A stretch of DNA of 63,964 nt, the filler included, from Reclinomonas americana ATCC 50394 (taxonomy: Eukaryota), in the NCBI GenBank assembly GCA_048213135.1. It is 17 parts of 17 records of this genome, joined end to end, with 100 filler letters (N's around TTAATTAATTAA, not from the genome) between each part and the next. Parts side by side here need not be neighbours in the genome. Positions count along the whole stretch, not along the records: positions 51,975 to 61,987 come from AFZH01023920.1; 16 more parts are not named here. One strand, given 5' to 3'. The notes below the pieces were generated by a model. That model saw only the letters and a program-made list of their open reading frames with translations. It searched no databases and was not told the DNA's origin. The position numbers were made by a program, and so were the translations under genes. This document shows positions 1-63,964 of this stretch, one piece after another (the stretch's first letter is position 1; each line of letters begins with the position of its first letter).

Positions 1-300
1 CCCACAGTCGTCACAATGCCGCCACTAATCAAGCCACCAGAGCTCACCGAGCCACCAAGCAGTGTACCGCCAGTGCTCACCGAGCCGCCTTGCAATGAAC
101 CCACAGTCGTCACAATGCCGCCACTAATCAAGCCACCAGAGCTCACCGAGCCACCAAGCACAGCACCACCAGTGCACACCGAGCCGCCTTGCAATGAACC
201 CACAGTCGTCACAATGCCGCCAAGCAGTGCACCAATAGTGGTCACAATGCCGCCGCTGTTCAAGCCGCCAGAGCTCACCAACCGCCTTGCAGCGAACCCA
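1..300. repeat. 99-bp tandem repeat (~3 units); minus strand encodes a Gly-rich 33-aa unit (GGLISGGIVTTVGSLQGGSVSTGGTLLGGSVSS)
   Basis: CCCACAGTCGTCACA recurs at 1, 100, ~199 and ~297; continues the minus-strand FN3 gene apart from a frame slip. Confidence 0.85.
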
Positions 301-3300
301 CAGTCGTCACACTGCGGTAGCGCGACGACGGCTTGATCGTCTGGAACAGCTGCACGCAAGTGCCGGCAATGGCCGGGTTGGTGCCACTGCCGAGCACAGC
401 AGTGTTCATGCCCAGACCGTCAGCGGCGGCCGCGCGGGTTGCCAGTTGACGCCAGGAAGCGGGTCGTCCACTGCCAGTACACACCAGGTAGCAGGTGGTG
501 GCGGCCGCAGTCGTGCCCGAGCCCACCGCAGTCCACGACACGCGGTACTCGTTGGCGGCGTAGAAGTTCAGCGACGGAGAGCCAGCAGCCGGCACAATGC
601 CAGTCGTGGTCACCGGCGCCGTCTGGATGTAGATCGACAGCGAGTTGTTGCCCGTGCCAATCGAGTTGGTGGCGTTGAGCCAGAAGCGGTAGAAGTTGCC
701 GTTCACCACCGTCACCGACGCAGTGGTGTCCGTGCCGGTGGCACCCACCGCCACCGCCGGGTTCGACGCAGTCGTGCCCGACACACCAGTCAGAGCCTGG
801 CCAGAGATGGTAGTCGACGCACCAGTGGCAGTCGTCCACGAGAACGCAATCGCCGTGCCAGTGTTGCTGGTCACCGCAAAGTTGGTCTGGTCGTTCGGCA
901 CCTGGCCCGTCAGCACGTTGTTGTTGAGGCCGTTGCCGAGGATGCCGTCGCCGAAGGTGGCCTGCGTGGTCGACGTGCCAATGCCGTTGATGCCGCGCAC
1001 ATCGATGAAGTAGTTGGTGGCGTCGGTGAGGCCGCGGATCACAGCCTGCTGCACCGAGGTGGTGTTCTGGGTCAGCGTGCTGGCCGTAGCCGCGCGCCAC
1101 GACACCTGCCACTGGTTCACGAAGCCCTGGCCGCCAGTCTCCTGCGGCTGTCCCCAGCTGAGCCAGATCGAGGTCGAACGCTTGAGCAGAAGGTTCGACG
1201 ACAGCGACGTAATGCCGCTCGGGCGCTGCGGCGACGTGGCCGTGGTGATGGTGATGGCCGACGCAGACCAGGCAGTGTGGTAGCCGTTGAACGACGCCAC
1301 GCCAATGCGGTACTTGGTGTTGGAGGTCAGGCCATTCACCAGCAGCGACGAGGTGGTCGAGCCGAGCGAGCCAGTGAACTGAGTCACAAACGAGTCCGGC
1401 ACGAAAGTGGTTGGTCAGGTTCTGCACCAGCACCTGCACGCCGACAAAGTTCGCGAAGCCGTCCGAGGTGGACAGCGAGTACTGCGTGCCGATCACCGTC
1501 GACGGGGTCGACAGCGTGAAGGTGGCGTAGCCGGAGCCAGTCGTGCCAGCCGAGCCGCCAGTGGTCAGAGCCGGCAGCGGGTACGGGCGCACAATCGAGT
1601 TGGCAATCTGCGACAGAGTGCCCGACTGAGCACCGCTCTGCGTCGAGGTCACGCCAGAGTCCGAGCGGGTGTTGGTGGCCTGCACGGCGTAGGTGTACGA
1701 CTTGCCCGGAATGGTCGGGAAGTTGAAGTTGGTGGTCAGCGTCGTCCACGTGTACGTGCGGTTGCAGTTGCTGGTGTTCTGCGTCACAATGTAGCCGTTG
1801 ATCGAGGTGCCACCAATGCCAATCGGCGACGTCCACGAGATGCTGGTGATGGTGTCCTGGTAGCAGTCGCCAGAGAAGCCCACACCGAGGGTGCCAGCCA
1901 CAGCAGCGCAGCCGGCACTCGAGTTGGTGCCGTGCGAGTTCGCAATACCTCCAGTCAGCGTCGGGGCGGCGGGGGCGATCGGAGTATCGTCTGTGGTGGG
2001 AGAAGGGAGGCGGTGGATGAGATACTGATATTCAAAAAAGCACATGTCTCCCTGTCACGCTCTCTTTCTCTCTCTCCCACCCTCTCCCTCTCCATCAATC
2101 TCAACCCCCTTCCCCTTTCCCCTTCAACAACGCAACTGCTGTTGTGAGTGGTCTGAGTGATCGGACCAGCAGCAGTGGCCGAGTTGGTCGACGTGGCAGT
2201 GGCGTACACCTGGTATGTGTACGACGTGTTGGCCGTCAGCGTAGTGTCAGCAGTGTAAGCGGCGGTCAGCGCCCAGCCAGCCGGCAGAGTCACCGTGCCC
2301 ACAGACACCGGGGTCGCGCTGCCCTGGCCGCGGAAGATCGTGAACACCGTCACGGCGTTGGAGCCAAAGTTCTGCGGAATCGTCCACTGCAGGAAGATGT
2401 TGGTGAGGCCGTACTGTGTCACCGCCAGGTTGGTCGGCGGGTTCGGCACGATACCGCTGGCAGCCGGAGTGGTGAAGTTGATGGCAGTGCTGAACGCGCA
2501 CGTCACCGGGTTGGCGGTGGTGCCAGCCGGGTTGAAGGGCGACGTCGGGAAGGAAATCGAGAACTGGTTGCTGGCGCAGATCTGCAGGTTGACCGAGGTG
2601 CCAGCCGGCAGGCCAGTCACGTCAATGTAGTAGGTCGACATGTTGTTGTTCCACGACGCCGCAGTGCCAGTGCCGTTGGTGGACGAGATGGAGCTGGTGT
2701 CAATGTTGACGGCAGAGCCGGCAGTGGCAGCAGTCACCGACGAGGCGCTGGTGGTGTAGTACACCACACGGTAGGCGCTCACATTCGGAGTCGGGGTGGT
2801 CACGTTGCTCTGCGTGGCGCTCGAGGTGGCAGTGTTGGAGCCGCCGACGCTGATCGGGGTCGAGAAGTTGAGGCTCACGCCAGCTGCAGTCGAGAACAGG
2901 CGCGAGTACGCCACACCAGTGGGCGCAGCCGGCACGGAGCCGTTGTTGTCGGCGGTGGCCTGGACGGAGCCGGCCGCCGAGGCAGTAGTGTTGTTGCTCA
3001 CAGTGACGCGGATCTTGGTCGTGTACTGAGTGGCAGCCACAAAGTTGTTGGCATTGCCGCTCACAGTAAAGCCGGTGATCTGCTGGTAGAAGTCAGAGCT
3101 GTACGAGAACAGGCCGTAGAACGAGGTGGTGAGCAAGCCAGAGCCAGTCGCGCCGGTGGTGATGGCAGGCTGGTCAGAGCTGGCGTTGGTCACCGTGTAG
3201 GCGGCGGTCGGCGCAGCGCCAGTGTCGCCCGTGCCAAAGGTGGCCGGGTAGTTGAAGGCGACGACAAACGACGTCGAAGTGACCTGGTCCACAGAGCCAG

Positions 3301-5190
3301 TGTACGGGGCCACAGTGTAGCCAGTCGGCGTGGCAGGCGCACCCGACGCCAGAGTCACCGTCACGGCGGTCGAGAAGGTCAGGTTGGCACCGTTGGCACC
3401 CGGAGTGCCGCTGCCGTTGTTGTAGGTCGTCGAGATGGCGCAGCTAGCTGGTGCCAGTCAGACCAGTGACCTTGACAAGCACGCGGTTGCGCGACAGACC
3501 GGAGCTACCGGCCGGGATGCCGAAGTCGGTCAGGTCGGCAATGGTGGTGACCACAGTCACCGCACCGGTGCCGCAGTCCGACTTGACGTACCACGACGGA
3601 GCACCGCCAATCACGCCCACATTGGCCGCCACACCCTCCCACTCCACCCACGCCGAAGTCGACGTGACGTAGCGCAGGGTCGACGACAGCGTCGGCGCCG
3701 CAGTCGACACCTTGGTGGCATCCGAGCCGCTGGTGGTCAGAGTGCCGCTCCAGGGAACAGCCGAGCGGTTCACCTGCGACTCAGTCCACACATTGATGGT
3801 GCAGCCCTGGCCAGTGGTGGCGTTGGTGGCCAGAGTCACACCGCGCCACGTGCCAGACGACACGGTGGTGTTGGTCACAGTTGTGGGACCAGCGTCGCTC
3901 ACCAAGAATGGGCGGTCGGCAGTGGTGCCGGTGGCGAGGTTGGTTGTGTCAATGTCCTGGAACTGGTTGGCGCCAGTGCCGACAGAGCCGTTGGTGGAGA
4001 GACCACCCTGGCCGACGAGGTCAGTCGGCAGCTAGCAGCTGCAGCCAGATGGTGGCCTGCGTGCTGCCAACGTAGTAGCGGCCGGAGCACGAGCTGTTTG
4101 AAGGAGAGAAAAGGAGAAGGGAGTGTGAGATCACCATGAGCGAGAGAGAGAGGGAGACAAAAAGGTGCGCAACTGGTGGCAGTCCAGAAGTTGGCGCCAG
4201 TCAGAGAGGTGGCGGTGGAAGTGTTCGTACTGGCCGCGTTCGTGACGGAGAAGGCGACCTGCGGCCAGTACAGCTATACAGGCGACCGGCCGGGGAGGAG
4301 GCCAGAGAGGGTGACCTGCCAGCCGGCACCGTCGAGCTCGAGGTACCGGCGAGCAGATGCCGGCTGGTTGCTCAGCGACGCCATTGGCGCCGAAAATGTA
4401 CGGAGTCGCACCAAAAATGACCGTGGCGGCCGTCAGAGTGGCCAGACAGTTGGTGGTGGTGCCACCAGTCACCGACCAGCAAGCCACCAGAGTCGGGGCA
4501 GCAACAGTCGGGTTGCGGCGGTGAGGGTGAGAGTCAGCTGCGAAGCAGTGTCGAGAGCGGCAGTGCCGTCGCCATTGGCATTCTGCGCAGTAACGCGGGT
4601 GCGGTACGTGGTGATCGCGCCAGCCGGTGTCGACACTTCGAAGGCGTTGTACAACGTTGACACACCGCCATTTTTGAACGCCGCAGTCTCCACCTTCTCA
4701 GCCGGCGATGGCACCGCCAATCAGCTGAGGAGTGGTCCACGAGATGAGGCCACGCGCCCGCCGAGGCCGCAGCCACATGCAACAGTCGGCTGTCCGACCT
4801 TGCTCGGAGACTGCTTGCCGTCCTGGGTGGTCACCGTGACGGTCTGCGAGAAAGAGGCGAGGCAAGTGTGGTGAGCAAGCTGCTTCGCACAAATACACAC
4901 ACAAGCTCACACAAAGACGAAGACGCAACAGAGCTCCACGGGCCAAAGCCCCAGTGGCCCACAGCACGAGCGCGCGCGCACCACGTAGCCGCCGCGCGGT
5001 GCTCGGCTGCAGCAGGCTGGACGAGGCGGTGGCACCAGTGCCCGACACCATGTCCACGCACGTCTGCTGAGAGAATGGGCCATTAGCACAAACGAGGTTG
5101 CCGATGTGTAGCTGACGGCCAGGTTGGTCGGCTGGCGCGGGGTACCACCGGTACCGAGCCGCACCGTCACGACCTGCGACGAAGATCACC
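1..5190 (-). CDS. Large Ser/Thr/Gly-rich fibronectin type III repeat surface protein (eukaryotic, multi-exon, partial, with apparent indels)
   Basis: FN3 motifs such as PNPPTNLAVTQYGLTNIFLQWTIP..YTYQVYA, SIWLSWGQP..GLTDATNYFIDVRGINGIG and GLTSNTKYRIGVASFN, spread over ORFs 275-1402, 420-2045, 1955-3364 and 3444-3905; pyrimidine-rich GT..AG introns near 1991-2138 and 4095-4172; frame switches near 1405 and 3445. Confidence 0.8.
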
Positions 5191-5246
5191 GTACAGATTG
5201 AATGAGCAGGCCTGTTGGTGGGGGAAAGAGGTGGGATGAGAAATGA

Positions 5247-5345
5247 NNNNNNNNNNNNNNNNNNNNNNNNNNNNNNNNNNNNNNNNNNNNTTAATTAATT
5301 AANNNNNNNNNNNNNNNNNNNNNNNNNNNNNNNNNNNNNNNNNNN
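5247..5345. other. Artificial contig spacer N-TTAATTAATTAA-N (first of 16)
   Basis: Same six-frame-stop linker between N runs near 5291, 6607, 8014, 10427, 12893, 15723, 17331, 20107, 22743, 28711, 35396, 43178, 45216, 47714, 51919 and 62032. Confidence 0.99.
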
Positions 5346-5799
5346 NGGGCACAGAAGGAAGAGGAGAAGAGACGCAACGGCGATGGTAAGCTGCACGCCG
5401 TCCTGCAGCTGGATATTCTGGCCGCCTCATCCGGATATCCGTTGCCGCCAGTGATGGTCGACGGTTAACGTCGTCGTGCCGTGCGAAGGCATGGTGTGGA
5501 CCGACGAGCACTGATGGAGATAAGAAGGGAGAGGTAGAGATGAGAGGGAAAAGGAAGGAGTGAGCAAAAGGGACGAGGGAAGGTGCTGGAAATGAAGGGA
5601 AGACGCGACGCAACACCGGTGCACCACGCCCGCCCGCCGGCCGGTCAAAGTCACGCAGAACATGTCGCACGCAACAGCTAAGCGCGATTGCAATCCATTT
5701 CGTTGACCGACGAGTATACGAGTACTGTTGACGAAGAGAGCGTGAGCAGATGGCGCAGGATAGAGAGAGAGAGAACGACGCAACTGGTGAGCCGGCCAT

Positions 5800-6562
5800 G
5801 CCACCAACATCTCCAACACTCGACCTCGATCGCGAAACACCAACTCCGTCACTCGCTTGACTCACTCCCCACACACATCACTCGCGAGCCTCCAACACGC
5901 GCCGCCACGCGCCCAGCGACATACGTCCGCCCGCCAAACACACACCGCACCCACAGTCCCTCACCACTCACACTCGCTGTTCGTCACAAACTCCAACGAC
6001 CGTCCTCCACCACTACCCGCAACACTCAACACACTCTCATCGTGCGCCCTCAGCCTCCACAATCACATTCTCCTCGTACACATACCCGTTCGACGAGCTC
6101 GTCCCACTCCATCGACTCCACACTCCCACAACACGCGCGACATCACCCGCCGTCTCACTCCGGCATCAGCACCGCTCCAACTCGCGACGACAATCGACGT
6201 CCATTCCACCACACCCAACAACAATCCACACAATACATACTGTCGTCCTCCGCGACCGTCGCCACCAAGCTTTACACCCTCCACAATCACCACATTGCCG
6301 CCTCGCGGCGGTCCACGCTGCGGTGGCACACTCGACACGACTCCCTTCTCCGAGTACTCAAACACGCCCCACACTCCACTCGTCACCGCACCTCGTCTAT
6401 CGCGCGCCGCCTCGCACACCTCCATACCCGCTCGCCACCACCTCCCCAACAATCTCCATGACACTCAACCCACTGCTGTGCGACTCCATCGTGCACACCG
6501 TACCCGTCGTCCACTGTCCGCTCTGCTCCATGGCCACTCTCGCCACCTCCCCTGCAGTACAC
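5800..6562 (-). pseudogene. Degraded or low-quality IPT/TIG-repeat coding fragment
   Basis: GVVSSVPPQRGPPRGGNVVIVEGVKLG resembles an IPT/TIG start; VRCVFGG..RVMC further on; many frame breaks. Confidence 0.4.
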
Positions 6563-6662
6563 NNNNNNNNNNNNNNNNNNNNNNNNNNNNNNNNNNNNNN
6601 NNNNNNTTAATTAATTAANNNNNNNNNNNNNNNNNNNNNNNNNNNNNNNNNNNNNNNNNNNN

Positions 6663-7890
6663 CCTGACGTCGACAATCACACGCACAGCGATCGTGTGAG
6701 TATGAGACGCATCGCACCTGACCAACACGTTCTCGAAGAAGTACTCCCCAAGAGAAGACTTCAACTCGCCCTCCGCCACATTCTCTGTGAGGTCATCAAG
6801 CAGGAGGACTGAATCTGCGTCCGCGTTCCAGATGGCCTCGAGCACCAACACTGGATCCCCGTCAGCTCCCGCGATGATCGACGCCACTTCCTTCGAGCAA
6901 GGCAGGCCGAAATAGGTGGGCAGAAGACTGCAGAGTGAAGAGGAATGTGTCACAGGCATAGCAGCAACAATGCGCGCAGCGTCAGGACAAACATGCAGAT
7001 GACGTACATGCCGCCCGTGACTCCTGTGTCGGAGGCAGCTAGCTCGAAGCCGCCAGCTTCTCGTAGGACTGGCAGCTCGCACTTGGACGTCAGGATGCCG
7101 TGTTTGTAGAGATAAACACCGCACCTTTTGGGGGAGAGAGAGATCAGAGAGTGAGCAGCAGCATTGTGCCAATGGTCATCGTCGGCAAGGGATTTGTGGA
7201 CATTTGTCGCATTATTGGAATGTGGTGAATGAAGTGTTTTGTTTGCAAGGGTGACGAAAATATCCGAAATGAAGTTCCACCAACCGTCCACGGGAAGCTT
7301 TTGCGTGGCTTGCGTACGCTTTCACCATGTTGTCCAAGGCCTTGTTAACACGCCCCTTCTCCTGAGCCACAAAATGGAAATCGTCGATGTCGTCGCTGCA
7401 CAACACAAGAAGATTGCGAAGAAAATTGAAAATTTAGAGAAAAGTACCGCTGCGCGCGATCGCAGCGGGAGTGACGACAATGATGAGCTCACCCGTCCGG
7501 ATTCCACTTCAAGGCAATGAAGTTTTGGCGACTGTCCTCTGTCTTGCACGTTATCGCTTCCAAAAAACGCGATAATCTGGCAGACTTGAAAAAGCGGCGA
7601 AATGGGGATCGACGGATCGTCTCCAACAATAAGTGCGCCACGTCGCCTTTGCCCTCAGTCATCTTGGACAACGCCTTGATCGTGTCATTGGCCTCAAACA
7701 CGGTGTTGGCCTGATGCAGATGAAACTTGACTGTGTGCACCTGATGAAATGAATGAGACAGAGTGCGCGACAAGAGTACAACTATCACAATACTGGAAAA
7801 CTCACATTGTTCTCCACTCCGTAGCTGGCGTGATTCGCAACCATGCACAAAAGAAGGCGCAGTGCGTGAAGCGTTAAGATGGTAAACCAC
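6663..7890 (-). CDS. Unknown eukaryotic protein, multi-exon fragment
   Basis: Successive protein-like minus-strand segments (HTVKFHLHQANTVFEANDTIKAL.., PTYFGLPCSKEVASII..) separated by short intron-like tracts; no family recognised. Confidence 0.35.
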
Positions 7891-8233
7891 ACGAGACGAC
7901 GGCGCCCCAGATGTTCGATCAAGCCGCCATGACCATTGCCGAGGGAGTAGGAAGGTGTGACACGCTGAANNNNNNNNNNNNNNNNNNNNNNNNNNNNNNN
8001 NNNNNNNNNNNNNTTAATTAATTAANNNNNNNNNNNNNNNNNNNNNNNNNNNNNNNNNNNNNNNNNNNNGGGCGCGCGGCGGCAATGCCTGCTCCCGGCA
8101 GATGACGACGAGGTGGCCTGCAACGACGCATTTGCGACGTGATCCTGTTCCAGCGTAACGATGCGATGCCGCTGGTCCCCATCCGCTGGTGCCGGCCGCC
8201 GTCACAGTCGAACGATCCCCAGGCCAGGCCGCG

Positions 8234-9058
8234 ATGCAAGACGACGTTGTGTTCCCGTCTCTCCCGACGCACGAGACCGGCAAGCTCAAGCGCGGTGTCT
8301 GCGCGATCAGCGGCGTCGAGCTCAGCCGCAAGAACCTGATTGCGCTGGGGACGCTGCGCCCTTCGCTGGTCGAGCATATCCGGCGCGACTTCCCCGATCT
8401 CGACGACAACAGCCTGATCAGCCTCAAGGAACTTGCGCGCTACCGGACCCGCTATGTCGAAGAGATCCTGCGCGAGGAGCATGGCGAGTACACTGATCTC
8501 GACCGCGAGGTCGCCGAGAGCATCGCCCGGCAGGATACCATCGCCGAGAACGTCGAGGACGATTTCGAGGAGCACCGCACCCTCGGCGAGCGCCTCTCGG
8601 ACGGGCTCGCCAGCTTCGGCGGCTCCTGGGCCTTCCTGATCAGCTTCGGCGTGGTGCTGATTGGCTGGATGCTGGTGAACATCGTGATGGCGGCCAGCGC
8701 CTTCGATCCATATCCCTTCATCCTGCTCAATCTCGTCCTGTCCTGCCTCGCCGCCATCCAGGCGCCGATCATCATGATGAGCCAGAAGCGGCAGGAGGCG
8801 AAGGACCGGCTGCGCTCCTTCAACGACTACCAGGTCAATCTCAAGGCTGAGCTCGAGGTCAGGCACCTGCACGAGAAGATCGACCATCTGATCACCCGGC
8901 AATGGCAACGCCTTGCCGAGATCCAGCAGGTCCAGCTCGAACTGCTGCAGGAGGCGCAAGTGCCGAGACGCAAGCCGAAGCGGCGCAAGAATCCGGTGGC
9001 GAAGAAGAAGATTGTTGCAGTCCCGGCTGAGGCGCCGGAGCCTGACTCCGCAGCCTGA
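8234..9058 (+). CDS. DUF1003 domain membrane protein (bacterial)
   Basis: GERLSDGLASFGGSWAFLI..FDPYPFILLNLVLSCLAAIQAPIIMMSQKRQ..DYQVNLKAELE signature. Confidence 0.93.
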   Translation: MQDDVVFPSLPTHETGKLKRGVCAISGVELSRKNLIALGTLRPSLVEHIRRDFPDLDDNSLISLKELARYRTRYVEEILREEHGEYTDLDREVAESIARQDTIAENVEDDFEEHRTLGERLSDGLASFGGSWAFLISFGVVLIGWMLVNIVMAASAFDPYPFILLNLVLSCLAAIQAPIIMMSQKRQEAKDRLRSFNDYQVNLKAELEVRHLHEKIDHLITRQWQRLAEIQQVQLELLQEAQVPRRKPKRRKNPVAKKKIVAVPAEAPEPDSAA

Positions 9059-9160
9059 CGTCAGCTTCGAAATCGATAAGGGAGGAGAGGGTAGTTGACA
9101 GGCTGAGGCGCGCTCTTTCTTGTGTCGGCTAATAAAATCGGCCGTCCTGGGGAGGTTGCC

Positions 9161-10189
9161 TTGCTCCGTTTGTCTCACCTTGCTCTGCTCGCCGGCACGC
9201 CTTTCGCCGCTTTCGCGACGCCTGCCACCGCCCAGGGCCAGGTCACCGTCTACTGCTCGATCCTCGAGGAGCAGTGCCGCGAGGGCGCCACGATCTTCGA
9301 GAAGGCGACCGGCATCAAGGTCCAGATGGTGCGCAAGTCGACCGGGGAGGTCTATGCCCAGGTCAAGGCCGAGGCGACCAATCCGCGCGGCGACGTCTGG
9401 TGGGGTGGCCCGGGCGAGCCGCATCTCCAGGCCGCCGACGAGGGGCTCCTCGACGAGTACAAGTCGCCGAGGCTGGCGGAGCTGCACGATTGGGCGAGGC
9501 GCCATGCCGAGCAGTCGAAGTTCCGCACCGCCGGGATTTATCTCGGTGCGCTCGGCATCGGCTATAATCTCGAGACCCTGAAGAGCAGGAAGCTGGCCGA
9601 GCCGAAATGCTGGGCCGACCTGCTCGATCCGAAGTTCAAGGACGAAGTGCAGGTCGCCGATCCCAGCTCCTCCGGCACGGCCTATGTCTTCCTGGCGACG
9701 ACCGTCCAGCGCCTCGGCGAGGAGAAGGGCTTCGAGTTCCTGAAGAGCCTGCACAGGAACATCAGCCAGTACACCAAGTCGGGCATCGCCCCGGTCAAGG
9801 CGACGGCGCTCGGCGAGACGGCGGTCGGCATCGCCTTCATGCACGACATGCTGACGCAGAAGCTCCAGGGCGCCCCGATCGGCATCGTCGCGCCCTGCGA
9901 GGGCACCGGCTACGAGACCGGCTCGGTCTCGGTGATCAAGGGCGGCAAGAACCCGGAAGCGGCGCGCAAATTCGTCGATTTCACGCTCTCGCCGGAGGCG
10001 CAGGACATCAACGCGAAGCTCAAGATCAACTCGATCCCGTCGAACAGGAACGCCAAGCTCTCCCCCGACGCGCCGAAATTCGAGGAGATCAAGCTGATCG
10101 ACTACGACACCCCGCGCTGGGGCAGCCCGGCCGAGCGGTCGCGCCTTCTCAAGAAGTTCGACGACGAGGTCAAGGCGCTGCCGCGCTGA
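9161..10189 (+). CDS. ABC transporter substrate-binding protein, Fe3+/AfuA-like family
   Basis: GGAGG RBS then TTG start; signal peptide ending ATA-QG; KSTGEVYAQVKAEATNPRGDVWWGG, PKCWADLLDP, ADPSSSGTAY, PCEGTGYE. Confidence 0.9.
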   Translation: MLRLSHLALLAGTPFAAFATPATAQGQVTVYCSILEEQCREGATIFEKATGIKVQMVRKSTGEVYAQVKAEATNPRGDVWWGGPGEPHLQAADEGLLDEYKSPRLAELHDWARRHAEQSKFRTAGIYLGALGIGYNLETLKSRKLAEPKCWADLLDPKFKDEVQVADPSSSGTAYVFLATTVQRLGEEKGFEFLKSLHRNISQYTKSGIAPVKATALGETAVGIAFMHDMLTQKLQGAPIGIVAPCEGTGYETGSVSVIKGGKNPEAARKFVDFTLSPEAQDINAKLKINSIPSNRNAKLSPDAPKFEEIKLIDYDTPRWGSPAERSRLLKKFDDEVKALPR

Positions 10190-10332
10190 TCGCCTGACAT
10201 CGCCCGCCCGGCAGCGCCTATCGCTCGCCCTCTGCGCAAGGCGGGGCTTGCCTTGCGCCCGCTGCGGTGGTCGAAGTGATGCGACCGGCGATCGAGCGAT
10301 CGCCCCTGATCCATCACGCCACGGGTTTCGTC

Positions 10333-10382
10333 ATGCAGCGCGCCATCTCCGTCGTCCGCAAGGCCGCGGTCAAGCAGGACCG
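10333..10382 (+). CDS. Probable urease accessory protein UreE, N-terminal fragment
   Basis: MQRAISVVRKAAVKQD resembles Rhizobiales UreE N-termini from memory; only 16 aa before the gap. Confidence 0.4.
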
Positions 10383-10482
10383 NNNNNNNNNNNNNNNNNN
10401 NNNNNNNNNNNNNNNNNNNNNNNNNNTTAATTAATTAANNNNNNNNNNNNNNNNNNNNNNNNNNNNNNNNNNNNNNNNNNNN

Positions 10483-10762
10483 CTTCGTCATGGCGCTGGG
10501 GCCCTGGATATTCAGCCTGGCCGCCGACCGGTGCGGCTATGCCTGCGCCGGGACGCTCCCGATTGTGTCCGTCGTCGCCCTGACGCTGCCGCTTCTGAGA
10601 GTGGAGATCGCGGGGGCGGGAATTGAGCGGATGGGGCAGGCTTCAGCTGGCCCCATCCGGAAGGTTGATCCGCCTCAGCTCGCATACCCCTTCACGCTCG
10701 CCAGCGCCGTCATCACGCCGCGCAGCTCCGCCAGGCCGCGCAGGCGGCCGACCGCCGGATAG
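10483..10762 (+). CDS. C-terminal fragment of a membrane (MFS-like) protein
   Basis: Hydrophobic FVMALGPWIFSLAADRCGY..LPIVSVVALTLPLL; truncated by the gap, 3' end uncertain. Confidence 0.35.
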
Positions 10763-11871
10763 CCGGGGAACGAGCCCTTCTTGGCGTCGTCGAGCAGTTC
10801 ATGGCCGTGGTCGGGCCGCATCGGGATACGCCAATGCGCCCAGCCGGCGGCCTTGCGGCGGGTCTGCTCGGCCATCAGCGCGTCGACCAGGGCGACCATG
10901 TCGGTGTCGCCGCCGAGATGCTCGGCCTCCATGAAGGAGCCGTCCGGGTCCTTGGCGACGTTGCGCAGATGCGCGAACCAGACCCGGTCGGCGAAGCGGC
11001 GGGCGATGGCCGGCACGTCGTTCTTCGGATTGGCGCCGAGCGAGCCGGAGCACAGGGTGAGCCCGTTAGAAGGGCTGTCGACCGCGCCGAGGATGAAGGC
11101 GATGTCGTCCTCGTTCGAGCAGATGCGCGGCAGGCCGAAAAGCGGCCGCGGCGGATCGTCCGGATGGATGCACATGCGGATGCCGACCTCATCGGCGGTC
11201 GGGATCACCGCCTCGAGGAAGCGCTTGAGATTGGCGCGCAGGCCGTCATGGCTCATGTCGGCATAGCGGGCGAGGATGCGCTTCAGCCCCGGGACGTCGT
11301 AGCGGTCATAGGCGCCGGGCAGGCCGGCCATGATGTTGGCCATCAGCCTGGCCCGGTCGGCCTCGGAGGAGCGTTCGAACCAGGCCTTGGCCCTGTCCAT
11401 GACCTCGGCCGAATGGCCTTCGTCGGCACCCGGCCGCTGCAGCATGAAATGGTCGACGACGACGTATTCGTGCAGGTTGAAGCGCAGGGCCGTGCCGCCG
11501 CCGGGGAGGGGCTGGGCGAGGTCGGTGCGGGTCCAGTCCAGCACCGGCATGAAATTGTAGCAGACCACATCAATGCCGCAGGCCGCGAGATTGCGCAGCG
11601 ATTGGCGGTAATTGGCGAAGATGGTTTCGAGGTCGCCTTCGCCGATCTTGACGTCCTCGTGGATCGGCAGGCTCTCGACCACCGACCAGCGCAGGCCGAG
11701 GCTCTTGTCGGCTTCGATGATTGCCTTGCGCTTTTCAATCTCCTCGACCTCCCAGACCACGCCGTAGGGGATCTGGTGCAGTGCGTTGACGATGCCGCGC
11801 GCGCCCGCCTGCCGGGCCTGGGCGAGCGTCACCACATCGTCCGGGCCGAACCAGCGCCAGGTCTGTTCCAT
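10675..11871 (-). CDS. uxuA: Mannonate dehydratase
   Basis: MEQTWRWFGPDD, WSVVESLPIHEDVK, CYNFMPVLDWTRTDL, IHPDDPP, MRPDHGH, PGYPAVGRLRGLAELRG; true start at 11871 inside the longer ORF. Confidence 0.97.
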   Translation of the reverse strand: MEQTWRWFGPDDVVTLAQARQAGARGIVNALHQIPYGVVWEVEEIEKRKAIIEADKSLGLRWSVVESLPIHEDVKIGEGDLETIFANYRQSLRNLAACGIDVVCYNFMPVLDWTRTDLAQPLPGGGTALRFNLHEYVVVDHFMLQRPGADEGHSAEVMDRAKAWFERSSEADRARLMANIMAGLPGAYDRYDVPGLKRILARYADMSHDGLRANLKRFLEAVIPTADEVGIRMCIHPDDPPRPLFGLPRICSNEDDIAFILGAVDSPSNGLTLCSGSLGANPKNDVPAIARRFADRVWFAHLRNVAKDPDGSFMEAEHLGGDTDMVALVDALMAEQTRRKAAGWAHWRIPMRPDHGHELLDDAKKGSFPGYPAVGRLRGLAELRGVMTALASVKGYAS

Positions 11872-11912
11872 CGTCGTTGTCCTTGTTGAGAGTGCCGTCT
11901 GCCGCGGCTTCT

Positions 11913-12605
11913 TCAGGTGGGTTTGCTGAGCCCGCCGCTTGCGAAGGCGTCGACATGGTCGCGCGCGATCGTCTCGATGGCGTCGAAGACGGTGCGCAGA
12001 TGCGCCCGCATGGTGCGCTCGGCTTTGGCCTCGTCGCCGGCGCTGACGGCCTGGGCGATCTCGCGGTGCTCGCTCAGGATCATCTCCGACCAGCCGCCGG
12101 TGTCGAGCGAGAGGCAGCGGACCCGGTCGAGCTGGGCTTTGACGCTCTCGATCAGGTTCCAGACCGACGGGTGGCCCGAGAGCCGCGCCAGCTCGGCATG
12201 GAACTCCTCGTCGCCGCGGAAGAAGCCGGCCCGGTCGCCATCGGCGAGCGCTTGCTCCTGCTGCGCGATCAGGGTGGTGAGGGCGGACCGTCCGGCCTCG
12301 TCGATGTTCTTCGCCGCCAGCGCGACCGTGCGGCATTCCAGCGTCTCGCGTACGAACTGGCTGTCATAGACCGCGGCGAGGTCGATCGGCGCGACGAAGG
12401 TGCCGACCTGCGGCACGACGACGAGGAAGCCGTCCTCGACCAGCCGCTTGAACGATTCCCTGACCGGCGTGCGGCTGACGCCGAACTGCAGGGCCATGCG
12501 CGCTTCCGAGATCGCCTCGCCCGGACGCAGTACCGCGTTCAGCACGTCGCCGCGCAACGCCCGGTAGATCTGGTCGGTGCTCTGTCTCGCCGCGGCGACG
12601 CCCAT
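11913..12605 (-). CDS. GntR/FadR-family transcriptional regulator (wHTH + FCD)
   Basis: LRPGEAISEARMALQFGVSRTPVRESFKRL..PQVGTFV; DEEFH, EHREI, MRAHL; directly upstream of uxuA. Confidence 0.93.
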   Translation of the reverse strand: MGVAAARQSTDQIYRALRGDVLNAVLRPGEAISEARMALQFGVSRTPVRESFKRLVEDGFLVVVPQVGTFVAPIDLAAVYDSQFVRETLECRTVALAAKNIDEAGRSALTTLIAQQEQALADGDRAGFFRGDEEFHAELARLSGHPSVWNLIESVKAQLDRVRCLSLDTGGWSEMILSEHREIAQAVSAGDEAKAERTMRAHLRTVFDAIETIARDHVDAFASGGLSKPT

Positions 12606-12622
12606 TGCCAAGCTCTTGTTCA

Positions 12623-12634
12623 CTAGTATACTAG
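12623..12634. promoter_or_regulatory. Perfect palindrome CTAGTATACTAG, probable GntR/FadR operator
   Basis: 12-bp palindrome with GTATAC core, 18 bp upstream of the regulator ATG, in the divergent intergenic region. Confidence 0.7.
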
Positions 12635-12768
12635 GATACCGGCTCAAACGGAGGCGTCAACTCCGAAAGCCGCCAATTCAGTAAGCGCCGGTGCTAAAAG
12701 TGCCGCAAGAGCTCGCTTTTCACGGGCTGGGGAAACAGCAGGCGGTGCAACCGCCGGGAGGGGAGAAC

Positions 12769-12848
12769 ATGGCTCAAGACACCATCCATCGCCGTACATT
12801 CCTCGGCGGCGTCGCTGGCATGGCCGGTATCGCGGCCGCGCCCGGCGT
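12769..12848 (+). CDS. Tat-exported protein (probable ABC solute-binding protein), N-terminal fragment
   Basis: GGAG RBS; MAQDTIHRRTFLGGVAGMAGIAAAP twin-arginine signal. Confidence 0.7.
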
Positions 12849-12948
12849 NNNNNNNNNNNNNNNNNNNNNNNNNNNNNNNNNNNNNNNNNNNNTTAATTAA
12901 TTAANNNNNNNNNNNNNNNNNNNNNNNNNNNNNNNNNNNNNNNNNNNN

Positions 12949-13806
12949 CAGCGCCTCGCCGCGCGGGGACTCGACAGGCTGACCCTGCTCGTCCTGCCGG
13001 CGGTGTTCTTCCTGCTGGCGCTGTTCATCTACCCGTTCCTGTACGGGCTCTTCCTCTCCTTCACGCCGAAGGCTGGCGGCGCGCTGGCGAACTATCAGCG
13101 CTTCTTCTCGGATTCCTTCCTCTACGACACGATCGCGACCACGCTCTGGCTCGCTCTGCCGGTGACGATCGCGACGCTGCTGCTGGCGATCCCGATCGCC
13201 TTCCGCGTCAGGCTGATGAGGAACCAGCGTCTGCTCACCACCATCCTGGTGATCCCGATCACGCTCGGGACGGTGCTCGTCGCGGAAGGGCTGCTGAACT
13301 ATCTCGGCCCGCAGGGTTGGTTCAACCGGACGCTGATGACGCTCGGCATCATCTCCTCGCCGGTGAAATTGCTGCACAATTACTGGGGCGTGATGCTCTC
13401 GCTGGTCATCACCGGCTTCCCCTTCACCTTCCTTTTGACGCTGTCCTATCTCTCCGGCATCGACCCGGCGCTGGAGCAGGCCGGGGCGACGCTCGGCGCC
13501 GGGCCGTGGGAGCGCTTCAAGCACATTCTCTTCCCGCTGCTGCTGCCCGGCCTCGCCATCACCTTCTGCCTCAGCTTCGTCCAGGCCTTCTCGGTCTTCC
13601 CCTCGGCGGTGCTGCTCGGCGCTCCGGCGGGGCCGACGCGCGTCATCTCGATCGCCGCCTACCAGGCCGCGTTCGAGGAATACGACTACTCGATGGCTTC
13701 GGCCGTCGCGATGATCATGGGCATGGTCCAGCTCGCCATCGTCGTCGCGGTTCTGGGCCTGCGCGGGATGCTCTATCGCGGCCCGGCCGGCGGCGGGAAG
13801 GGCTGA
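12949..13806 (+). CDS. ABC transporter permease (PotB-like), 5' partial
   Basis: Multiple TM helices; EAA loop LEQAGATLGAGPWERFKHILFPL. Confidence 0.92.
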   Translation, partial: QRLAARGLDRLTLLVLPAVFFLLALFIYPFLYGLFLSFTPKAGGALANYQRFFSDSFLYDTIATTLWLALPVTIATLLLAIPIAFRVRLMRNQRLLTTILVIPITLGTVLVAEGLLNYLGPQGWFNRTLMTLGIISSPVKLLHNYWGVMLSLVITGFPFTFLLTLSYLSGIDPALEQAGATLGAGPWERFKHILFPLLLPGLAITFCLSFVQAFSVFPSAVLLGAPAGPTRVISIAAYQAAFEEYDYSMASAVAMIMGMVQLAIVVAVLGLRGMLYRGPAGGGKG

Positions 13807-13810
13807 TCCG

Positions 13811-14641
13811 ATGGTCAAGGACACCCGCCTTTCGACCAAGCTCTGGGCCGCGGCCAACTGGACGCTGATCGGCTTCTTCATCGTCAACCTGTTCGGCATG
13901 ATCGCCGCAGTGGTGACGAGCTCGTTCTCGACGCGCTGGCTGCGCTCCTGGCTGCCGGATGGCTGGACGACGCGCTGGTACGGCGCCGCCTGGAGTGAGT
14001 TCCAGCTCGGCGACGTGCTGACGGTCACCTTCCAGATCGTCTTCCTCGTCGTCTTCCTCTCGGGGCTGATCGGCGTGCCGGCCGCCTATGCGCTGGCGCG
14101 GCGCGATTTCCCCGGCAAGAAGCTGGTGATGCTGCTCTTCCTGTTGCCGCTGCTGGTACCGCCGATCACCTTCGGCATACCGCTCGCGACAGTGCTCTAC
14201 CGCACCGGGCTCGCCGGCTCGATGTCGGGCGTGGTGCTCGCCAATCTCGTGCCGACCGTGCCTTTCGTCATCCTGGTGATGATCCCCTTCATCGAGCAGA
14301 TCGACACCAAGATCGAGGCGGCGGCGCGCGTCTTCGGCGCCAACACCTTCAAGCTCTTCATCCATGTCCTGCTGCCGCTGCTGATGCCCGGCATCCTCGC
14401 CGCGCTGCTGCTGGTGCTGGTGCGCACGATCGCGATGTTCGAGCTGACCTTCCTCACGGCAGGCCCGACCAGCCAGACGCTGGTGGTCGCGCTCTACTAT
14501 GCGGTCTTCGCCGCCGGCGTGCGCGCCGTGCAGTCGATCGACGCTATGGCGGTGATCTACATGGTGACGACGCTGATCTGGCTGATCATCGCGCTGCGCT
14601 TCGTCAATCCGACGCAGATCGTGGCGCGGGCCAAGCGGTAA
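13811..14641 (+). CDS. ABC transporter permease (PotC-like)
   Basis: GWTTRWY, AAYALARRDFPGK; EAA loop IEAAARVFGANTFKLFIHVLLP. Confidence 0.92.
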   Translation: MVKDTRLSTKLWAAANWTLIGFFIVNLFGMIAAVVTSSFSTRWLRSWLPDGWTTRWYGAAWSEFQLGDVLTVTFQIVFLVVFLSGLIGVPAAYALARRDFPGKKLVMLLFLLPLLVPPITFGIPLATVLYRTGLAGSMSGVVLANLVPTVPFVILVMIPFIEQIDTKIEAAARVFGANTFKLFIHVLLPLLMPGILAALLLVLVRTIAMFELTFLTAGPTSQTLVVALYYAVFAAGVRAVQSIDAMAVIYMVTTLIWLIIALRFVNPTQIVARAKR

Positions 14642-14671
14642 GGTAATAGGCTCGCTCCGTTATCAATCCGG

Positions 14672-14772
14672 GTCGTCCCGGGTGGAGCGAAGCGAAGACC
14701 CGGGACCCATGCCGGAGCGGTTCAGGCATGGGTCACGGATCAGCGCCGCTCACGCGGCTCGTCCGGGACGAC
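14672..14772. repeat. Rhizobiales-type intergenic palindromic repeat (REP/RIME/MITE-like)
   Basis: 101 bp bounded by GTCGTCCCGG..CCGGGACGAC; internal hairpins CCCGGG-..-CCCGGG and GACCCATGCC..GGCATGGGTC. Confidence 0.75.
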
Positions 14773-14852
14773 TTGGTTTCTAAATCAGGGGACGGGAACC
14801 TCGTCCCGTCTTCCGCATTCTTCCGCTGCTCGTCGCATTGCGGAGAAGCGTC

Positions 14853-15678
14853 ATGGTCGCCAAGCCTCAGGACAAGGCCAAGTCATCCGGTCGCCTGCGC
14901 CGGGTCACCATCGACGATCTCACCATCCGCCGCGTCAGGGTCGGCCGCAATTTCGGCTATCGCGACGCTGAGGGCAGCAAGATCGGCGATGAGGAGACGC
15001 TCGCCCGCATCCGTTCGCTGGCGATCCCACCTGCCTATCAGGACGTCCGCATCGCCGCCGATCCGCGGGCCCATCTCCAGGCGGTTGGCCGCGACGAGGC
15101 CGGACGCATCCAGCATCGCTACCATCCCGATTGGGAGAAGGTGCGCGAGCGCCGCAAGCTCAAGCGCCTCGGCCGGCTGATCGATGCGCTGCCGAAGCTG
15201 CGCGAGCGCATCGCCTCCGACCTGAAGGACCGCACGCTCTCGCGCAGGAAAGCGCTAGCCTGCGCCGCCGCGGTCATCGACCGCTGCCATATCCGTGTCG
15301 GCAACGAGGTCTATGCCCGCACCAATGGCAGCCATGGCGCCTCGACCCTGCTCAAGCGCCATGTCGAGGTCAGCGGCAAGCACGTCGGGCTCGCCTTCCG
15401 CGGCAAGGGCGGCAAGGACATAGTCTGCGGCCGAGACGACGCCCCGCTCGCCCGCGCCCTGACGCGTTTGAAGACCCTGCCCGGAAAGCGCCTGTTCCAG
15501 TACCGTGCCGAGGACGGCCCGGTCGCCGCGATCAACGCCGCCGACATCAATCGCTACCTGAAGGAGGCGGCGGGCCTGCCGATCTCCAGCAAGGACCTGC
15601 GCATGCTCGCGGCCAATGCCGCGGCGGCCGAACTGCTGCTCTCAACCGACATCGCCGCCAGCGAGCGCGGCCGCAAGC
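14853..15678 (+). CDS. Bacterial DNA topoisomerase IB, 3' partial
   Basis: LARIRSLAIPPAYQDVRI, HLQAVGRDEAGRIQHRYHPDW, IRVGNEVY, FRGKGG, SKDLR. Confidence 0.93.
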
Positions 15679-15778
15679 NNNNNNNNNNNNNNNNNNNNNN
15701 NNNNNNNNNNNNNNNNNNNNNNTTAATTAATTAANNNNNNNNNNNNNNNNNNNNNNNNNNNNNNNNNNNNNNNNNNNN

Positions 15779-16050
15779 GTCGGCCGTGGCGTCGCATTGT
15801 CGCCGCTGACCCAGGCGCCGCCGCGCCCACGCCCCGAAACGATCTTCTGCCGCTTCAACTCGCTCCAGGCTTCCGAGACCGTGCCGGGGCTGACGCCGAG
15901 CCGGTAGGCGAGGTCGCGGACGGTCGGCAGCTTCGTCCCGACCGGCAGCAGGCCGGAGCGGATCATCTGGCTCAGGTCGAGCGCGAGGCCGCGCGCGGTG
16001 CGCTGAGTCAGGCGGCTGGCCAGCCAGGAGGCGTCGGGTTCGTCGTTCAT
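15779..16050 (-). CDS. GntR wHTH regulator, probably MocR type (PLP domain beyond the gap), partial
   Basis: IRSGLLPVGTKLPTVRDLAYRLGVSPGTVSEAWSELKRQKIVSGRGRGGAWV. Confidence 0.85.
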
Positions 16051-16063
16051 CGACTCGAAAATG

Positions 16064-16108
16064 AATGTTCAGGAACGTAATAGCAATTGATCAGATAGAT
16101 TGAACATT
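16064..16108. promoter_or_regulatory. Spaced inverted repeat AATGTTCA-N29-TGAACATT, candidate regulator site
   Basis: Exact 8-bp inverted repeat in the AT-rich divergent promoter region. Confidence 0.55.
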
Positions 16109-16153
16109 TATCGTGCCTCCCGTCCAAGGTTTTCCGCATAACGAGGCTGTCGT

Positions 16154-17128
16154 TTGAAACCTGTGATCCGGCTGGCCCTGCGCGACTGGGACTTCATCAC
16201 GCCGCTGCTGCTCGGCGATCTCGTGTCCGACCGTTTCGAGTTGAAGATCGAGCGCCTCGCTGCGCTGCCCGAGGACTTCGCCAGCGATCCGCGCTTCGAC
16301 GCCAGCGAGATCTCGTTCAGCCGCTACACCACCGGCCGCGCCCGCGGCGAGACCGGCGTCGTCGGCATCCCGAACTTTATCATGCGCGGCTTCCGCCATC
16401 GCTGTGTCGTCGCCGCTGCCGACAGCAAGCTGACCCGCTTCGACGAACTGCGTGGCAAGCGCATCGGCATCGCCGGTTGGCAGGATTCAGGCAACACCTG
16501 GACCCGCGCCGCCATGGCCGAGAGCGGCCTTGCCATCGACGATGCCTTCTGGGCCGTCAGCCGTCTTGCCGCCGACCATCCGATCACCGACCGCGTCGGG
16601 CGTTATGCCCGTCCCGGCCGGATCGAGGCGCTGCCCGGCCAGCCGCCCTTGCTCGATCTGCTCGCTGCCGGCGAGATCGACGCGGTGCTGATGCCGTTCA
16701 TGCCGAAGGGCTTCTTCTCCAAGGGCTCGCGCTTCCGGGCGCTGCTGCCGGATGTCCGCGGCGCCGAGCGCCACTATTTCGGCAAGGTCGGATACGTGCC
16801 GGGCATGCACATCATCGGCCTCAAGCCCGAGCTCGCCGCCCGCGAGCCCTGGCTGGCCCAGGCGCTGAGCGACCTTCTCGACGAGAGCCAGCGCATCTGG
16901 CTGGAGAAGCGCCGCCGCTATGCCGACACCACGCCCTGGCTGATCGACGAGCTGGTGCGCAGCGGGCATGATCTGCCCGAGAGCTGGAACGAGAGCGGGC
17001 TTGCCGCGAACCGGACGATGATCACAGCGTTCATCGAGCAGCTGCGGATTCAACAGCTCGCCGACACCGATTTGACGCCGGAGACCCTGTTCCCGGCCGC
17101 CTCCGCGCTGGAAGGAGCCAATCGATGA
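16154..17128 (+). CDS. 4,5-dihydroxyphthalate decarboxylase-like / type-2 periplasmic-binding-fold protein
   Basis: FDASEISFSRY, IPNFIMRGFRHR, LRGKRIGIAGWQDSGNTW, LLAAGEIDA, GYVPGMH; no signal peptide. Confidence 0.75.
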   Translation: MKPVIRLALRDWDFITPLLLGDLVSDRFELKIERLAALPEDFASDPRFDASEISFSRYTTGRARGETGVVGIPNFIMRGFRHRCVVAAADSKLTRFDELRGKRIGIAGWQDSGNTWTRAAMAESGLAIDDAFWAVSRLAADHPITDRVGRYARPGRIEALPGQPPLLDLLAAGEIDAVLMPFMPKGFFSKGSRFRALLPDVRGAERHYFGKVGYVPGMHIIGLKPELAAREPWLAQALSDLLDESQRIWLEKRRRYADTTPWLIDELVRSGHDLPESWNESGLAANRTMITAFIEQLRIQQLADTDLTPETLFPAASALEGANR

Positions 17129-17286
17129 AAGCCGCGCTCGGACAATTCGCCGTCAGCCGCGAATGGCAGGAGAACCTTGCCACCTCCGTCCGCCTGATGG
17201 GCGAGGCCAAGGCCGCCGGCGCCGATCTGCTGCTGTTGCCTGAAGGCATCCTGGCCCGCGACATCACCGATCCCGACATCGTGCTC
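17125..17286 (+). CDS. Nitrilase-family deaminated glutathione amidase (YbeM-like), partial
   Basis: MKAALGQFAVSREWQEN..GADLLLLPEG; ATGA overlap with the previous gene. Confidence 0.8.
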
Positions 17287-17386
17287 NNNNNNNNNNNNNN
17301 NNNNNNNNNNNNNNNNNNNNNNNNNNNNNNTTAATTAATTAANNNNNNNNNNNNNNNNNNNNNNNNNNNNNNNNNNNNNNNNNNNN

Positions 17387-20062
17387 CTGAAGTTAGTGTT
17401 CGCCTGAGTCATTTCGACGATAATGTTCAACCCAACAGTGCACCGTTTTTCTTTGTCGATCTCCCGCAGTCTGCAACTCCCTCCACGACTGTAGTGCACG
17501 CTGATGGCGGTACGCTTCTCATGTTTGACGTTGCTGGCAGCAATCCATTGCCCCTCATGTTTACCAGTGCGCTTCGGCTCCGCTTGCGCAACACCGAGTT
17601 ATCTCCGTTATACCTTGCTCCTGACAAGTTTACTGTGGTTACTCCATGGATTGATGTGGGTTCGCATGACGTGTACCTCTCGCTGAACGAACAGCAGTAC
17701 AAGGACATGGCGGTGCTGTCTGTCCGTCAGCGCCCCGTGGTGACGTCAATATCTCCGACACTTGGTCCTACAACAGGCGGTACTCCGATCATCGTGGAAG
17801 GCGTCAATATTCCAACTTCGCTACCTGTCAATTGTCGATTTGGCGCTGTTAGCGTGCGTGCGACTGTCTTCAGTACGTCTCGAGTGTTGTGCCACTCGCC
17901 TCCACATGCAGAAGGCGTCGTGACTCTCGAGCTTTCAGAGAACGGGATCGCCTACTCCAATAATCGCACGGCTTTCATGTATATACCGTGTCCGCCAGGT
18001 CATACGTGTACCGATGGACTTGTGCAGCCTTGCGGTGTCGGCTCCTACGGAGCAAATGTTGACGCGCCACTTCTGTCTGCCAACTACGGTCAGCGAAATT
18101 GTACTCTGTGTCCACCTGGGTCTTACCAGGACTTCCGTGGACAGACCTCGTGCACTCCATGTACCATCGGTCATGTGTGCCCTTACTACGGTATGACCAC
18201 GCCGGTTCCTTGCCCGGCTGGCAGCGTTTGTCGATATATTGGTCTCGCGGCCTCCGTGGAACCGTGTCCGTCAGGCAACTTTTGCCTCAGCGGCACCATC
18301 ACTGTTAACCCGTCGACGACGAATACTCTGTTGCGACCGCAACCGTGCAGTGCCGGAGTTTTCTGTGTGCCCGGTGTGCGACAGAATGCCACTGTGGCTC
18401 ACGATTTCAGTACGCCGCAGATTTGCTTCTCTGGGTACAACTGCAAGGTGGGATCTGCGACTCCGTTTGGCAAGGAAGCTTGCACACCCGGCTACTACTG
18501 CCCTGCGCAGGCGGCAGGAACATTTAAACTTCCTTGTCCGCCTGGCTACCGCTGTGCTGATCTTGGTATGACCACGCCGACGCCCTGTGCACCCGGAACG
18601 TATCAGGACTTGTACGCTAAAACTTTCTGTAATCGTTGCCCGTACGGCTTCGTGTGCTCCGGTTTTGGGTCTCCCAAGCCACTCCCCTGTCCAGCAGGCT
18701 ACGTTTGCTCCGCTACTGGTATTCGTATTGCTCTTACTCGCTGTCCAGCCGGGTATTACTGTCCGCGAGGCACCACTACGACAGATCCAGATGACACGAG
18801 TGCGCGTATCAGGCCCTTGCCTTGTCCGGGCAGCACGTATTGCCTCGATGGAACTGGAAGTCCGTTTGTGATTGACAATAATTTCCAGTACGCGCAACCA
18901 TGTACTGCCGGAAGTTACTGTTTGGCAGGAAGCAACTCGACATTTGGCTCCGGGGCTTGCCCTGTTGGGTACTACTGTCCGCCAAAAACGCAGTTCCCGG
19001 TTCCTGCGCCCCGCGGCCACTATGTGCGTGTTACTGGTGCAACCAGTCCCAGACCTTGTGCTGCTGGCTCGTACAGCGATTCTATTGGCGCGACGGCGTG
19101 CCGTCCATGTCCGTCTGGGCGATCTTGCGAAGGTGACGGTGTGGCCGACCCCGCATTGTGCACGCCGGGTACTTACCGCTCCATCAACGACACGTCGATT
19201 TCATGCATTCCCTGCCCGCAAGGCACGTATTCCGACGTTGCTGGACTCGTGTTTGTCACGCAGTGCAAGATCTGTCCCGAAGGGCGAGTTTGCGGTCGAG
19301 AAGGCATTCCCAGTGTGGCTGCGACTGCCTCATGCCCAGAGGGTTTCGTATGCAGCACTGGGACCACGCGAGCAACTCAGTTTGATGTCAAATGCCCTGC
19401 TGGATACATCTGTCCAAATGGGACCTCGCCGACGACTCGTTTCAACACACTGTGTCGTGCCGGCTTCTACTGCCCACTCGGTTCGTCGCCCACATCGGCG
19501 ACAAAGTTCATCTGTGAGCGCAACTTTTACTGCCCGCCAGGTACCAAGGAGCGCTATCCGGCTTCGACGGCGTGCCCGACTGGAACAACGTCAGAGCCAC
19601 AGAGTACTGGTATCAGTGATTGCAAGATTGACTACGACTACATCGCGAAGACGTGTGGCTACATGATGTCAGTGGACCCCACCAACCCTGCCAATGTAAC
19701 CAGCGACATTGTGACTGAGAAGACCGGCAGCGGTAATTTGACGGTGTACACACTGCCCGCATTCTACACCGCGATCTTGACCTTCGACTTTGAACACATC
19801 AAGGACGTGGAAAGCAGTCTGCAGTATGTCTATGAGCGCGGATCGCGGGACTTTGTCGGTCAGTATCGTGTATCTGTGCAGGTTGGCGAGACGCTGGAAG
19901 AGACCCTGCCCTCGTACGGCACTTCCGGTTCCGACACTTCATATATCTGCCGCAATCCAGTCAAGGTCCCATCGTCTAAATGGTTGAATTCACCGGATGT
20001 TGTGAAAGAGACGACATTTTCCATGCGGGTCACGGCGTTGAAGTTTCGTACATTCCTGTTTT
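17387..20062 (+). CDS. IPT/TIG + GCC2/GCC3 Cys-rich repeat membrane protein, paralog A (ectodomain, partial)
   Basis: PVVTSISPTLGPTTGGTPIIVEG..CRFG IPT domain followed by many CPxGxYC repeats. Confidence 0.9.
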
Positions 20063-20207
20063 NNNNNNNNNNNNNNNNNNNNNNNNNNNNNNNNNNNNNN
20101 NNNNNNTTAATTAATTAANNNNNNNNNNNNNNNNNNNNNNNNNNNNNNNNNNNNNNNNNNNNTGAGCTAATTAGTTTGGACTTCACTGATAGTCTGTTCT
20201 TCGCACA

Positions 20208-21976
20208 GGTTCTCCAAACTTTGTGGCCTTCGTCATCAGCTTCTTCTTCGAGAGCTTGCTGTCGATTCTTCTTCGCGTATTCTTCGAGCCGTATATGGAG
20301 AAGGTGGAGAATTCAGTGCCGTACTGGTGGCGACTCATCAAAAACTGGGTACTGCTTCATGTTTTGCGAGCGAATCCAGCGCTGCTGCCTGATCCGGACG
20401 AAGTGCGACCTCGGGAAAGGCTGAATGCAATTAACGGCATTGTTGGCAGCGTGCAGGGCATGTCAGTTGAGAACGCGTCGTACGCATTTGGACCGTTTTT
20501 GGCCGTATGGATCTTCATTTTCCGTCGCGAAACGAATATCAGCACCAACTACGGCATTCGAGACCAGGATTTCATCTACTACATCGCGTTCTCTCTGATT
20601 GGCGTGGTGGGACTGGTGTTTATCAACATGTTCATCAACAATGTCATGGAACTGTTTCACGGCTACAAGTTGTTGGACTACGTGACATTCTGCCATGATC
20701 AGTATCGCAGGAGACGTGTGCGGTGGAAGGTGAGTTTGATTCCACATCTAATTTGCACAAATTGTGTCCTTCCCTTCTTGTGCGGCTCCTTTCTCATGTA
20801 TTTGTTGTTTGTGTAGGGGTATGACGGCCAACTGGATCCGGTGGTGGAGGACGAACTGCAAATGGCGGATCAGATGTGTTGGACGTCGCAGTACCATTTC
20901 ATGATTACGCTGATGTCGGCGGGCGTCATCTTTGTCACGTTTTCCGTGCAGATGATTTATCAGCACAACTACAATCCGTTTGCTGACGTTGCCTGCGTTC
21001 CGCTGGTGCTCCTCACCATCGCCGCGTGCTGGGTTAGCAAGCTGATTTGTGTCCTTCTTGGTGACTTGCTGCGCATCTGGGTACCTCAGCATCACTCTGA
21101 TGAGGTGGCCGCTGCTTTGTTCGGTGCGCCGCCAGTTGCAGAGGAGCGTCGGCGTCGGCAGGTACGTGTGCTTAATAGATCGCGAGATTCGGTGCTCTAC
21201 TCGTGCGTGACGCAGCTTCCATTCTGCAGGAGTTGTACGATGAACTTTTCGCTGGAAAGGAGGCCGCGATTCTGGAAGGGGCACGGCATTCGCGCGTTCA
21301 GCGCGTCACGAAAGATGCAGTTGTGCCCTACACTCCAAGAATTCGCAGTGCTGGGTTCAGGCAGAAATTCCTGGCTGCAAACGAAGACTGGCTGCGGCAA
21401 AAGGCGCACGACTCCAGTGGTGAGGCGCTTTTCATTTTTTGCGTGCATAGATGGTCGAGCGAGTGACACCCAATTGTTTGTCGAGTGTAGGCTTTGCGGA
21501 TGCTGCCGTCGTTGCCGACGCGCTGCGGAGTGACAAGCTGGATGATCAGGAACGCGCGGCTGCTGTTGCTGCTGCGCGGAGACTCGCTGCTGCACTTGCA
21601 AGCTCTCCTTTCTTCACTGCCGATGTTCGGTACAACACACCAGTGCGGTTCCCGACCGTCGCGAATCTGCGAAGCATGGTGCGTGGACTACCCATATTTG
21701 TGTGCCTGCTTGTGACTTTTCGCCTCACTACTGTTACAGGTTGCTCGAGAGCCGGAAATGCCGCGACCGGGCGTTCCAGGAAGACCGCGAAACCACATCG
21801 AATCTGCAGCGACCGACGGAGCGAGTATATCCGGCACGGATACGTCTGCAACAGATGACGACGACGACGACGATGCATCACAGGTCCCAATGCAAGTGTC
21901 AGATGCGACTCGCCGAGTAGCGCATGTGTGGCTTGCGCGTGCTCGCCGCTCGCTCGAGAAAACTGCACAGTTGTAA
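20208..21976 (+). CDS. Multi-pass membrane C-terminal part, probably of paralog A (spliced)
   Basis: TM-rich exons YGIRDQDFIYY..ELFHGYKLLDY..RWK|GYDGQLDPVVEDELQMADQMCWTSQY; short GT..AG introns (e.g. 20730-20817); stop at 21976. Confidence 0.75.
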
Positions 21977-21997
21977 ATCAGCAGCCACGATTGTTGT

Positions 21998-22698
21998 TTA
22001 CTCCCATTGTCGTTCAAGCATGGCTCTTGCCATTTCCAACCAGAAGAGAGACAACTGCATGGTGGCCTCGCTAACCACCGGAGCCGGCGGCGCATGGTCA
22101 CGACCATTATCCGTGCTCGAACCATCTGATTCGTCGTCAGAGAAATCGAGACCAAGACGCTCCGCGACGGCATTTTCCTGCGCGGCGAGACCGGACACGC
22201 GTGAATAAATCACTGCAGATGAAAATAAACGACGGATGTTCAAGAAACTAACCAGCATGCGCAAACGACGGACAACGTCAGCCAGAATACTCGTCGGCAC
22301 GACCGGTGGTACCACGTCGAGAGGGCGCACTGACGGGAATGGCATCGCCGCGAATTCATCAAAGCGTTGCAGGTGCCAGTCATTGTCGCCATCGTCTGTC
22401 GACGCAGCCGCAACATCAGGTGGCAACTTCGCCACGAGACCTTGTCGATACGCTGATCGCGCAAGCTGCTCCGCCAACCACTCACTGGCTCCCACAGACG
22501 AATCAGCACACAAGAAAAGGCATGCGCACATTACCACAAACGAACGCACCGATTCCGTTGAACAAAATCAATGCGCACTGTATCCAAACCAATCCTAGGC
22601 GACAGACCCGACACATCTGGGAGGGCACGAACAGAAGATCGGAACGTGGTCGGCAACGGTGATGCGACTGGGCTCTCGTCGCCAGAAATCTGCGAAAA
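21998..22698 (-). CDS. C-terminal exons of paralog B
   Basis: Ends VSEATMQLSLFWLEMARAMLERQWE*, matching paralog A VSDATRRVAHVWLARARRSLEK. Confidence 0.65.
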
Positions 22699-22798
22699 NN
22701 NNNNNNNNNNNNNNNNNNNNNNNNNNNNNNNNNNNNNNNNNNTTAATTAATTAANNNNNNNNNNNNNNNNNNNNNNNNNNNNNNNNNNNNNNNNNNNN

Positions 22799-25700
22799 TG
22801 AGCAAACAAGCAGTTAGTCGTGACGATTCGTGATTTGTGAATGCGCGACGACTCACATCCGGAGAACTTCGTGCACTCTCACGAGCCGTGCCCATGACCG
22901 CAAGAGTTCGGGGCGACAATTTCGGCTGCACGATAGATCGCGCTGTCAACGCTACTGCATGTTTCAGAGCGTGGACTTGGTGCTCGTCATCTGCAAGGTT
23001 CGAGATGTGTTGATGAGTGCGTCCATCTAAACGGTCGACGAACACACAAAAGCCATACCAGACGAAGTATCCGAGGCTACTTCGACAGAATCGATGCTGA
23101 CTTCCACGTGCCACAGCTTCACAACGCGCGAAAGAAGCAATCCGTACACCTTCTCTACGACAATTGCGACAACCCACGCCAGCACCATGATCGGAGGCAT
23201 CATGCGGTCTGCAAACATGTTGAACGATGCTCGAGCCACCAGCTGGACACCATACGAACAAAGAATCACACCACTTGCAAGCGCTGCTGAAGTCAGATAC
23301 CACTGTAGAGTGAGAGTGTGTGTGAGAAAGAGAGAATAAATGTGAGACGAGATGAATTATCCATCGCAGCAAGGTAACCGTCGCCGCTGAAGACGTACCT
23401 GTGACGAGAAGCACAAATGATCGAGCTGCCGAAGCTCAGGCTCAACACGATAGTCAAGTTCGTCGTCGTCGGCACGCCAGCTTGTTGTCCTGGTCGCAAA
23501 GAGGTCCATCTTCAAGCGCAGGTATTCCACCAATGGGTACCGGTAGAGGGTCTCCACCAGATTTAGCACGTTGCATTGCTGCAGTACAGCAGCAAGCCAC
23601 GCAAACACTCCAAACAGGTGGAACCAGATCCAGTCCCCATCCTTGATGAGCAGGTAGTCTTCAACCCGCAGTTGAACGCGGAACAACCACAGCAATGCCT
23701 AAGAAAAAAAAAAAAAAGACACCCATGAGCACATTGTACGCCAAGGAAGAAGCAACGAGCAAGAAGAGATTTGTGATGCGCACCAGAGTTGGTGGAATCA
23801 AGAGCGCGCTGATATTTCGACAGCATATTTTTGAAACCACCTCCGTTGCCTGGCTGATCACCTCGATACGGATGAGGTCTGTTGGACGCGGAGTGAACTT
23901 GTCTCCACGGACATGTCGTCTCCATGCCCACACCATGAGCAATTTGTAGTACGGCCAGTGCCATGCAATCCGACAGATAAGTGGATCGAAAAGCAACCTA
24001 TTGAACAGATCGCCGAGCTCCAGAATGAGCAGGCCCACGATACTTCGCGTGAAACTTCCAGCACCTGCATCGAGAAAATAAAGGTGAGAAGACTCAAGGC
24101 AATAATCATCGATTCATCAACCTGCGCTCTCACCGAGAAGTAGCGCAAACTGGATAACCTGAGCACTGGCGATCAACGGCGTAACATACACGTCTTCTCG
24201 GAGCATCCACCGCAAAATCTTGGCCAGGACAGCTTCGAACAACTTGATCAGAACCACCGTGACGTAGAAGGAGCCAGAGAAGCTGGGAGCATTCGAGAAT
24301 TCGACCAGAAGCAAGAAGACGAACGAGAATGCCACGCAGACAAGCAGCACAAAGCCACGTTTCCACCGCAAAAAGTCAAAAGCATCGTCATCTGCCCCGT
24401 CTTCACCGCTGTCGGATTGCTGGCTGTCAGAGGTTTCCAGTCGCGGGCGACCGACACCAGTAATGGCCCGGTACATAAAGTAGACGCCGAAAGTGAAGAG
24501 CGCGGTACCGAGTCGACCAGTGGACCACCGAGCCAGTCTGAGACAATTAAAAGTGAGTCAAGCAGAGAGAAACAAAAACGACAACACAACGACAACAAAA
24601 ATATCTAGCACGGAACTCAGTCTGCAAGGCGACCAAGTCAGTGGGCGGAACAAAATCGTATACCGCCATGTGCCAAACGAGGAATTGCCAGCGCTGCATG
24701 ACCTGGTAACACAACGCCACAGCTGACGCCGCTCCGAAAATGGCGAGAGAAACGCCAACAAAGTACGACGGTACAACAGTCCGCAAGTACCGATTGAAAC
24801 GATAGCCGAATGCCGATGCTCGTCGCAGTAGCGAACATACAAACCAGATCAACAAGGTAGAGCCGAACACAAATGCAACCACAATGGACAGCAGCGCCAA
24901 GTACACATATGGCGTCTGAGTAAACGTGTCCAGAACGTCAAAATACTGCAGCGGTAACAACTTGATCTGCACAATGTAATCACGAACACCAGTGTTCGTG
25001 TCGTAGTCCTCGAATCTTACAGAGGCACGCATAATGTTCTTCTCAGTCGCAGTCACTTGCGCGTACTCGAAAGAAAACACCACACGTCGCGGCACAAGTC
25101 CGGTCGGCTGTGTATCCACTCGCACAGGCGTCAACAAGTGCTTGGTACCGACGGCGAAATATTCGTCACCGTCGTTCTCCAGCCCAACTGACTCAACAGC
25201 AACGGCAGAGCGAGTAGTATTCGTGGATGAGCCTGCCGTGGAGTTACCCACAAAGTAGACTACCGGGCGCTGACTGACGTAAAATAGGACGTCGCCCACT
25301 TTGCTCCGGAACCAGTTGGCCGCACCGCCGCGCTCCGCCAGCGAAGTCTCCTCAAAACTGACATTTGTATGAGAGAGCACACAAGTCTCCGCCAAATGTT
25401 GCAAGAGGGGTCCACGGTGACACAGCAACAGTACTGGCTGGATCCCGAAGAACGCATCCGGGACCCTCAAAGGCGTCGGTCAGCATCAGGAACGAATCCG
25501 GGCCTCGACACGCCGACACATACGGCAAGAACGGCGACGCATAGGCTTGTCGGTTGCTCCAGAAATCAGAAGATGAAGTCTGGTTCGCACTCGCAACGTC
25601 GCGAACAAACGGGTCGTGAGTGTTCGCACGGTACGCAAGTACGGCAGCACTACCGGCATGCAAATTTTGCGGCAGATTCAGCGAATTAGAATACAGCACC

Positions 25701-28666
25701 GAATAGAACACAGCGCTAGTGCCATATTTCGCTCGACGAGGGTTGGCAACAGAGACATCCATCGTGTTGGCTACTTGTTCTAGATAAACTGAGTCCAAGT
25801 ACCGACCGTGAACAAAATCGATGCAAACATGCACGTAAACATTATCCCTGCGCAAAAAGGCACACACAAACGACTAGATTAGAACACTGCTGATTCTAAT
25901 AGCCTACAAGCTGGAAGTAAAAATAAACGCAACTCAATGGCGTGCACATTCAACGCCACAGTGGTGTTCTTGGGAACAGAGGTGTCGTTAAACCAGGCCG
26001 GCAATGCAGTCCGCGCGTAACCTTCCGGAACTTCGACAAGATCGACACCCGAATACACCGAGAGCACGAACTGATCGTAGTAGTGTACAAGCGTGAGGTC
26101 TGACCAGTTGAAGCGCATCGTCGCCACCGAATTCGCAGACAGGTGGAACATGGAACAATTCTGAGCAACATCAACGACCGTCGCAGATGCGTCCCTCGTG
26201 AGAACAAGAGCAGATGGCGCGACACGAGACAGCCGGTTGTCATTCTCACGCAAAACTTCCCAGTCTTTCCCACATTGCTCAAAGTACTGCGCTCCCTCTA
26301 CAGTGGTCGTACCAAATGGACATCTCGTGTGCGGGTGGCTGGAGTTCGTGCCTGCCGGGCAGTAGTACCCTTCGGGGCACAAAAAGAAGTCCTGGATGCT
26401 CTCACGAGTGCCAGCAGCGCAGTAGAAACCTGGCTTGCATAACTGCCCGTACTGGGTAGCAGGCGTTGTGCCCTGACCGCATACGTAACCAGCAGGACAC
26501 AACGTGGCAAACTGCGTCAGCGATGAGGTCCCGGGACCGCACACGAAACCCTCTTGGCACGCAGACTGCCCAACGTAGTCGAGCAGGCCTTCGTCCTTAC
26601 ACACAATCCCTGAGGGGCACGGCGTACAGTCGGTTGGAGAGCCGAGCGGGGGATCTTCGGCGCTTGACATCGGAGCGTATGTACCACTTGGACAACTTCG
26701 ACAAGTAATCAACGTTTCGTTGAGCTCTCGATATGTTCCAGGTGGACAACGCACAGGCACAACTGTTCCTGCTGTCGGACAGAAGTATCCTGGAGGGCAC
26801 GGATCGCACACGGCAACGCCAGTCGAGTTACTATAAGTACCCGGCGGGCACGGACGCGGAGCATCGTTACGCACACCAGGGCAATAGTGCCCAGGTGGGG
26901 ACGGAATCGGATCCGTCATGTTGGCTAAACAGTAGAATCCTGGAGGGCACGGTCCAGATCCTCCAACCTTATCAGCACCGGTGTCACAATATGTACCAGC
27001 TCGACACACTTGTGGAGCGAGACTGTCAGTGGGATCGACAAATGGAGTGGCGACACCACGAAGACAGTAAGTTCTGGGTGGACAAGGAATTGGATACTGG
27101 TAACTGCCACTGGTGGGATACGACGCCGCAACAGGTGCCGACATAGAACTCGTCACACCAGCAAGACAGTAATGTCCTTCTAAACAGCGTTTCACCGGAA
27201 GAGCTAACCCAGGCGCATCACAAATAAAGCCAACTGGACATATTTGTGGAGCAGTCATACCATTCGCTGGACAAATCTGCCCCGCAAGACAGGGCTGACA
27301 CTCAACTTGACCAGGCGCGTTGTTGAATGTACCGGGAAGGCACAAAGTGTACACCCGATTACCATATCCAGGGCAGAAAGCACCAGGAGGACAGGTCACA
27401 AAGTTGGTCCCGTTGACGCCCGGACAATAAGCACCAGGAGAACACAAGCCTTGACCTTGCGGAGTGGCCGCCCCTGAAGTGCAGTTGAAGCCAGAGGCGC
27501 AAGGAATAGGATAACTAAAGTTATTGGGCCCAGCACTCGCCAGTGAAACGTTCGTGGTGACACCAAAAACACAGTAGTGGGATTCAGGACACGGAAGCGG
27601 TCGATGAGGTTCGGCATAAGCAGTCGTCGAAGAGGTCTTTGTGCCAGCCAAACAGTAGGAGCCTGGAGGACACTGATTGCCTGCTGTGTACAGACCGAGT
27701 TCCTCGCACACTTTTCCAGCTGGACAGCTACTCGGAGCTGTCATACCCCAGTCAGGACAGAAGAATCCAGGAGCGCAAGCAACACAGGAAGCGGAGCCAG
27801 ATGAATTCTGGTAGAACCCAGGCGGACACTTGCGAGGTACCGGCATTCCGTACGACGGACACCTTGAACCCGCAGGGCACGGTCTTTCGATTTGCGTACC
27901 ACAGTAGCTTCCAGGTGGACAAAGCTTCAGCTGCACAGCCGTTTCGTTGTGAGAATAGTACCGGCTGTTGACAGACACTTCGAGGTCAATCTGCGCTCCA
28001 TCAATGGCAATATCCAACGACGGCGATACACACTCTATCAGCTGGGATGACCGAGTAATGCCGCTGACAACGTGCGTTCCAAAGCGGCAATATGACGAGA
28101 CAGAAGTGGTAAATCCGGCACCGTTAACAGACACCGTCAAGCCGCCCTGGGTCGGTAACGTCGGATGGGAAACACTCTGGACACTGGGCTCACTGACAAC
28201 CGTAAATGTGACTGCGTTGCTGTAATGGAACCCATTCAGCGAGACAACAATGTCGAAGTCACCAACAGCAAGCGCTGGAGTCGTGCAACGAAGTTCAGCA
28301 GAACTAACAAACGTCGCAGGAACAACAACCAGTCCCACAAGGCATCGCAAGTACGGAGTATTAAAGAAACCAGACCCAACCACCGTAACCTCCGTACCAC
28401 CGCTGGCGCCAACAACAGTAGGAGACACAGATGTTAGCACTACATCGTCCACGTACCGGAAACCGTACCGTGAAATATGATGCTGTTGGTCATTGTTGGT
28501 GACAGCAACACCATAGAAGAGATTGTCTTCTGCTGGAACAGTGCACTCGCCAACCCGCCGGCCGATAATGCCCATGGTGACCACACCATTCACAAACGGC
28601 CCAAATCGACAACGCAGCTGCTCAACAACATGGTACCCAGACGACCAAACGCGGACACTATAGCCG
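22799..28666 (-). CDS. IPT/TIG + GCC2/GCC3 Cys-rich repeat multi-pass membrane protein, paralog B (spliced, 5' partial)
   Basis: Two or more IPT domains and a CPxGxYC array (ORF 25879-28593); SPFLPYVSACRG exon; TM exons; LDYRVEPELRQLDHLCFSSQ homologous to paralog A. Confidence 0.85.
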
Positions 28667-28766
28667 NNNNNNNNNNNNNNNNNNNNNNNNNNNNNNNNNN
28701 NNNNNNNNNNTTAATTAATTAANNNNNNNNNNNNNNNNNNNNNNNNNNNNNNNNNNNNNNNNNNNN

Positions 28767-29240
28767 GAGGGGAGGAAGAGGGAAAGGCGGTGATGAGGGG
28801 AAGGAGGGAAAGAGGAAAGAGGGAAAGAGAGGGATAGAGGGAAAGAGGGAAATGGGGAAGAGAGAAGAGGAAAGGAGGGAGAGAGGGAAGAGGAAAAGAG
28901 GGAGAGAGGGAAGAGAGGAAGAGAGGGAGATTGGGCGAGAGGGAAAGAGGGAAAGAGAGGGAAAGAGAGAAAGAGGAAAAGAGGGAAAGAGGAGAGCCAG
29001 AGAGGACGGCGAGAAACGTTGGAAGGAATAAATATGGCAAGTGCGGGAAAGAAAGAAAGAGGGCAGGGGAGGAGGGAAGAGAAAGAGGGCAAGAGAGAGA
29101 CACAGAGTGTGAAGACAGAGAGATAAGTGGGGAAGGGGGCGGGAGACGGAAGAGAGGGAGAGAGAGGAGCGAGAGAAGATGGAACGAGAGAAGACGGAAA
29201 GAATGAAGAGGAAATCAGGGAAGAGGGAAAGAGAAAGTGA
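28767..29240. repeat. Polypurine (G/A) low-complexity intronic tract
   Basis: Almost pure G/A on the + strand; similar tract at 29520-29870. Confidence 0.8.
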
Positions 29241-29249
29241 GAGAGTACA

Positions 29250-30640
29250 TTTTCTCGACATCGAACCTGCAAGTGACGGTACCGCTCGTCATTGGCGAGA
29301 CACCGCTGCTCCAGGACCAACTTGTCTGCCTCCAGAGCGTCCACGGCAGACCGTGTGCTCTGCACGGAAGAGGTTACAATCTCTGCTGCAAGACGACAAA
29401 AGCAGCAGCGTTCAGCATCCAACGCAACGCGACGTTCGTTTGTCAGTTGTGATTCCAGTGCCTGGCAGCGATCGCGAGTGGCCTCCAGTTCGTCGCGCTG
29501 TGAGTGGGGTCAGTGGCGAGGGAAGGAGAGAAAGGGGAAAGAGAAGAGGGAGGAGAGAGGGAAGAGAGAGGGAAGAGAAGGGGGATGAAAAGGGGGAAGA
29601 GCAAGGGCGAAGAGACGGGGGGAAGGTGAAGGGAGAAGACCACGAAGGAAGAGAAGGGGGAAGACAAAGGGGGAAGCGCAAGGGGGAAGAGCAAGGGGAA
29701 AGAGCAAGGGAAAGAGCAACGGAAAGAGAGGGGAGAAGAGCAACGGGGAAGAGCAAGGGGAAGGAGCAAGGGGAAGGAGCAAGGGAAAGAACAAGGTGAA
29801 AGAGCAAGGGGGGAGAGCAAGGGGCAAGAACAAGGGGGAGAGCAATGAGGAGGGGCGAAGGGACAGAGAGGAAGCAAGGCGCACGAAGAACTCAAGAGCA
29901 GGCAAACGCAACAAGGCGGATAACGGTGGCATCCGAGTGTGAGTCGTCGTGGCCGGCCTCTGCCAAGCCATGTGACCAAGTCAGCAACACGAAGGGTGAA
30001 AAAAACAACGCAGAGAGAGAGAGAGAGAGGAGTGAGTGAGAATGCACGTGTTTTGTGAATCTATGTATGTGTGTGCGAGTGTGTGTGCGAGCGCGTGTGT
30101 GAGAGAGACAACTCGATGACAAAATGCATGCATGCGAGTGTCACAATCACACAACAACGTGCATGTGTGACATAGTGAGAGTACATAAGAGAGAGACAAG
30201 CACTCAAAGACAACACGAGAGAGAGAATGAAAGTACTTATTTGTTCTCTCTTTCTCTCAAGATGCAGAGAGGAAAGAAGGCAAGAGACAGAGACAACAGA
30301 GATAAGAGCGAGAGAGAGAGAGAGCGAAGAAGAAGAAGACGAAGAAGACGAAGAACAGAACATGCAAGAGAGAGACAAGCACTCAAAGACAACACGAGCG
30401 AGAAAGAGAGAATGAAAGTACTTGCTTGTTCTCTCTTTCTCTCAACATGCAGAGAGAAGGTAAGAGAGAGAGAGAGAGAACGTGCGACAGAGACAAGCAC
30501 TCAGACGCACACGCGTGACTCACAAAAGAGAAAAACATGCATGTACTTGTTTGTTTCTTCTTCTCTCTATCTCTCTCTCACACACACTCTCTCTCGCTCA
30601 CCATCAATGCGACGTCGCTTCTCGCCAGCCGAAGGAAGCC
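29250..30640 (-). CDS. Unknown coiled-coil protein, scattered exons
   Basis: Exon RDELEATRDRCQALESQLTNERRVALDAERCCFCRLAAE..LEADKLVLEQR between pyrimidine-rich introns. Confidence 0.4.
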
Positions 30641-30711
30641 TTTCACTCTCCATCCACTCTCCTCCTAAACACAGTTTTCATCGATCCACCATTCATTTTC
30701 CATCCCTCTCT

Positions 30712-33048
30712 CTACATCGCCATCACCTCCCTCTCAAAGTGCCGGTGCCGCGCCACCGCCTCCATAAAAGCCTCCACCCACGCGTCGACCTCCGCGGCCT
30801 CGCCCAGCAGCAGACCCGGATCACTCACGTCCTCCTCCACCACCCCAATGCCGGCCTCGACGAGCAGGCGCCGCGAGGAGCCGAGCACCAGCAGCGTCTT
30901 GCAGTGCCGATACTGGTCTTGTACAAATTCTACCGCTTGTCCGCTCGACATGAGTGCGTCGACACCGGCGCCGCCGTCCGGCAGCACGCACGCGTCAAAG
31001 AGCACCGCCGGTGAGTTCTCCAGGGTGGCGGCCGCCTTGAGAGGTGAGGAGAGGCTGTCGGTGGTGCGTACGGTGCCGAGACGAGGTGCGACGATCACGG
31101 GAATGGCGCCCATGGTCAGCAGCGCCTCGTACAGGCGCACCACGGGCCTGCCGATGACTCCGTGCGCGACCAGCAGCGCAATGCGGCGAGTGCGAATGCC
31201 CACGGCTGCGGAGCTCGGTCGGTGCGCCATCAGCGACAGTGCCGGCGATGCCTCCACTTCCGGCCGCCTCGGCGCCACCACCGAGGCCGGCGGCAGCGGC
31301 GCAGGGTACTCCTCGAGGTCGAGGTCTGCGGCCAGTTGTGCGGCGAGCGACTCTGACACGTTGCGCAGCAGGGCCACCACGCGGGCGCGCACTGCCGCGA
31401 CCGTGACCTTGCTCAGCTCGAAGCGGAACGCCGCCGCAATGTGCGCCTGCTCCACCGCCGTCTGGCTGTCGTAAAAGAGGCGCGCCTGCGTGTAGTGGTC
31501 GGCAAACTTCTCCGGCTTGCCGCGCAGCTTGCGCGTGTCGTCGCTGCCACTGGCCGCATCGAGCGTGCGCGGGTACGTCATAAAGCCGGGACCGCCGCGA
31601 CTGCCGCCGGCCTGGAACGGGCAGCCGCCGGCCAGTGAGTTCGGCTCGTAGGCCACGCGCCCGCGGTTGAGGGTCTGGCGGTGGAAGCCGTCGCGGTTGT
31701 TGTTGTGCACTTGCGCCAGCGGTCGGTTGATGGGAATCTCGTGAAAGTTGGGGCCGCCGAGACGCGTCAGCTGTGTGTCGGTGTAGGAGAAGAGGCGACC
31801 GGTCAGCAGCGGGTCCTCGGTAAAGTCGAGACCGGGAATGATGTGGGCGGCACAAAAGGCCACCTGTTCGGTCTCGCCGAAAAAGGAGTCGGGGTTGCGG
31901 TTGAGCACGAGGCGGCCGACCGGGTGCACCGGCACCAGCTCCTCCGGCACCACCTTGGTGGCGTCGAGCACGTCAAAGCTGAAGGCGGCGGCCTGCTCCT
32001 CGGTGAACAGCTGCACGCCGAGTTCATACTCTGGAAACTCGCCAGCCTCAATGGCCTCCCACAAATCGCGCCGATGAAAGTCAGGATCGGCGCCGGCAAT
32101 CTTCAGTGCCTCGTTCCACACCAGCGAGTGCGTGCCGAGTTTCGGCGTCCAGTGGAACTTGACCAGCGTCGCCTCACCCTGCGCATTGACCAGGCGGAAG
32201 GTGTGCACGCCAAAGCCCTGCATCATGCGGTAGCTGCGCGGGATGGCCCGATCCGACATGATCCACATGAGCATGTGGGCCGACTCGGGACTCAGCGACA
32301 CAAAGTCCCAAAACGTGTCGTGCGCCGTCTGCGCCTGTGGCATGGCGTGATGCTGCTCCGGTTTGGCGGCGTGGATGACGTCGGGGAATTTGATGGCGTC
32401 CTGGATGAAGAAGACGGGAATGTTGTTGCCGACCAGATCCCACACGCCGTCCTCGGTGTAGAACTTGGTGGCGAAGCCGCGCACGTCGCGCACCGTGTCC
32501 GCCGAGCCACGCTCGCCAATCGCCGTCGAGAAGCGCACAAACACGGGCGTACGCTTGCCCTTGGCCACAAACGGGACGGCACGGGTGTAGCGCACCATCG
32601 AGTCGTCGTAGCACTCGAAAAAGCCATGCGCCGCCGAGCCACGCGCATGCACCACGCGCTCCGGAATGCGCTCATGATCAAAGTGCGTCAGCTTCTCGCG
32701 CACGATGAAATCCTCCAGTAGTCCCGGGCCACGCAGGCCGGCGGTGAGGGTGTTTTGATTGTCGGCCACCGGCACGCCCTGGTTGGTGGTGATGAAGCGG
32801 TTGGTGGGGTCCGCCCGCACGCTGTCCAGCGGTGCAATGGTGGCGGCGTTGAGACCGGGAGTGGCGGCACCGCGCGGACCCGTCTTGTCGGTCACCGACA
32901 CGGCCTCGGTGAGGGTGCTGGCGGTGGCGGTGCTGTCGCCGGTGGCGTGGGGGCCGACTTGGGGGGTGAGTGCGTCGTCGAGGCCGGCGTCGTGTTGTTT
33001 GAGCGGGTTGTGTGGGATGGAAGAGGCGAGGGCGTTGGTGGAGGCCAT
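30712..33048 (-). CDS. katE: Large-subunit (clade 2, HPII-type) catalase with C-terminal DJ-1-like domain, intronless
   Basis: [20 protein letters not shown] (catalytic His), [15 protein letters not shown] (proximal Tyr), C-terminal [20 protein letters not shown]; 778 aa from ATG 33048. Confidence 0.95.
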
Positions 33049-34127
33049 TTGGGAGCGCAGGGATGAGGGGAGGGGGGTGGCTGAAAGGGAAAGGGAGGGG
33101 TGAAAGGGGGAAAGGGGGAAGGGTGAGGGAAAAAAGAGGAAAAAAATAATGGTGTGCAAGGAAGGAGGGCCAGACAGGAATCTGTGGAGAGCGTGGCTTG
33201 ACACCACCTATGAAAGGAGATGATGCAACAACTGGGTTGGTGCAACAGAGAGGGCAGAGAGACGACAACACAGTGCAGCATTGCAGAGAGACGAGAAAGG
33301 AAAACGTGTCAGATAAACGCCGTGTATGAGGACGAGCGAATAATAGTGTGATCAAGTGCGAGTGAGGAGTCAACTGGGATGCGGCTGGAATCTGAGGAAG
33401 AAGAGAGAAACGTGACAACAAGAGAAGAAGAGCCTGAGCGAAGGGAGCATAATATGAAGAAGCGCGTGGAAGACGAGTGAATTGCAGCAAAGACGGAGTG
33501 CGTCGTGATGAGAACAAGCTGAGTGGTCGACAAGTTTCTGCAACACAGGCCGAGAGCGCGAGAGAGGCACAATGCCGACACCGGAAACAACAACAGCAGA
33601 CGAAGGACGGAGTGCAAGCAGGAAAATTCTCCACAAGTGAAAAAGAGTGAAAACAAGAGCAAGGAGACAACAAAAGAAGAGAGAGAGAGAGAGAGAAGAA
33701 AAAAAAAGGGACAGAGGGAGACTGAGATCCGTCACGCAACTTTTCTGCTCACGTGAAAACATGGTGACGAGGACGGAGGATGATGCTCTCTGCTCCGACA
33801 GTGGAATGCAACTCGGAGGAATCAATCATCGATCATCACATGCAGCGTGTGTGTGTGCTTGAGGATCGTGCAATGGATGGAAGGTAGGCTGTCGAGACGA
33901 CGTATGGGGGAAGGGGAGGAGGAGCGATCAACCATGTTGACAACTCGAGGGATTGTTTGTGCGAGTGGTGGGCATTTGTGTGTGTCAGTGTGCGAGAGGG
34001 GAACGCGCGCAACGCAAGAGAACAGTTCACAGGCGCAGCAACTGCACTCTACTCTTTGCATGCGGGCACGTACGTGGGAGGGACACAGAGCAACGACGGA
34101 AGGACAGACTTCAAAGCACTAAGTCGT

Positions 34128-35180
34128 TTACCACCCCGCCGCCCGCCTTCCAATCACCACCGCCTCCTCCAGCACAAAGCACCGCAGCACAACGTCGACA
34201 AGAACCCAGTCGCGATCATCCTCTTCTTCCTCGCCCAACATCTCGTTGACGGCCAGCACGGCCAGTCGCGCCGCCGCAATCTCATGCCCGGCAAGCCCAC
34301 GCGCCGTGGACCGCACTCGCACGCGCCTGTCACCCCCACCGGCACTCACCAAGTGCTGCCCATCGCGTGTGACGGCAATGGACCACACCTCGCCAGATTG
34401 CTCTTCGAATCGGCACACTTCTTTCCCCGTCGCCAGCCACCACATGCGCACTGCTATCTTGTCGACGTCGCCAACCCCGGTCACCACGCACTCACCGTCG
34501 CTGGTGACGGCGACCGATGGAACCCCCCACGTGTGCCCGTCCACCCGTCGCACTTGCTCGCCACTCGCCAGCGACCACACTCGCACAGTCTTGTCGAAGC
34601 CTCCACTCACCACGTACTGACCGTCGGGGGTCGTGGCGACCGATTGCACCCTCTCGGAGTGCCCCTGCAGTTGTCGTATTTCCTCTCCGCTGGCCAGCGC
34701 CCACACTCGCAGTGTCTTGTCGCGACCGCCGCTGACAGTGTGCTGGCCGTCGGCGGTGACGGCGACACACGACACGCCCCGCGTGTGCCCCTTCAATCGT
34801 CGCATTTCCTCGCCACTCGCCAGCGACCACACTCGCACCGTCTTGTCTCCACTGCCACTAACAATGTGGCGACTGTCGCCGGTGACGGCGACAGCATGCA
34901 CCCAGTCTGTGTGACCCACCAGCAGTCGCACTTCTTCCCCACTTGTCGCCAGTGACCACACGCGCACTGTTGCGTCTTGACCGCCACTGACAATGTGCTG
35001 GCCGTCGGCGGTGACGGCGAGCGATTCAACCCCTCCAGTGTGCCCCTCGAAGCAGCGCACTTGTGCTCCGCTGGCGAGGGACCACACTCGCACCGTCATG
35101 TCCTCGCTCCCACTCACCACGTGTCGGCCGTCGGGAGTGACAGCGACAGAGTTCACTGCGAGCGCGTGACCCTCGAAGGC
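34128..35180 (-). CDS. 7xWD40 protein with conserved ~55-aa C-terminal tail (last exon)
   Basis: Seven GH..VAVTxDG..SG..D.TVRVW repeats, then LAGHEIAAARLAVLAVNEML..DRDWVLVDVVLRCFVLEE..GW*; splice acceptor at 35181. Confidence 0.9.
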   Translation of the reverse strand, partial: AFEGHALAVNSVAVTPDGRHVVSGSEDMTVRVWSLASGAQVRCFEGHTGGVESLAVTADGQHIVSGGQDATVRVWSLATSGEEVRLLVGHTDWVHAVAVTGDSRHIVSGSGDKTVRVWSLASGEEMRRLKGHTRGVSCVAVTADGQHTVSGGRDKTLRVWALASGEEIRQLQGHSERVQSVATTPDGQYVVSGGFDKTVRVWSLASGEQVRRVDGHTWGVPSVAVTSDGECVVTGVGDVDKIAVRMWWLATGKEVCRFEEQSGEVWSIAVTRDGQHLVSAGGGDRRVRVRSTARGLAGHEIAAARLAVLAVNEMLGEEEEDDRDWVLVDVVLRCFVLEEAVVIGRRAAGW

Positions 35181-35458
35181 CTGCGAGGAGGAGGAATGAA
35201 CCACGCCATGCGCAATGAGGAGCAGGCGGGCACACACAGTTGGAGATCTCACGCATCCGAGACACGCACAGAGGGAGGGAGGGAGGGAGGGAGGGAGAGG
35301 GAGAGGGAGAGGGAGAGGGAGAGAGAGGAGGGAGAGAGAGAGGAGGAGGGANNNNNNNNNNNNNNNNNNNNNNNNNNNNNNNNNNNNNNNNNNNNTTAAT
35401 TAATTAANNNNNNNNNNNNNNNNNNNNNNNNNNNNNNNNNNNNNNNNNNNNACGTAGC

Positions 35459-35459
<1 letters not shown>

Positions 35460-35526
<67 letters not shown>

Positions 35527-35541
35527 CTCTCTCTCTCTCTC
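35460..35541. repeat. (CA)n/(CT)n microsatellite
   Basis: Seen directly at the contig edge. Confidence 0.95.
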
Positions 35542-35882
35542 AATCACTCACTCACTCGCTTGCTTGTGTGTGCAAGTAAGAAGCAGGAGAGGCCGTTGGA
35601 CTCGTCGCTTGTATGCATCGCTTACTTCTCTCTGTGCGTTGACCTCGCCCTCTCTCTCACACACACACATACTTGCACACACAAGCAAAGCAAGAGGCCA
35701 TTTGGACTCAATCGCTAGCTTCTGTGTTGATCTCACTCTCTCTCTCTCTCACACACACACATAGGCGACTAACATGCTCCCACGAAACCACACCTTTGTC
35801 GCCATGGCTCTCCTTTGTGGGAGAAGTGATTCATCCGACGGACAAGTACAACTGATCTCATGACGCTTAGTTCTTCACTGCT

Positions 35883-37200
35883 TCACCACCCCGCCGACCG
35901 CCTTTCAATCACCTCCGCCTCCTCCAGCACGAAGCACCGCAGCACGACATCGACGAGGATCCAGTCGCGATCATCATCTTCTTCTTCAGCAAGCAGCTCG
36001 TTGACGGCCAGCACGGCCAGTCGCGCCGCCACAATCTCATGCCCGGCAAGTCCACGCGGCGTGGACCACACACGCACGGTGGTGTCACGACCCCCGGCAC
36101 TCACAACGTGCTGACTGTCGGGCGTGATCGCAACAGAGTGCACCCAAAACGTGTGCCCTTCCATCCGTCGCACCTCCTCGCCCCCACTCGCCAGCGACCA
36201 CATACGCACTGTGTGGTCCACCGATCCACTGACAATGTACTGTCCATTGGTAGCGACGGCGACTGACAACACCCATGCCGTGTGCCCCTCTAACCGTTGC
36301 ACGACCTTTCCACCGCTCGCCAGCGACCACACTCGAATGGTGTTGTCGGCACTGCCACTCACCACTGTTACGTGCTTCGCACACTCCCCCCCTTACATGC
36401 CATTTATACCCCCCTTATATATGCTTTTCATAGCTTCTGCTCCTTGACCCTTTGTTCTTGACCCTCGGGTACGTGACCCTTAACCCGTTACCCTTGACCC
36501 TTGCAATGGGAGACCTCATATAAGGCAATCAAGGGGGGGAGTGTGCGAAGCCTGTGACACCACGTACTGACCATCAGGAGTGACGGCGACAGACTCCACC
36601 GAGTCCGCGTGCCCCTCCAGCCAGCGCACCAGCTTGCCACTCGCCAGGGACCACACTCGCAGAAAAAGGTCCTGGCTACCGCTGAACCACGTGATGCCCG
36701 TCGGGAGTGACGGCGACAGACGTCACCTCGTTCGTGTGCCCCACCAGTTGTCGCACCTGTTCTCCACTCGCCAGCGACCACACTCGCACAGTCTTGTCTC
36801 CACCTCCGCTCACAATGAGGCGACCATCGGGGGTGACGGCAACAGACCGCACCCGCCCAGTGTGGCCCTCCAGTCGTCGCACTTGCTCGCGAGTCGCAAA
36901 GGACCACACTCGCACAGTCTTGTCGTTACTCCCGCTCACTATGTGCTCACCATCGGGGGTGACGGCGACAGACCGCACCCATGCAGTGTGTCCGTGCAGG
37001 CGATTCACTTCCTTGCCGCTCGCCAGAGACCACACGCGCACCGTCATGTCGTCACTGGCACTCACCGCGTGCTGGCCGTCGGGAGTGACGGCGACAGACC
37101 ACACCCTTCCAGCGTGTCCCCTCAAGACCTGCAATGCGGGGAGGGTGTGAGAGAGGTGATTCTCCTATTGTTTCGCGCTGTGCTCTGCTGTCTGCGTCAG

Positions 37201-37235
<35 letters not shown>

Positions 37236-37335
37236 CACACGCACGCACACTAACGCTCACACATACGCACTCGCGCACACAAGCACACAACACCCGCAAA
37301 CACGTGCACACCTTTGTCGTTCTGCTGTTCTCCAT
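35883..37335 (-). pseudogene. 7xWD40 + same tail paralog, interrupted by a MITE and a +1 indel
   Basis: Exon 1 MENSRTTK (37335-37312), phase-0 intron, exon 2 from 37128; extra base near 36685; removing the insert and one CCAC restores TPDGQYVVSGSADNTIRVW. Confidence 0.85.
36366..36559. mobile_element. 194-bp non-autonomous TIR element (MITE), Ginger/TDD-like termini
   Basis: Left TGTTACGTGCTTCGCACACTCCCCCCCTT versus reverse complement of right end TGTCACAGGCTTCGCACACTCCCCCCCTT; CCAC duplicated at 36362-36365 and 36560-36563. Confidence 0.9.
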
Positions 37336-37642
37336 CAGTCTCTGCGGCGTAGAGCGGTGTGACTTTCTGCGCAGTACAAGTGTGATTGCGATCGTGATTG
37401 CATGAACTTTGATCGGATCGGGACGAGGGTGTTCAGATGCGTCCCGACGTCGCCGTGATGATGATAATCGAACGAGAAGAGTTGTACACCATCGGTGACA
37501 GGGACACTAGTACTGGAGGAAGTGGAACTCGAGATGCCTGGGGCACGGCGAATGTCCTGTCGTATCGCGATCCGTCTGACAACAAAAGTGACCGAACTCT
37601 GGCGTGAGAACAACACAGAATCGAACAACAAATCAGCGAGCG

Positions 37643-38282
37643 ATGACAACGGTGAGCAACGTGCGACGCACATTGTGAGTGTGTATGTGCGTGATACTCT
37701 CAGCACAACTCATCTTGTCGCGCAGTTTCGAGTGCGCGTGAGCGCTGCGCATGATGTCAAGGAACTGACGATAGAGGCGTTGGGCCTGACAACCGCTTCC
37801 ACTCTCGCCGACCTTCTCGCCGACGCCACACACAGACTGCGTGAAAAAAGTGGTGACGCCGCAATGGAGATTGTGGGCGTGGAGAAGCCGCTGCCATTTG
37901 ACATAGAGCGGCTGAGCACTGTTCCACTCGGAGTCTTGGGCATCTCGGGCAACACAGACCTCGTTGTGCGCGTCGCTCTCTCGGCTGGCGCAGTTGCCTC
38001 CAGGTATGTCTTCCACCTCTGCCCCTGGTCACTCATGTACATGTGCCTGCGATGTCTCATTGATCATGGCACCCAAGATCGTGGCCACTGTCGACGGGTG
38101 TCACAGAACAATGGTGAGTGTCCAGGTCTTGATATGTGTTTGCTGTTGTTGCTTTTCACTCTGTTAAGTGAGTGTTTGTGCTTGCGTGTGCGGGCAAGTG
38201 AGGGAGAATCGAATGGGTACGCTGCGAATGCGCAAGTGAACAGCGGAAGATTGAGACTTAACCTTGGAGAGTGAAGAGAGTG

Positions 38283-38320
<38 letters not shown>

Positions 38321-41300
38321 GAGAGTGTGTGGCCACGTGGGAGAGTGGGAATGTCAGATCTAGAAACCCTTGAGTGATCTGTGTGAGTTCGCAGAGAGTG
38401 TATGTACCACGCTTGCTTTTACCGCAGCGCTGCACTCAACACTCGACTATGTGACACAGGTCGATCAACTCGCAGCGCTTCAACATGGCCTTTGAGGTGG
38501 TGGAGGAGGCCGTGCGCCTGCGCTGTCGACGCGCACTGGCGCAGTTCAGTCGCGATCATGCCGACTTTGACGTGCGGGCATGGGTGCCAAGTTTCACGCC
38601 TGCCGGTATGAATGTGGTGGCGGTGAAGGCGTGGCGTGAACGACATGCTCCGCACCGATCTGGTCGAGTTGCGTTGTTCAAGGAGAAGCAGCTTGCGGTG
38701 TCGGCTTGGCGTGCTGCGTTTGACGCCGATCCGTCGTCCGACCCTTCGTGTGACGGGCTCGACACGACGGCGCTCACGTCAATCATGCTGTATGGTGGAT
38801 TTGTTCAAGATGGCGACCGCAAGCTGCTGATTGATGATGGCGATGAACGGAAGGCGGTGGAGGAGCTGCACTATATCAGGAACAAGCTTAGACACGATGA
38901 GCTGCCATTGACAGTTGTCACAGTGCAGCAGTACCTTGGTGACGGAGGTGTGTTTCTCTCCATTCTCTCACGATTGCAGCTGACGGTTAATAAGCGTGCT
39001 CGATTCAGTGCTCGCATCAGTGAGGCACGTCACGCTCGATTCATCGTGGACACATTCGAGGAGCGGCTTCATCGGCTGGCTGTGCGTGAGCTCTCGTTCT
39101 ATCAGCACGATGAGAGTGTGCGCAAGGACATGCAGATGTATGTGCCGCTGCTGTGTTCCCGGAAACGAGATGCCAGAAGAGACCTAGCGGATCTTTTGAA
39201 GGAAGTGGATGCTTTTCTCTCCGACGCTAACATCGCACACCGTGTGCTGGTGATATTTGGCAACAGCGGAGCTGGTAAGACCACCACCATGTCGGTGCTG
39301 GCTGAGCGAGCATGGCGACAGTGGCAGACGAGAGAGAGCAGACGAGTGCCAGTGCGTGCGCCTCTTGGTGCCCTGCGCAACGCTGATGAGCGATTGCTGG
39401 AGGAATCGCTGACGCGTCTGTCTCCGGAAATGAGCGCAAAGGGCGATGCCCGACGACTGAAAGAGGTACCACTGCTTTTGTTGCTAGATGGGTATGACGA
39501 GTTGTACCGTGGTGTGAATCTGTTTGTCAAGAACCAGCTGGATGTATGCCGCGATGTGAAGGTGATTATCACCTGCCGAGGTGATTATGCACTTACGGCA
39601 TTGGGTGGTGTGACACAGTATCGACGGTTGTTTGCGCCAGTTGACTCCAACGGTCAGCTACGTATGGAGCAGCTAATGGAGCGACACATTGCACCATTCG
39701 ACGAATCGCAAGTGAAGGAGTACTTTGGTCGGCTAGTTCAGTTGCATGTCGGTGAAGGTGACGACTGTGTTCCATGGACAACAGCCGACGAATACATGAT
39801 GTCTATGCGACAAGTACGTGGACTGATTGCACTTGTGTCCAATCCATTCCTGTTGACGGTGGCGGCTCGTGTGTTACCACAGTTGGTGGCGAGTGGTGTG
39901 CAACGACCGACTCGGTGTGATGTGTTTGAACGATTCATTCGACAGTGGATTGTAAGGGAGCAGGAGCGACAAGCACGAGTCGTCGGTGATACACGTGACC
40001 AACGCATCCCACGCGAGGGTGTATGTGTAGCTTTCTGTGAGGGACTGGCGCGGTTGATGCATGAGAGGAATGTGGTGCGTGTGTCCGTGGCAGAGAGTCT
40101 GTCTGGTGAGCGTGGAGAGGTGGACATTACTGAATTTGGCGGTGCGCCACTCGCCTCGTCACGAGTGGAAGAGGGACCGTTTGACAAGTTCCTCGGGCAC
40201 AAGAACCAACATGTGCGAGTGTGCTGTCCGATTGTGCGACGGTATGGGACGACGCAGTGGGGATTTGTGCATCTGTCGTTGCTGGAGCACTGTGTGGCAC
40301 GACATGTGTTTGCATGGGAGACGTGGGATGAGGAGAGGAGATTGACACTGCAAGATGTGCAGCAACATGTGCTCGCGGTGCGACTGCTGAATGATCGACC
40401 TTCGTTGGTGGAGCAGATGGCTGAGGTGGTGCGACGGTCTCCTGCGTTGCAGGTGAGACTGTGGGAGGCTATTGAGATGTCACGCGAGGTGGATGAGGAG
40501 CGAGTGGTGACGGCGGCAGCGAATGCGGCGACGGTGTTGTGTGTGGCACAAGTGTCGTTCAGTGGGCGCGATCTGTCGGGTGTGCGAGTGAGGGGTGCGG
40601 ATTTGAGGGATGCGGTGATGCACCGGACGGTGTGGAGGGGAGCGGATTTGCGGGGGGTGAATTTGTGCTCGGCGTATGCGAAGGAGGCAGATTTCACAGG
40701 AGCGGATGTGATGGATGTGAAGTGGCCGAGGAAGCCAATGGTGGGACACACTGGCTTGGTGTGGGCTGTCACTGTCACTCCTGATGGTCAGCACATTGTC
40801 AGCGGTGGTTATGATAGAACAGTAAGAGTGTGGTCCGTGATGAGTGGTGAGGAAGTGCAACGGTTGGAGAACCACGAGGACTGGGTGCTGTCGGTTGCGG
40901 TCACTCCAGACGGTCAGCACATCGTAAGTGGGAGCGAGGATAAAACCGTGCGCCTGTGGTCAGTGGCGAGTGGGGAAGAGGTACGACGACTGATGGGACA
41001 CACTGACGCTGTACGAACCGTAGTTGTGACTCGCGACGGCCAGCTCATTGTGAGTGGCAGTGGGGACAAGACAGTGCGAGTGTGGTCGGTGGCAAGTGGT
41101 GACGAGTTACGACGGTTGGACGGCCACACGGAGTGGGTGCGTTCCGTCACTGTTACTCCGAATGGGCAGCACATAGTTAGCGGCAGCGGTGACAAGACGG
41201 TTCGAATTTGGTCTCTGGCGAGTGGAGATGAGGTGCGACGATTTGAGGGACACACTAAACCAGTGTCATCTGTTGCCGTCACTCCTGATGGTCACTATAT

Positions 41301-42336
41301 TGTCAGTGGGAGTTGGGACAAGACTGTACGAGTGTGGTCCGTGACGAGTGGCGAAGAGGTGCGACGGTTAGAAGGTCACAGCGACTGGGTGCGTTCTGTT
41401 GCCATCACTCCCGATGGCCAGCACATTGTTAGTGGTAGTAGAGATAAAACTGTTCGAGTTTGGTCTCTCTCGACTGGAGAAGAAATGCGTCGGTTGAAGG
41501 GACACACTGACCGAGTGTCGTCCGTTGTCGTCATTCCCGACGGTCAGCACGTTGCAAGTGGGAGCTGGGATAAGTCGGTTCGAGTGTGGTCACTTGCGAG
41601 TGGAGAGGAAGTGCGGCGGTTGGAGGGGCATGCTGATGAGGTGCGGTCTGTTGCCATCACACCCGATGGTCAGAATGTGGTGAGCGGTAGTGTTGACACG
41701 ACAGTGCGAGTGTGGTCTGTGGCAAGCGGAGAAGAAGTGCGACGACTTGAAGGACATGTTGGCCCAGTGCAGTCCATCGCCGTCACTCCAGATGGTCAAC
41801 ACATCGTGAGCGGCAGTGGCGACGCGACTGTCCGAGTGTGGTCCTTGGCGAGTGGTGAGGAAGTGCGACGGCTGCAGGGACACACTGGCGCTGTGCGGCA
41901 CTTGGTCGTCACTCCCGATGGCCAGTATATCGTGAGCGGGAGTGGAGACAAAACTGTGCGGGTGTGGTCACTGGCGAATGGTGAAGAAGTTCAACGATTA
42001 GAAGGACACACCAATGTGGTGTCGTCCGTCGCAGTCACTCCTGATGGTCGACATATTGTAAGTGGCAGTGCTGACCAGACAGTGCGAGTGTGGTCTGTGG
42101 CGAGTGGTCAAGAGGTACGACATGGAAGTTTGGACGAACTCAGCCATGCATATGGCGGCCTGTCTCCGTCTGTGTCGGCGCATGCGATCGCGAGTTGCGC
42201 GAATTTGATTCCTATTCCGTTCGGAAGCGCTGTTCTCTTGAGTAGTCGTGCTGGGTTGCACGAGCGCATATTAGGTTCGTTCCTCCCGGAGTTTGGCGAC
42301 GCTGTTGACGTCCATCAGCGACACCGGTACAGGTGA
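37643..42336 (+). CDS. NLR-like STAND protein: ubiquitin-like - HEPN - NACHT - pentapeptide repeat - 11xWD40
   Basis: Phase-compatible exons 37643-37651, 37726-38003 and 38460-42336; RNKLRH at 38878-38895; Walker A GNSGAGKT at 39259; Walker B LLLLLDGYDE; IITCR; NPFLL; FVHLS; FSGRDLSGVRVRGADLRDA; 11 WD40 repeats of 126 bp at 40744-42120. Confidence 0.88.
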
Positions 42337-42810
42337 CTGCGATAGAACAGCTTGTCAGTGACGGTGACCGTGACGCTGGCTATTGGAGTCGAATATTAGC
42401 TTGCATGCAAACAAAAACTGATGAAGGGATGTATATTCTATATACATCATACCCGCTGCGAGTCTCTTCCCAGCACATCACATGTTCATTGTGACAAGCG
42501 GTCCACTCTGCAACGTGCTCACGATGAGAAGGCTGGAAAGTACCTACGCCTTGCTCAAGCCGTTCAGGAGCGTACTGGCAAGCGAGTAGTGTTCGTACCG
42601 TTGGTCTTTGGCACTGGTGGCATTGTCTCGACACTGACGGCCAATGGTCTGGCCGATTTGGTGCACAAGCATTCTACCAGCCAGCGACGCAGTGATGATG
42701 ACACAGAGCGCCTTCTGCGCAGGTGCTGTGCGTCTGTCGCCCGACACGATCATGTCATTTGGGCGGCACACGTGGCTGCCTGTGTTAGCGTCACCACTGC
42801 ACGGCAGTAA
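42130..42810 (+). mobile_element. Degenerate 3' relic of an RLE-type non-LTR retrotransposon
   Basis: AHDEKAGKYLRLAQ..FVPLVFGTGG fits the K..KY / F.P.v.e..G motif of restriction-like endonuclease domains; HAIASC may be a Zn-knuckle remnant; left boundary approximate. Confidence 0.55.
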
Positions 42811-43267
42811 CCGCTGACACTGGCTCTGCTTTCACGCAACCAGCATGTCTTGCACGTTCTTCCCCTCCACCGCCATCACTGTACATAATGACAGGTGTGT
42901 GTGTGTGTGCTCGAAGTGAGCAGAGACTGAATAATAATCTTTCGCTGATTTTTCTTTTCTTGCGCTTGTGTGTTTGTGCAGATGCTCCGGAGAGCGCTGC
43001 AACGTCTGCTGTGCGGCGCAGGCACAACATGAGAGCGGCAGTGACAACTTCCGTGAGCAACAACAACAACACCATCACCAACAACAACCTCTCATGGTAC
43101 GAAAGAACGAGCAAACTCTCAAATGCATCTCAGNNNNNNNNNNNNNNNNNNNNNNNNNNNNNNNNNNNNNNNNNNNNTTAATTAATTAANNNNNNNNNNN
43201 NNNNNNNNNNNNNNNNNNNNNNNNNNNNNNNNNAACAGCTTTCAATTACTGCGCCTCCAAATCGCCT

Positions 43268-43372
43268 TCACCACCCCGGCGCACGCCATTCAACCACCTC
43301 TGCCTCCTCCAGCACGAAGCAACGCAGCACGACATCGACGAGCATCCAGTCGCGATCATATTCTTCAGCAAG
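43268..43372 (-). pseudogene. Orphan copy of the WD40-family C-terminal tail
   Basis: LAEEYDRDWMLVDVVLRCFVLEEAEVVEWRAPGW*, with no WD40 repeats upstream. Confidence 0.85.
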
Positions 43373-43484
43373 CCGTGAACACTGCAATTCATTTCTGCGC
43401 TGCAGCCAGGTGGAATAGGGAAGCCTCGATGCGGCAAGTAGCAGTCACAAAAAATGAAAAAAAAAACGTTGAATTGTCGCTCCC

Positions 43485-44870
43485 TCAAGTACGATATCCC
43501 GCCGCCGACATCGGTGCTGTCTGTGGCACTCCAGCCTGTCGGTTATTACTAGCTTGTCCAGATTGTTGCTGTTGATACTGCTGGGCCAGGGTCACCATCG
43601 CCGGCTGGGGCGCCACCGCGGAAAGTACCACACCTGACACGTCGTGGGCAGGTGGCACTGGCACGGCACCCGTCGGCCTTCCCAGCGTGAACACCAGCTG
43701 GATGGAATCGGAGAAGTCGTCAGTGAAGATGCCCTGATCAAGCGCCTGCACGTGCGCGATGCTTAGAAGATGATGACAAGCGTACCCCGATGCTGGTGGA
43801 GAACGCTGGCGCTTCCACATAGTTTCTGCCGTCTCCGAGTCCCCACCGGCGGTACTGCAGGCTGATGTCCAGCTCGACGCCGCGAGTCATCAATAGTCCC
43901 TTCTTCTGCTGGCAGAGAGCATTCATGGCATCGCACAACTGCAAACAAGGGGGGATGACGGTGCCCGCCAGTTAGTGATCGTCACAGCAGCAAAGTACCG
44001 CAGCAAATACAGAAGACGGCTCGCTCTTCGAAGCGAGAAAGTCAATAGAAGCGATGGTGCACAAAAAAGCCGCGATCGCGACTTCGTTTCGCTACGACAG
44101 CCTCTTCTATGACAGTCTCTCTCGCCAACTTGGTGTCCCTCACTTGTTACCACACAGCGAGAACCAACCTTCCGGTGCGCTGGAACCAATTCGTCCCTCG
44201 CGCGCTGCTTGCGATCGTACAGCCAGCAGCCGGCGCAGGAGTCGCGGCAGCACACCCAGCAGCAAAAAAGCCCCAAGCAAAAGCACAGCACGGGTGACGA
44301 CTCGCACACTGGAGTCTCATCATTGAACCTGGACAAACAGAATACCGTGGTACGTCCGATTCCAATACATGAGCAGCACCATAAGGCGCGTTTCTTGCGA
44401 TGGGCGACTCACCGATTGGCCACCCGCAGGTACTCTATCATGTGTGGGTTAAGCGCGGCGGTAAATTCTCCCAGCAGCAGGCGCCACTCGTGTCTGTTGA
44501 GAAGCAAAATGAGTCGTGGACGTGTGCAGAAGCAGGAAAGGTAAACCATGCGAAACTCAGTGATCTGTGACCATATGCATGCATATCAATCAATCAGTTT
44601 CGTAATGGAGAGTAGCAAAGCAACGGCACGGCTCGGACGCAACATATGGCTGTAGGTAGACAGAGTACGGACTGAGAGAGAGGGAGATGAGTAGATAGTC
44701 AATACAACAAGCGGAGGGCGCCACCACGTACCTGTCAAATGAGCGCTCTCCGTAGTACGCATACACCTTGAGAGGAGTGTTTTCAAGCTGCGCGGCCCGG
44801 TAGGTGCCTCTGGCAGGATACTTGAGGTCTGCAGGGAAGCAGCATGCAGTGGCAGCGCAAGCGATAAAGT
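43485..44870 (-). CDS. Unknown multi-exon eukaryotic protein
   Basis: Protein-like segments (YPARGTYRAAQLENTPLKVYAYYG; LDQGIFTDDFSDSIQLVFTLG followed by a low-complexity tail) with intron-like spacers. Confidence 0.35.
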
Positions 44871-45282
44871 ACAAACGCCAGTGTCAGCTCGACTTTCTCT
44901 TCCATCGCTTCTGGCTAGTCTCAGTATCTCGTGCTCACTCAAGATGATGGCAATAGTGCAGCCATACGTGTTGGTGTTTTGTCGGTGCTGTGAGCGCGTT
45001 GGTTCCTCACTAGAGTGTAGTACCCTCTGCTCACCAGTGGGGATTGCTTGCGCTGCGAGGGGGATGTGGGCGATGAGTGACAGATTTCCGCTCTATATAC
45101 GTTGTATGTTGCTCACCTTGCACGGGAAGCGCCAGCTGTGCAGCAGCGATCGCATTGTCGACTTCGCCAAANNNNNNNNNNNNNNNNNNNNNNNNNNNNN
45201 NNNNNNNNNNNNNNNTTAATTAATTAANNNNNNNNNNNNNNNNNNNNNNNNNNNNNNNNNNNNNNNNNNNNCGTACGTCGTA

Positions 45283-45447
<165 letters not shown>

Positions 45448-46104
45448 TTCTCCTTCTTCGCCCGCTGCGTTCGCTCATCCCTCTGCGTACCCAGCTGCTG
45501 CACCAATGTGCAGAACTCGCGCGAGATCTCCGACTGGAACCTCAACACCACCTCGCTGGCCATGCGCAAGTGAGCGTCGCTGGTTGGTTGCCGGCTTACG
45601 CGCTTTTCTTTTCCTCGATCCCTTGCTTTTCTGGCCACGACTTTTTTTTTTTCCCAATGTCGCGTTTGCGTCGGGAGTGGTGTGCTGTGTTCATTGAAGG
45701 TGACGATTCGTTGGTCAGTGCTTGGAAGGCCCCCTCGTATCCTCTGTCTGTGCATTCACCGACAAACAAGCAACAGCTGTCTTGATGGCAAAGTCTAAAA
45801 CGTCAACACAGACACCAGTCTTGAGGCAGCAGTGTTTCTGTCGAGGGTGCGGTCACTGTTGAGGAGAATGCCACTCGCAGCTGCGGACCGTGGTTGGGGG
45901 TGCAGAGCTTTTTTCTTACTTGCAGTGACAGCAGCAAGTCGCAATCTCAGTTGCAGAAAGCTCTCGACTTCCCTCCTTCCCTTTTACAGCGACGAGGAAA
46001 AGCAACTCTCCATCAAAGTAATTCGCGCCGCCCTTAGTTTACAAACTGCACAGCAAACAAAGCGTCGTCCTCGTCCCGACAAATCCGACGCTGTTCACCA
46101 CGCC

Positions 46105-46922
46105 ATGGCATTCCCCTTCAAAGGTTCCCCTCTCCCTTCCACCCTTTCTCTCTCTCTCTCCATCCCTCCCCTCACTCCTCTCCTCCTCACAGTCGTCGTC
46201 ATTGGCGATCCAGGCGTGGGTGAGTTGTCTTGCCGCCCTTCACACACCCTCACTCTCACACACTCACACTCCCTCAGGCAAGACCTCCATGATGGTGCGC
46301 TGGGCGTGGGACGAGTACGACGAGTCCTCCGTGCCCTCTGGCTGCGTGTTCGTCTGCCACCCTCTCCCCACACTCTTCGCACACACATTCGCTCACTCTC
46401 AGCACAGCAACTGGAACACCCCAGTGCGTTTCGGTGGCCTCATCAGAAGCCTCATGCTGTGGGACTGTGTCAGTGACACCGAGGTAGGCGACAGGCAACG
46501 CATCAACGTGGCCTACCCGCTGTGTCGCGCAGTGATGCTGGTCTTCGCACTCGACAATCGCCTCTCGTTGGAGCACGTGACAACGCGGGTGAGCGGGAGA
46601 ACTCAGCAAGCTCACTGCTATGTGAGGACTCACGCAGGGCGACTGTGCGCAGTGGTGGCCCGAGGTGCAACGCCACGTGCATCCACCAGTGCCGGTGTAT
46701 GTGGTCGGCACGAAACGCGATGTGCGCGATGCCGCCGATGACGATGATCCCCTCGGTCGCAAGCTCGCCGCTGAAGCGTGCGTGACGACTGAGGAGGGGC
46801 GGGCGGTGGCCAGGGACATTGGCGCGCAGGCGTACTTTGAGGTGTCGGCCAAGTGCGATCCGCAGAGCGTCAGCACCGCCATGCGAACGCTCTTGGGAGT
46901 TGCGTCTTGTGTCGGCGTGTAA
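46105..46922 (+). CDS. Divergent Rho/Rac-family small GTPase (about 4 introns)
   Basis: MAFPFK|VVVIGDPGVG|KTS, LMLWD, AYP..VMLVFALDNRLSLEHVTTR|WWPEV, VVGTKRD, Rho insert, YFEVSAK, CAAX CVGV*. Confidence 0.88.
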
Positions 46923-48085
46923 AGGGGACGATGGTGTGGCTGACAAGCGGGGTCGTGCAGGATCTCGTCACGGCGCAGGATCCACCCGAGTGCCCTATGT
47001 TGTAATGCAGGGAGGGGATCGTCTTGCTGGCAGGGAAGGTGCATTTAGCCGATGCTCTCTCTTGTGAACCAGCAGATACTGACACGCAAGACCGCTCAGG
47101 ATCGTAAGGACATATAGTGCTCAGTACTGCGACTCCTCGCGCTGGGAGTTGCGATTCGTCGGCTCTCTCTCTCTGTCTCCCTTGTGCACCAGCAGAAACT
47201 GACGGCATACCGCACAGGATCTTGTCATTCGTTTCGTCGGCGCACGCTCTGTGGACGCTGTCCAAACATGCAGCTGTGGGAGTTGCGTCTCTTTTGTTGA
47301 CGTTTATCTTGCACCAATAGAGATTAACGCGCACACTACTCAGAATCTAGGCACAATGCTGTGGCTTTTCTCGATGTTCCAGATGGTTCGTCTTGCATAC
47401 GCACGACTTGCTTGTCACGTCGGATCGAGCCGAGTCAAATGCTGTGGCTTCCCACACCGACGCCAGAGGTGCGTCTCATCATCGCTCGCATCGTTTCGAA
47501 GAAGAAGAGGAGGATGAAATAGAAGGAGGAGGAGGAGGAGGAGGAGGAGGAGGAGGAGGAGGAGAACGAGGAAGAAAAGAGGAAAATGAGGAAGAGGAAG
47601 AGGAGGAAAGTCGGTGAGTGCAAAGCAAGTAACGGGGGTGGAATTTCCTCCTCTTCCCCTCGTCCCTCTNNNNNNNNNNNNNNNNNNNNNNNNNNNNNNN
47701 NNNNNNNNNNNNNTTAATTAATTAANNNNNNNNNNNNNNNNNNNNNNNNNNNNNNNNNNNNNNNNNNNNCCTCCGTCGTGCGTCGTCGACGTACGTCGTA
47801 CGAAGACGAGGAAGGTAACGGTACGGTAGTACGTCGAACGACGACGTACGGGTACGGTGTCTCCTCTCCTCCTCCTCCTCCCTCCTCCCTCCTCCTCCTC
47901 TCTCTCTCTCTCTCTCCCTCTCCCTCTCCCTCTCCCTCTCCCTCTCTCTCTCCCTCCCTCCCTCCCTCCCTCCGTTTCTCCCTCCCCTTCAGAGGCTGCC
48001 TTTTTTTCTCCTGGCGCAATGCTGCCTCTCGTTCACTGTGGACTCTCCCCCTTCCACCCTTCCTCCTTCTCACCCTTTCCCTTCC

Positions 48086-49207
48086 TCAGTCGAGGGCCGT
48101 CGGGTAGCACGTGCCCACCATGTGACGCCCGAGCGAGTGCACGGTGACCTTGACGTGGTAGCCGCCCATCTCCACGGTAATCTCCGAGGCACCGGAGCTG
48201 TCGCCCTCGAGGAAGCACAGCGTGTAGAGCGCCAGCTCGAACTCGGGACTGGTGCCGATAAAGGTGCTGCCGACGGCCTTGCGCGCGCCCTTCCACATAA
48301 ACTGCAGCGTGAGCAGACGATCGGTGCCGTGCGGGAGCGGATCGCCACGGCGCCGCGGCAAAATGTAGCCCTGGTAGTCGAGCTCGCCCTTCTTCTCCTC
48401 CTGGAAGATCTGAATCCACGAGTGCATGCCAATGACCTCGCCATCGCGCGTCTCGCCGACAAACACATGCTCAAAGCCGCTCCTGTGCGTCACGAGCGTT
48501 CAGCGGGGCAGCACTGGTAAAAAGCAGCACAGAGCAGCACCACGCAACGAGTCACCACGCGTCTCTCGCGAATACAGCTTCAGCCAGATATCATTCAGCA
48601 GCTGCTTCCACTCGCGCTCTCCCTTCGGCGCCTTCTTCTTCGCCACCAGCCAGTTGTGCGCGTAATGCATGCACGGCGTGGCGGCGACCAAGTCGATAAA
48701 GTTGGTGTTCTCACGAGCCTCGTTGGTCGTCACCACCTCCGCCACACCCGTCTCCGACGTGTAATTGTCGAGGAGAGCGCGGAAGGCACCATAGGTCGGC
48801 CGCTGCCACACCTCATCGCGCACAAACTTGAAGAGCGGAAGAGCAGCGGCATCGCGAGCATCGCCCACGCGCTTGCCACCTCCCAGCTGCAACTCTACGT
48901 GACAAATGAAGGGGAGATGAGAATGTGTGTGTCATGCAACTTTGTGTCATGCATGTAGTAACCATAGTCGACTCCCGGCTCAATGTAGTTCGAGTCGAGG
49001 TTCCACAGGCGGTTGCAGGCGAGGCTAATGTCGGCGAGCTCGGCGGCAGAGGGCACCACATCGGACTGTGTGAGAGAGAGTGAGCAAGTGTGAGTGTGTG
49101 TGCGCGCAATGAGTGGTGCGCGCAACTGTCGACAGGTTGGCCATGGCGTTGGACACGGCGTGCACTCCGGAGCCACTTCCACCAGCAGAACGCGCAGCAG
49201 CTGCCAT
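48086..49207 (-). CDS. EndoU/XendoU poly(U)-specific endoribonuclease (3 introns)
   Basis: LWNLDSN, PTYGAFRALLDNY, SGFEHVFVGE..GMHSWIQ, GSTFIGTSPEFELALYTLCF, GTCYP. Confidence 0.95.
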
Positions 49208-49272
49208 TTTCAAATGAGTGAAGAAGATGAGTCCTGTAGACCGCCAGGGCGTTTTTCACTACGTTTCTCTTC

Positions 49273-51773
49273 TTACTCCGCCGGCTGCTGCAAGACCTCG
49301 ATCACAACCGCCCGCTCGCCACTGCTGAGCGCGGCGCGACGTCGCTCGCTGCTCACCGTCGCCCACTGCGTCTCCAGCCATTGCCTTCGCCTGTCGTTCT
49401 CCTCCTGTGAGGTGCTCCACGTACGCAGCACGCGAGCGAGGGAGACCAGAGCCACTACGGCCACTGGTGCTTGCGTGTCGCGCTCCCAGACGCTGGTCAG
49501 TAGCTGCCATACGCTTTCGACGCCTTCCATCACGGCGCCGGTCTCTAGCCGGCCGATGCACGTACGGGTCACCAGTCCGACGGCACGCACTGCCAGTGGT
49601 GGTGGCGAGGGCCCGCTGACGGGCACCCATAGCATGCTCACGATGCCGTGATTGAAGACGCGTTTCCAGCCGAGGAACGCACTGTGCTCACAAAATGGGG
49701 AGGTCAGGTACTACATGGTGGGGGACGGTGTATGGCGTACGCAACGACACCAAATCCACCGCCAGCAACGCCTCGAACTGCTCCTGTGGAGGCACATGCT
49801 CGTCGTCGGCATGCAGCAAGAGCGCCAGCAAGTCCGTGAATCGCTCGAGCAACGCCGCCATCACGGCTTCCTCCGTGGTCGCCAGTTCGCGTGTTGTTGG
49901 TGGTGGTGGCGGCCAGCGACATGCACGGCTAATCTGCTCAAACTCGCACTCCTCGTGCGCCAGTGTGCACCCCAAGGCAAGCGTGTCGCCCACCAACGTC
50001 GACGGCGACAACACCAACGGGTACTGACGAGCGACGGCGTCCAACAACGGCAGCGGCAAACTCGGAGCCATGCGCACGGCCTCCAACACCAGCGTGCGAC
50101 ACAACGCCAGCTTACCCGTGTACTGACACAGCTTGGCCACAAACAGGCTGCAGAGAAGTGTGAGAAGGAAAAAAAAAAAAGAGCCAACATGCCTTCTCCA
50201 CTCACGCACCCAATGCGAAACACCACCGCGGGAGTCTGCTCGAGAAGCTGGCGCAGCTGGCTGACGAGATGTCGGTGCGTGGCGCACATGACACGCCCGC
50301 ACAAATGCTTCACCGACTTTTTCCGCGACAGCCAGCACCACCGCATAGCGTCGGCCAGAGCCAGCGGCACAGCCATCACATCATCGCCACCCGATTCACC
50401 AACGACCACATCGCGGATCTGGCAGGCAACACGCTCCATAAACGCCGGTACCAACTTCTCCTCGCCGAGCAGCTCCAGTGAGTCGCGGAGGACACGCGGA
50501 TTCTCGCCAGCCATCACCGCCGTGAGCACACGCTGTACATCTGCACACGACTCCCATCGTCAGTGCATCAATACACGCAACAAGCACGCTGGCAGTCGCA
50601 CGCAACAAGGCTTATCCTTTTCTCTGCTCAGGCGGGCGAGCGGCTGCCGCGCAGCACGAATCTGCTGCTGCTGCTGCGTGCCGGGCGACGGTAAAGAACT
50701 GTCCATGGATGAGGTACGTCGCATTTTGCGCTGCGGCTGCCCAGCCTCGTCGCTGTCGTCGCCTCCCTCGCTCTCGTCTGAATTCATGCCATGGTCGACA
50801 TCGTCGTGATCGGCCAGCACACGCCGACCGGGGGCGTACCGTCCGTCGGCGACCCCGTCACTCTCACTCAACATGGACAGCGGTGACTCGGACGGCTGGC
50901 GTGCAGGTGTCCGGGCGGCGGGTGTCACTGGTGCGCCATCGGAGGACTGCCGCAGGGGCAAGTGAGCACGAGACAGGGAAAGAGCAGGAGGAGAGACACT
51001 TGCCTTGCGTAATCTCTTCCCCGTCGTCGTTGGCGTCGTTGTTGTCGCTGTGGTCGTTGTGCTGCTGGCAAAAGGATCTGTCAACAAAAGACGGCATTCT
51101 GCATCAAGAGAGATTTTAGTGCGACGCAACGAGATGGATCCGCCGGCCAGGCGCGGCACGATGTTCGGCGATATTGGTGGCCCCATACGTCTGTGAGAGA
51201 CAAAAAGTCAGGCAAAGACGCCATCGTCTTTGCCTCTGCGCTGCTCACAACGCAACGCTCCCATGGCCTGCATAATATTTTGCACAATTTGTGGCGACTC
51301 TGACGGCATGTCGATCTCGGGTGACACGGGCGCGCGTGGCAATCCGTTCTCGTCGTACTCATCCTCGTCCTCATCCTCCCCCAATCCACCGTCGGCATAC
51401 ATCTCTTCGTCCTCAGTGATCGACGATCTCCTCCGTACCGTGCCTCCCACCATGGCCGCCGCTTGAGTGGACCACTTTTTCACCTTGGGGTACGACGGGG
51501 TTGTGGATTTGCTCTGTGTAATAGAGTAAGAACACTTCTCACACAAGACTGAGCTGCGACCGGCACGTACCCAGTGCGGTTTGAGCAGCGCATCGAGGTT
51601 CGCCTGCATGTTCAAGTGCAGCACATGGCACAACTCGGCATACGACTGTGCAGGCATGAGCATGAGAGGAAGCAAGGCAGAAAGAGAACAGGTCACTTGA
51701 GAGAGAGGAGGGACAGCACAACTCGGCATACGACAGTGCGGGTATAAGCATGAGAGGAAGCAAGGCAGGTCAC

Positions 51774-51821
<48 letters not shown>

Positions 51822-51974
51822 GGAGGGACGGACGACGACGACGACGTACGTAGTAAGTACGGTACGGTACGGTANNNNNNNNNNNNNNNNNNNNNNNNNN
51901 NNNNNNNNNNNNNNNNNNTTAATTAATTAANNNNNNNNNNNNNNNNNNNNNNNNNNNNNNNNNNNNNNNNNNNN

Positions 51975-52034
<60 letters not shown>

Positions 52035-53420
52035 AGAGAAAGAGAGGAGGGACAGCACAACTCGGCATATGACTGTGCAGGCATGAGTATGAGAGGAAGC
52101 AAGGCAGAAAGAGAACAGGTCACTTGAGAGAGAGAGAGAGGAGGGACACCACAACTCGGCATATGACTGTGCGGGTATGAGCATGAGAGGAAGCAAGGCA
52201 GAGGAGAACAGGTCACTGGAGAGAGAGGAGGGACAGCGCATGAGTGAGTGCGTAACTGCACTCCTCAGGGCAGGAGTGACTGAGGGAGAAGGAGTAAAAG
52301 GGAGCGGGCAAGAGACTGAGAGACAAGAGGACTTGGTGTGTGACATGCACAAAACTCTCGACGGCGGAACCGCGACACCGTTCGCCTGGGCCAACCTCAG
52401 CGCCTCCTCGAGCCCCCGCTGCTTCGTCTCCGCCTGCTTCAACGCCGCCGCGTACTTGCGCTTCGCCGCCTCGGCTTCACGCAGATGAGCAGTCAGCTCT
52501 CGCACAGCACGATTGGCCGCCGACGCCTCGGCCTTCCATCGCTCCATCATTGCCGTCTGCTGCTGCATGGCCGTGGCATGCGCCACGCGCAACTGACTCG
52601 CCCGTGCCTGCGCCTCCTCGCGCACACGCTGCACCTCCTCACGCGCACGCTGCACCTCGGCGGGATCCACCACCGCCACCGGCACCGGCACCGGCACCGG
52701 CATCGCCTCCCGTGCAGCCAGCTTGCGTTCCAGCTCAGCCACCCGTGCCTCGGCCTCCGCGGAAGCACGAGCCGTCGCCTTGGCCGCCGCAGCCTCCAAC
52801 TTGACCTTTTGCGCCTGCATCGCGGCCGTGTGCGTCTCGTTTGCCTTTGCCACTGCGCGCTCCACCGCTCGCTCGTCGGCCAGCTCCACGCGCTTCCGCA
52901 GCTGTGCGACGAGCATCTGGTGTGCCTGACTGTCGTTGCGCACCTGCTGCAGCTCGCGTTGGAGGGTGTCGCGTTCGGCGCGAAGGGCGGCCACCTCGCG
53001 TTGCAGTGGTTCGACAGTGCGCAGTTCCTGGAGCGGGTGGTGTGTGAGGGGAGAGAGAGAGAGGAGGGGAGAGACAGTGGAGGGGGTGTGTGTGCTCACT
53101 TGCCGCGCGGCCTCCAGTTCTGCACTCGTCTGTTGTTGCATGTCGAGAATGGTGTTCGAGTGCAGCAAGATCTTCTTGACGCTGGTGACTTGTCGGCGGA
53201 TTCGATCGGCTTGTTCTTTGCTGAGAGCGCCGTCGGTGGTGGGGGGAGAGAGGGGGGGAAGGGGGTGGGGGTGGAGGTGGGGGGAGGGGGAGGGGGAGGG
53301 GAGGTCTCCATGGTGCAGGAATTGGGCGAAGGCAATTGCGGGACATGACTTCGACGGTGTGCCTGCTGGCTCACAAGGCAGGGACAGCGTGTTTCCGAGC
53401 AGAGGTACGTGCTTTATGTG
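49273..53420 (-). CDS. Large unknown protein with an N-terminal coiled coil, multi-exon, probably spanning the gap at ~51900
   Basis: Coiled-coil exons at 52350-53230; acidic/low-complexity and helical exons at 49273-51630 on the same strand; same minisatellite on both sides of the gap; ends approximate. Confidence 0.5.
51629..52240. repeat. ~90-bp intronic minisatellite (CACAACTCGGCATAYGACTGTGC..AGGAAGCAAGGCAG..GGTCACT) with (GA)n
   Basis: Units at ~51629, 51717, 52056 and 52150. Confidence 0.85.
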
Positions 53421-53554
53421 CACTGTGCCATGGTGCGCGTGTGAGTGGAAACATCAATGATGAAGATGCAACGTCGAAAGTCATCTCAGAGTTCGCGGAT
53501 CCGCTAACGGAGAAGAGAGTTGAATGGTGAGCCGGTTCATTCTCCTTCACAATA

Positions 53555-56500
53555 TTATGCCGGCCTCTCGTGCAGTCGCCGACAAACTTCCAGCCACTCC
53601 ACAGTATTCACGGTGCTTGGATCCTCCTCACCAAGTACCGCTCGCCGACCATCCACACACTCCACCAGCAGTGCCTCTGCCTCGGACCATCGTTGCTGTT
53701 TAATGAGCAGAAGGCCGAAGTTGTACATCGTACGCAACATATCTTCGTGTTTGTTGCCCAACACTTCTCGCTCTCCCCTCAAGCACTTACGATACAAATC
53801 AGCAGCTTCCGCCAGTGATTCTGGAGTGTCTTGTTGTGCGAGAGCACCAGCAAGATTGTTCATCGACATAAGAGTGTCTGGATGTCGATCCCCCAGCGAC
53901 GCTCGCTTCAACTGCAAGCAATCTCGGTTCAGTTGAATTACTTCCTCTAGACGACTATCATCTCGGATACATGCGGCAAAATTGCTCATAGACGTCAACG
54001 TGTCTGGATGATCAGCACCAAGAACTAAACACCGCATCTCCCAACACCATTGATAAACAATCTCAGCATTGGCAGTTTTTTTGTGATCATCGTAGAACCA
54101 CGCCTGCAAATTCAGCGTCAACAGCGAGTCTGGATGACTCTCTCCCAACGTCGCACACTGCCGCCCATGACACTGCATCAGAAGCGGTAAGATGCCTGAA
54201 CAGTGACCAAACCACATCAAGCAGCGAAATGCGTCAATCCTATCCAGCACAGTCATCTCGCCACTGTCATCCCTCTCCCACTCGTCACACAGAAGCCACG
54301 CCTGCTGCCACGCTGCGTTTCGCTTATCCAACTGACGAAGCATCTCAAATAACCATGCACGACACTTGACCACCACAATACAAAGCAGTCGTCGCACTGA
54401 ACTCGTCCGATTATCCCCATCTCCATGCTCTCCACACTCTGTCATACGACGTACCAGTGACATGGCCACTGACGTGTTGAATCCAGCAGAAGGCAGTTCT
54501 CTACTAACCCACAACGCAGCAATCCACTCCACCGCCCCACACTGCACCAGAAGCCCATTCACACCCACGGCATCTCTCGCCCACATGCCGTCATCCTCGC
54601 CCAACCGTCGCCACACAGCGTGAAGCACGCCGAGCAAGTCGCAAGACACCAACAGCACAATATAGTTGTCATTCCAGTCAACGCCACTCAGCATAGAACA
54701 CGCGAGTCGCACCAGCAGTCGCTGCATCCGTGACACGACATCCCCCCACCGTCCCACAATCCACCCAGCAATCTCATCGTGCACTCGATACTCCACCACC
54801 ATATCGCTCTCCCTCACATGCTCACCACAAAGCACACGAGCCACACTGTCCATGCTGCCACTGGCACCCACCGTCACCAGATTCGATATACACAGACCCT
54901 CCAGCACATCCTCCACCTTGTCTTCACCACCACCAGCCACCAACTCATCACGCCGAGCACGCACTCGCTGCTCATCTTCCACACCCATCTCGTCAAACTG
55001 CAGTTTCTCACCCACTACCTCGGGCACACGCCGTCGCCTCTCCTGTGCCAGCTCATGCAATCGCAGTCGACGCACACACCATCCCAACTCCACCAATCGA
55101 CCAGCCGCCTCCTCATCTTGATCAACAGCAGCCTCCTCATCTTCATCACCACCAACCACAGCCACCGTAAAATCGGGAATCACTCGCAACACACCCATCG
55201 CCACTCGTGCAAGTGCCACTGTCACTGGCAAGCCGAGTTCCTTGCATGCCGTAATTAGAACCAACAGTCGACGCGCAGCTGGTGTCTGCGACATCACATT
55301 GCGTTCCAGCAGCCGAGACAGTGCATCGCCACCGATTCCACTCAGCACCTCCTCCAGCCGCGCCCCTACCAGCTGTGCTGGCGATTGCGACAGCAACCAG
55401 CTGCAAGACGAAGAAGAGAGAAAAGAGTGAGTCTTCTCATGCGCACCACTCCCCCACGCACTCAAAGCACTCACCCAACACACGCACTCACTCGCAGTGC
55501 ACTTTTCTCCTCCTGTCCACTCTCCAGCGCCTCCACAATCCGTCGTCGCACATCTCCCGACACCTTGTGAAGGAGTCGCTCCTCCACCAGCTGCACAATG
55601 TCCTCGTTCTCCACGCTCTCCACTCGCACACACTCCACCTCCGCCTCGTGCATCATCGAGTCACGAATCTCATCCGCCACTTGTCCATATCGACTCGTCA
55701 CCACCACAATAGGTGCCACAATTCCGCCTGCACAAAGACACACAATGATACACAGCAAGTCAGGAACCAACATCAAAACAAGAATGACGATTCTCAATCT
55801 CGTGACACAACGCACCCTCATCAGCACATTGAATAACATTCCGCACTTGCTCCGCCGATCCCACATTGTCCAACACAATCACTCCACTCGATGCATGCAT
55901 CAGCTGGCGCAGGAGACGACGTGCTGGCTCCACCTCGCCACTCGCCAGCAGCGCATCCACCTTACCGGCCATTCTTCGTCCCTCCTCTTCTTCCACTCGC
56001 ATCTGTGCCGTAACAAAGGCACGCAGACACTCGCCCACAGCACTCTCCGCCTGTAGCATGGGGCAAGGAGAGAGGGGGAGAGTCAGAATGCCAACAGAAT
56101 GATGAAGCATCATGAAAGACAACATGCTTGCTCCTCTGCACACCTTCACATGCTCCCTCGCATCACCTACATGGCCACGCATTTCCACCGACACGGCAGA
56201 TCCCTTCCATCGACGAGTCGCCAACAACTCGGTCACCAGCAGCTCGGCCAGGAATGACTTGCCAGTGCCACCATCACCCGTTAGCACCACCATGATCGGA
56301 TTATGTGCTGTGCAAGATATCATCACCACCAACAGAAAACACGATAAGGACACATGAATGTAGAGAAGGAAGCAGGTGGAGAGTGAGAAGGAACAACCAA
56401 CCTTCCACAGCATCCACAATGCGCGTGGCGAGCGAGGACGCCAGTGCACGTCGACTCGGGAAGCGGAATGTGGTCACTGGATTGACGGTGCGGGCGATGA

Positions 56501-57790
56501 GTGGTGTCTTGGGTGGGCGATTGCTGTCTGGTGCTGTGTCGCACAATGAGAGTGAGTGAGCAAATGAGCACAGCAATGCACACTCCATGCAGGCACATCA
56601 TGGAACACACCTGCAGCTAAGGGAGAAGAAGGAGAGATGCTTATTGTGGTCAGTTGCTGCCGCATGAGCTCCACTTCGACGCGTATCTGATCAATCACAA
56701 GCAAGTGAGAAACAGAAAGCCGCCTGCAAGCGACCATCGCCCTGAAGTAGTCCCACTCAACTTGCTCCATGTGTGCCAGCAGCAACGACTGGTCTGTTTG
56801 ACTCAACGCACCTGCATTCGACAGCATCAGCTACCACATTCAATCAAATCATCCACACACATGCACCAGCCATCTCTCCCTCCACTCACCATCACGAGCC
56901 TCGTTCAGCTGCATCACCAATTCCTCCTCCACATCCCTGCCAACCTGCAGTCGCCGCACAAGCTTATGCAACTCGCCCTCTCCTCCTCCATCACCGAGCA
57001 GGGGCACAAAGAGTCCACGAGCTCGTGCGGGACTCGCCAGCTCAAACACCTCCCTCATTCGCGCAATCGCATCGCGCTGTGCACAAAGAGAATGAGTGAC
57101 ACAAGCACACAGAGATGATGATCACACTCCTCCTCCTTCCATCTCATTCACACACACTCACCACATCGCCAGCTGGAATCAGGCGATCCGGCTCTTCTCT
57201 CGGGTGCTCTCGATGACCCGCCAGCAGCAAAATCGAGCAGCACAGCATCGCATCAATCGAACTGCAGTCGTGCAGCTGGCCTCGCTGGCGCCACTCGCGC
57301 ACCGTCTGCTGTTCCTTCTCGCTCAACTGGACACACATGTCCACTCCGTCTGGCATGGAGCTGTATGTCGGGAAAGCACAAAGAATGAGAGGAATCTGGT
57401 GAGTGAGGGAATGCGTGTGACAAGAAAGAGAGGGCATTCATCGAGATAGAATGCCGAGTCGTGTGGTGAGACAATGAAGAGTGTGAGAATGGGGAGAAAG
57501 GGATGACCAGCGCGTCACCAGCTGCAACTTTCTGTTCCCTTCTCTCTTCCTCTCTCATTCACAACTTCAATCTGCATCATGCCATTGTGTGCTTCTGCAT
57601 CCTCCCCCACATACTCACCGCACATCACGCTCACTCGGTGCCTTGCACCACTCGGCAACATGATTCACACCGGGATACGAATCGAGAAACGCCGGCAGCA
57701 CTTGCTCGAGTTTCGATTGCAGAGCGCGGGTGCATGGACGAGAGAATGCCATGGCAAGGCGCATCATGCATTCCTCATCTGCAACGTCGT
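53555..57790 (-). CDS. NLR-like STAND protein: inactive HEPN-like domain - NB-ARC - TPR (multi-exon; 5' end may extend to 58013)
   Basis: Walker A VVLTGDGGTGKS, Walker B VIVLDNV, sensor VVVTSR; kinesin-light-chain-type TPRs (LGADHPDTLTSMSN, LGDRHPDTLMSMNNLA); N-terminal exons homologous to the 38460-39030 domain. Confidence 0.85.
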
Positions 57791-58383
57791 GATGACTATG
57801 TGAGAGAGAGAGGAACGAATCACACACACAGTGTGAGAATGACGATGACGATGCATCTGACAACACACAATGAGAGAGACACGCAACTCCCGCGGCACTC
57901 CACTCCCACACGCCATGATGGTGCGCCACAACATGCGCTGTGGCACGTACTGCAGCTGTCAACGATCGATATCGCGCAGTGATTGAAATTTCGAATTCTC
58001 TCATCATGATCATGTATGGCCATGGTCACGCTGCGTGCACTACATGCGACACGTTATAGTTCATCTGTCAGTCTCAGTTAGAGAGAAGTGCGTGAGCCCG
58101 ATTGAAGTGATCGCACCAGAAAGCCGATCGAGCAAATACTGTACATTGACGACATTACAGTACTGTTGGATCTTATATTGAGTGATTCGTCCCCCACACC
58201 GTCCCCCACCGTACGCAGTGTGTCATATTGAGACCAATTATCGCAATTTTATTTTTTTAATCCCTACTTGGAGAGCGCAGTGGAGTATTGCAGCAGCTAG
58301 AGGTGCTATTTGCATTCAGTACAGTGTAGTTCACGTCGTCGTCCCTCACATCGCTGCAATGCACAGTTCGTCGTGTAAACACA

Positions 58384-60838
58384 ATGGCTGCCGCTGCTCC
58401 GTCTGCAAGTCGACAGGGCGGTGGTGGGATTCATATCAGAGGAGTTACGGTTCACCAAACGATGTTCGCTGCAAAGGTGCAGCGTCCAATCGGGCAGGGA
58501 ACCGTGTTCTCGCTGGATTCTTTCAATCTGCGATTGTGTGCCATTTCTGGGAATGTGAGGACGGTGGACGGACTGATTCGAGAACTGTTCCACGATGATG
58601 TAGTCTTCGAATTCGAAGGAGGGCTTGGCATCAAATTCATCGTTCAAGTTGCGCACGTGCACGATCACGACGGCGAACGCGCCATCGACCGAGACGAGCT
58701 TTCCAATTGTCGTTTCCGAATCGTCGCGGAGTTGGACGATTTTGGAGAAGTTGCAGACCATTACAACCGGCTTTTGCAATCCTCCTCAGAGGGGCGCCCA
58801 GAGACCACCGAACACTACATTTTCCTTGGTAAGTTTTCTGTTCCGTTCACCTATTTGAGCGCGACGACTTTGTATAGTATTCATGCGTCATGATCATTTT
58901 GCAGTGTGCGCTGTGCCCATCTTAGGGGCTGTAAGTCCCGGTGATTACCAGTCGCCGCAACCAGACCCAGACCACGAGGGTGACGGGGAGGGTTTGTCAG
59001 CGGAGGCTTCGAAGCAAGTGTCCGCCGAGGACATCAAGATTGAGCCCGCGGCCGTGTCCTCGCGATCGTTCCATGGTGAACGCAAGGCAGCTCGCGCGAC
59101 TGTTTTCGCGATCTTCAACTTCAAAGGCGGTGTGGGCAAAACGACTACTGCGTACCACCTCGCATGGAAGGTATGTCGACGCCGTGCCGTATGAACTTAG
59201 TGTTCGGATCCGGACACGTGCACGCCGCGCTGCGTGCTCCTCGCCTCCCCGTGACACTCACCGTGCCGATGTGCGTGCAACGCAGTTGGCCCAAGAGACC
59301 TGCAGGCCAGTTGTAATGTTCGACTTGGACCCACAATTCAATCTGACGCACCTTTGTCTTGGCGACCGATTTGACTACCAATCACTGTACGATCCTCCGG
59401 TTGTCAGAGCCGACGTCGAAGCCGATGAAGGAGAAGATGCCGCTGCTGTTCCGCTGACAATTGCTGACGCGGTTCAGCCACTTCTCACCCTCGAGTACGG
59501 GAAGATGCAAGCGATGGCTTGTCTCGAAGTTCGTCAGTTCGAGAATCCAGAGGTGAGCAAAAGCTGTTTCTCGACACATGTTGCAAAAGCAGTCGAACGC
59601 ATATGCTTATGTGCACAATCACTAGGGCGTGGGCCGTGATCAACGTCGACTTCTCCGACTGGCTGCTGGCAGCCTGAACATTGCCACGTTTGACCACCAT
59701 CTTACTGCTGCGATACACACACCAGGTGGTGGCTTGACACAACAACAGAACTATCCCGGCGGATTGGATTTTGTGCGTCTGCATGCGCACTCTCGCTAAT
59801 CTTGGCGTGACACGTGAGCTTGACCGATTTCGAATTCTGTTCTGCAGATCATCCAGCGCACAGCGCTTCAGCAGCGCGCTCCATTTGTCGTGCTTGACCT
59901 CAGTCCGAGTTTGTCCGGACTCAACGAAATCGCCATGATGCTGAGCGATGTCATTGTCTTCCCTTGCAACGTGGACTATTTCTCTGGGCTTGGGCTAAGA
60001 AATCTGAATCAGGTTAGCACACTGTGCTTAGGCCTTGCGCGTGATGGTCTCCACAACGGTTTTCGTCTTTACGACCTTCGAATTCTGCGCAGTTCTTCGC
60101 CGAAGCTTTTGCTCGTCGTATTGAAATCATGAGACGCGGCCCTCCGCCTCCTGCCCGCCTCCAGTTCCCCTTCCCGAAGACTCTGCCGCCACAGTTTGGC
60201 GGCGTCTTCATTTCTAACTTTAAGACTGCAGGCGCGAGTCGATTCGGTATGTTGTTGCAATATTCTTCGAGACAGCAGTGCTGTCAAGGTTTCCGTTCTT
60301 ACCGCAGCTGTGATTGCACAACAGTGTCTCCTGTTGGGTCGCCTATTGTGCAAGACCACATTCAGAAGATGATCAAGAACGCTCAAAAGTGGTTCGATCA
60401 CGTGTCGCAACACGCCGAGGGCCTGCGAGCAAGTTTTGTCGTTTTGCAAAACCAGGCAATTGACAAGATGAGAGAAGTCGGTCTCTTAGACCAAGTTGTC
60501 GGCCGCCGTGGATTTAGATCCCTCGGTCATGAGCACAGTAGCATTCTTGGTGCACTTCAGGTGAGAACTCTTGCTGATCGTCGTAAGTAGCATCGTGGAT
60601 ATTTACTCACAAAGAACTCTTCAACTGCTGTGAGCAGAACTTCTCGAACATCATGCTGATGGCGCTCAGTCAACTGCGTCCAATGTTCGAACTCAACGAT
60701 GGAAGTCGGATCCGTGACGCTGGTTCCCTGGTGCGCTACAGCGAGCGAAATGCGAGGTCAATCTTGCAGCACGCCGAGGTTGTCAACCAAATGTTCATCC
60801 ACATGGTACGGACGCTGTTGGAGACATTTGCTGCCTGA
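58384..60838 (+). CDS. ParA/Soj-family ATPase with an N-terminal extension, 7 spliceosomal introns
   Basis: FNFKGGVGKTT (deviant Walker A), DLDPQFNLT, VLDLSPSLSGLN, PCNVDYFS, FPFP..PQFGG, QNFSNI..RPMFEL; GT..AG introns near 58829, 59171, 59552, 59776, 60012, 60247 and 60561. Confidence 0.88.
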
Positions 60839-61353
60839 TTCAAAGGATCGCGCATTCGGTCTTGTCTGTCTCTTTGAAGTCGTACTTTGCAGCGCTTTTT
60901 TCTTTTCTGCTTCTCTCCTCTCTGATGGCTCATCGTCACTCTTTATTTGCTACGTAAACCCACTGGATCTACAGTCCTAAATTTGCGCGCTGGCAGTCGA
61001 CTGCAGCTGCCTGGCGCGCATGCAAACGGCGCATCGGTGCAGCCAGCGGCATCATCATGTGGTGGTGGCGGACAGTGCTGCGTACGGAAGGGCGAGATCA
61101 CGATACCCCCTGCATAACGTTAGGAAGACCCAGCGATCGTGCACGGCACATCGAATTCGGGAAAAGGCCATAAGTCAGGCAAACAAAGCAAAGGCGGGTC
61201 CGGATCCGTGAAGCAGGCAAAGCAAAAGCAGTGGAGGCGTCGTCATTTGGTGGCGAGGTTGAAACAAAAGAGAGCTTGTCATGTTGCTTGTGGGGCTCAT
61301 ATCGGTGATGGCTTGAGCAGGTGGTAGATACAGTAAGCAAGTTCATTCATCAG

Positions 61354-61987
61354 TCACAACACCACACCGACCTCGCTCGCACACCGCCGACATTCTGCCA
61401 GCCACTCGACTGCCTCCTCTGTCTTCGAATCCAATTCACCAAGCACCGTCCGCCTTCCATCCACACACTCCACCAGCAGTGCCAATGCTTCGGACCACTG
61501 TTGCTGCTTCATAAACAAGTCTCCGTAGTTGTATATAGTCCGCAACGTTTCCTCATGCTTGTCGCCCAGTATTTCGCGTCGTCCGTCCAAACACTCCTGA
61601 AACAAATCAGCGGCTTCTACCAGTGCTGTTGGCGTGTTCTGTTGCTTGAGAGAAAACGCAAGGTTGTTCATCGACATGAGAGTACTCGGGTGTCGATCTC
61701 CGAGTGCGGCCAGCTCCAACCGCAAGCAGTCTCGCTCGAGTCGAATCCTCTCCTCCAGGCGACTGTCGTCCAGGATGCAAATAGCAACATTGCCCATGGT
61801 CGCCAACGATTCTGGATGCTCAGCTCCAAGCACCAGTCGTCGCATCTCCCAGCACCGTCGCCAAATTGACTCAGAATCCGCAAATCGTACTCGATCATAG
61901 TGATGCCGCGCCTGGACATACAACGACGTCAACGAATCTGGATGACACGCACCCAACATTGTGCACTGCCGCTCATGACACTGCAGC
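61354..61987 (-). CDS. TPR C-terminus of a paralog of the 53555 NB-ARC-TPR gene (partial)
   Basis: Colinear with 53555-54180: CWEMR.LVLGA.HP, DDSRLEE, LGDRHP.TLMSMNNLA, WSEA.ALLVECVDGRR. Confidence 0.92.
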
Positions 61988-62088
61988 NNNNNNNNNNNNN
62001 NNNNNNNNNNNNNNNNNNNNNNNNNNNNNNNTTAATTAATTAANNNNNNNNNNNNNNNNNNNNNNNNNNNNNNNNNNNNNNNNNNNNG

Positions 62089-63964
62089 CAGTCGGTGCCA
62101 CGAGTGAGTGGCATCAGCATGACGGTGAGCGGCGGCGGATTCCCGATTGGTGCTGCGAAGGTTGTGGTGAAGATTGTGGACGGTCTGGACTGCAGTGCAG
62201 CGGCAGGGACTGCGAGTGTGAGCAGCGTGTCGTCGAGTGCGAGCGGGTCTGTGACGTTCACGATGGATGCGAGCAGCGCGGTGCTTGGTGTGAGTCGGAG
62301 TGTGTGCGTGGCGAGTGACGTGGGTGGCAGCCAGTTTGTGCTTGTGGGTACGAGTGGCGGCGATCTGCGAGTTGCGCAGGCACAGAGTGTGACGCCGGTG
62401 GGTCTTGCGACGCCGATTGCCATGTCGAGCCAGTTGACGGTGATTGGTGTGAACATGAGTGCGGCGGATCGCGTGGGTCTGGTGACATTTGTGAGTGGCA
62501 CGTCGAGCTGCAGTGCGGGACCGATTGCGGTGCTGTCGACGACAGTGTCGCCGGCGAGCGGTGCTGGAGCGGCGTCGGTGGTTGTGGCGCTGTCGAGTGC
62601 GATCACTGTGGGATCATCGTTCCACGTGTGCGTGCAGTATGATGGCAGTGGGCCGTGGTACGGTCTGAGCAACGGCAGTGCGCAGCTGTTCTCGGCTGTG
62701 TCTGTGACGCAGGTGCAGCCTGTGGTGTACAACCTGACGAGCACGGATCAGCAGCTCGTGTTGGACGGACAGGGACTGAGTAGCCGCGACGTGTACTACG
62801 TGTGCGGCAGCACGTCGGCGTCGTGCAGCAGCTGCGGCAGTGTGAGCGGAGTGTCTGTGCTGTCGAGCACGGTGAGCATGGTGGACGTGCAGACGCAGGT
62901 GACGATCCGATCTGTGGATCTTGTTGGACGGCGATATGTGCTGTGTGTGCAGCCGGGCGGCAACAGCGACCTGAGCAAGGCGATTCGAGTGGGCGGAGCG
63001 CAAGCGATTCTGTCGGGCATGAGCGTGAGCGGGTTCACTCCGCTTGGCATCTCTGCGGCGGCCGGAGTGTGGACGCTGACGGTGAACGGACAGGGTCTGC
63101 CTACGGGAAGCACGAGTGTGGAGGTGAAGGTGGTGTCTGGTGACTGCAATGCGGCTGGCGCGCCGAGTGGAGTGTTGTCGCTTGTGGGAAGTGTGAGTGT
63201 GGTGAGCGAGACGCAGATCACTGTGAGTGTGGACGCGAGTGGGGCGAGCGGAACACGGAGTGTGTGTGTGCGAGCGAGTGCGGCGGCGAGCACGTGGCTG
63301 ACGGCGGGAAGCATGGACGGACTCGGACTGGTGACGCCGCAAGCTGTGTCGCCATTGGGTGTTGCGGCACCTGCGGCAGCGGGAAGCACGCAACTGCGAG
63401 TGAGCGGTGCAGGGTTGACGACCAGCGAGGTTGTGCGACTTGTGCCAGTGAAGAGCGGCGTTGTGCCGTCGTGCAGCAGTGCGGCGGATCCGGCGCCGAG
63501 CGACGTTGTGCTGACGACTGGCGGCAGCATGTCTGGCAGCGACTTGGTGGTGTCGCTGGCATCGACGATTGGCACTGGTGGTACATACCTGGTGTGCGTG
63601 CAGTATCGCGGACAGGGTGTGTTCTACGAGCTGACTGGCGCGACGAAGCGCTTCTCGGTGGTGTCTGCGACGAGTGTGACGCCACAGTCGTACGTGTTCC
63701 AGTCGCCGCAGACGGTGGCGGTGAGCGGCAGTGGACTGAGCACGGCGGACGTGTACTTTGCGGTGCAAGCGAGTGGCAGCTGCACGACGGCTGGCGACAT
63801 TGACAGCGGTGTGCAGTTGACGAATGTGGTGCAGAGTGTGTTCAACAGCGGTGTGCAAGTGGATGTGCGGATCAGCGACGGTGTTGGACGGTCGTTTGTG
63901 ATGTGCGTGCGACCAGGCGGCGAGAGTGCGGCGTCTGCGGCGCTGAATGTGGGAACGAGTGTTG
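62089..63964 (+). CDS. Ig/TIG-like ~105-aa repeat surface protein, open at both ends (absent from the ORF track)
   Basis: Frame from 62089 reads QSVPRVSGISMTVSGGGFPIG.. and appears to continue to the window end; each unit has V.P..l.v.G.gL, one mid Cys and a y.vCV motif. Confidence 0.8.

Follow-up and report, generated by a model that had tools for sequence, protein, structure and literature searches.

Receptors that join a HEPN domain to a NACHT NTPase have been described before. In animals, HEPN is fused to NACHT with LRR, TPR or WD40 tails, as reported in the accessible text of three sources (PMC3710099 Table 1; PMC9646362; PMC10236652). The oyster and coral proteins have an N-terminal DZIP3-HEPN ahead of NACHT and LRR, TPR or WD40 tails. 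Such HEPN-NACHT-repeat genes exceed 50 in the pearl oyster and are also present in corals (for both statements, PMC9646362; PMC10236652). Lineage-specific expansions have been recorded for Nematostella, oyster and Capsaspora (PMC9646362; PMC10236652; PMC3710099 Table 1). Bacterial STAND/NACHT proteins with HEPN are known as well (PMC3710099; bioRxiv 10.1101/2022.07.19.500537), and the supplementary discussion of the latter places HEPN RNases among bNACHT enzymatic effectors. Bacterial Swt1-like HEPN domains, in turn, are fused to AAA+ ATPases in R-M contexts (PMC3710099). As far as the accessible text of these sources goes, RNase-armed NACHT receptors are known from domain annotation only. Our literature search, with most subscription journals outside its coverage, found nothing relevant on HEPN/STAND in protists and no paper that combined NACHT, WD40 and NLR with unicellular eukaryotes. 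Here, we describe a microbial-eukaryote locus, from Reclinomonas americana ATCC 50394 (GCA_048213135.1), whose product is a STAND/NLR-like protein.

Gene model and domain architecture

The locus lies in a window of 63,964 nucleotides, by which we mean the whole stretch of DNA analysed. The window comprises 17 unplaced contigs joined by linkers, and the true context of the gene is 35452-43133 only. The open frame spans 38455-42336 (frame 1), and its first ATG, at 38485, gives a product of 1283 amino acids. The initial annotation had placed the gene at 37643-42336. While the end of that interval is the stop codon of the main ORF, its start is an ATG in another frame, with a stop after 11 codons. 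The features of the locus, outside the N-terminal domain, are as follows.

37534..38003, + strand: candidate upstream coding exon (labelled 'UBL' by the initial annotation), frame 1, ATGs at 37534 and 37552, from codon signature
38004..38459, + strand: candidate GT-AG intron, 456 nt, frame-keeping; donor CAG/GTATGT, acceptor ACACAG/G (38459/38460)
38485..42336, + strand: main ORF, first ATG to stop, 1283 aa
39241..39726, + strand: NACHT NTPase, residues 253-414 (Pfam)
39727..40545, + strand: post-NACHT region, residues 415-687, common to relatives, no Pfam family
40546..40746, + strand: pentapeptide-repeat stretch of ~11 units, between NACHT and WD40 (Pfam, PDB)
40744..42129, + strand: WD40 repeats, 11 x 42 aa, residues 754-1215 (Pfam, Tandem Repeats Finder)
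42130..42336, + strand: 68-aa C-terminal tail outside the repeats, and stop codon (repeat delimitation)

The NACHT-pentapeptide-WD40 architecture recognised earlier holds, with all three Pfam families above cut-off. NACHT scores 35.3 bits (cut-off 26.7), with Walker A, GNSGAGKTT, at residues 259-267 (39259-39285; K265) and Walker B, LLLLLDGYDE, at residues 330-339 (39472-39501). Pentapeptide scores 34.1 bits (cut-off 20.2), and solved pentapeptide-repeat proteins in the PDB match down to E 4.9e-10. For WD40, Pfam reports 423.3 bits (E 2.1e-131) in 11 stretches. The 11 repeats of exact period were also described correctly; each unit is exactly 42 residues long. Tandem Repeats Finder gives a period of 126 and 10.3 copies for the same region. 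Mean identity between units is 69% for protein and 70% for DNA, and the variable positions are 3-5, 7 and 23. Third codon positions are 47% identical, compared to 78-84% at positions 1 and 2. This pattern indicates that the repeats are under purifying selection.

Upstream of the main ORF, the stretch 37663-38001 resembles coding DNA in frame 1. Its GC1/2/3 is 0.68/0.46/0.62, against 0.67-0.68/0.41-0.50/0.53-0.62 in three domain segments of the main ORF. Codon log-odds are +0.18 per codon in frame 1, against -0.44 and -0.40 for the two alternative frames. This coding signature ends at the consensus donor (38004). On these sequence grounds, it is plausible that the candidate exon is joined in frame to the main ORF. 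A (GA)25 microsatellite is found within the candidate intron, at 38267-38315. The proposal that this exon encodes a ubiquitin-like domain is without Pfam or PDB support. In Pfam, the upstream ORF and its pieces had no ubiquitin-type family and chance matches only (SpuA_C, 0.085; YbaB, 0.15). The single PDB match of the upstream ORF was to a phosphate uptake regulator (E 0.95).

The gene itself is real. It is very improbable that the locus is a decaying duplicate, an assembly artefact among unplaced contigs or a contaminant, instead of a functional gene belonging to the eukaryote. The composition of the window speaks for such an explanation; its contigs are glued together by linkers, and some of them are bacterial, at least one being Bosea-like (95% protein identity). 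So does the broken state of a second WD40 gene, which lies next to the NACHT-WD40 gene and shares its contig. However, 1293 codons are open, with a consistent codon signature throughout, and the third-position divergence of the WD40 repeats is that of a constrained sequence. Furthermore, the microsatellites present, (AC)32, (CT)15 and (GA)25, are eukaryote-like, as is the consensus GT-AG candidate intron, and the closest relatives of the protein are eukaryotic. An Rfam search of the whole window gave zero matches.

The N-terminal domain

The initial annotation read the region ahead of the NTPase as a HEPN RNase. Both stretches that it quoted are present, LDTTALTSIM at residues 92-101 and AVEELHYIRNKLRHDE at residues 124-139 (38854-38901). 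The relevant features are listed here.

38485..39009, + strand: N-terminal domain, residues 1-175, probable diverged Swt1/DZIP3-type HEPN
38758..38787, + strand: LDTTALTSIM; D93 and L97 fall at the D...L conserved across Swt1-like HEPN domains (MAFFT)
38878..38895, + strand: RNKLRH, residues 132-137 (R132, N133, H137); Rx4H, with N after R

According to sections 6-7 of PMC3710099, the HEPN motif is Rx4-6H, its R followed by N, D or H; it is situated at a helix end and has an acidic residue upstream. RNKLRH conforms to this rule for R, H and the residue after R. Among the 516 window ORFs of at least 60 aa, the strict pattern RN...H occurs five times in 64,101 residues, or ~0.02 times per 250 aa. 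The loose pattern R[NDH]x3-5H is found 0.48 times per 250 aa in the same set. This ORF is the only one of the 516 to have D.[TS].L and RN...H together.

Searches for relatives of the domain were negative. None was found for residues 1-250 or 1-210 among proteins of 705-2246 aa, or among proteins of 115-368 aa at E <=10. Likewise, 1.84 billion representatives (E <=0.001) and an index of 5.8 billion clusters contained no relatives. There was no PDB match at E <=10, and no relative elsewhere in the window. Family libraries gave signals at noise level. Pfam HEPN_Swt1 (PF18731) was listed for 7 of 11 sub-fragments, at 12.9-13.4 bits (cut-off 27.5; E ~0.1), and the 252-aa piece had no match. PF18738 was never listed by hmmscan. 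Cas13b was listed by PADLOC for two of three N-terminal fragments (E 0.04) and by NCBIfam for one of three (E 0.18). Note that all families listed by Pfam, PADLOC and NCBIfam for this domain are HEPN catalytic-motif regions, and that unrelated fragments match unrelated Pfam families equally well (E ~0.1).

For profile comparison, we used 40 bacterial PF18731 domains, from 12/401 and 27/401 bacterial genomes; PF18738 was absent from the 401 genomes searched. With hhalign at mact 0.05, residues 1-185 matched these domains with a probability of 45.6% (P 2.1e-4, score 28.3), in an alignment of query residues 1-164 with template positions 1-118. All 142 control fragments scored lower, 23.7 at most. 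At default settings, the probability was 8.2% (P 0.0041) and only residues 82-140 were aligned. A MAFFT alignment with 34 Swt1-like domains is collinear over ~160 residues. In this alignment, L97 and H137 are invariant in 35/35 rows, and R132 is kept in at least 90%. W50, D93, R122 and E126-L127 also fall in family-conserved columns, in an alignment for which hhalign support is weak. The C-terminal DD..R..D pattern of the Swt1 family is not kept.

ESM Atlas features point the same way. For residues 60-185, the top match (0.91; 170 shared features) is a DZIP3-like HEPN cluster, and 12 among the matches listed at >=0.9 belong to the DZIP3-like HEPN set. DUF4559/DZIP3 clusters are also listed, as is a bacterial HEPN_Swt1 cluster at 0.87. 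Residues 1-210 score 0.80, 0.77 and 0.77 to DZIP3, Swt1 and DZIP3 clusters. These scores should be read with the Atlas tool's own caveat that 4 to 10 in every 100 shuffled proteins score as high as 0.9.

Structural information was sparse. AlphaFold2 single-sequence models of residues 1-210 and 60-185 had pLDDT values of 43.9 and 40.4 and were unusable; in both of these low-confidence models, residues 118-136 form a helix terminating in the motif. No solved Swt1-like template was found by sequence in the PDB. Profile A1, compared with the PDB, gave weak matches to Csm6 (0.15) and HepS (0.38), and an unexpected match to Spt7 (0.0036). Custom HMMs, from 12 and 40 Swt1-like domains, were rejected as HEPN evidence. 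With these, the 250-aa fragment scored 5.6 and 9.3 bits, and the whole ORF ranked 6th, then 2nd, of the 516 window ORFs. ORF 23835-24140 scored higher (10.6 bits), a chance match without the motif.

So, of the earlier reading, the motif is confirmed and both hhalign and the Atlas lean to Swt1/DZIP3 HEPN, while no match rises above a curated or conventional threshold. HEPN is the reading that currently fits the domain best, on sub-threshold evidence, and homology to HEPN seems fairly likely. Since the sequence signals all lean on the same short helix and motif, they are not independent. For the protein as a whole, we lean slightly towards a receptor with a very diverged Swt1/DZIP3-type HEPN and intact RNxxxH, NACHT, a helical region, a short pentapeptide beta-helix and 11 WD40 blades, perhaps with a short extra N-terminal exon. 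By analogy, this would be an RNase switch.

Two other explanations of the domain must be weighed. The N-terminal 190 residues could be a lineage-specific helical effector or adaptor unrelated to HEPN, with RNKLRH and D...L coincidental, on a NACHT-WD40 STAND switch of unspecified output. We regard this as the less probable account, though one of some weight. It would explain why no sequence search finds relatives of the domain, why library matches (E 0.04-0.18) resemble those of unrelated fragments, and why default hhalign and the custom HMMs stay low. Shuffled proteins with high Atlas scores, and AlphaFold models that yield no fold, fit equally. Against coincidence, four different methods converge on one superfamily out of thousands, several landmark columns fall within the collinear alignment, the hhalign score is above every control and the strict motif is rare. 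Alternatively, the domain could be a true HEPN homologue that acts not as a suicide RNase but as an RNA-binding, sensing or homotypic interaction module. Such a role was proposed by Anantharaman et al. for inactive Swt1 and nematode HEPN copies, and the accessible sections of that paper include non-catalytic members among HEPN families (PMC3710099). Loss of the Swt1-family C-terminal motif would suit this idea. Conversely, R132, N133 and H137 are all intact, D93 aligns with a conserved acidic column, and the same sections treat intact motifs as predictive of activity (PMC3710099). We consider a non-catalytic HEPN unlikely.

Relatives of the chassis and a candidate mechanism

Outside the N-terminal domain, relatives are readily found. 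We identified 28 with NACHT-pentapeptide-WD40, at 21-31% identity (best BLASTP alignment), and their heads are ARM_5, TIR or SAM. The alignments begin at query residues 142-376; hence, 0/28 cover residues 1-141. Two of the 28 look bacterial (NACHT with FGE-sulfatase), and these are metagenomic and weak (E 7e-5 and 5e-4). A quick tree places the query with five non-fungal rows (SH-aLRT 96), in a position that is unsure given long branches. Because the relatives carry other heads on the same NACHT-pentapeptide-WD40 chassis, a swappable effector position is suggested. The chassis common to TIR- and ARM-headed relatives illustrates effector swapping in eukaryotic STAND proteins.

If the N-terminal domain is a catalytic HEPN, as we favour, a mechanism can be outlined by analogy. 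One or more WD40 propellers would bind a trigger. NTP-dependent oligomerisation of NACHT would then bring HEPN domains next to each other, and their paired Rx4H sites might form a metal-independent RNase. The resulting RNA cleavage could arrest or kill the cell, or degrade invader RNA. That ligand-induced oligomerisation would lead to HEPN pairing and RNA cutting is a reasonable inference from analogous systems. With an active head, this compact, nearly intron-free gene would lend itself to a first biochemical test of NACHT oligomerisation switching on a HEPN nuclease.

A broader scenario is possible, though doubtful. The NACHT-pentapeptide-WD40 chassis may circulate among distant eukaryotes (Mortierellaceae fungi, the organism behind EukProt 'tig' proteins and this protist) with interchangeable death or defence heads; besides ARM-like, TIR and SAM heads, these would include an orphan HEPN RNase in the present protein. 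The HEPN version would then be an RNase L-like, oligomerisation-triggered and RNA-cleaving immune switch in a unicellular eukaryote. If so, RNase-armed NLRs would be older and wider than published animal and bacterial cases.

Comparison with known systems

The ARM_5-NACHT-pentapeptide-WD40 proteins of Mortierellaceae, and the TIR and SAM versions in EukProt, match the query from NACHT to WD40. They differ in their heads, which are an ARM-like solenoid, TIR or SAM. The ARM-like solenoid corresponds to the 'NLR_Helical' domain of PMC9815663, in the main text of which HEPN and RNase have 0 occurrences. Fungal HNWD NLRs (HET-E, HET-D and HET-R) also have NACHT and 42-aa WD40 repeats that are similar overall and vary at a few surface positions. 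Their head is a HET effector, whereas Pfam finds no HET domain in the query. Furthermore, HNWD repeats are >80% to 100% identical through concerted evolution, according to the Introduction of PMC12222747. Unlike these, the query repeats, with their lower identity and divergent third positions, are old and maintained by purifying selection.

Bacterial Swt1-like HEPN domains (PF18731) are collinear with the N-terminal domain at 12-22% identity, below family cut-offs. Common landmarks are an N-terminal helix, W, D...L(L), R..V.EL and RN..(A)H. Most are N-terminal to large ATPase proteins. They differ in occupying ORFs of 187-1223 aa without NACHT, and in having the C-terminal DD..R..D absent from the query. 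RNase L and Ire1 (KEN-type) provide a working analogy only. In section 6 of PMC3710099, ligand-driven self-association activates a HEPN RNase whose function depends on the motif R and H. These proteins belong to another, circularly permuted, HEPN family, have ankyrin or kinase sensors and are not STAND NTPases. The bNACHT and Avs STAND defence systems have the same tripartite effector-NTPase-sensor logic but, unlike the query, are prokaryotic.

The mollusc and cnidarian DZIP3/hRUL138-like HEPN-NACHT proteins (PF18738 + PF05729) begin with a HEPN whose Rx4H has N following the R, carry NACHT in the middle and end in a repeat sensor (LRR, TPR or WD40); the query has the same order, if its head is HEPN. 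The Atlas clusters nearest to that head are of the DZIP3-like HEPN family. The query differs by its lack of a PF18738 score or sequence relatives for the head, by its NACHT-pentapeptide-WD40 chassis and by its occurrence in a microbial eukaryote. The HEPN-NACHT-repeat arrangement is already known in molluscs, cnidarians and bacteria, and this locus is no new category. Should its head be an active HEPN RNase, the range of RNase-armed NACHT receptors, now animals and bacteria, would come to include a free-living microbial eukaryote.

The main open reading frame and its repeats

The main open reading frame encodes P0001, an NLR-like protein to which all residue numbers refer. Its features are listed below.

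Features of the main open reading frame and its product
38455-42336 (+): open frame 1; the first ATG, at 38485, begins P0001 (1283 aa)
Residues 253-414: NACHT domain (Pfam, 35.3 bits; cut-off, 26.7)
Residues 259-267: Walker A motif, GNSGAGKTT, intact
Residues 330-339: Walker B motif, LLLLLDGYDE, intact
Residues 718-743: pentapeptide repeats (Pfam, 34.1 bits; cut-off, 20.2)
Residues 754-1215: 11 WD40 units, each exactly 42 aa (Pfam, 11 stretches, E 2.1e-131)
After the WD40 region: C-terminal tail of 68 non-repeat residues

The initial annotation had described a NACHT-pentapeptide-WD40 protein with Walker A and B motifs and 11 WD40 repeats of exact period. Each of these elements was recovered, NACHT and pentapeptide repeats above their Pfam cut-offs. 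Similarly, solved pentapeptide proteins in the PDB match residues 688-754, with E down to 4.9e-10. We conclude that the NLR-like gene is real and well-formed.

The WD40 units have a mean protein identity of 69% and a mean DNA identity of 70%, with variation concentrated at positions 3-5, 7 and 23. By codon position (1/2/3), identity is 0.78/0.84/0.47. Hence, the repeats are old and have been held by purifying selection. In this they differ from the repeats of Podospora HNWD genes, where concerted evolution goes with identities of >80% to 100% (PMC12222747).

[quoted passage not shown]

Residues 1-250 match no Pfam family. No relatives of this segment were detected when 1.84 billion representatives were scanned in full with HMMER, or among 3378 candidates (705-2246 aa) chosen for shared words. 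None emerged among 411 candidates of 115-368 aa (even at E up to 10), among PDB sequences or in the rest of the window. Two single-sequence AlphaFold2 runs gave pLDDT values of only 43.9 and 40.4.

Several searches nonetheless returned HEPN families. With residues 1-210, an ESM Atlas feature search placed DZIP3-like and Swt1-like HEPN clusters first (0.80, 0.77 and 0.77). For residues 60-185, the top score was 0.91 (170 shared features), and 12 hits in the set reached at least 0.9. According to the tool, 4-10% of shuffled proteins also attain 0.9. Further down came DUF4559/DZIP3 clusters, as well as a bacterial HEPN_Swt1 cluster scoring 0.87. HEPN_Swt1 was also the only one of 24,736 Pfam models listed for N-terminal fragments, matching 7 of 11 (E 0.099-0.14, 12.9-13.4 bits; residues 120-144 on profile positions 73-98 of 115). 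Cas13b was the only model listed by PADLOC (two of three fragments, E 0.037-0.044) and by NCBIfam (one of three, E 0.18). Both Cas13b matches lie towards the C-terminus of the models, a position that probably corresponds to the protein's second HEPN motif. The E-values from Pfam, PADLOC and NCBIfam are at noise level, since unrelated fragments hit unrelated families equally well. Custom HMM scores were also noise: the ORF ranked 6th, then 2nd, of 516 window ORFs, with a junk ORF higher.

Profile comparisons used bacterial Swt1-like HEPN (PF18731) domains, taken from 12 and then 27 of 401 sampled genomes of two phyla. Against 12 such domains, hhalign gave residues 1-185 a score of 19.1 (P 0.017), matched by none of 86 control fragments. 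Against all 40 (mact 0.05), the score was 28.3, with a probability of 45.6% and P 2.1e-4. Here, query residues 1-164 aligned to template positions 1-118 and none of 142 controls scored as high (best, 23.7). With default settings, and 34 domains left after removing six near-identical rows, probability was 8.2% and P 0.0041, over residues 82-140. In a MAFFT alignment, the N-terminal domain is collinear with the bacterial domains. Across 35 rows, L97 and H137 are invariant, and at least 90% of rows keep R132; W50, D93, R122 and E126-L127 also fall in conserved columns.

As published, the HEPN motif is an Rx4-6H string that closes helix 3; the residue following R is N, D or H, and an acidic residue lies upstream (PMC3710099). 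RNKLRH of P0001 fits the Rx4-6H definition given there. Strict RN...H is rare in the window, with 5 occurrences in 64,101 residues. Of the intact HEPN RNase effector proposed earlier, the Rx4H motif is intact and the alignment collinear; library and custom HMM scores are at noise level, and the C-terminal DD..R..D of the Swt1-like family is not kept. Judged from these sequence comparisons, which share one short region and are not independent, the N-terminal domain is probably a HEPN homologue.

Separately, the profile of bacterial PF18731 domains matched PDB chains of Spt7, a subunit of fungal SAGA, at residues 232-342 (E 0.0036). The match spans nearly the whole profile, with the catalytic H missing, and could mark an inactive HEPN-like region or be due to chance.

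A plausible upstream exon and the contig setting

A start at 37643 had been proposed, along with an N-terminal UBL. The ATG at 37643 is in another frame and meets a stop after 11 codons, which discounts that start. Frame 1 is, however, also open at 37468-38274, upstream of the main ORF. Between 37663 and 38001, frame 1 has GC1/2/3 of 0.68/0.46/0.62, matching the NLR-like gene's own signature, and a codon log-odds of +0.18 (other frames, -0.44 and -0.40). This signature ends at a consensus donor, CAG/GTATGT (38004), and an acceptor, ACACAG/G (38459/38460), restores the frame, giving a 456-nt candidate intron. A real upstream exon, with a predicted join to the main ORF, is thus plausible. Its product has no ubiquitin match in Pfam, only chance hits (E about 0.1), and nothing useful among PDB sequences. 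Hence, the UBL is unsupported.

Note that 16 linkers split the window into 17 contigs, so it is not one piece of chromosome. Each linker is 44 N, TTAATTAATTAA and 44 N (5247-5346, 6563-6662, ... 61988-62087). Because the joins are artificial, gene neighbourhood across them is meaningless, and contig 35452-43133 is the only real context for the NLR-like gene. This contig looks eukaryotic, given its microsatellites ((AC)32, (CT)15 and (GA)25), its consensus GT-AG intron candidate and the eukaryotic origin of P0001's best protein relatives. At least one other contig, by its sequence, is bacterial. Other genes in the window are as follows.

Other genes in the window
10675-12363 (-), within 10483-12848: UxuA (D-mannonate dehydratase), up to 95% protein identity to Bosea sp.; 528 of 546 candidate stretches encode relatives
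14784-15734: bacterial-type topoisomerase IB
17335-20118 (+) and 25879-28710 (-): two long ORFs with IPT/TIG and ephrin-receptor-like cysteine-rich repeats
30712-33207 (-): large-subunit catalase with a C-terminal DJ-1-like domain; closest structures, bacterial HPII/KatE (E 2e-223)
34128-35351 (-): intact-looking WD40 ORF, truncated at its 5' end where the contig stops, immediately beyond a microsatellite
35883-37164 (-): WD40-only gene, head-to-head with the NLR-like gene and spread over three frames
53555-55660 (-): TPR_10/TPR_12 repeats, NPHP3 type

The GC-rich contigs with UxuA and topoisomerase IB appear to derive from an alphaproteobacterium, either an associate or a contaminant. The catalase shares its contig with a eukaryote-style WD40 gene, and the IPT/TIG ORFs look like eukaryotic surface proteins. 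The TPR ORF could belong to another STAND-type gene, as its sensor tail. The WD40-only gene has a 1-base frameshift near 36690, an insertion of ~190 bases with repeated GGGTCAAGG units (about 36385-36553) and an acidic tail at its end. It is probably a decaying paralogue, or else low-quality sequence. The intact-looking WD40 ORF, on the neighbouring contig, has the same acidic C-terminal tail. The two share ~75% DNA identity and hence are paralogues, not haplotype copies.

Relatives and known HEPN-NACHT proteins

With residues 1-720 as query, 28 of 8000 scored candidates had E up to 0.001; in the best BLASTP alignment, their identity to the query is 21-31%. Most are Mortierellaceae proteins of ARM_5-NACHT-pentapeptide(-WD40) architecture, as checked on three relatives (P0005, P0006 and P0025). 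Four EukProt 'tig' relatives carry TIR_2, two of them also SAM (precomputed Pfam lists), and two metagenome relatives are NACHT-FGE-sulfatase proteins. Alignments begin at query residues 142-376, and none of the 28 covers residues 1-141. In a quick IQ-TREE analysis of P0001 with 24 of the 28 (four with <350 aligned residues were dropped), P0001 groups with another relative, P0003, and four TIR-headed rows (SH-aLRT 96); this placement is unsure because of long branches and composition warnings. The head position of NACHT-pentapeptide-WD40 proteins is evidently swappable.

The domain order, and the intact NTPase and Rx4H motifs, are directly visible in P0001. The effector-NTPase-sensor logic of NLRs, together with published work in which R and H of the HEPN motif are viewed as forming a metal-independent RNase site (PMC3710099), suggests a trigger-sensing, oligomerising, RNA-cutting receptor. 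Briefly, the WD40 blades would sense a trigger, NACHT would then oligomerise, the HEPN heads would pair as a result, and the paired heads would cut RNA.

A literature search, with most subscription journals outside its coverage, turned up no report of a HEPN-NACHT protein from a protist, and the main text of a survey of fungal NLR effector domains has no occurrence of HEPN or RNase (PMC9815663). Anantharaman et al. 2013 describe animal DZIP3/hRUL138 HEPN domains fused to NACHT, CARD, DEATH and LRR, with expansions in Nematostella, oyster and Capsaspora; CXorf38-type HEPN with NACHT, and bacterial STAND NTPases with N-terminal HEPN, are also catalogued there (PMC3710099). The pearl oyster has >50 NACHT proteins with N-terminal DZIP3-HEPN; their most frequent motif is Rx4H, the residue after R is usually N, and tails among NACHT proteins include LRR, TPR and WD40 (PMC9646362). 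Coral NLRs carry many N-terminal DZIP3-like HEPN domains (PMC10236652). HEPN is likewise counted among bacterial NACHT effectors in a preprint (bioRxiv 10.1101/2022.07.19.500537). Animals and bacteria already provide described examples of this architecture, of which that of P0001 is a variant.

Follow-up and report, generated by a model that had tools for sequence, protein, structure and literature searches.

The window analysed here, 63,964 nucleotides (filler included) joined from 17 pieces of the Reclinomonas americana ATCC 50394 assembly GCA_048213135.1, contains two complete STAND genes, gene A (38485-42336) on the contig at 35452-43133 and gene B (53555-57767, minus strand) on the contig at 51975-61987. 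They raise the question of whether a single N-terminal domain sits on two different receptor chassis and whether it has lost its catalytic motif in gene B. The original prediction held that a HEPN effector domain had been shuffled between NACHT-WD40 and NB-ARC-TPR receptors, that the copy in gene B was catalytically dead and that the two could form an undescribed sensor/executor network.

In a sequence-based splice model, gene B comprises nine predicted exons separated by eight GT..CAG introns of 74-258 nt (Table 1), and its predicted spliced reading frame of 3366 nt (1121 codons) is stop-free throughout. The first three exons (56890-57767) are joined across two introns, 258 and 85 nt long, both of the GTGAGT..CAG type. 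The splice junctions proposed earlier, between ERDVR and SMPD and between PAGDV and RDAIAR, match this model, in which the three exons are part of the nine-exon open frame. The choice of start codon is uncertain, with three candidate ATGs.

Table 1. Positions of the features discussed, counted along the window.
Feature	Position	Strand	Description
Gene A N-terminal domain	38485..39039	+	aa 1-185; gene B-like stretch at 38668-39030
RNKLRH	38878..38895	+	Gene A aa 132-137, within LHYIRNKLRH; HEPN-type RNxxxH signature
Gene A NACHT, pentapeptide, WD40	39241..42141	+	NACHT 39241-39726; pentapeptide ~40636-40713; WD40 ~40747-42141
Gene B exon 1 (predicted)	57619..57767	-	aa 1-49 plus two bases; MAF motif inside; donor GTGAGT at 57618
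Gene B exon 2 (predicted)	57162..57360	-	aa 50-116, middle of N-terminal domain; acceptor CAG, donor GTGAGT
Gene B exon 3 (predicted)	56890..57076	-	aa 117-178, C-terminal portion of domain; LGDGG, RLQ and EAR blocks
Gene B exons 4-8 (predicted)	55475..56811	-	Linker and STAND NTPase; gene model and Pfam
Gene B exon 9 (predicted)	53555..55400	-	GLPL-like motif, helical region, TPR_10/TPR_12 repeats at C-terminus, stop codon
Second TPR gene, 3' end	61354..61986	-	Paralogue of gene B C-terminus; N-terminus past contig end

The predicted gene B product starts with a helix-prone N-terminal domain of ~175 aa, continues with a STAND NTPase that has a P-loop, and ends in TPR_10/TPR_12 repeats. The repeats were detected with TPR_10 (E 2.5e-24; 85.0 bits, gathering score 27.5) and TPR_12 (E 3.6e-18; 66.0 bits, gathering score 30.1), the NTPase with AAA_16 (E 3.7e-4) and nSTAND3 (E 0.0026). 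The P-loop GDGGTGKS is encoded in exon 6 (56144-56307), and exons 7-8 contribute a Walker-B-like VIVLDN followed by TSR. The best score of the Pfam NB-ARC model (PF00931), obtained with an unspliced ORF piece, was 11.2 bits against a gathering cut-off of 23.5. The order of the motifs (GDGGTGKS, VIVLDN, VVVTSR, GLPVTVALA) resembles the P-loop, Walker B, TTR/TSR and GLPL order of NB-ARC/AP-ATPase, and a profile made locally out of 14 NB-ARC-TPR proteins gave a weak score of 8.6 bits that exceeded all 300 shuffles (maximum 6.4), aligning the P-loop first and the Walker B/TSR region after it. The TPR repeats and the P-loop STAND NTPase of the proposed NB-ARC-TPR chassis were therefore recovered, whereas NB-ARC itself stayed below the Pfam cut-off. 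Gene B is accordingly real; in this model it is intact and rich in introns and codes for a tripartite STAND receptor with an NB-ARC-like motif order.

Gene A is a NACHT-pentapeptide-WD40 gene. Its NACHT domain (PF05729) was matched with E 1.3e-8 and 35.2 bits (gathering 26.7) over model positions 1-160 of 167 and has an intact P-loop (GNSGAGKT); pentapeptide repeats (Pentapeptide, E 2.1e-8) and a WD40 array of 11 stretches (E 2.1e-131) follow. An upstream coding exon (ORF 37468-38274, donor 38114) was considered and rejected, as the acceptors examined break the frame; this ORF gave no Pfam match. The N-terminal domain of gene A is an orphan by sequence: no relative was found among proteins of 705-2246 aa in a word-indexed search, among 1.84 billion protein representatives at E up to 0.001 or, with E up to 10, among the sequences of the PDB, and 200 pattern matches in prokaryote genome contigs yielded no confirmed relative.

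The four blocks of likeness on which the kinship of the two N-terminal domains had been proposed are each present in both sequences (B/A: RLAMAF/RFNMAF; EKEQQTVREWR/KEKQLAVSAWR; LIPAGDVRDA/LIDDGDERKA; LGDGG..RLQV..LNEAR/LGDGG..RLQL..ISEAR). BLASTP aligned the domains at 24.3 bits (pairwise E 9e-4), with 34 of 133 columns identical. Their Smith-Waterman score of 58 was reached by 1/3000 and 2/3000 shuffles; real decoy windows, 1800 in all, peaked at 56 and 52, and none of 120 decoy N-termini attained 58. Twelve shuffle tests (four matrices with three null models: composition-preserving, window and block permutation) each gave 0 or 1 in 2000. A global alignment with 51 identities in 155 columns had a z of 6.3 and was not equalled in 3000 shuffles. 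With hhalign, P was 1.4e-3, but the probability was just 6-18%. When the whole window was searched by tblastn, the best non-self match was the N-terminus of the sole other complete STAND gene, though at a non-significant E of 0.23. The residues conserved between the domains are LGDGG, RLQ, EAR and the GD.R.A block; the HEPN motif is not among them.

This collinear similarity is weak but above chance. It is not evenly distributed: the first ~60 aa on their own are at chance level (1285/3000 shuffles), and exon 1 of gene B alone has no significant likeness to gene A. The RFN that gene A contributes to block 1 is encoded 5' of the first ATG of that gene, and for block 2 there is a rival register at gene A residues 46-57, which gene B exon 2 alone prefers. 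The domains might therefore be unrelated, with a chance likeness between two helical regions that are both rich in arginine, alanine and leucine. Such an origin would accord with the phmmer score, which at 3.0 bits did not rise above the noise set by 124 unrelated proteins, with the tblastn result, with the non-significant BLASTP matches of single gene B exons to gene A (E 0.13 and 0.63) and with the real decoy window that scored 56; moreover, the pair had been chosen by eye after the window was read. We nevertheless consider it improbable in view of the shuffles under all three null models and four matrices, the decoy windows, the z of the global alignment and the identical placement of both regions directly N-terminal to a STAND NTPase. 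The pairwise and HMM alignments called for by the original prediction were thus divided, BLASTP, shuffles, decoys and global alignment favouring kinship and phmmer, single-exon BLASTP and tblastn of the window failing to detect it. On balance, the sequences argue that the two N-terminal domains are very probably homologous, fast-evolving and common to both receptors. Neither domain detected a further copy in the window by tblastn, and the ORF lists of the other contigs in the window contained no additional STAND N-terminus.

The assignment of the gene A domain to HEPN starts from its RNKLRH motif. HEPN domains were recognised by Rx4-6H in the last helix, which takes the form RNxxxH in many clades. 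The generic Rx4-6H is uninformative, occurring 2.2 times per 200 aa in decoy proteins, whereas the 110,867 decoy residues contained RN...H just twice and no instance of the extended motif. The LHYIRNKLRH-type pattern was present in 11 of 22 collected bacterial RiboL-PSP HEPN sequences, with RH instead of RN in a twelfth. Like gene A, HEPN_RiboL-PSP (PF18735) has, within the final third of a ~200-aa domain, a motif helix of the form hydrophobic-x-x-hydrophobic-R-N-x-hydrophobic-x-H, and hhalign placed the gene A motif on this helix, matching in relative position (P 0.24). The language model Atlas named HEPN_RiboL-PSP as the nearest clusters of the gene A domain (score 0.90, 14 of 30 hits), and the ten best named hits all belong to a single family or clan; according to the figures of the tool itself, 4-10 in 100 shuffled proteins also attain 0.90. 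In contrast to these leads, a local RiboL-PSP profile (22 ORFs from 29 loci; locus L107 of genome G386 left out) gave gene A 0.4 bits, a score within the range of the shuffles, and the hhalign P given above is not significant; gene B likewise had no significant match. Every test of RiboL-PSP membership that was run on the gene A domain was negative. No Pfam family, the HEPN families (DZIP3 included) among them, matched it at E up to 1, NCBIfam and PADLOC gave nothing at E up to 10, and a single-sequence AlphaFold2 model (mean pLDDT 36.9) was unusable for the fold.

The HEPN label of the gene A domain, for which the grounds are a single RNxxxH motif and the language-model lead, is in our judgement somewhat better than an even choice. 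Its main competitor, which we regard as unlikely though clearly ahead of the other alternatives, is a lineage-specific helical domain common to both genes that is not HEPN and serves as an adaptor or another effector, with RNKLRH as a coincidence; there would then be no contrast between an active and a dead copy. It would explain why no HEPN profile matches, and it agrees with the empty search of 1.84 billion representatives, the poor AlphaFold2 model, an Atlas score within reach of shuffled sequences and A-B conserved residues that differ from the HEPN motif. Less easily reconciled with it are the rarity of RN...H, the fit of the gene A motif to that of bacterial RiboL-PSP HEPN domains in both sequence and relative position, and the agreement of the ten best named Atlas hits.

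With HEPN retained as the preferred label, the state of the motif in gene B can be considered. RN...H occurs neither in the predicted protein nor in any minus-strand frame of 56800-57800, and the stretch aligned to the RNKLRH helix of gene A (~57014-57076, exon 3) contains no histidine; an Atlas look-up of exon 3 gave no usable match. The domain contains a single generic Rx5H, RQRGQLH (aa 74-80; 57270-57290, exon 2), outside the motif-aligned position. The replacement of RNKLRH in gene B was thus borne out at the aligned position, with a generic Rx5H kept elsewhere, which makes the loss of activity uncertain. The gene B domain might still be catalytic through other residues, such as a WRxRxxxH element present in both proteins (RQRGQLH in B, RERHAPH in A), as BLASTP of exon 2 alone pairs these two segments and the available text of PMC3710099 describes a displaced histidine in some HEPN families. 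This is very unlikely given the frequency of generic Rx4-6H in decoy proteins, the location of the element, which falls in the N-terminal half whereas the motif of the 22 RiboL-PSP sequences does not, and the joined alignment, which sets the gene B element on a different segment of gene A. From the missing motif we infer a loss of activity in the gene B domain. The stronger description of gene B as a catalytically dead HEPN agrees with the absence of RNxxxH and is conditional on the gene A domain being a HEPN RNase, a premise without profile or fold support.

The contigs of both genes are alike in composition and codon use, with a tetranucleotide r of 0.85 (the highest for either among the 17 pieces), an RSCU r of 0.88 and GC3 values of 0.57 and 0.58. 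An origin from different organisms, which would have undone the comparison, is thus not indicated, and both genes are probably from the same organism. By these comparisons, a single organism probably carries one N-terminal domain on two different STAND chassis. The idea of one effector domain on NACHT-WD40 and NB-ARC-TPR receptors accordingly survives as a probable, above-chance similarity, while its HEPN and NB-ARC labels have no profile support.

In the explanation that we prefer, the gene B domain would be a strongly diverged paralogue of the gene A domain, and the two would represent one lineage-specific domain in the effector position of two chassis. For the mechanism, we infer that the gene A domain would most likely be a metal-independent RNase that is activated once the oligomerisation of ligand-bound receptors brings their domains together; that the gene B domain would most likely be non-catalytic and serve RNA binding or homotypic clustering upon gene B oligomerisation; and that the two receptors would each act independently. 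Taken as a whole (a paralogous domain, HEPN-type and active in A, motif-less in B, acting separately), this explanation falls just short of an even chance. If it is correct, the host assembles STAND receptors by mixing and matching effectors, NTPases and repeats, as described for fungi and bacteria; a HEPN-like effector is able to diverge beyond the reach of profile libraries and of a search of 1.84 billion proteins; and active and motif-less copies lie side by side in one genome, the pair being a small natural experiment on a motif-less HEPN in a receptor effector position.

The active site of HEPN RNases is built across a dimer, so that heterodimers of an inactive and an active paralogue would in principle be conceivable. 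In paired NLRs, one partner often, though not always, has degenerate NTPase motifs. The original prediction went further than separate action and cast the motif-less gene B domain as a possible sensor partner, inhibitor or adaptor of the active gene A domain. In its fullest form, an orphan HEPN-like domain would occur in two heterodimerising states, the TPR receptor gating, inhibiting or recruiting the RNase of the WD40 receptor, and a trans-acting sensor/executor NLR network would exist outside plants and animals. Apart from the dimeric active site, the putative network has a precedent in the sensor/helper NLR networks of plants, known from the available text of PMC9975940. The two genes are, however, not linked head to head but placed on separate contigs, and ~33% identity between their domains suggests long independent divergence. 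Gene B is also unlike a degenerate partner since its P-loop is intact and a Walker-B-like motif is present, and with an intact P-loop in gene A as well, neither gene has a degenerate NTPase. We consider both the putative network and its heterodimeric form highly improbable. The plant NRC networks on which the pairing idea is modelled (PMC9975940) consist, as described there, of two NLR-type receptors with divided labour; genes A and B differ in showing no linkage and no degenerate NTPase.

Nor does the pair constitute a new class of system, as HEPN-NLR and HEPN-STAND-TPR proteins, inactive HEPN domains and NACHT-WD/NB-ARC-TPR shuffling have all been described. The claim of novelty fails on the accessible portions of three papers, which report effector shuffling between NACHT-WD and NB-ARC-TPR (PMC4986451) and HEPN fused to NACHT or STAND-TPR together with inactive versions (PMC3710099, PMC8662601). 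According to the same portions of the latter two, invertebrate HEPN-NACHT receptors with DZIP3/hRUL138-type and CXorf38-type HEPN resemble gene A in having an N-terminal HEPN-type domain followed by a NACHT NTPase and repeats; these families are single-lineage expansions with a motif that is "mostly conserved", which implies that active and inactive copies coexist. Gene A differs from them in lacking a Pfam HEPN match (DZIP3 included) and in its WD40 and pentapeptide repeats, and its host is not demonstrably an animal. Bacterial HEPN-STAND-TPR proteins of the Npun_F6454 type unite the three parts in one protein, as proposed for the ancestry of gene B, and are called "mostly active" in the available sections of PMC3710099, so that motif-less members would exist; gene B, by contrast, is eukaryotic, has eight spliceosomal-type introns and shows no relation to bacterial HEPN that could be detected from sequence. 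MtlR, like the proposed gene B domain, is a HEPN without Rx4-6H, non-catalytic and thought to bind RNA or to regulate without cutting (PMC3710099, same sections), but it is a stand-alone bacterial regulator, whereas the gene B domain occupies the effector position of a STAND receptor. In fungal NLRs, as far as the available text of PMC4986451 goes, the same N-terminal domain occurs on NACHT and NB-ARC, 21 of 24 possible combinations were seen, and NACHT is preferentially combined with WD or ANK and NB-ARC with TPR, the exact pairing of genes A and B; however, none of 12 annotated fungal N-terminal domains matched these genes. A literature search did not find the term "pseudo-HEPN", and for HEPN, NACHT, NB-ARC and TPR together it returned a single paper, which deals with bacterial NLR-related proteins.

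The C-terminal part of gene B is less isolated. Its last exon has 127 relatives at E up to 1e-5. Among the 120 matches listed, all carried TPR-family Pfam labels and covered the TPR part only (15-46% of the query), so no orthologue of gene B with a comparable N-terminus is among them; the first 560 aa of gene B matched none of these relatives better than E 0.1 in phmmer. Some of the TPR relatives listed bear fungal names. On the contig of gene B itself, the second TPR gene, with TPR_12 and TPR_10 matches, is 63% identical to the gene B C-terminus over 201 aa (E 1e-92).

Gene B, the TPR receptor gene at 53555–57767, was modelled by reading the minus strand and assembling nine exons from the genomic sequence (see table). 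All eight introns (74–258 nt) run from GT to CAG, and the spliced frame of 3366 nt (1121 codons plus stop) is free of internal stops. The first two junctions of the original prediction were reproduced, with exons 1–3 (56890–57767) occupying the coordinates given there. The protein comprises an N-terminal region of ~178 aa followed by a linker, the P-loop GDGGTGKS (exon 6), a Walker-B-like VIVLDN and then VVVTSR, a GLPL-like GLPVTVALA and a C-terminus matching the Pfam families TPR_10 (E 2.5e-24) and TPR_12 (E 3.6e-18). The proposed NB-ARC-TPR chassis was borne out for the TPRs, and the motif order is NB-ARC-like; Pfam NB-ARC reached 11.2 bits at best, on an unspliced piece (cut-off 23.5). A local profile of 14 NB-ARC-TPR proteins scored 8.6 bits against spliced gene B, higher than 300 of 300 shuffles (maximum 6.4), and aligned the P-loop first and Walker B/TSR second. 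Based on these two profile results, the NTPase is classified from its motifs as a STAND NTPase with NB-ARC-like motif order, not as a tested NB-ARC member. Judged by the identity of a second TPR gene end to the gene B C-terminus, gene B is a member of a local paralogue family. The contig ends before the N-terminus of the second TPR gene is reached. A ParA/MinD-like P-loop ATPase, with AAA_31 and CbiA matches on two ORF pieces, is encoded between the two TPR genes by a gene that contains introns and stands head-to-head with gene B (58385–60838, plus strand).

Contigs, gene B exons and related features, with positions along the joined stretch
Feature	Position	Strand	Remark
Gene A contig	35452–43133		
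Gene B contig	51975–61987		
Bacterial pieces (n=4)	8070–10382, 10483–12848, 12949–15678, 15779–17286		
Gene B exon 1	57767–57619	-	GT..CAG gene model
Gene B exon 2	57360–57162	-	GT..CAG gene model
Gene B exon 3	57076–56890	-	GT..CAG gene model
Gene B exon 4	56811–56611	-	GT..CAG gene model
Gene B exon 5	56533–56402	-	GT..CAG gene model
Gene B exon 6	56307–56144	-	GT..CAG gene model; holds P-loop
Gene B exon 7	56050–55816	-	GT..CAG gene model
Gene B exon 8	55727–55475	-	GT..CAG gene model
Gene B exon 9	55400–53555	-	GT..CAG gene model
Second TPR gene, 3' end	61354–61986	-	63% identity over 201 aa to gene B C-terminus

Gene A (38485–42336, plus strand), the gene compared with gene B, is a single open frame of 1283 aa with a NACHT domain (35.2 bits; cut-off 26.7), pentapeptide repeats and a WD40 array. 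Its first ~185 aa include the HEPN-type signature RNKLRH (aa 132–137). Two WD40 genes with the same kind of repeat and a nearly identical C-terminal tail are found on the minus strand at 35883–37164 and 34128–35351, of which one faces gene A head-to-head and the other sits on the adjacent contig; no NTPase was seen in either. Upstream of gene A, a 268-aa open frame (37468–38274, plus strand) contains GTGAGT at 38114 and has no Pfam match; as a candidate upstream exon it was rejected, since the acceptors examined gave no in-frame join.

[quoted passage not shown] In BLASTP, the spliced B domain matched A with 24.3 bits (34 of 133 columns identical, 20% gaps, pairwise E 9e-4). The Smith-Waterman score of 58 was matched by 1/3000 and 2/3000 composition-preserving shuffles, by none of 1800 overlapping 200-aa windows from 120 unrelated real proteins (maxima 56 and 52) and by none of 120 decoy N-termini (maxima 47 and 49), and in each of 12 further shuffle tests, which combined four matrices with full shuffle, 15-aa window shuffle and 12-aa block permutation, the count was 0 or 1 of 2000. 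Global alignment from MAF to the domain end scored 35, with 51 identities in 155 columns, against a shuffle mean of -56.4 (SD 14.5; z 6.3, 0/3000). The alignment put forward in the original prediction thus held, if weakly: phmmer gave 3.0 bits (an unrelated protein, 3.1), the gene A N-terminus was the top non-self tblastn match of the B domain in the whole window at E 0.23 only, and the first ~60 aa aligned at chance level (1285/3000 shuffles). In the first block of that alignment, RFN precedes the first ATG of gene A. hhalign returned P values of 1.4e-3 to 1.7e-3, yet a probability of 6–18%, and single gene B exons were not significant in BLASTP against A (E 0.13 and 0.63). By itself, exon 2 favoured a register at A residues 46–62. 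Competing registers arise from two alike AV.AWR elements in the gene A domain (38611–38655, aa 43–57; 38686–38727, aa 68–81) and two comparably spaced tryptophan-containing elements in that of gene B, pairs that may represent an internal repeat. Both domains are placed directly before a STAND NTPase; this shared position, in what is probably one genome, and the alignments make homology very likely, so that one domain is probably common to both receptors.

Rather than a single locus, the window holds 17 pieces, each joined to the next by TTAATTAATTAA with 44 N on either side (32 N runs in all). Four pieces (within 8070–17286) have a GC content of 0.65–0.68 and tetranucleotide correlations of 0.23–0.43 with the gene A and gene B pieces, and one of their ORFs shares 97% protein identity with a Bosea locus; by these signatures, the assembly is a mixture of a eukaryote and an alphaproteobacterium. 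The concern that the two contigs come from different organisms was not borne out, because composition and codon use match: the pieces (GC 0.56 and 0.55) are more like each other (tetranucleotide r 0.85) than like any other piece, and the coding sequences agree in GC3 (0.57 and 0.58) and RSCU (r 0.88, vs 0.02 to a bacterial ORF). Both genes probably, though not certainly, belong to one genome.

For the gene A domain, no match was obtained with Pfam (E up to 1), NCBIfam and PADLOC profiles or PDB sequences (E up to 10), and no relatives were retrieved by a word-indexed search, among 1.84 billion representatives or in prokaryote contigs. A single-sequence AlphaFold2 model reached a pLDDT of 36.9. 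A local RiboL-PSP HEPN profile (22 ORFs from 29 loci; family present in 42/401 genomes) scored 0.4 bits, within the range of 1000 shuffles (hhalign P 0.24). The nearest Atlas clusters were HEPN_RiboL-PSP (14/30 matches) with a score of 0.90, a value attained by 4–10 of 100 shuffled proteins according to the tool's own figures, and the ten best named matches all fell into one clan. RN...H occurred twice in 110,867 decoy residues and the extended form of gene A not at all, the generic Rx4-6H (2.2 per 200 aa in decoys) being uninformative alone. The RNxxxH pattern lies in the last third of 11/22 bacterial RiboL-PSP sequences, a 12th having RH instead, and hhalign placed RNKLRH on the motif helix of this family. 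Calling the gene A domain HEPN is plausible, and somewhat more probably right than wrong.

The gene B copy had been described as catalytically dead. RN...H is absent from its protein and from every minus-strand frame of 56800–57800, so its loss is not an artefact of splice choice, and the stretch aligned to RNKLRH lacks histidine. However, the copy would be dead only if RNKLRH is the active site and the HEPN label applies, and one generic Rx5H is retained (aa 74–80; 57270–57290), which BLASTP pairs with a similar gene A element.

Most economically, A and B would be two independent STAND receptors sharing one inherited effector-position domain, probably an oligomerisation-activated RNase in gene A and a non-catalytic, RNA-binding or clustering derivative in gene B. 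No evidence was found for the suggested sensor/executor network, which is speculation; in this assembly A and B show no linkage, and each has an intact P-loop. Nor is the domain sharing undescribed, all its elements (HEPN-NACHT, HEPN-STAND-TPR, non-catalytic HEPN, domain shuffling) being in print. The papers concerned report HEPN fusions to NACHT and to STAND plus TPR, in "mostly active" families with non-catalytic members (PMC3710099), nine invertebrate taxa whose NLRs carry HEPN N-terminally (PMC8662601), and STAND-centred conflict systems that count HEPN among their effectors (PMC8195603). Of the 24 possible pairings of an N-terminal domain with NACHT or NB-ARC, 21 are seen in fungi, where WD or ANK preferentially follows NACHT and TPR follows NB-ARC (PMC4986451). 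Within the literature searched, "pseudo-HEPN" had no occurrences and no A-B-type pairing was found, a result bearing on those texts only.

Elsewhere in the window, an ORF at 48086–48499 (minus strand) matches the C-terminal half of XendoU endoribonuclease (E 1.2e-44), and the minus strand at 30712–33207 encodes a long catalase (Catalase E 1.1e-175, Catalase_C E 1.7e-12) whose C-terminal domain is DJ-1/PfpI-like. Repeated CP.G...C units occur in two long, cysteine-rich open frames (17387–20062, plus strand, 927 aa; 25879–28666, minus strand, 943 aa), both of which run off their contig.

Follow-up and report, generated by a model that had tools for sequence, protein, structure and literature searches.

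The window analysed in this study is a stretch of 63,964 nucleotides from Reclinomonas americana ATCC 50394, in which contigs are strung together by N linkers, and the genes of main interest lie on one contig of 10,013 bp within it (positions 51975-61987). On this contig, a ParA-type ATPase gene occupies positions 58384-60838 of the plus strand and is placed between two members of a STAND-TPR family. To its left, on the minus strand, is an intact gene for a STAND-like NTPase with TPR repeats (53555-57916), for which the splice model gives 10 exons and 1140 amino acids (TPR_10, E 2.5e-24; AAA_16, E 4e-4). The start codon of this gene at 57916 was fixed by a small first exon that is common to its paralogues. 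The two genes are head-to-head, and the spacer between their ATGs (57917-58383) is 467 bp long. To the right lie a dispersed host repeat (61133-61330), which is truncated at its 5' end as judged from other copies that reach further 5', and the 3' end of a second family member, corresponding to its TPR part, on the minus strand (61354-61987; TPR_12, E 1.8e-18; 62% identity to the first). Because only the 3' ~630 bp of this second paralogue are present before the contig ends, its STAND domain is assumed from the family. Its stop codon is 515 bp from that of the ParA gene. The first-pass annotation had described a head-to-head NB-ARC-TPR gene and a tail-to-tail TPR paralogue, and both placements were borne out. 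Its name for the left neighbour holds in part: the TPR repeats are clear and the NTPase is STAND-like, but Pfam NB-ARC matched it only at E 0.22. A coiled-coil-like gene of no known family (51975-53450, minus strand) is found downstream of the first STAND-TPR gene.

ParA ATPases are prokaryotic segregation motors. The ParA gene of this contig is divided into 8 exons by 7 GT-AG introns of 73-115 nt, and the predicted spliced product has 626 amino acids without an internal stop. Exon 1 (58384-58828) encodes an N-terminal region of 148 residues, presumably joined to the ATPase, as an open frame that ends at a GTAAGT donor. Exon 2 (58905-59170) contains an acidic linker and the ParA Walker A motif (N-F-KGGVGKT; Pfam AAA_31, E 3e-5), and in exon 3 (59286-59552) the sensor motif, DLDPQ, is accompanied by an acidic insert that follows strand 2. 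Exon 4 (59626-59772), with a G-x-L motif and a helix typical of the family, is collinear with the bacterial homologues. Exon 5 (59848-60012) carries Walker B (FVVLD), LSPSL and PCNVDYFS (AAA_31, E 1.2e-6), and exon 6 (60093-60246) has the family motif PFP..P.FGG together with the N that remains of a degenerate NKxD position. The C-terminal helices are encoded by exon 7 (60325-60560), and exon 8 (60638-60838) ends the gene with the family motif NF....RPMFEL and the stop codon. The motifs are all in order, and the earlier description of a ParA motif set split by seven GT-AG introns is thereby confirmed.

The splicing was evaluated with a profile built from 24 database relatives, none of which was a sequence of the window. 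Residues 213-597 of the spliced product matched this profile as a single domain with 174.7 bits, covering profile positions 2-333 of 358. The unspliced frames scored 14, 36 and 78 bits, and 60 shuffles of the exon order scored 108.5 bits at most. Relative to the bacterial homologues, intron 4 is an exact insertion of 25 residues. Introns 2-5 and 7 are therefore backed by homology, that is, by the single-domain alignment of the spliced product and by the insertion at intron 4. Intron 6, the 78-nt intron in front of exon 7, is in frame and stop-free, and it could be retained (171 bits when retained, 175 when spliced). Intron 1 and exon 1 stand outside the homology and are called only from a consensus donor and a frame that stays open for 148 codons; a shorter model with six introns could start at an in-frame ATG at 58883. 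As far as the sequence can tell, the gene model is real and well supported. We also observed that introns 4 (59773-59847) and 5 (60013-60092) have an 11-base word in common near their acceptors, which is the sole shared word of 9 bases or more among the 21 intron pairs. This word could be due to chance or be a trace of intron gain.

The residues of the ATPase were compared with the known motifs. Walker A reads FNFKGGVGKTT from residue 219; its core KGGVGKT (222-228) fits the ParA-clade pattern KGGxGK[ST], and both Walker A lysines are intact. The DxD sensor, located where strand 2 ends, is DLD (250-252, in DLDPQ at 250). In Walker B (PFVVLD, with FVVLD at 388) the final Asp is present, and the first Asp of DhhhhD is replaced by Pro, at a position that is variable in some bacterial relatives too. 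Of the [NT]KxD motif, which is degenerate, N alone is retained (ISNF, 470-473, aligned with IQNY or IQQR of the relatives). Further ParA motifs follow in order, namely PFP..PPQFGG and then NFSNI...RPMFEL (561-579). The marks of the PriB1/ConB1 assemblages are present as N220 before Walker A, V225, and Q254 two residues after DxD, and the K is not replaced by R; these marks do not discriminate by themselves, because Soj has them too. Residues 431-626 are net basic (24 K+R against 15 D+E), and the remaining regions are acidic.

When the family profile was compared with solved sequences, the best match was DIP2308 (PDB 3PG5), at E 8.5e-52 over positions 3-352, and Soj followed at 2e-25. 3PG5 is an uncharacterised structural-genomics entry of bacterial origin, whereas the gene studied here is eukaryotic; no functional paper on DIP2308 was found in our literature search, in which three papers merely quoted the PDB code. 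A relative, P0133, was modelled with a pLDDT of 90 and showed the Soj fold (Z 27-28). Against 3PG5 this model gave Z 26.4 and an rmsd of 2.8 over 276 residues, a score tied with those of the Soj and McdA entries. The PADLOC family PDC-M28B had also been a candidate for the ParA gene and was rejected, since the match was confined to the P-loop.

The region encoded by exon 1 gave no match in Pfam, PADLOC or PHROG, its best NCBIfam hit was only at E 0.15, and no Atlas match was obtained. A single-sequence fold reached pLDDT 36. The exon is present as a single copy in the genome. With 14 K+R against 21 D+E, the N-terminal region is acidic overall, and a usual mitochondrial presequence differs from such a region. 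It was probably gained newly after the transfer discussed below.

We then consider to which family the ATPase belongs. In pairwise comparisons of the spliced domain, the nearest relatives scored 80-111 bits, Soj 39-40, MinD 13 and Mrp 11. Soj/ParA, MinD and Mrp/Nbp35 resemble the protein in their SIMIBI fold and their deviant Walker A, but their branches are separate, at 11-40 bits. Sorted by genomic context, the median scores were 83 bits for HEPN-coupled relatives, 80 for stand-alone relatives and 62 for Schlafen-coupled relatives. The best identity to any relative was 28-30%. In a tree of 66 rows, for which the family was thinned by taking only every other HEPN and Schlafen locus and keeping the remaining loci in full, the query fell within the 57-row family clade with a support of 100/99, and Soj, MinD and Mrp lay apart from it. 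In the same tree, the MinD of the host, which is also split by introns, paired with Escherichia coli MinD, likewise at 100/99. With a 36-row set, the AU test rejected the query as a MinD (p 0.005) and as a Mrp (p 0.032). Its grouping with Soj was also rejected in this set (p 0.035); in a different set of 31 rows, where the Soj grouping amounts to a position basal to the whole family, it was not rejected (p 0.073). The trees held no ArsA/Get3 row, and the family profile matches ArsA/Get3 only at the P-loop. These results uphold the earlier view of the gene as a bacterial ParA instead of a eukaryotic MinD or Mrp, and they place it in an effector-coupled ParA family. The idea of an old horizontal acquisition followed by intron gain is likewise in agreement with the low identity and the seven introns.

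The position of the query within the family is less certain. Its branch is long (1.2-1.9). In three trees it joined the Logan proteins P0124 and P0125 with supports of 97, 99/98 and 98/95, but this grouping was absent from the 66-row tree and lost its star support once the outgroup was removed, as when long branches meet. The three proteins all have F where the family has a near-invariant W. By pairwise rank, the query is 403rd of 498 for P0124 and 442nd of 497 for P0125. The grouping may represent a eukaryotic clade or long-branch attraction. When P0124 and P0125 were left outside, placement of the query with the HEPN clade (p 0.013), with one prophage pair (p 0.013) and with Schlafen (p 0.003) was rejected in every case, and no donor can therefore be named. 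A word-index search with exon 5 gave no eukaryotic relative at E 0.001 or below among 163 candidates. Two profile searches each listed at least 120 matches, and those with names were bacterial. In a full HMMER scan, 20 matches to exons 4-5 were obtained (best E 5e-8), of which 2 are probably spurious repeats. Scans of metagenome and viral contigs with P0124 and P0125 found matches of only 25-36%. Placement within the family aside, we read the gene from its sequence as a eukaryotic member of the recently described conflict-type ParA branch.

The genomic context of the relatives was analyzed in three sets of loci, which were chosen by pattern and rank, so that the shares given here are not population frequencies. 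The GTDB sample consisted of the best 80 of 520 confirmed loci, 76 of which had a full ORF. Within this sample, the downstream neighbour was HEPN_RiboL-PSP in 40 of 74 cases, mostly in overlapping frames, and RelA_SpoT in 3 of 74; the upstream neighbour was Schlafen AlbA_2 and/or HATPase_c_4 in 19 of 73. None of the 147 neighbours in these best 80 of 520 loci was a ParB, and a further check out to 5 kb carries little weight, since its model was made from two sequences. Purpose-built partner models were used for the viral and metagenome loci. Among 80 viral-contig loci, 53 had none of the HEPN, Schlafen or RelA partners, 18 had HEPN and 9 lay at a contig edge; among the metagenome loci, of which 77 of 80 were usable, 32 had no partner, 12 had HEPN and 33 were at an edge. 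The first-pass annotation had likened the gene to orphan ParAs that lack a ParB. The lack of an adjacent ParB stands, but the relatives are not plain orphans, since they go with HEPN, Schlafen/HATPase or RelA partners or travel as stand-alone prophage cargo.

Several individual loci are of note. Stand-alone members of the family occur in prophages of an E. coli record (L016, 4680-5756) and of a second locus (L014, 4683-5759). The E. coli gene stands directly after a repressor-like gene, which is a usual site for cargo. In another prophage, a complete ParA + HEPN pair lies behind tail genes (L050, 4953-6808). P0128 is a natural Schlafen-HATPase-ParA fusion of 731 amino acids, and a 652-aa ParA fusion overlaps a PRTase gene (L111, 4986-7602).

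A HEPN-ParA/Soj dyad has been predicted to act as a toxin-antitoxin pair in which the ATPase is the antitoxin (Anantharaman et al. 2013, PMC3710099). The relatives of our query form such a dyad, in overlapping frames, as described in the text of that paper for the MAE_18760-family HEPN, but the query itself has no adjacent HEPN gene. PF18735 (HEPN) had no match in the host assembly, where an intron-split gene could escape such a search. An orphan ParA that destabilises a plasmid is cited in PMC8544851. A recent preprint describes a branch of "ParA-effector systems" with HEPN, Schlafen with HATPase, and RelA partners, and, within its ConB1 assemblage, standalone transposon/prophage (STP) lineages (Li, Burroughs and Aravind, bioRxiv 10.64898/2026.10.19.760177). 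As far as its text goes, the agreement with our data lies in the partner set and the stand-alone prophage copies of the relatives and in the N, V and DxDxQ marks of the query; the full-length collinearity at 174.7 bits and the 100/99 clade place the query in the same sequence family. The query differs in being eukaryotic, in having seven introns and a probable N-terminal extension of 210 amino acids, and in having no coupled effector gene beside it, the flanks being the STAND-TPR gene, the repeat and the TPR end. The same preprint describes Euk1 and Euk2, two stand-alone eukaryotic ParA clades from separate transfers, reported chiefly from photosynthetic eukaryotes and certain metazoans, and it proposes a defence against selfish elements for the stand-alone and eukaryotic members. 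Our query is likewise eukaryotic, stand-alone and of the ConB1 type, a likeness to the description of these clades and not to their sequences; in contrast, introns, an N-terminal domain and NLR-like neighbours, which the query has, are not mentioned for them in the preprint text. According to that text, the immune role of the bacterial ParA-effector branch is itself a computational prediction. Since the ParA contig has no ParB, the gene does not belong to a ParABS partition system; it is also not a member of MinD or Mrp, nor a complete ParA-effector system. In our literature search, outside which lay subscription journals and preprint supplements, a ParA gene with introns next to STAND genes was not the subject of any paper.

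The assembly measures 108 Mb in 16,441 pieces. Exon-wise searches of it, in which four pieces of exons, one relative from bacteria and two Pfam families served as queries and the best candidates only were scored, gave no second ParA copy. Megabase bacterial contigs in the assembly carry intronless Soj and Mrp. In the window itself, three small bacterial contigs (8070-15678; solute-binding protein, UxuA and topoisomerase IB) are contamination. The host genome also contains first exons of genes that we presume, from the motif, to be Nbp35/Cfd1-like, and an intron-split nuclear MinD (contig C867, ~29,100-30,750; L010), presumably of the mitochondrial type known from some protists.

The STAND-TPR family to which the two neighbours belong is large and young. 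The TPR region of the first gene gave at least 216 matches in the genome, with 150 of 526 candidates scored, and by eye at least 67 close paralogues were counted (at least 50% identity over most of the query). In about 200 kb from seven contigs the copies repeat every 4.7-5 kb, and close to the 5' ends their DNA is about 76-90% alike. Among 14 same-strand spacers, nine were of 510-720 bp, one was mostly N, and four contained a co-duplicated block. The block holds ARM-repeat fragments and fragments that are partly glycosyltransferase-61-like (weak Pfam matches, E about 1e-3), and its presence in 4 of 13 readable spacers means that passengers are common in STAND-TPR arrays. In the spacers of contigs C341 and C340, this block was copied along with STAND genes on at least four occasions, and some of its copies look broken. 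No ParA was found among the spacers of the ~200 kb. Elsewhere (C195, 125,700-126,600), a caspase-domain exon (Peptidase_C14, E 5e-7) substitutes for the usual head of the same STAND-TPR body.

The ParA block (57934-61132; 3.2 kb) had no match in the fetched arrays, and those parts of it that were searched genome-wide are unique. At its left junction, the similarity to the paralogues stops about 17 bp above the STAND ATG; the spacer is unique from about 57934 and takes the place of the family's usual upstream region. The upstream block common to 14 of 15 compared paralogues is absent, by eye, from the copy that adjoins ParA. Either the ParA spacer drives this copy, or the copy has been left without its promoter. 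The right edge of the block is formed by the repeat at 61133-61330, which has at least 42 matches of 80-97% identity (40 of 343 candidates scored) and is possibly a SINE; copies of ~200 bp or more have (GTT)n-like 3' tails and often lie just downstream of STAND 3' ends. Because the STAND copies are so alike (~76-90%) and ParA is far from its relatives, the juxtaposition of ParA and STAND is presumably much younger than the ParA gene.

A HEPN (DZIP3-like) head on the neighbouring STAND protein was considered as a candidate and found no support: its single exons gave no Pfam HEPN match in an exon-wise search, which is weak, and the R-x4-6-H motif was present in none of 22 STAND copies, of which one exon was checked. 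PF18738 had no match anywhere, controls included.

From these data we propose the following account, to which we give a probability of roughly 0.55 as a whole. The ParA gene is likely, on sequence grounds, to be an old bacterial transfer. The donor branch would be that of ParA/Soj ATPases which travel alone in prophages or are coupled to effectors of the HEPN, Schlafen or RelA kind, and the gene would have arrived without its effector or lost the effector later. It would then have gained introns and probably its new N-terminal region, and one intact copy was kept. ParA dimers form in an ATP-dependent manner, bind nucleic acid via C-terminal helices and release it on hydrolysis (bioRxiv 10.64898/2026.10.19.760177, text). 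By analogy with this biochemistry, the protein probably works like a ParA switch: it would bind ATP and dimerise through the first Walker A lysine, the ATP dimer would hold nucleic acid through the basic C-terminal part, and hydrolysis would lead to release. The target may be the invading DNA of a virus or mobile element, as suggested by the donor branch, and the protein might act on it without an effector, by coating it or by stopping its replication or segregation. Such solitary action against invading DNA is the tentative part of our proposal, and we put it at somewhat under an even chance. The placement in the STAND-TPR array is most likely the result of a recent rearrangement in a young, unstable array, and it would be dispensable for the function of ParA. 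The long branch, the basal position at p 0.073 in the 31-row set and the Pro in place of the first Walker B Asp count against this account. If it holds, an intron-bearing conflict-type ParA of a eukaryotic lineage rich in NLR-like receptors would be an independent case, and since it is single-copy and effector-free, it would permit a direct test of a ParA acting alone on foreign DNA.

The first-pass annotation had seen in the gene a guardee, decoy or co-regulated part of an immune cluster. A functional tie of this kind, in which a bidirectional promoter is shared and ParA serves as switch, guardee or restraining partner of the STAND-TPR protein, would rebuild from two genes the bacterial ParA-STAND fusions or ParA-HEPN pairs. 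It agrees with the unique spacer of 467 bp and with a STAND copy that remains intact without the upstream block of its paralogues; the TPR region of this copy also matches the TPR model of the FxSxx system (E 1e-22). Bacterial ParA-STAND-TPR fusions exist, including inactive MinD/ParA domains on actinobacterial AP-ATPases (PMC7159879). However, the linkage occurs once among at least 67 close paralogues, other spacers hold unrelated ARM-repeat and glycosyltransferase-61-like passengers, and the STAND head gave no HEPN signal. Moreover, the preprint text handles ParA-STAND fusions (TIR-ParA systems) apart from the ParA-effector branch (bioRxiv 10.64898/2026.10.19.760177), and here ParA and STAND are separate genes on opposite strands. 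We therefore think such a tie unlikely, and the role proposed earlier is not sustained. Slightly more doubtful is a specific form of it, in which an immune ParA, once the restrainer or trigger of a HEPN RNase, was recruited to a protist NLR-like locus as a promoter-sharing, nucleotide-gated STAND partner or sensor of foreign DNA. If this were true, a ParA-STAND coupling that has been described to date only in the form of bacterial fusions would have been rebuilt from two separately acquired parts, and a shared spacer driving both genes would show how receptor arrays acquire new partners.

The gene might also have been reused for housekeeping, its product being a ParA-like ATPase that positions or segregates an organelle genome or a cargo, with exon 1 as an adaptor. 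Its intact ParA motifs, the Soj-like fold of a relative (Z 27-28), and its single-copy and old nature, in contrast to the rapid expansion of immune families in the host genome, are in line with such a role, and the host keeps a MinD as well. Since the donor branch is effector-coupled without an adjacent ParB, and the acidic N-terminal region is unlike a usual mitochondrial presequence, we consider this improbable, though less so than the tie to the receptor cluster. Membership of an older eukaryotic clade (Euk1/Euk2), acquired once in ancient times and kept patchily, would mean that the transfer is not peculiar to this lineage, and it is compatible with the mechanism of our preferred account. 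We regard it as a serious possibility that falls short of even odds: the grouping with P0124 and P0125 in three trees and their common F speak for it, whereas the loss of that grouping in the 66-row tree and without the outgroup, and the low pairwise ranks, speak against it. That the gene is a contaminant, a chimera or a pseudogene is very improbable. The fragmented assembly does contain bacterial contigs, the ParA contig is only 10 kb, and the junctions are abrupt at both ends of the ParA block; but the seven introns restore the frame and are of the same size class as those of the neighbour, the gene has host genes to its left and right and a host repeat to its right, the 626 codons contain no stop or frameshift, and searches of the assembly found no intronless copy of the family among the co-assembled bacteria.

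Two other features of the window were recorded. A long catalase (Catalase + Catalase_C; 30715-33207, minus strand) is encoded in one frame of 831 codons on a contig with host-type microsatellites, and it may be another bacterial import. Long frames of WD40 repeats, with at least 11 repeats, lie at 38455-42333 (plus strand) and 34131-36392, and they are possibly the ends of other NLR-like genes.
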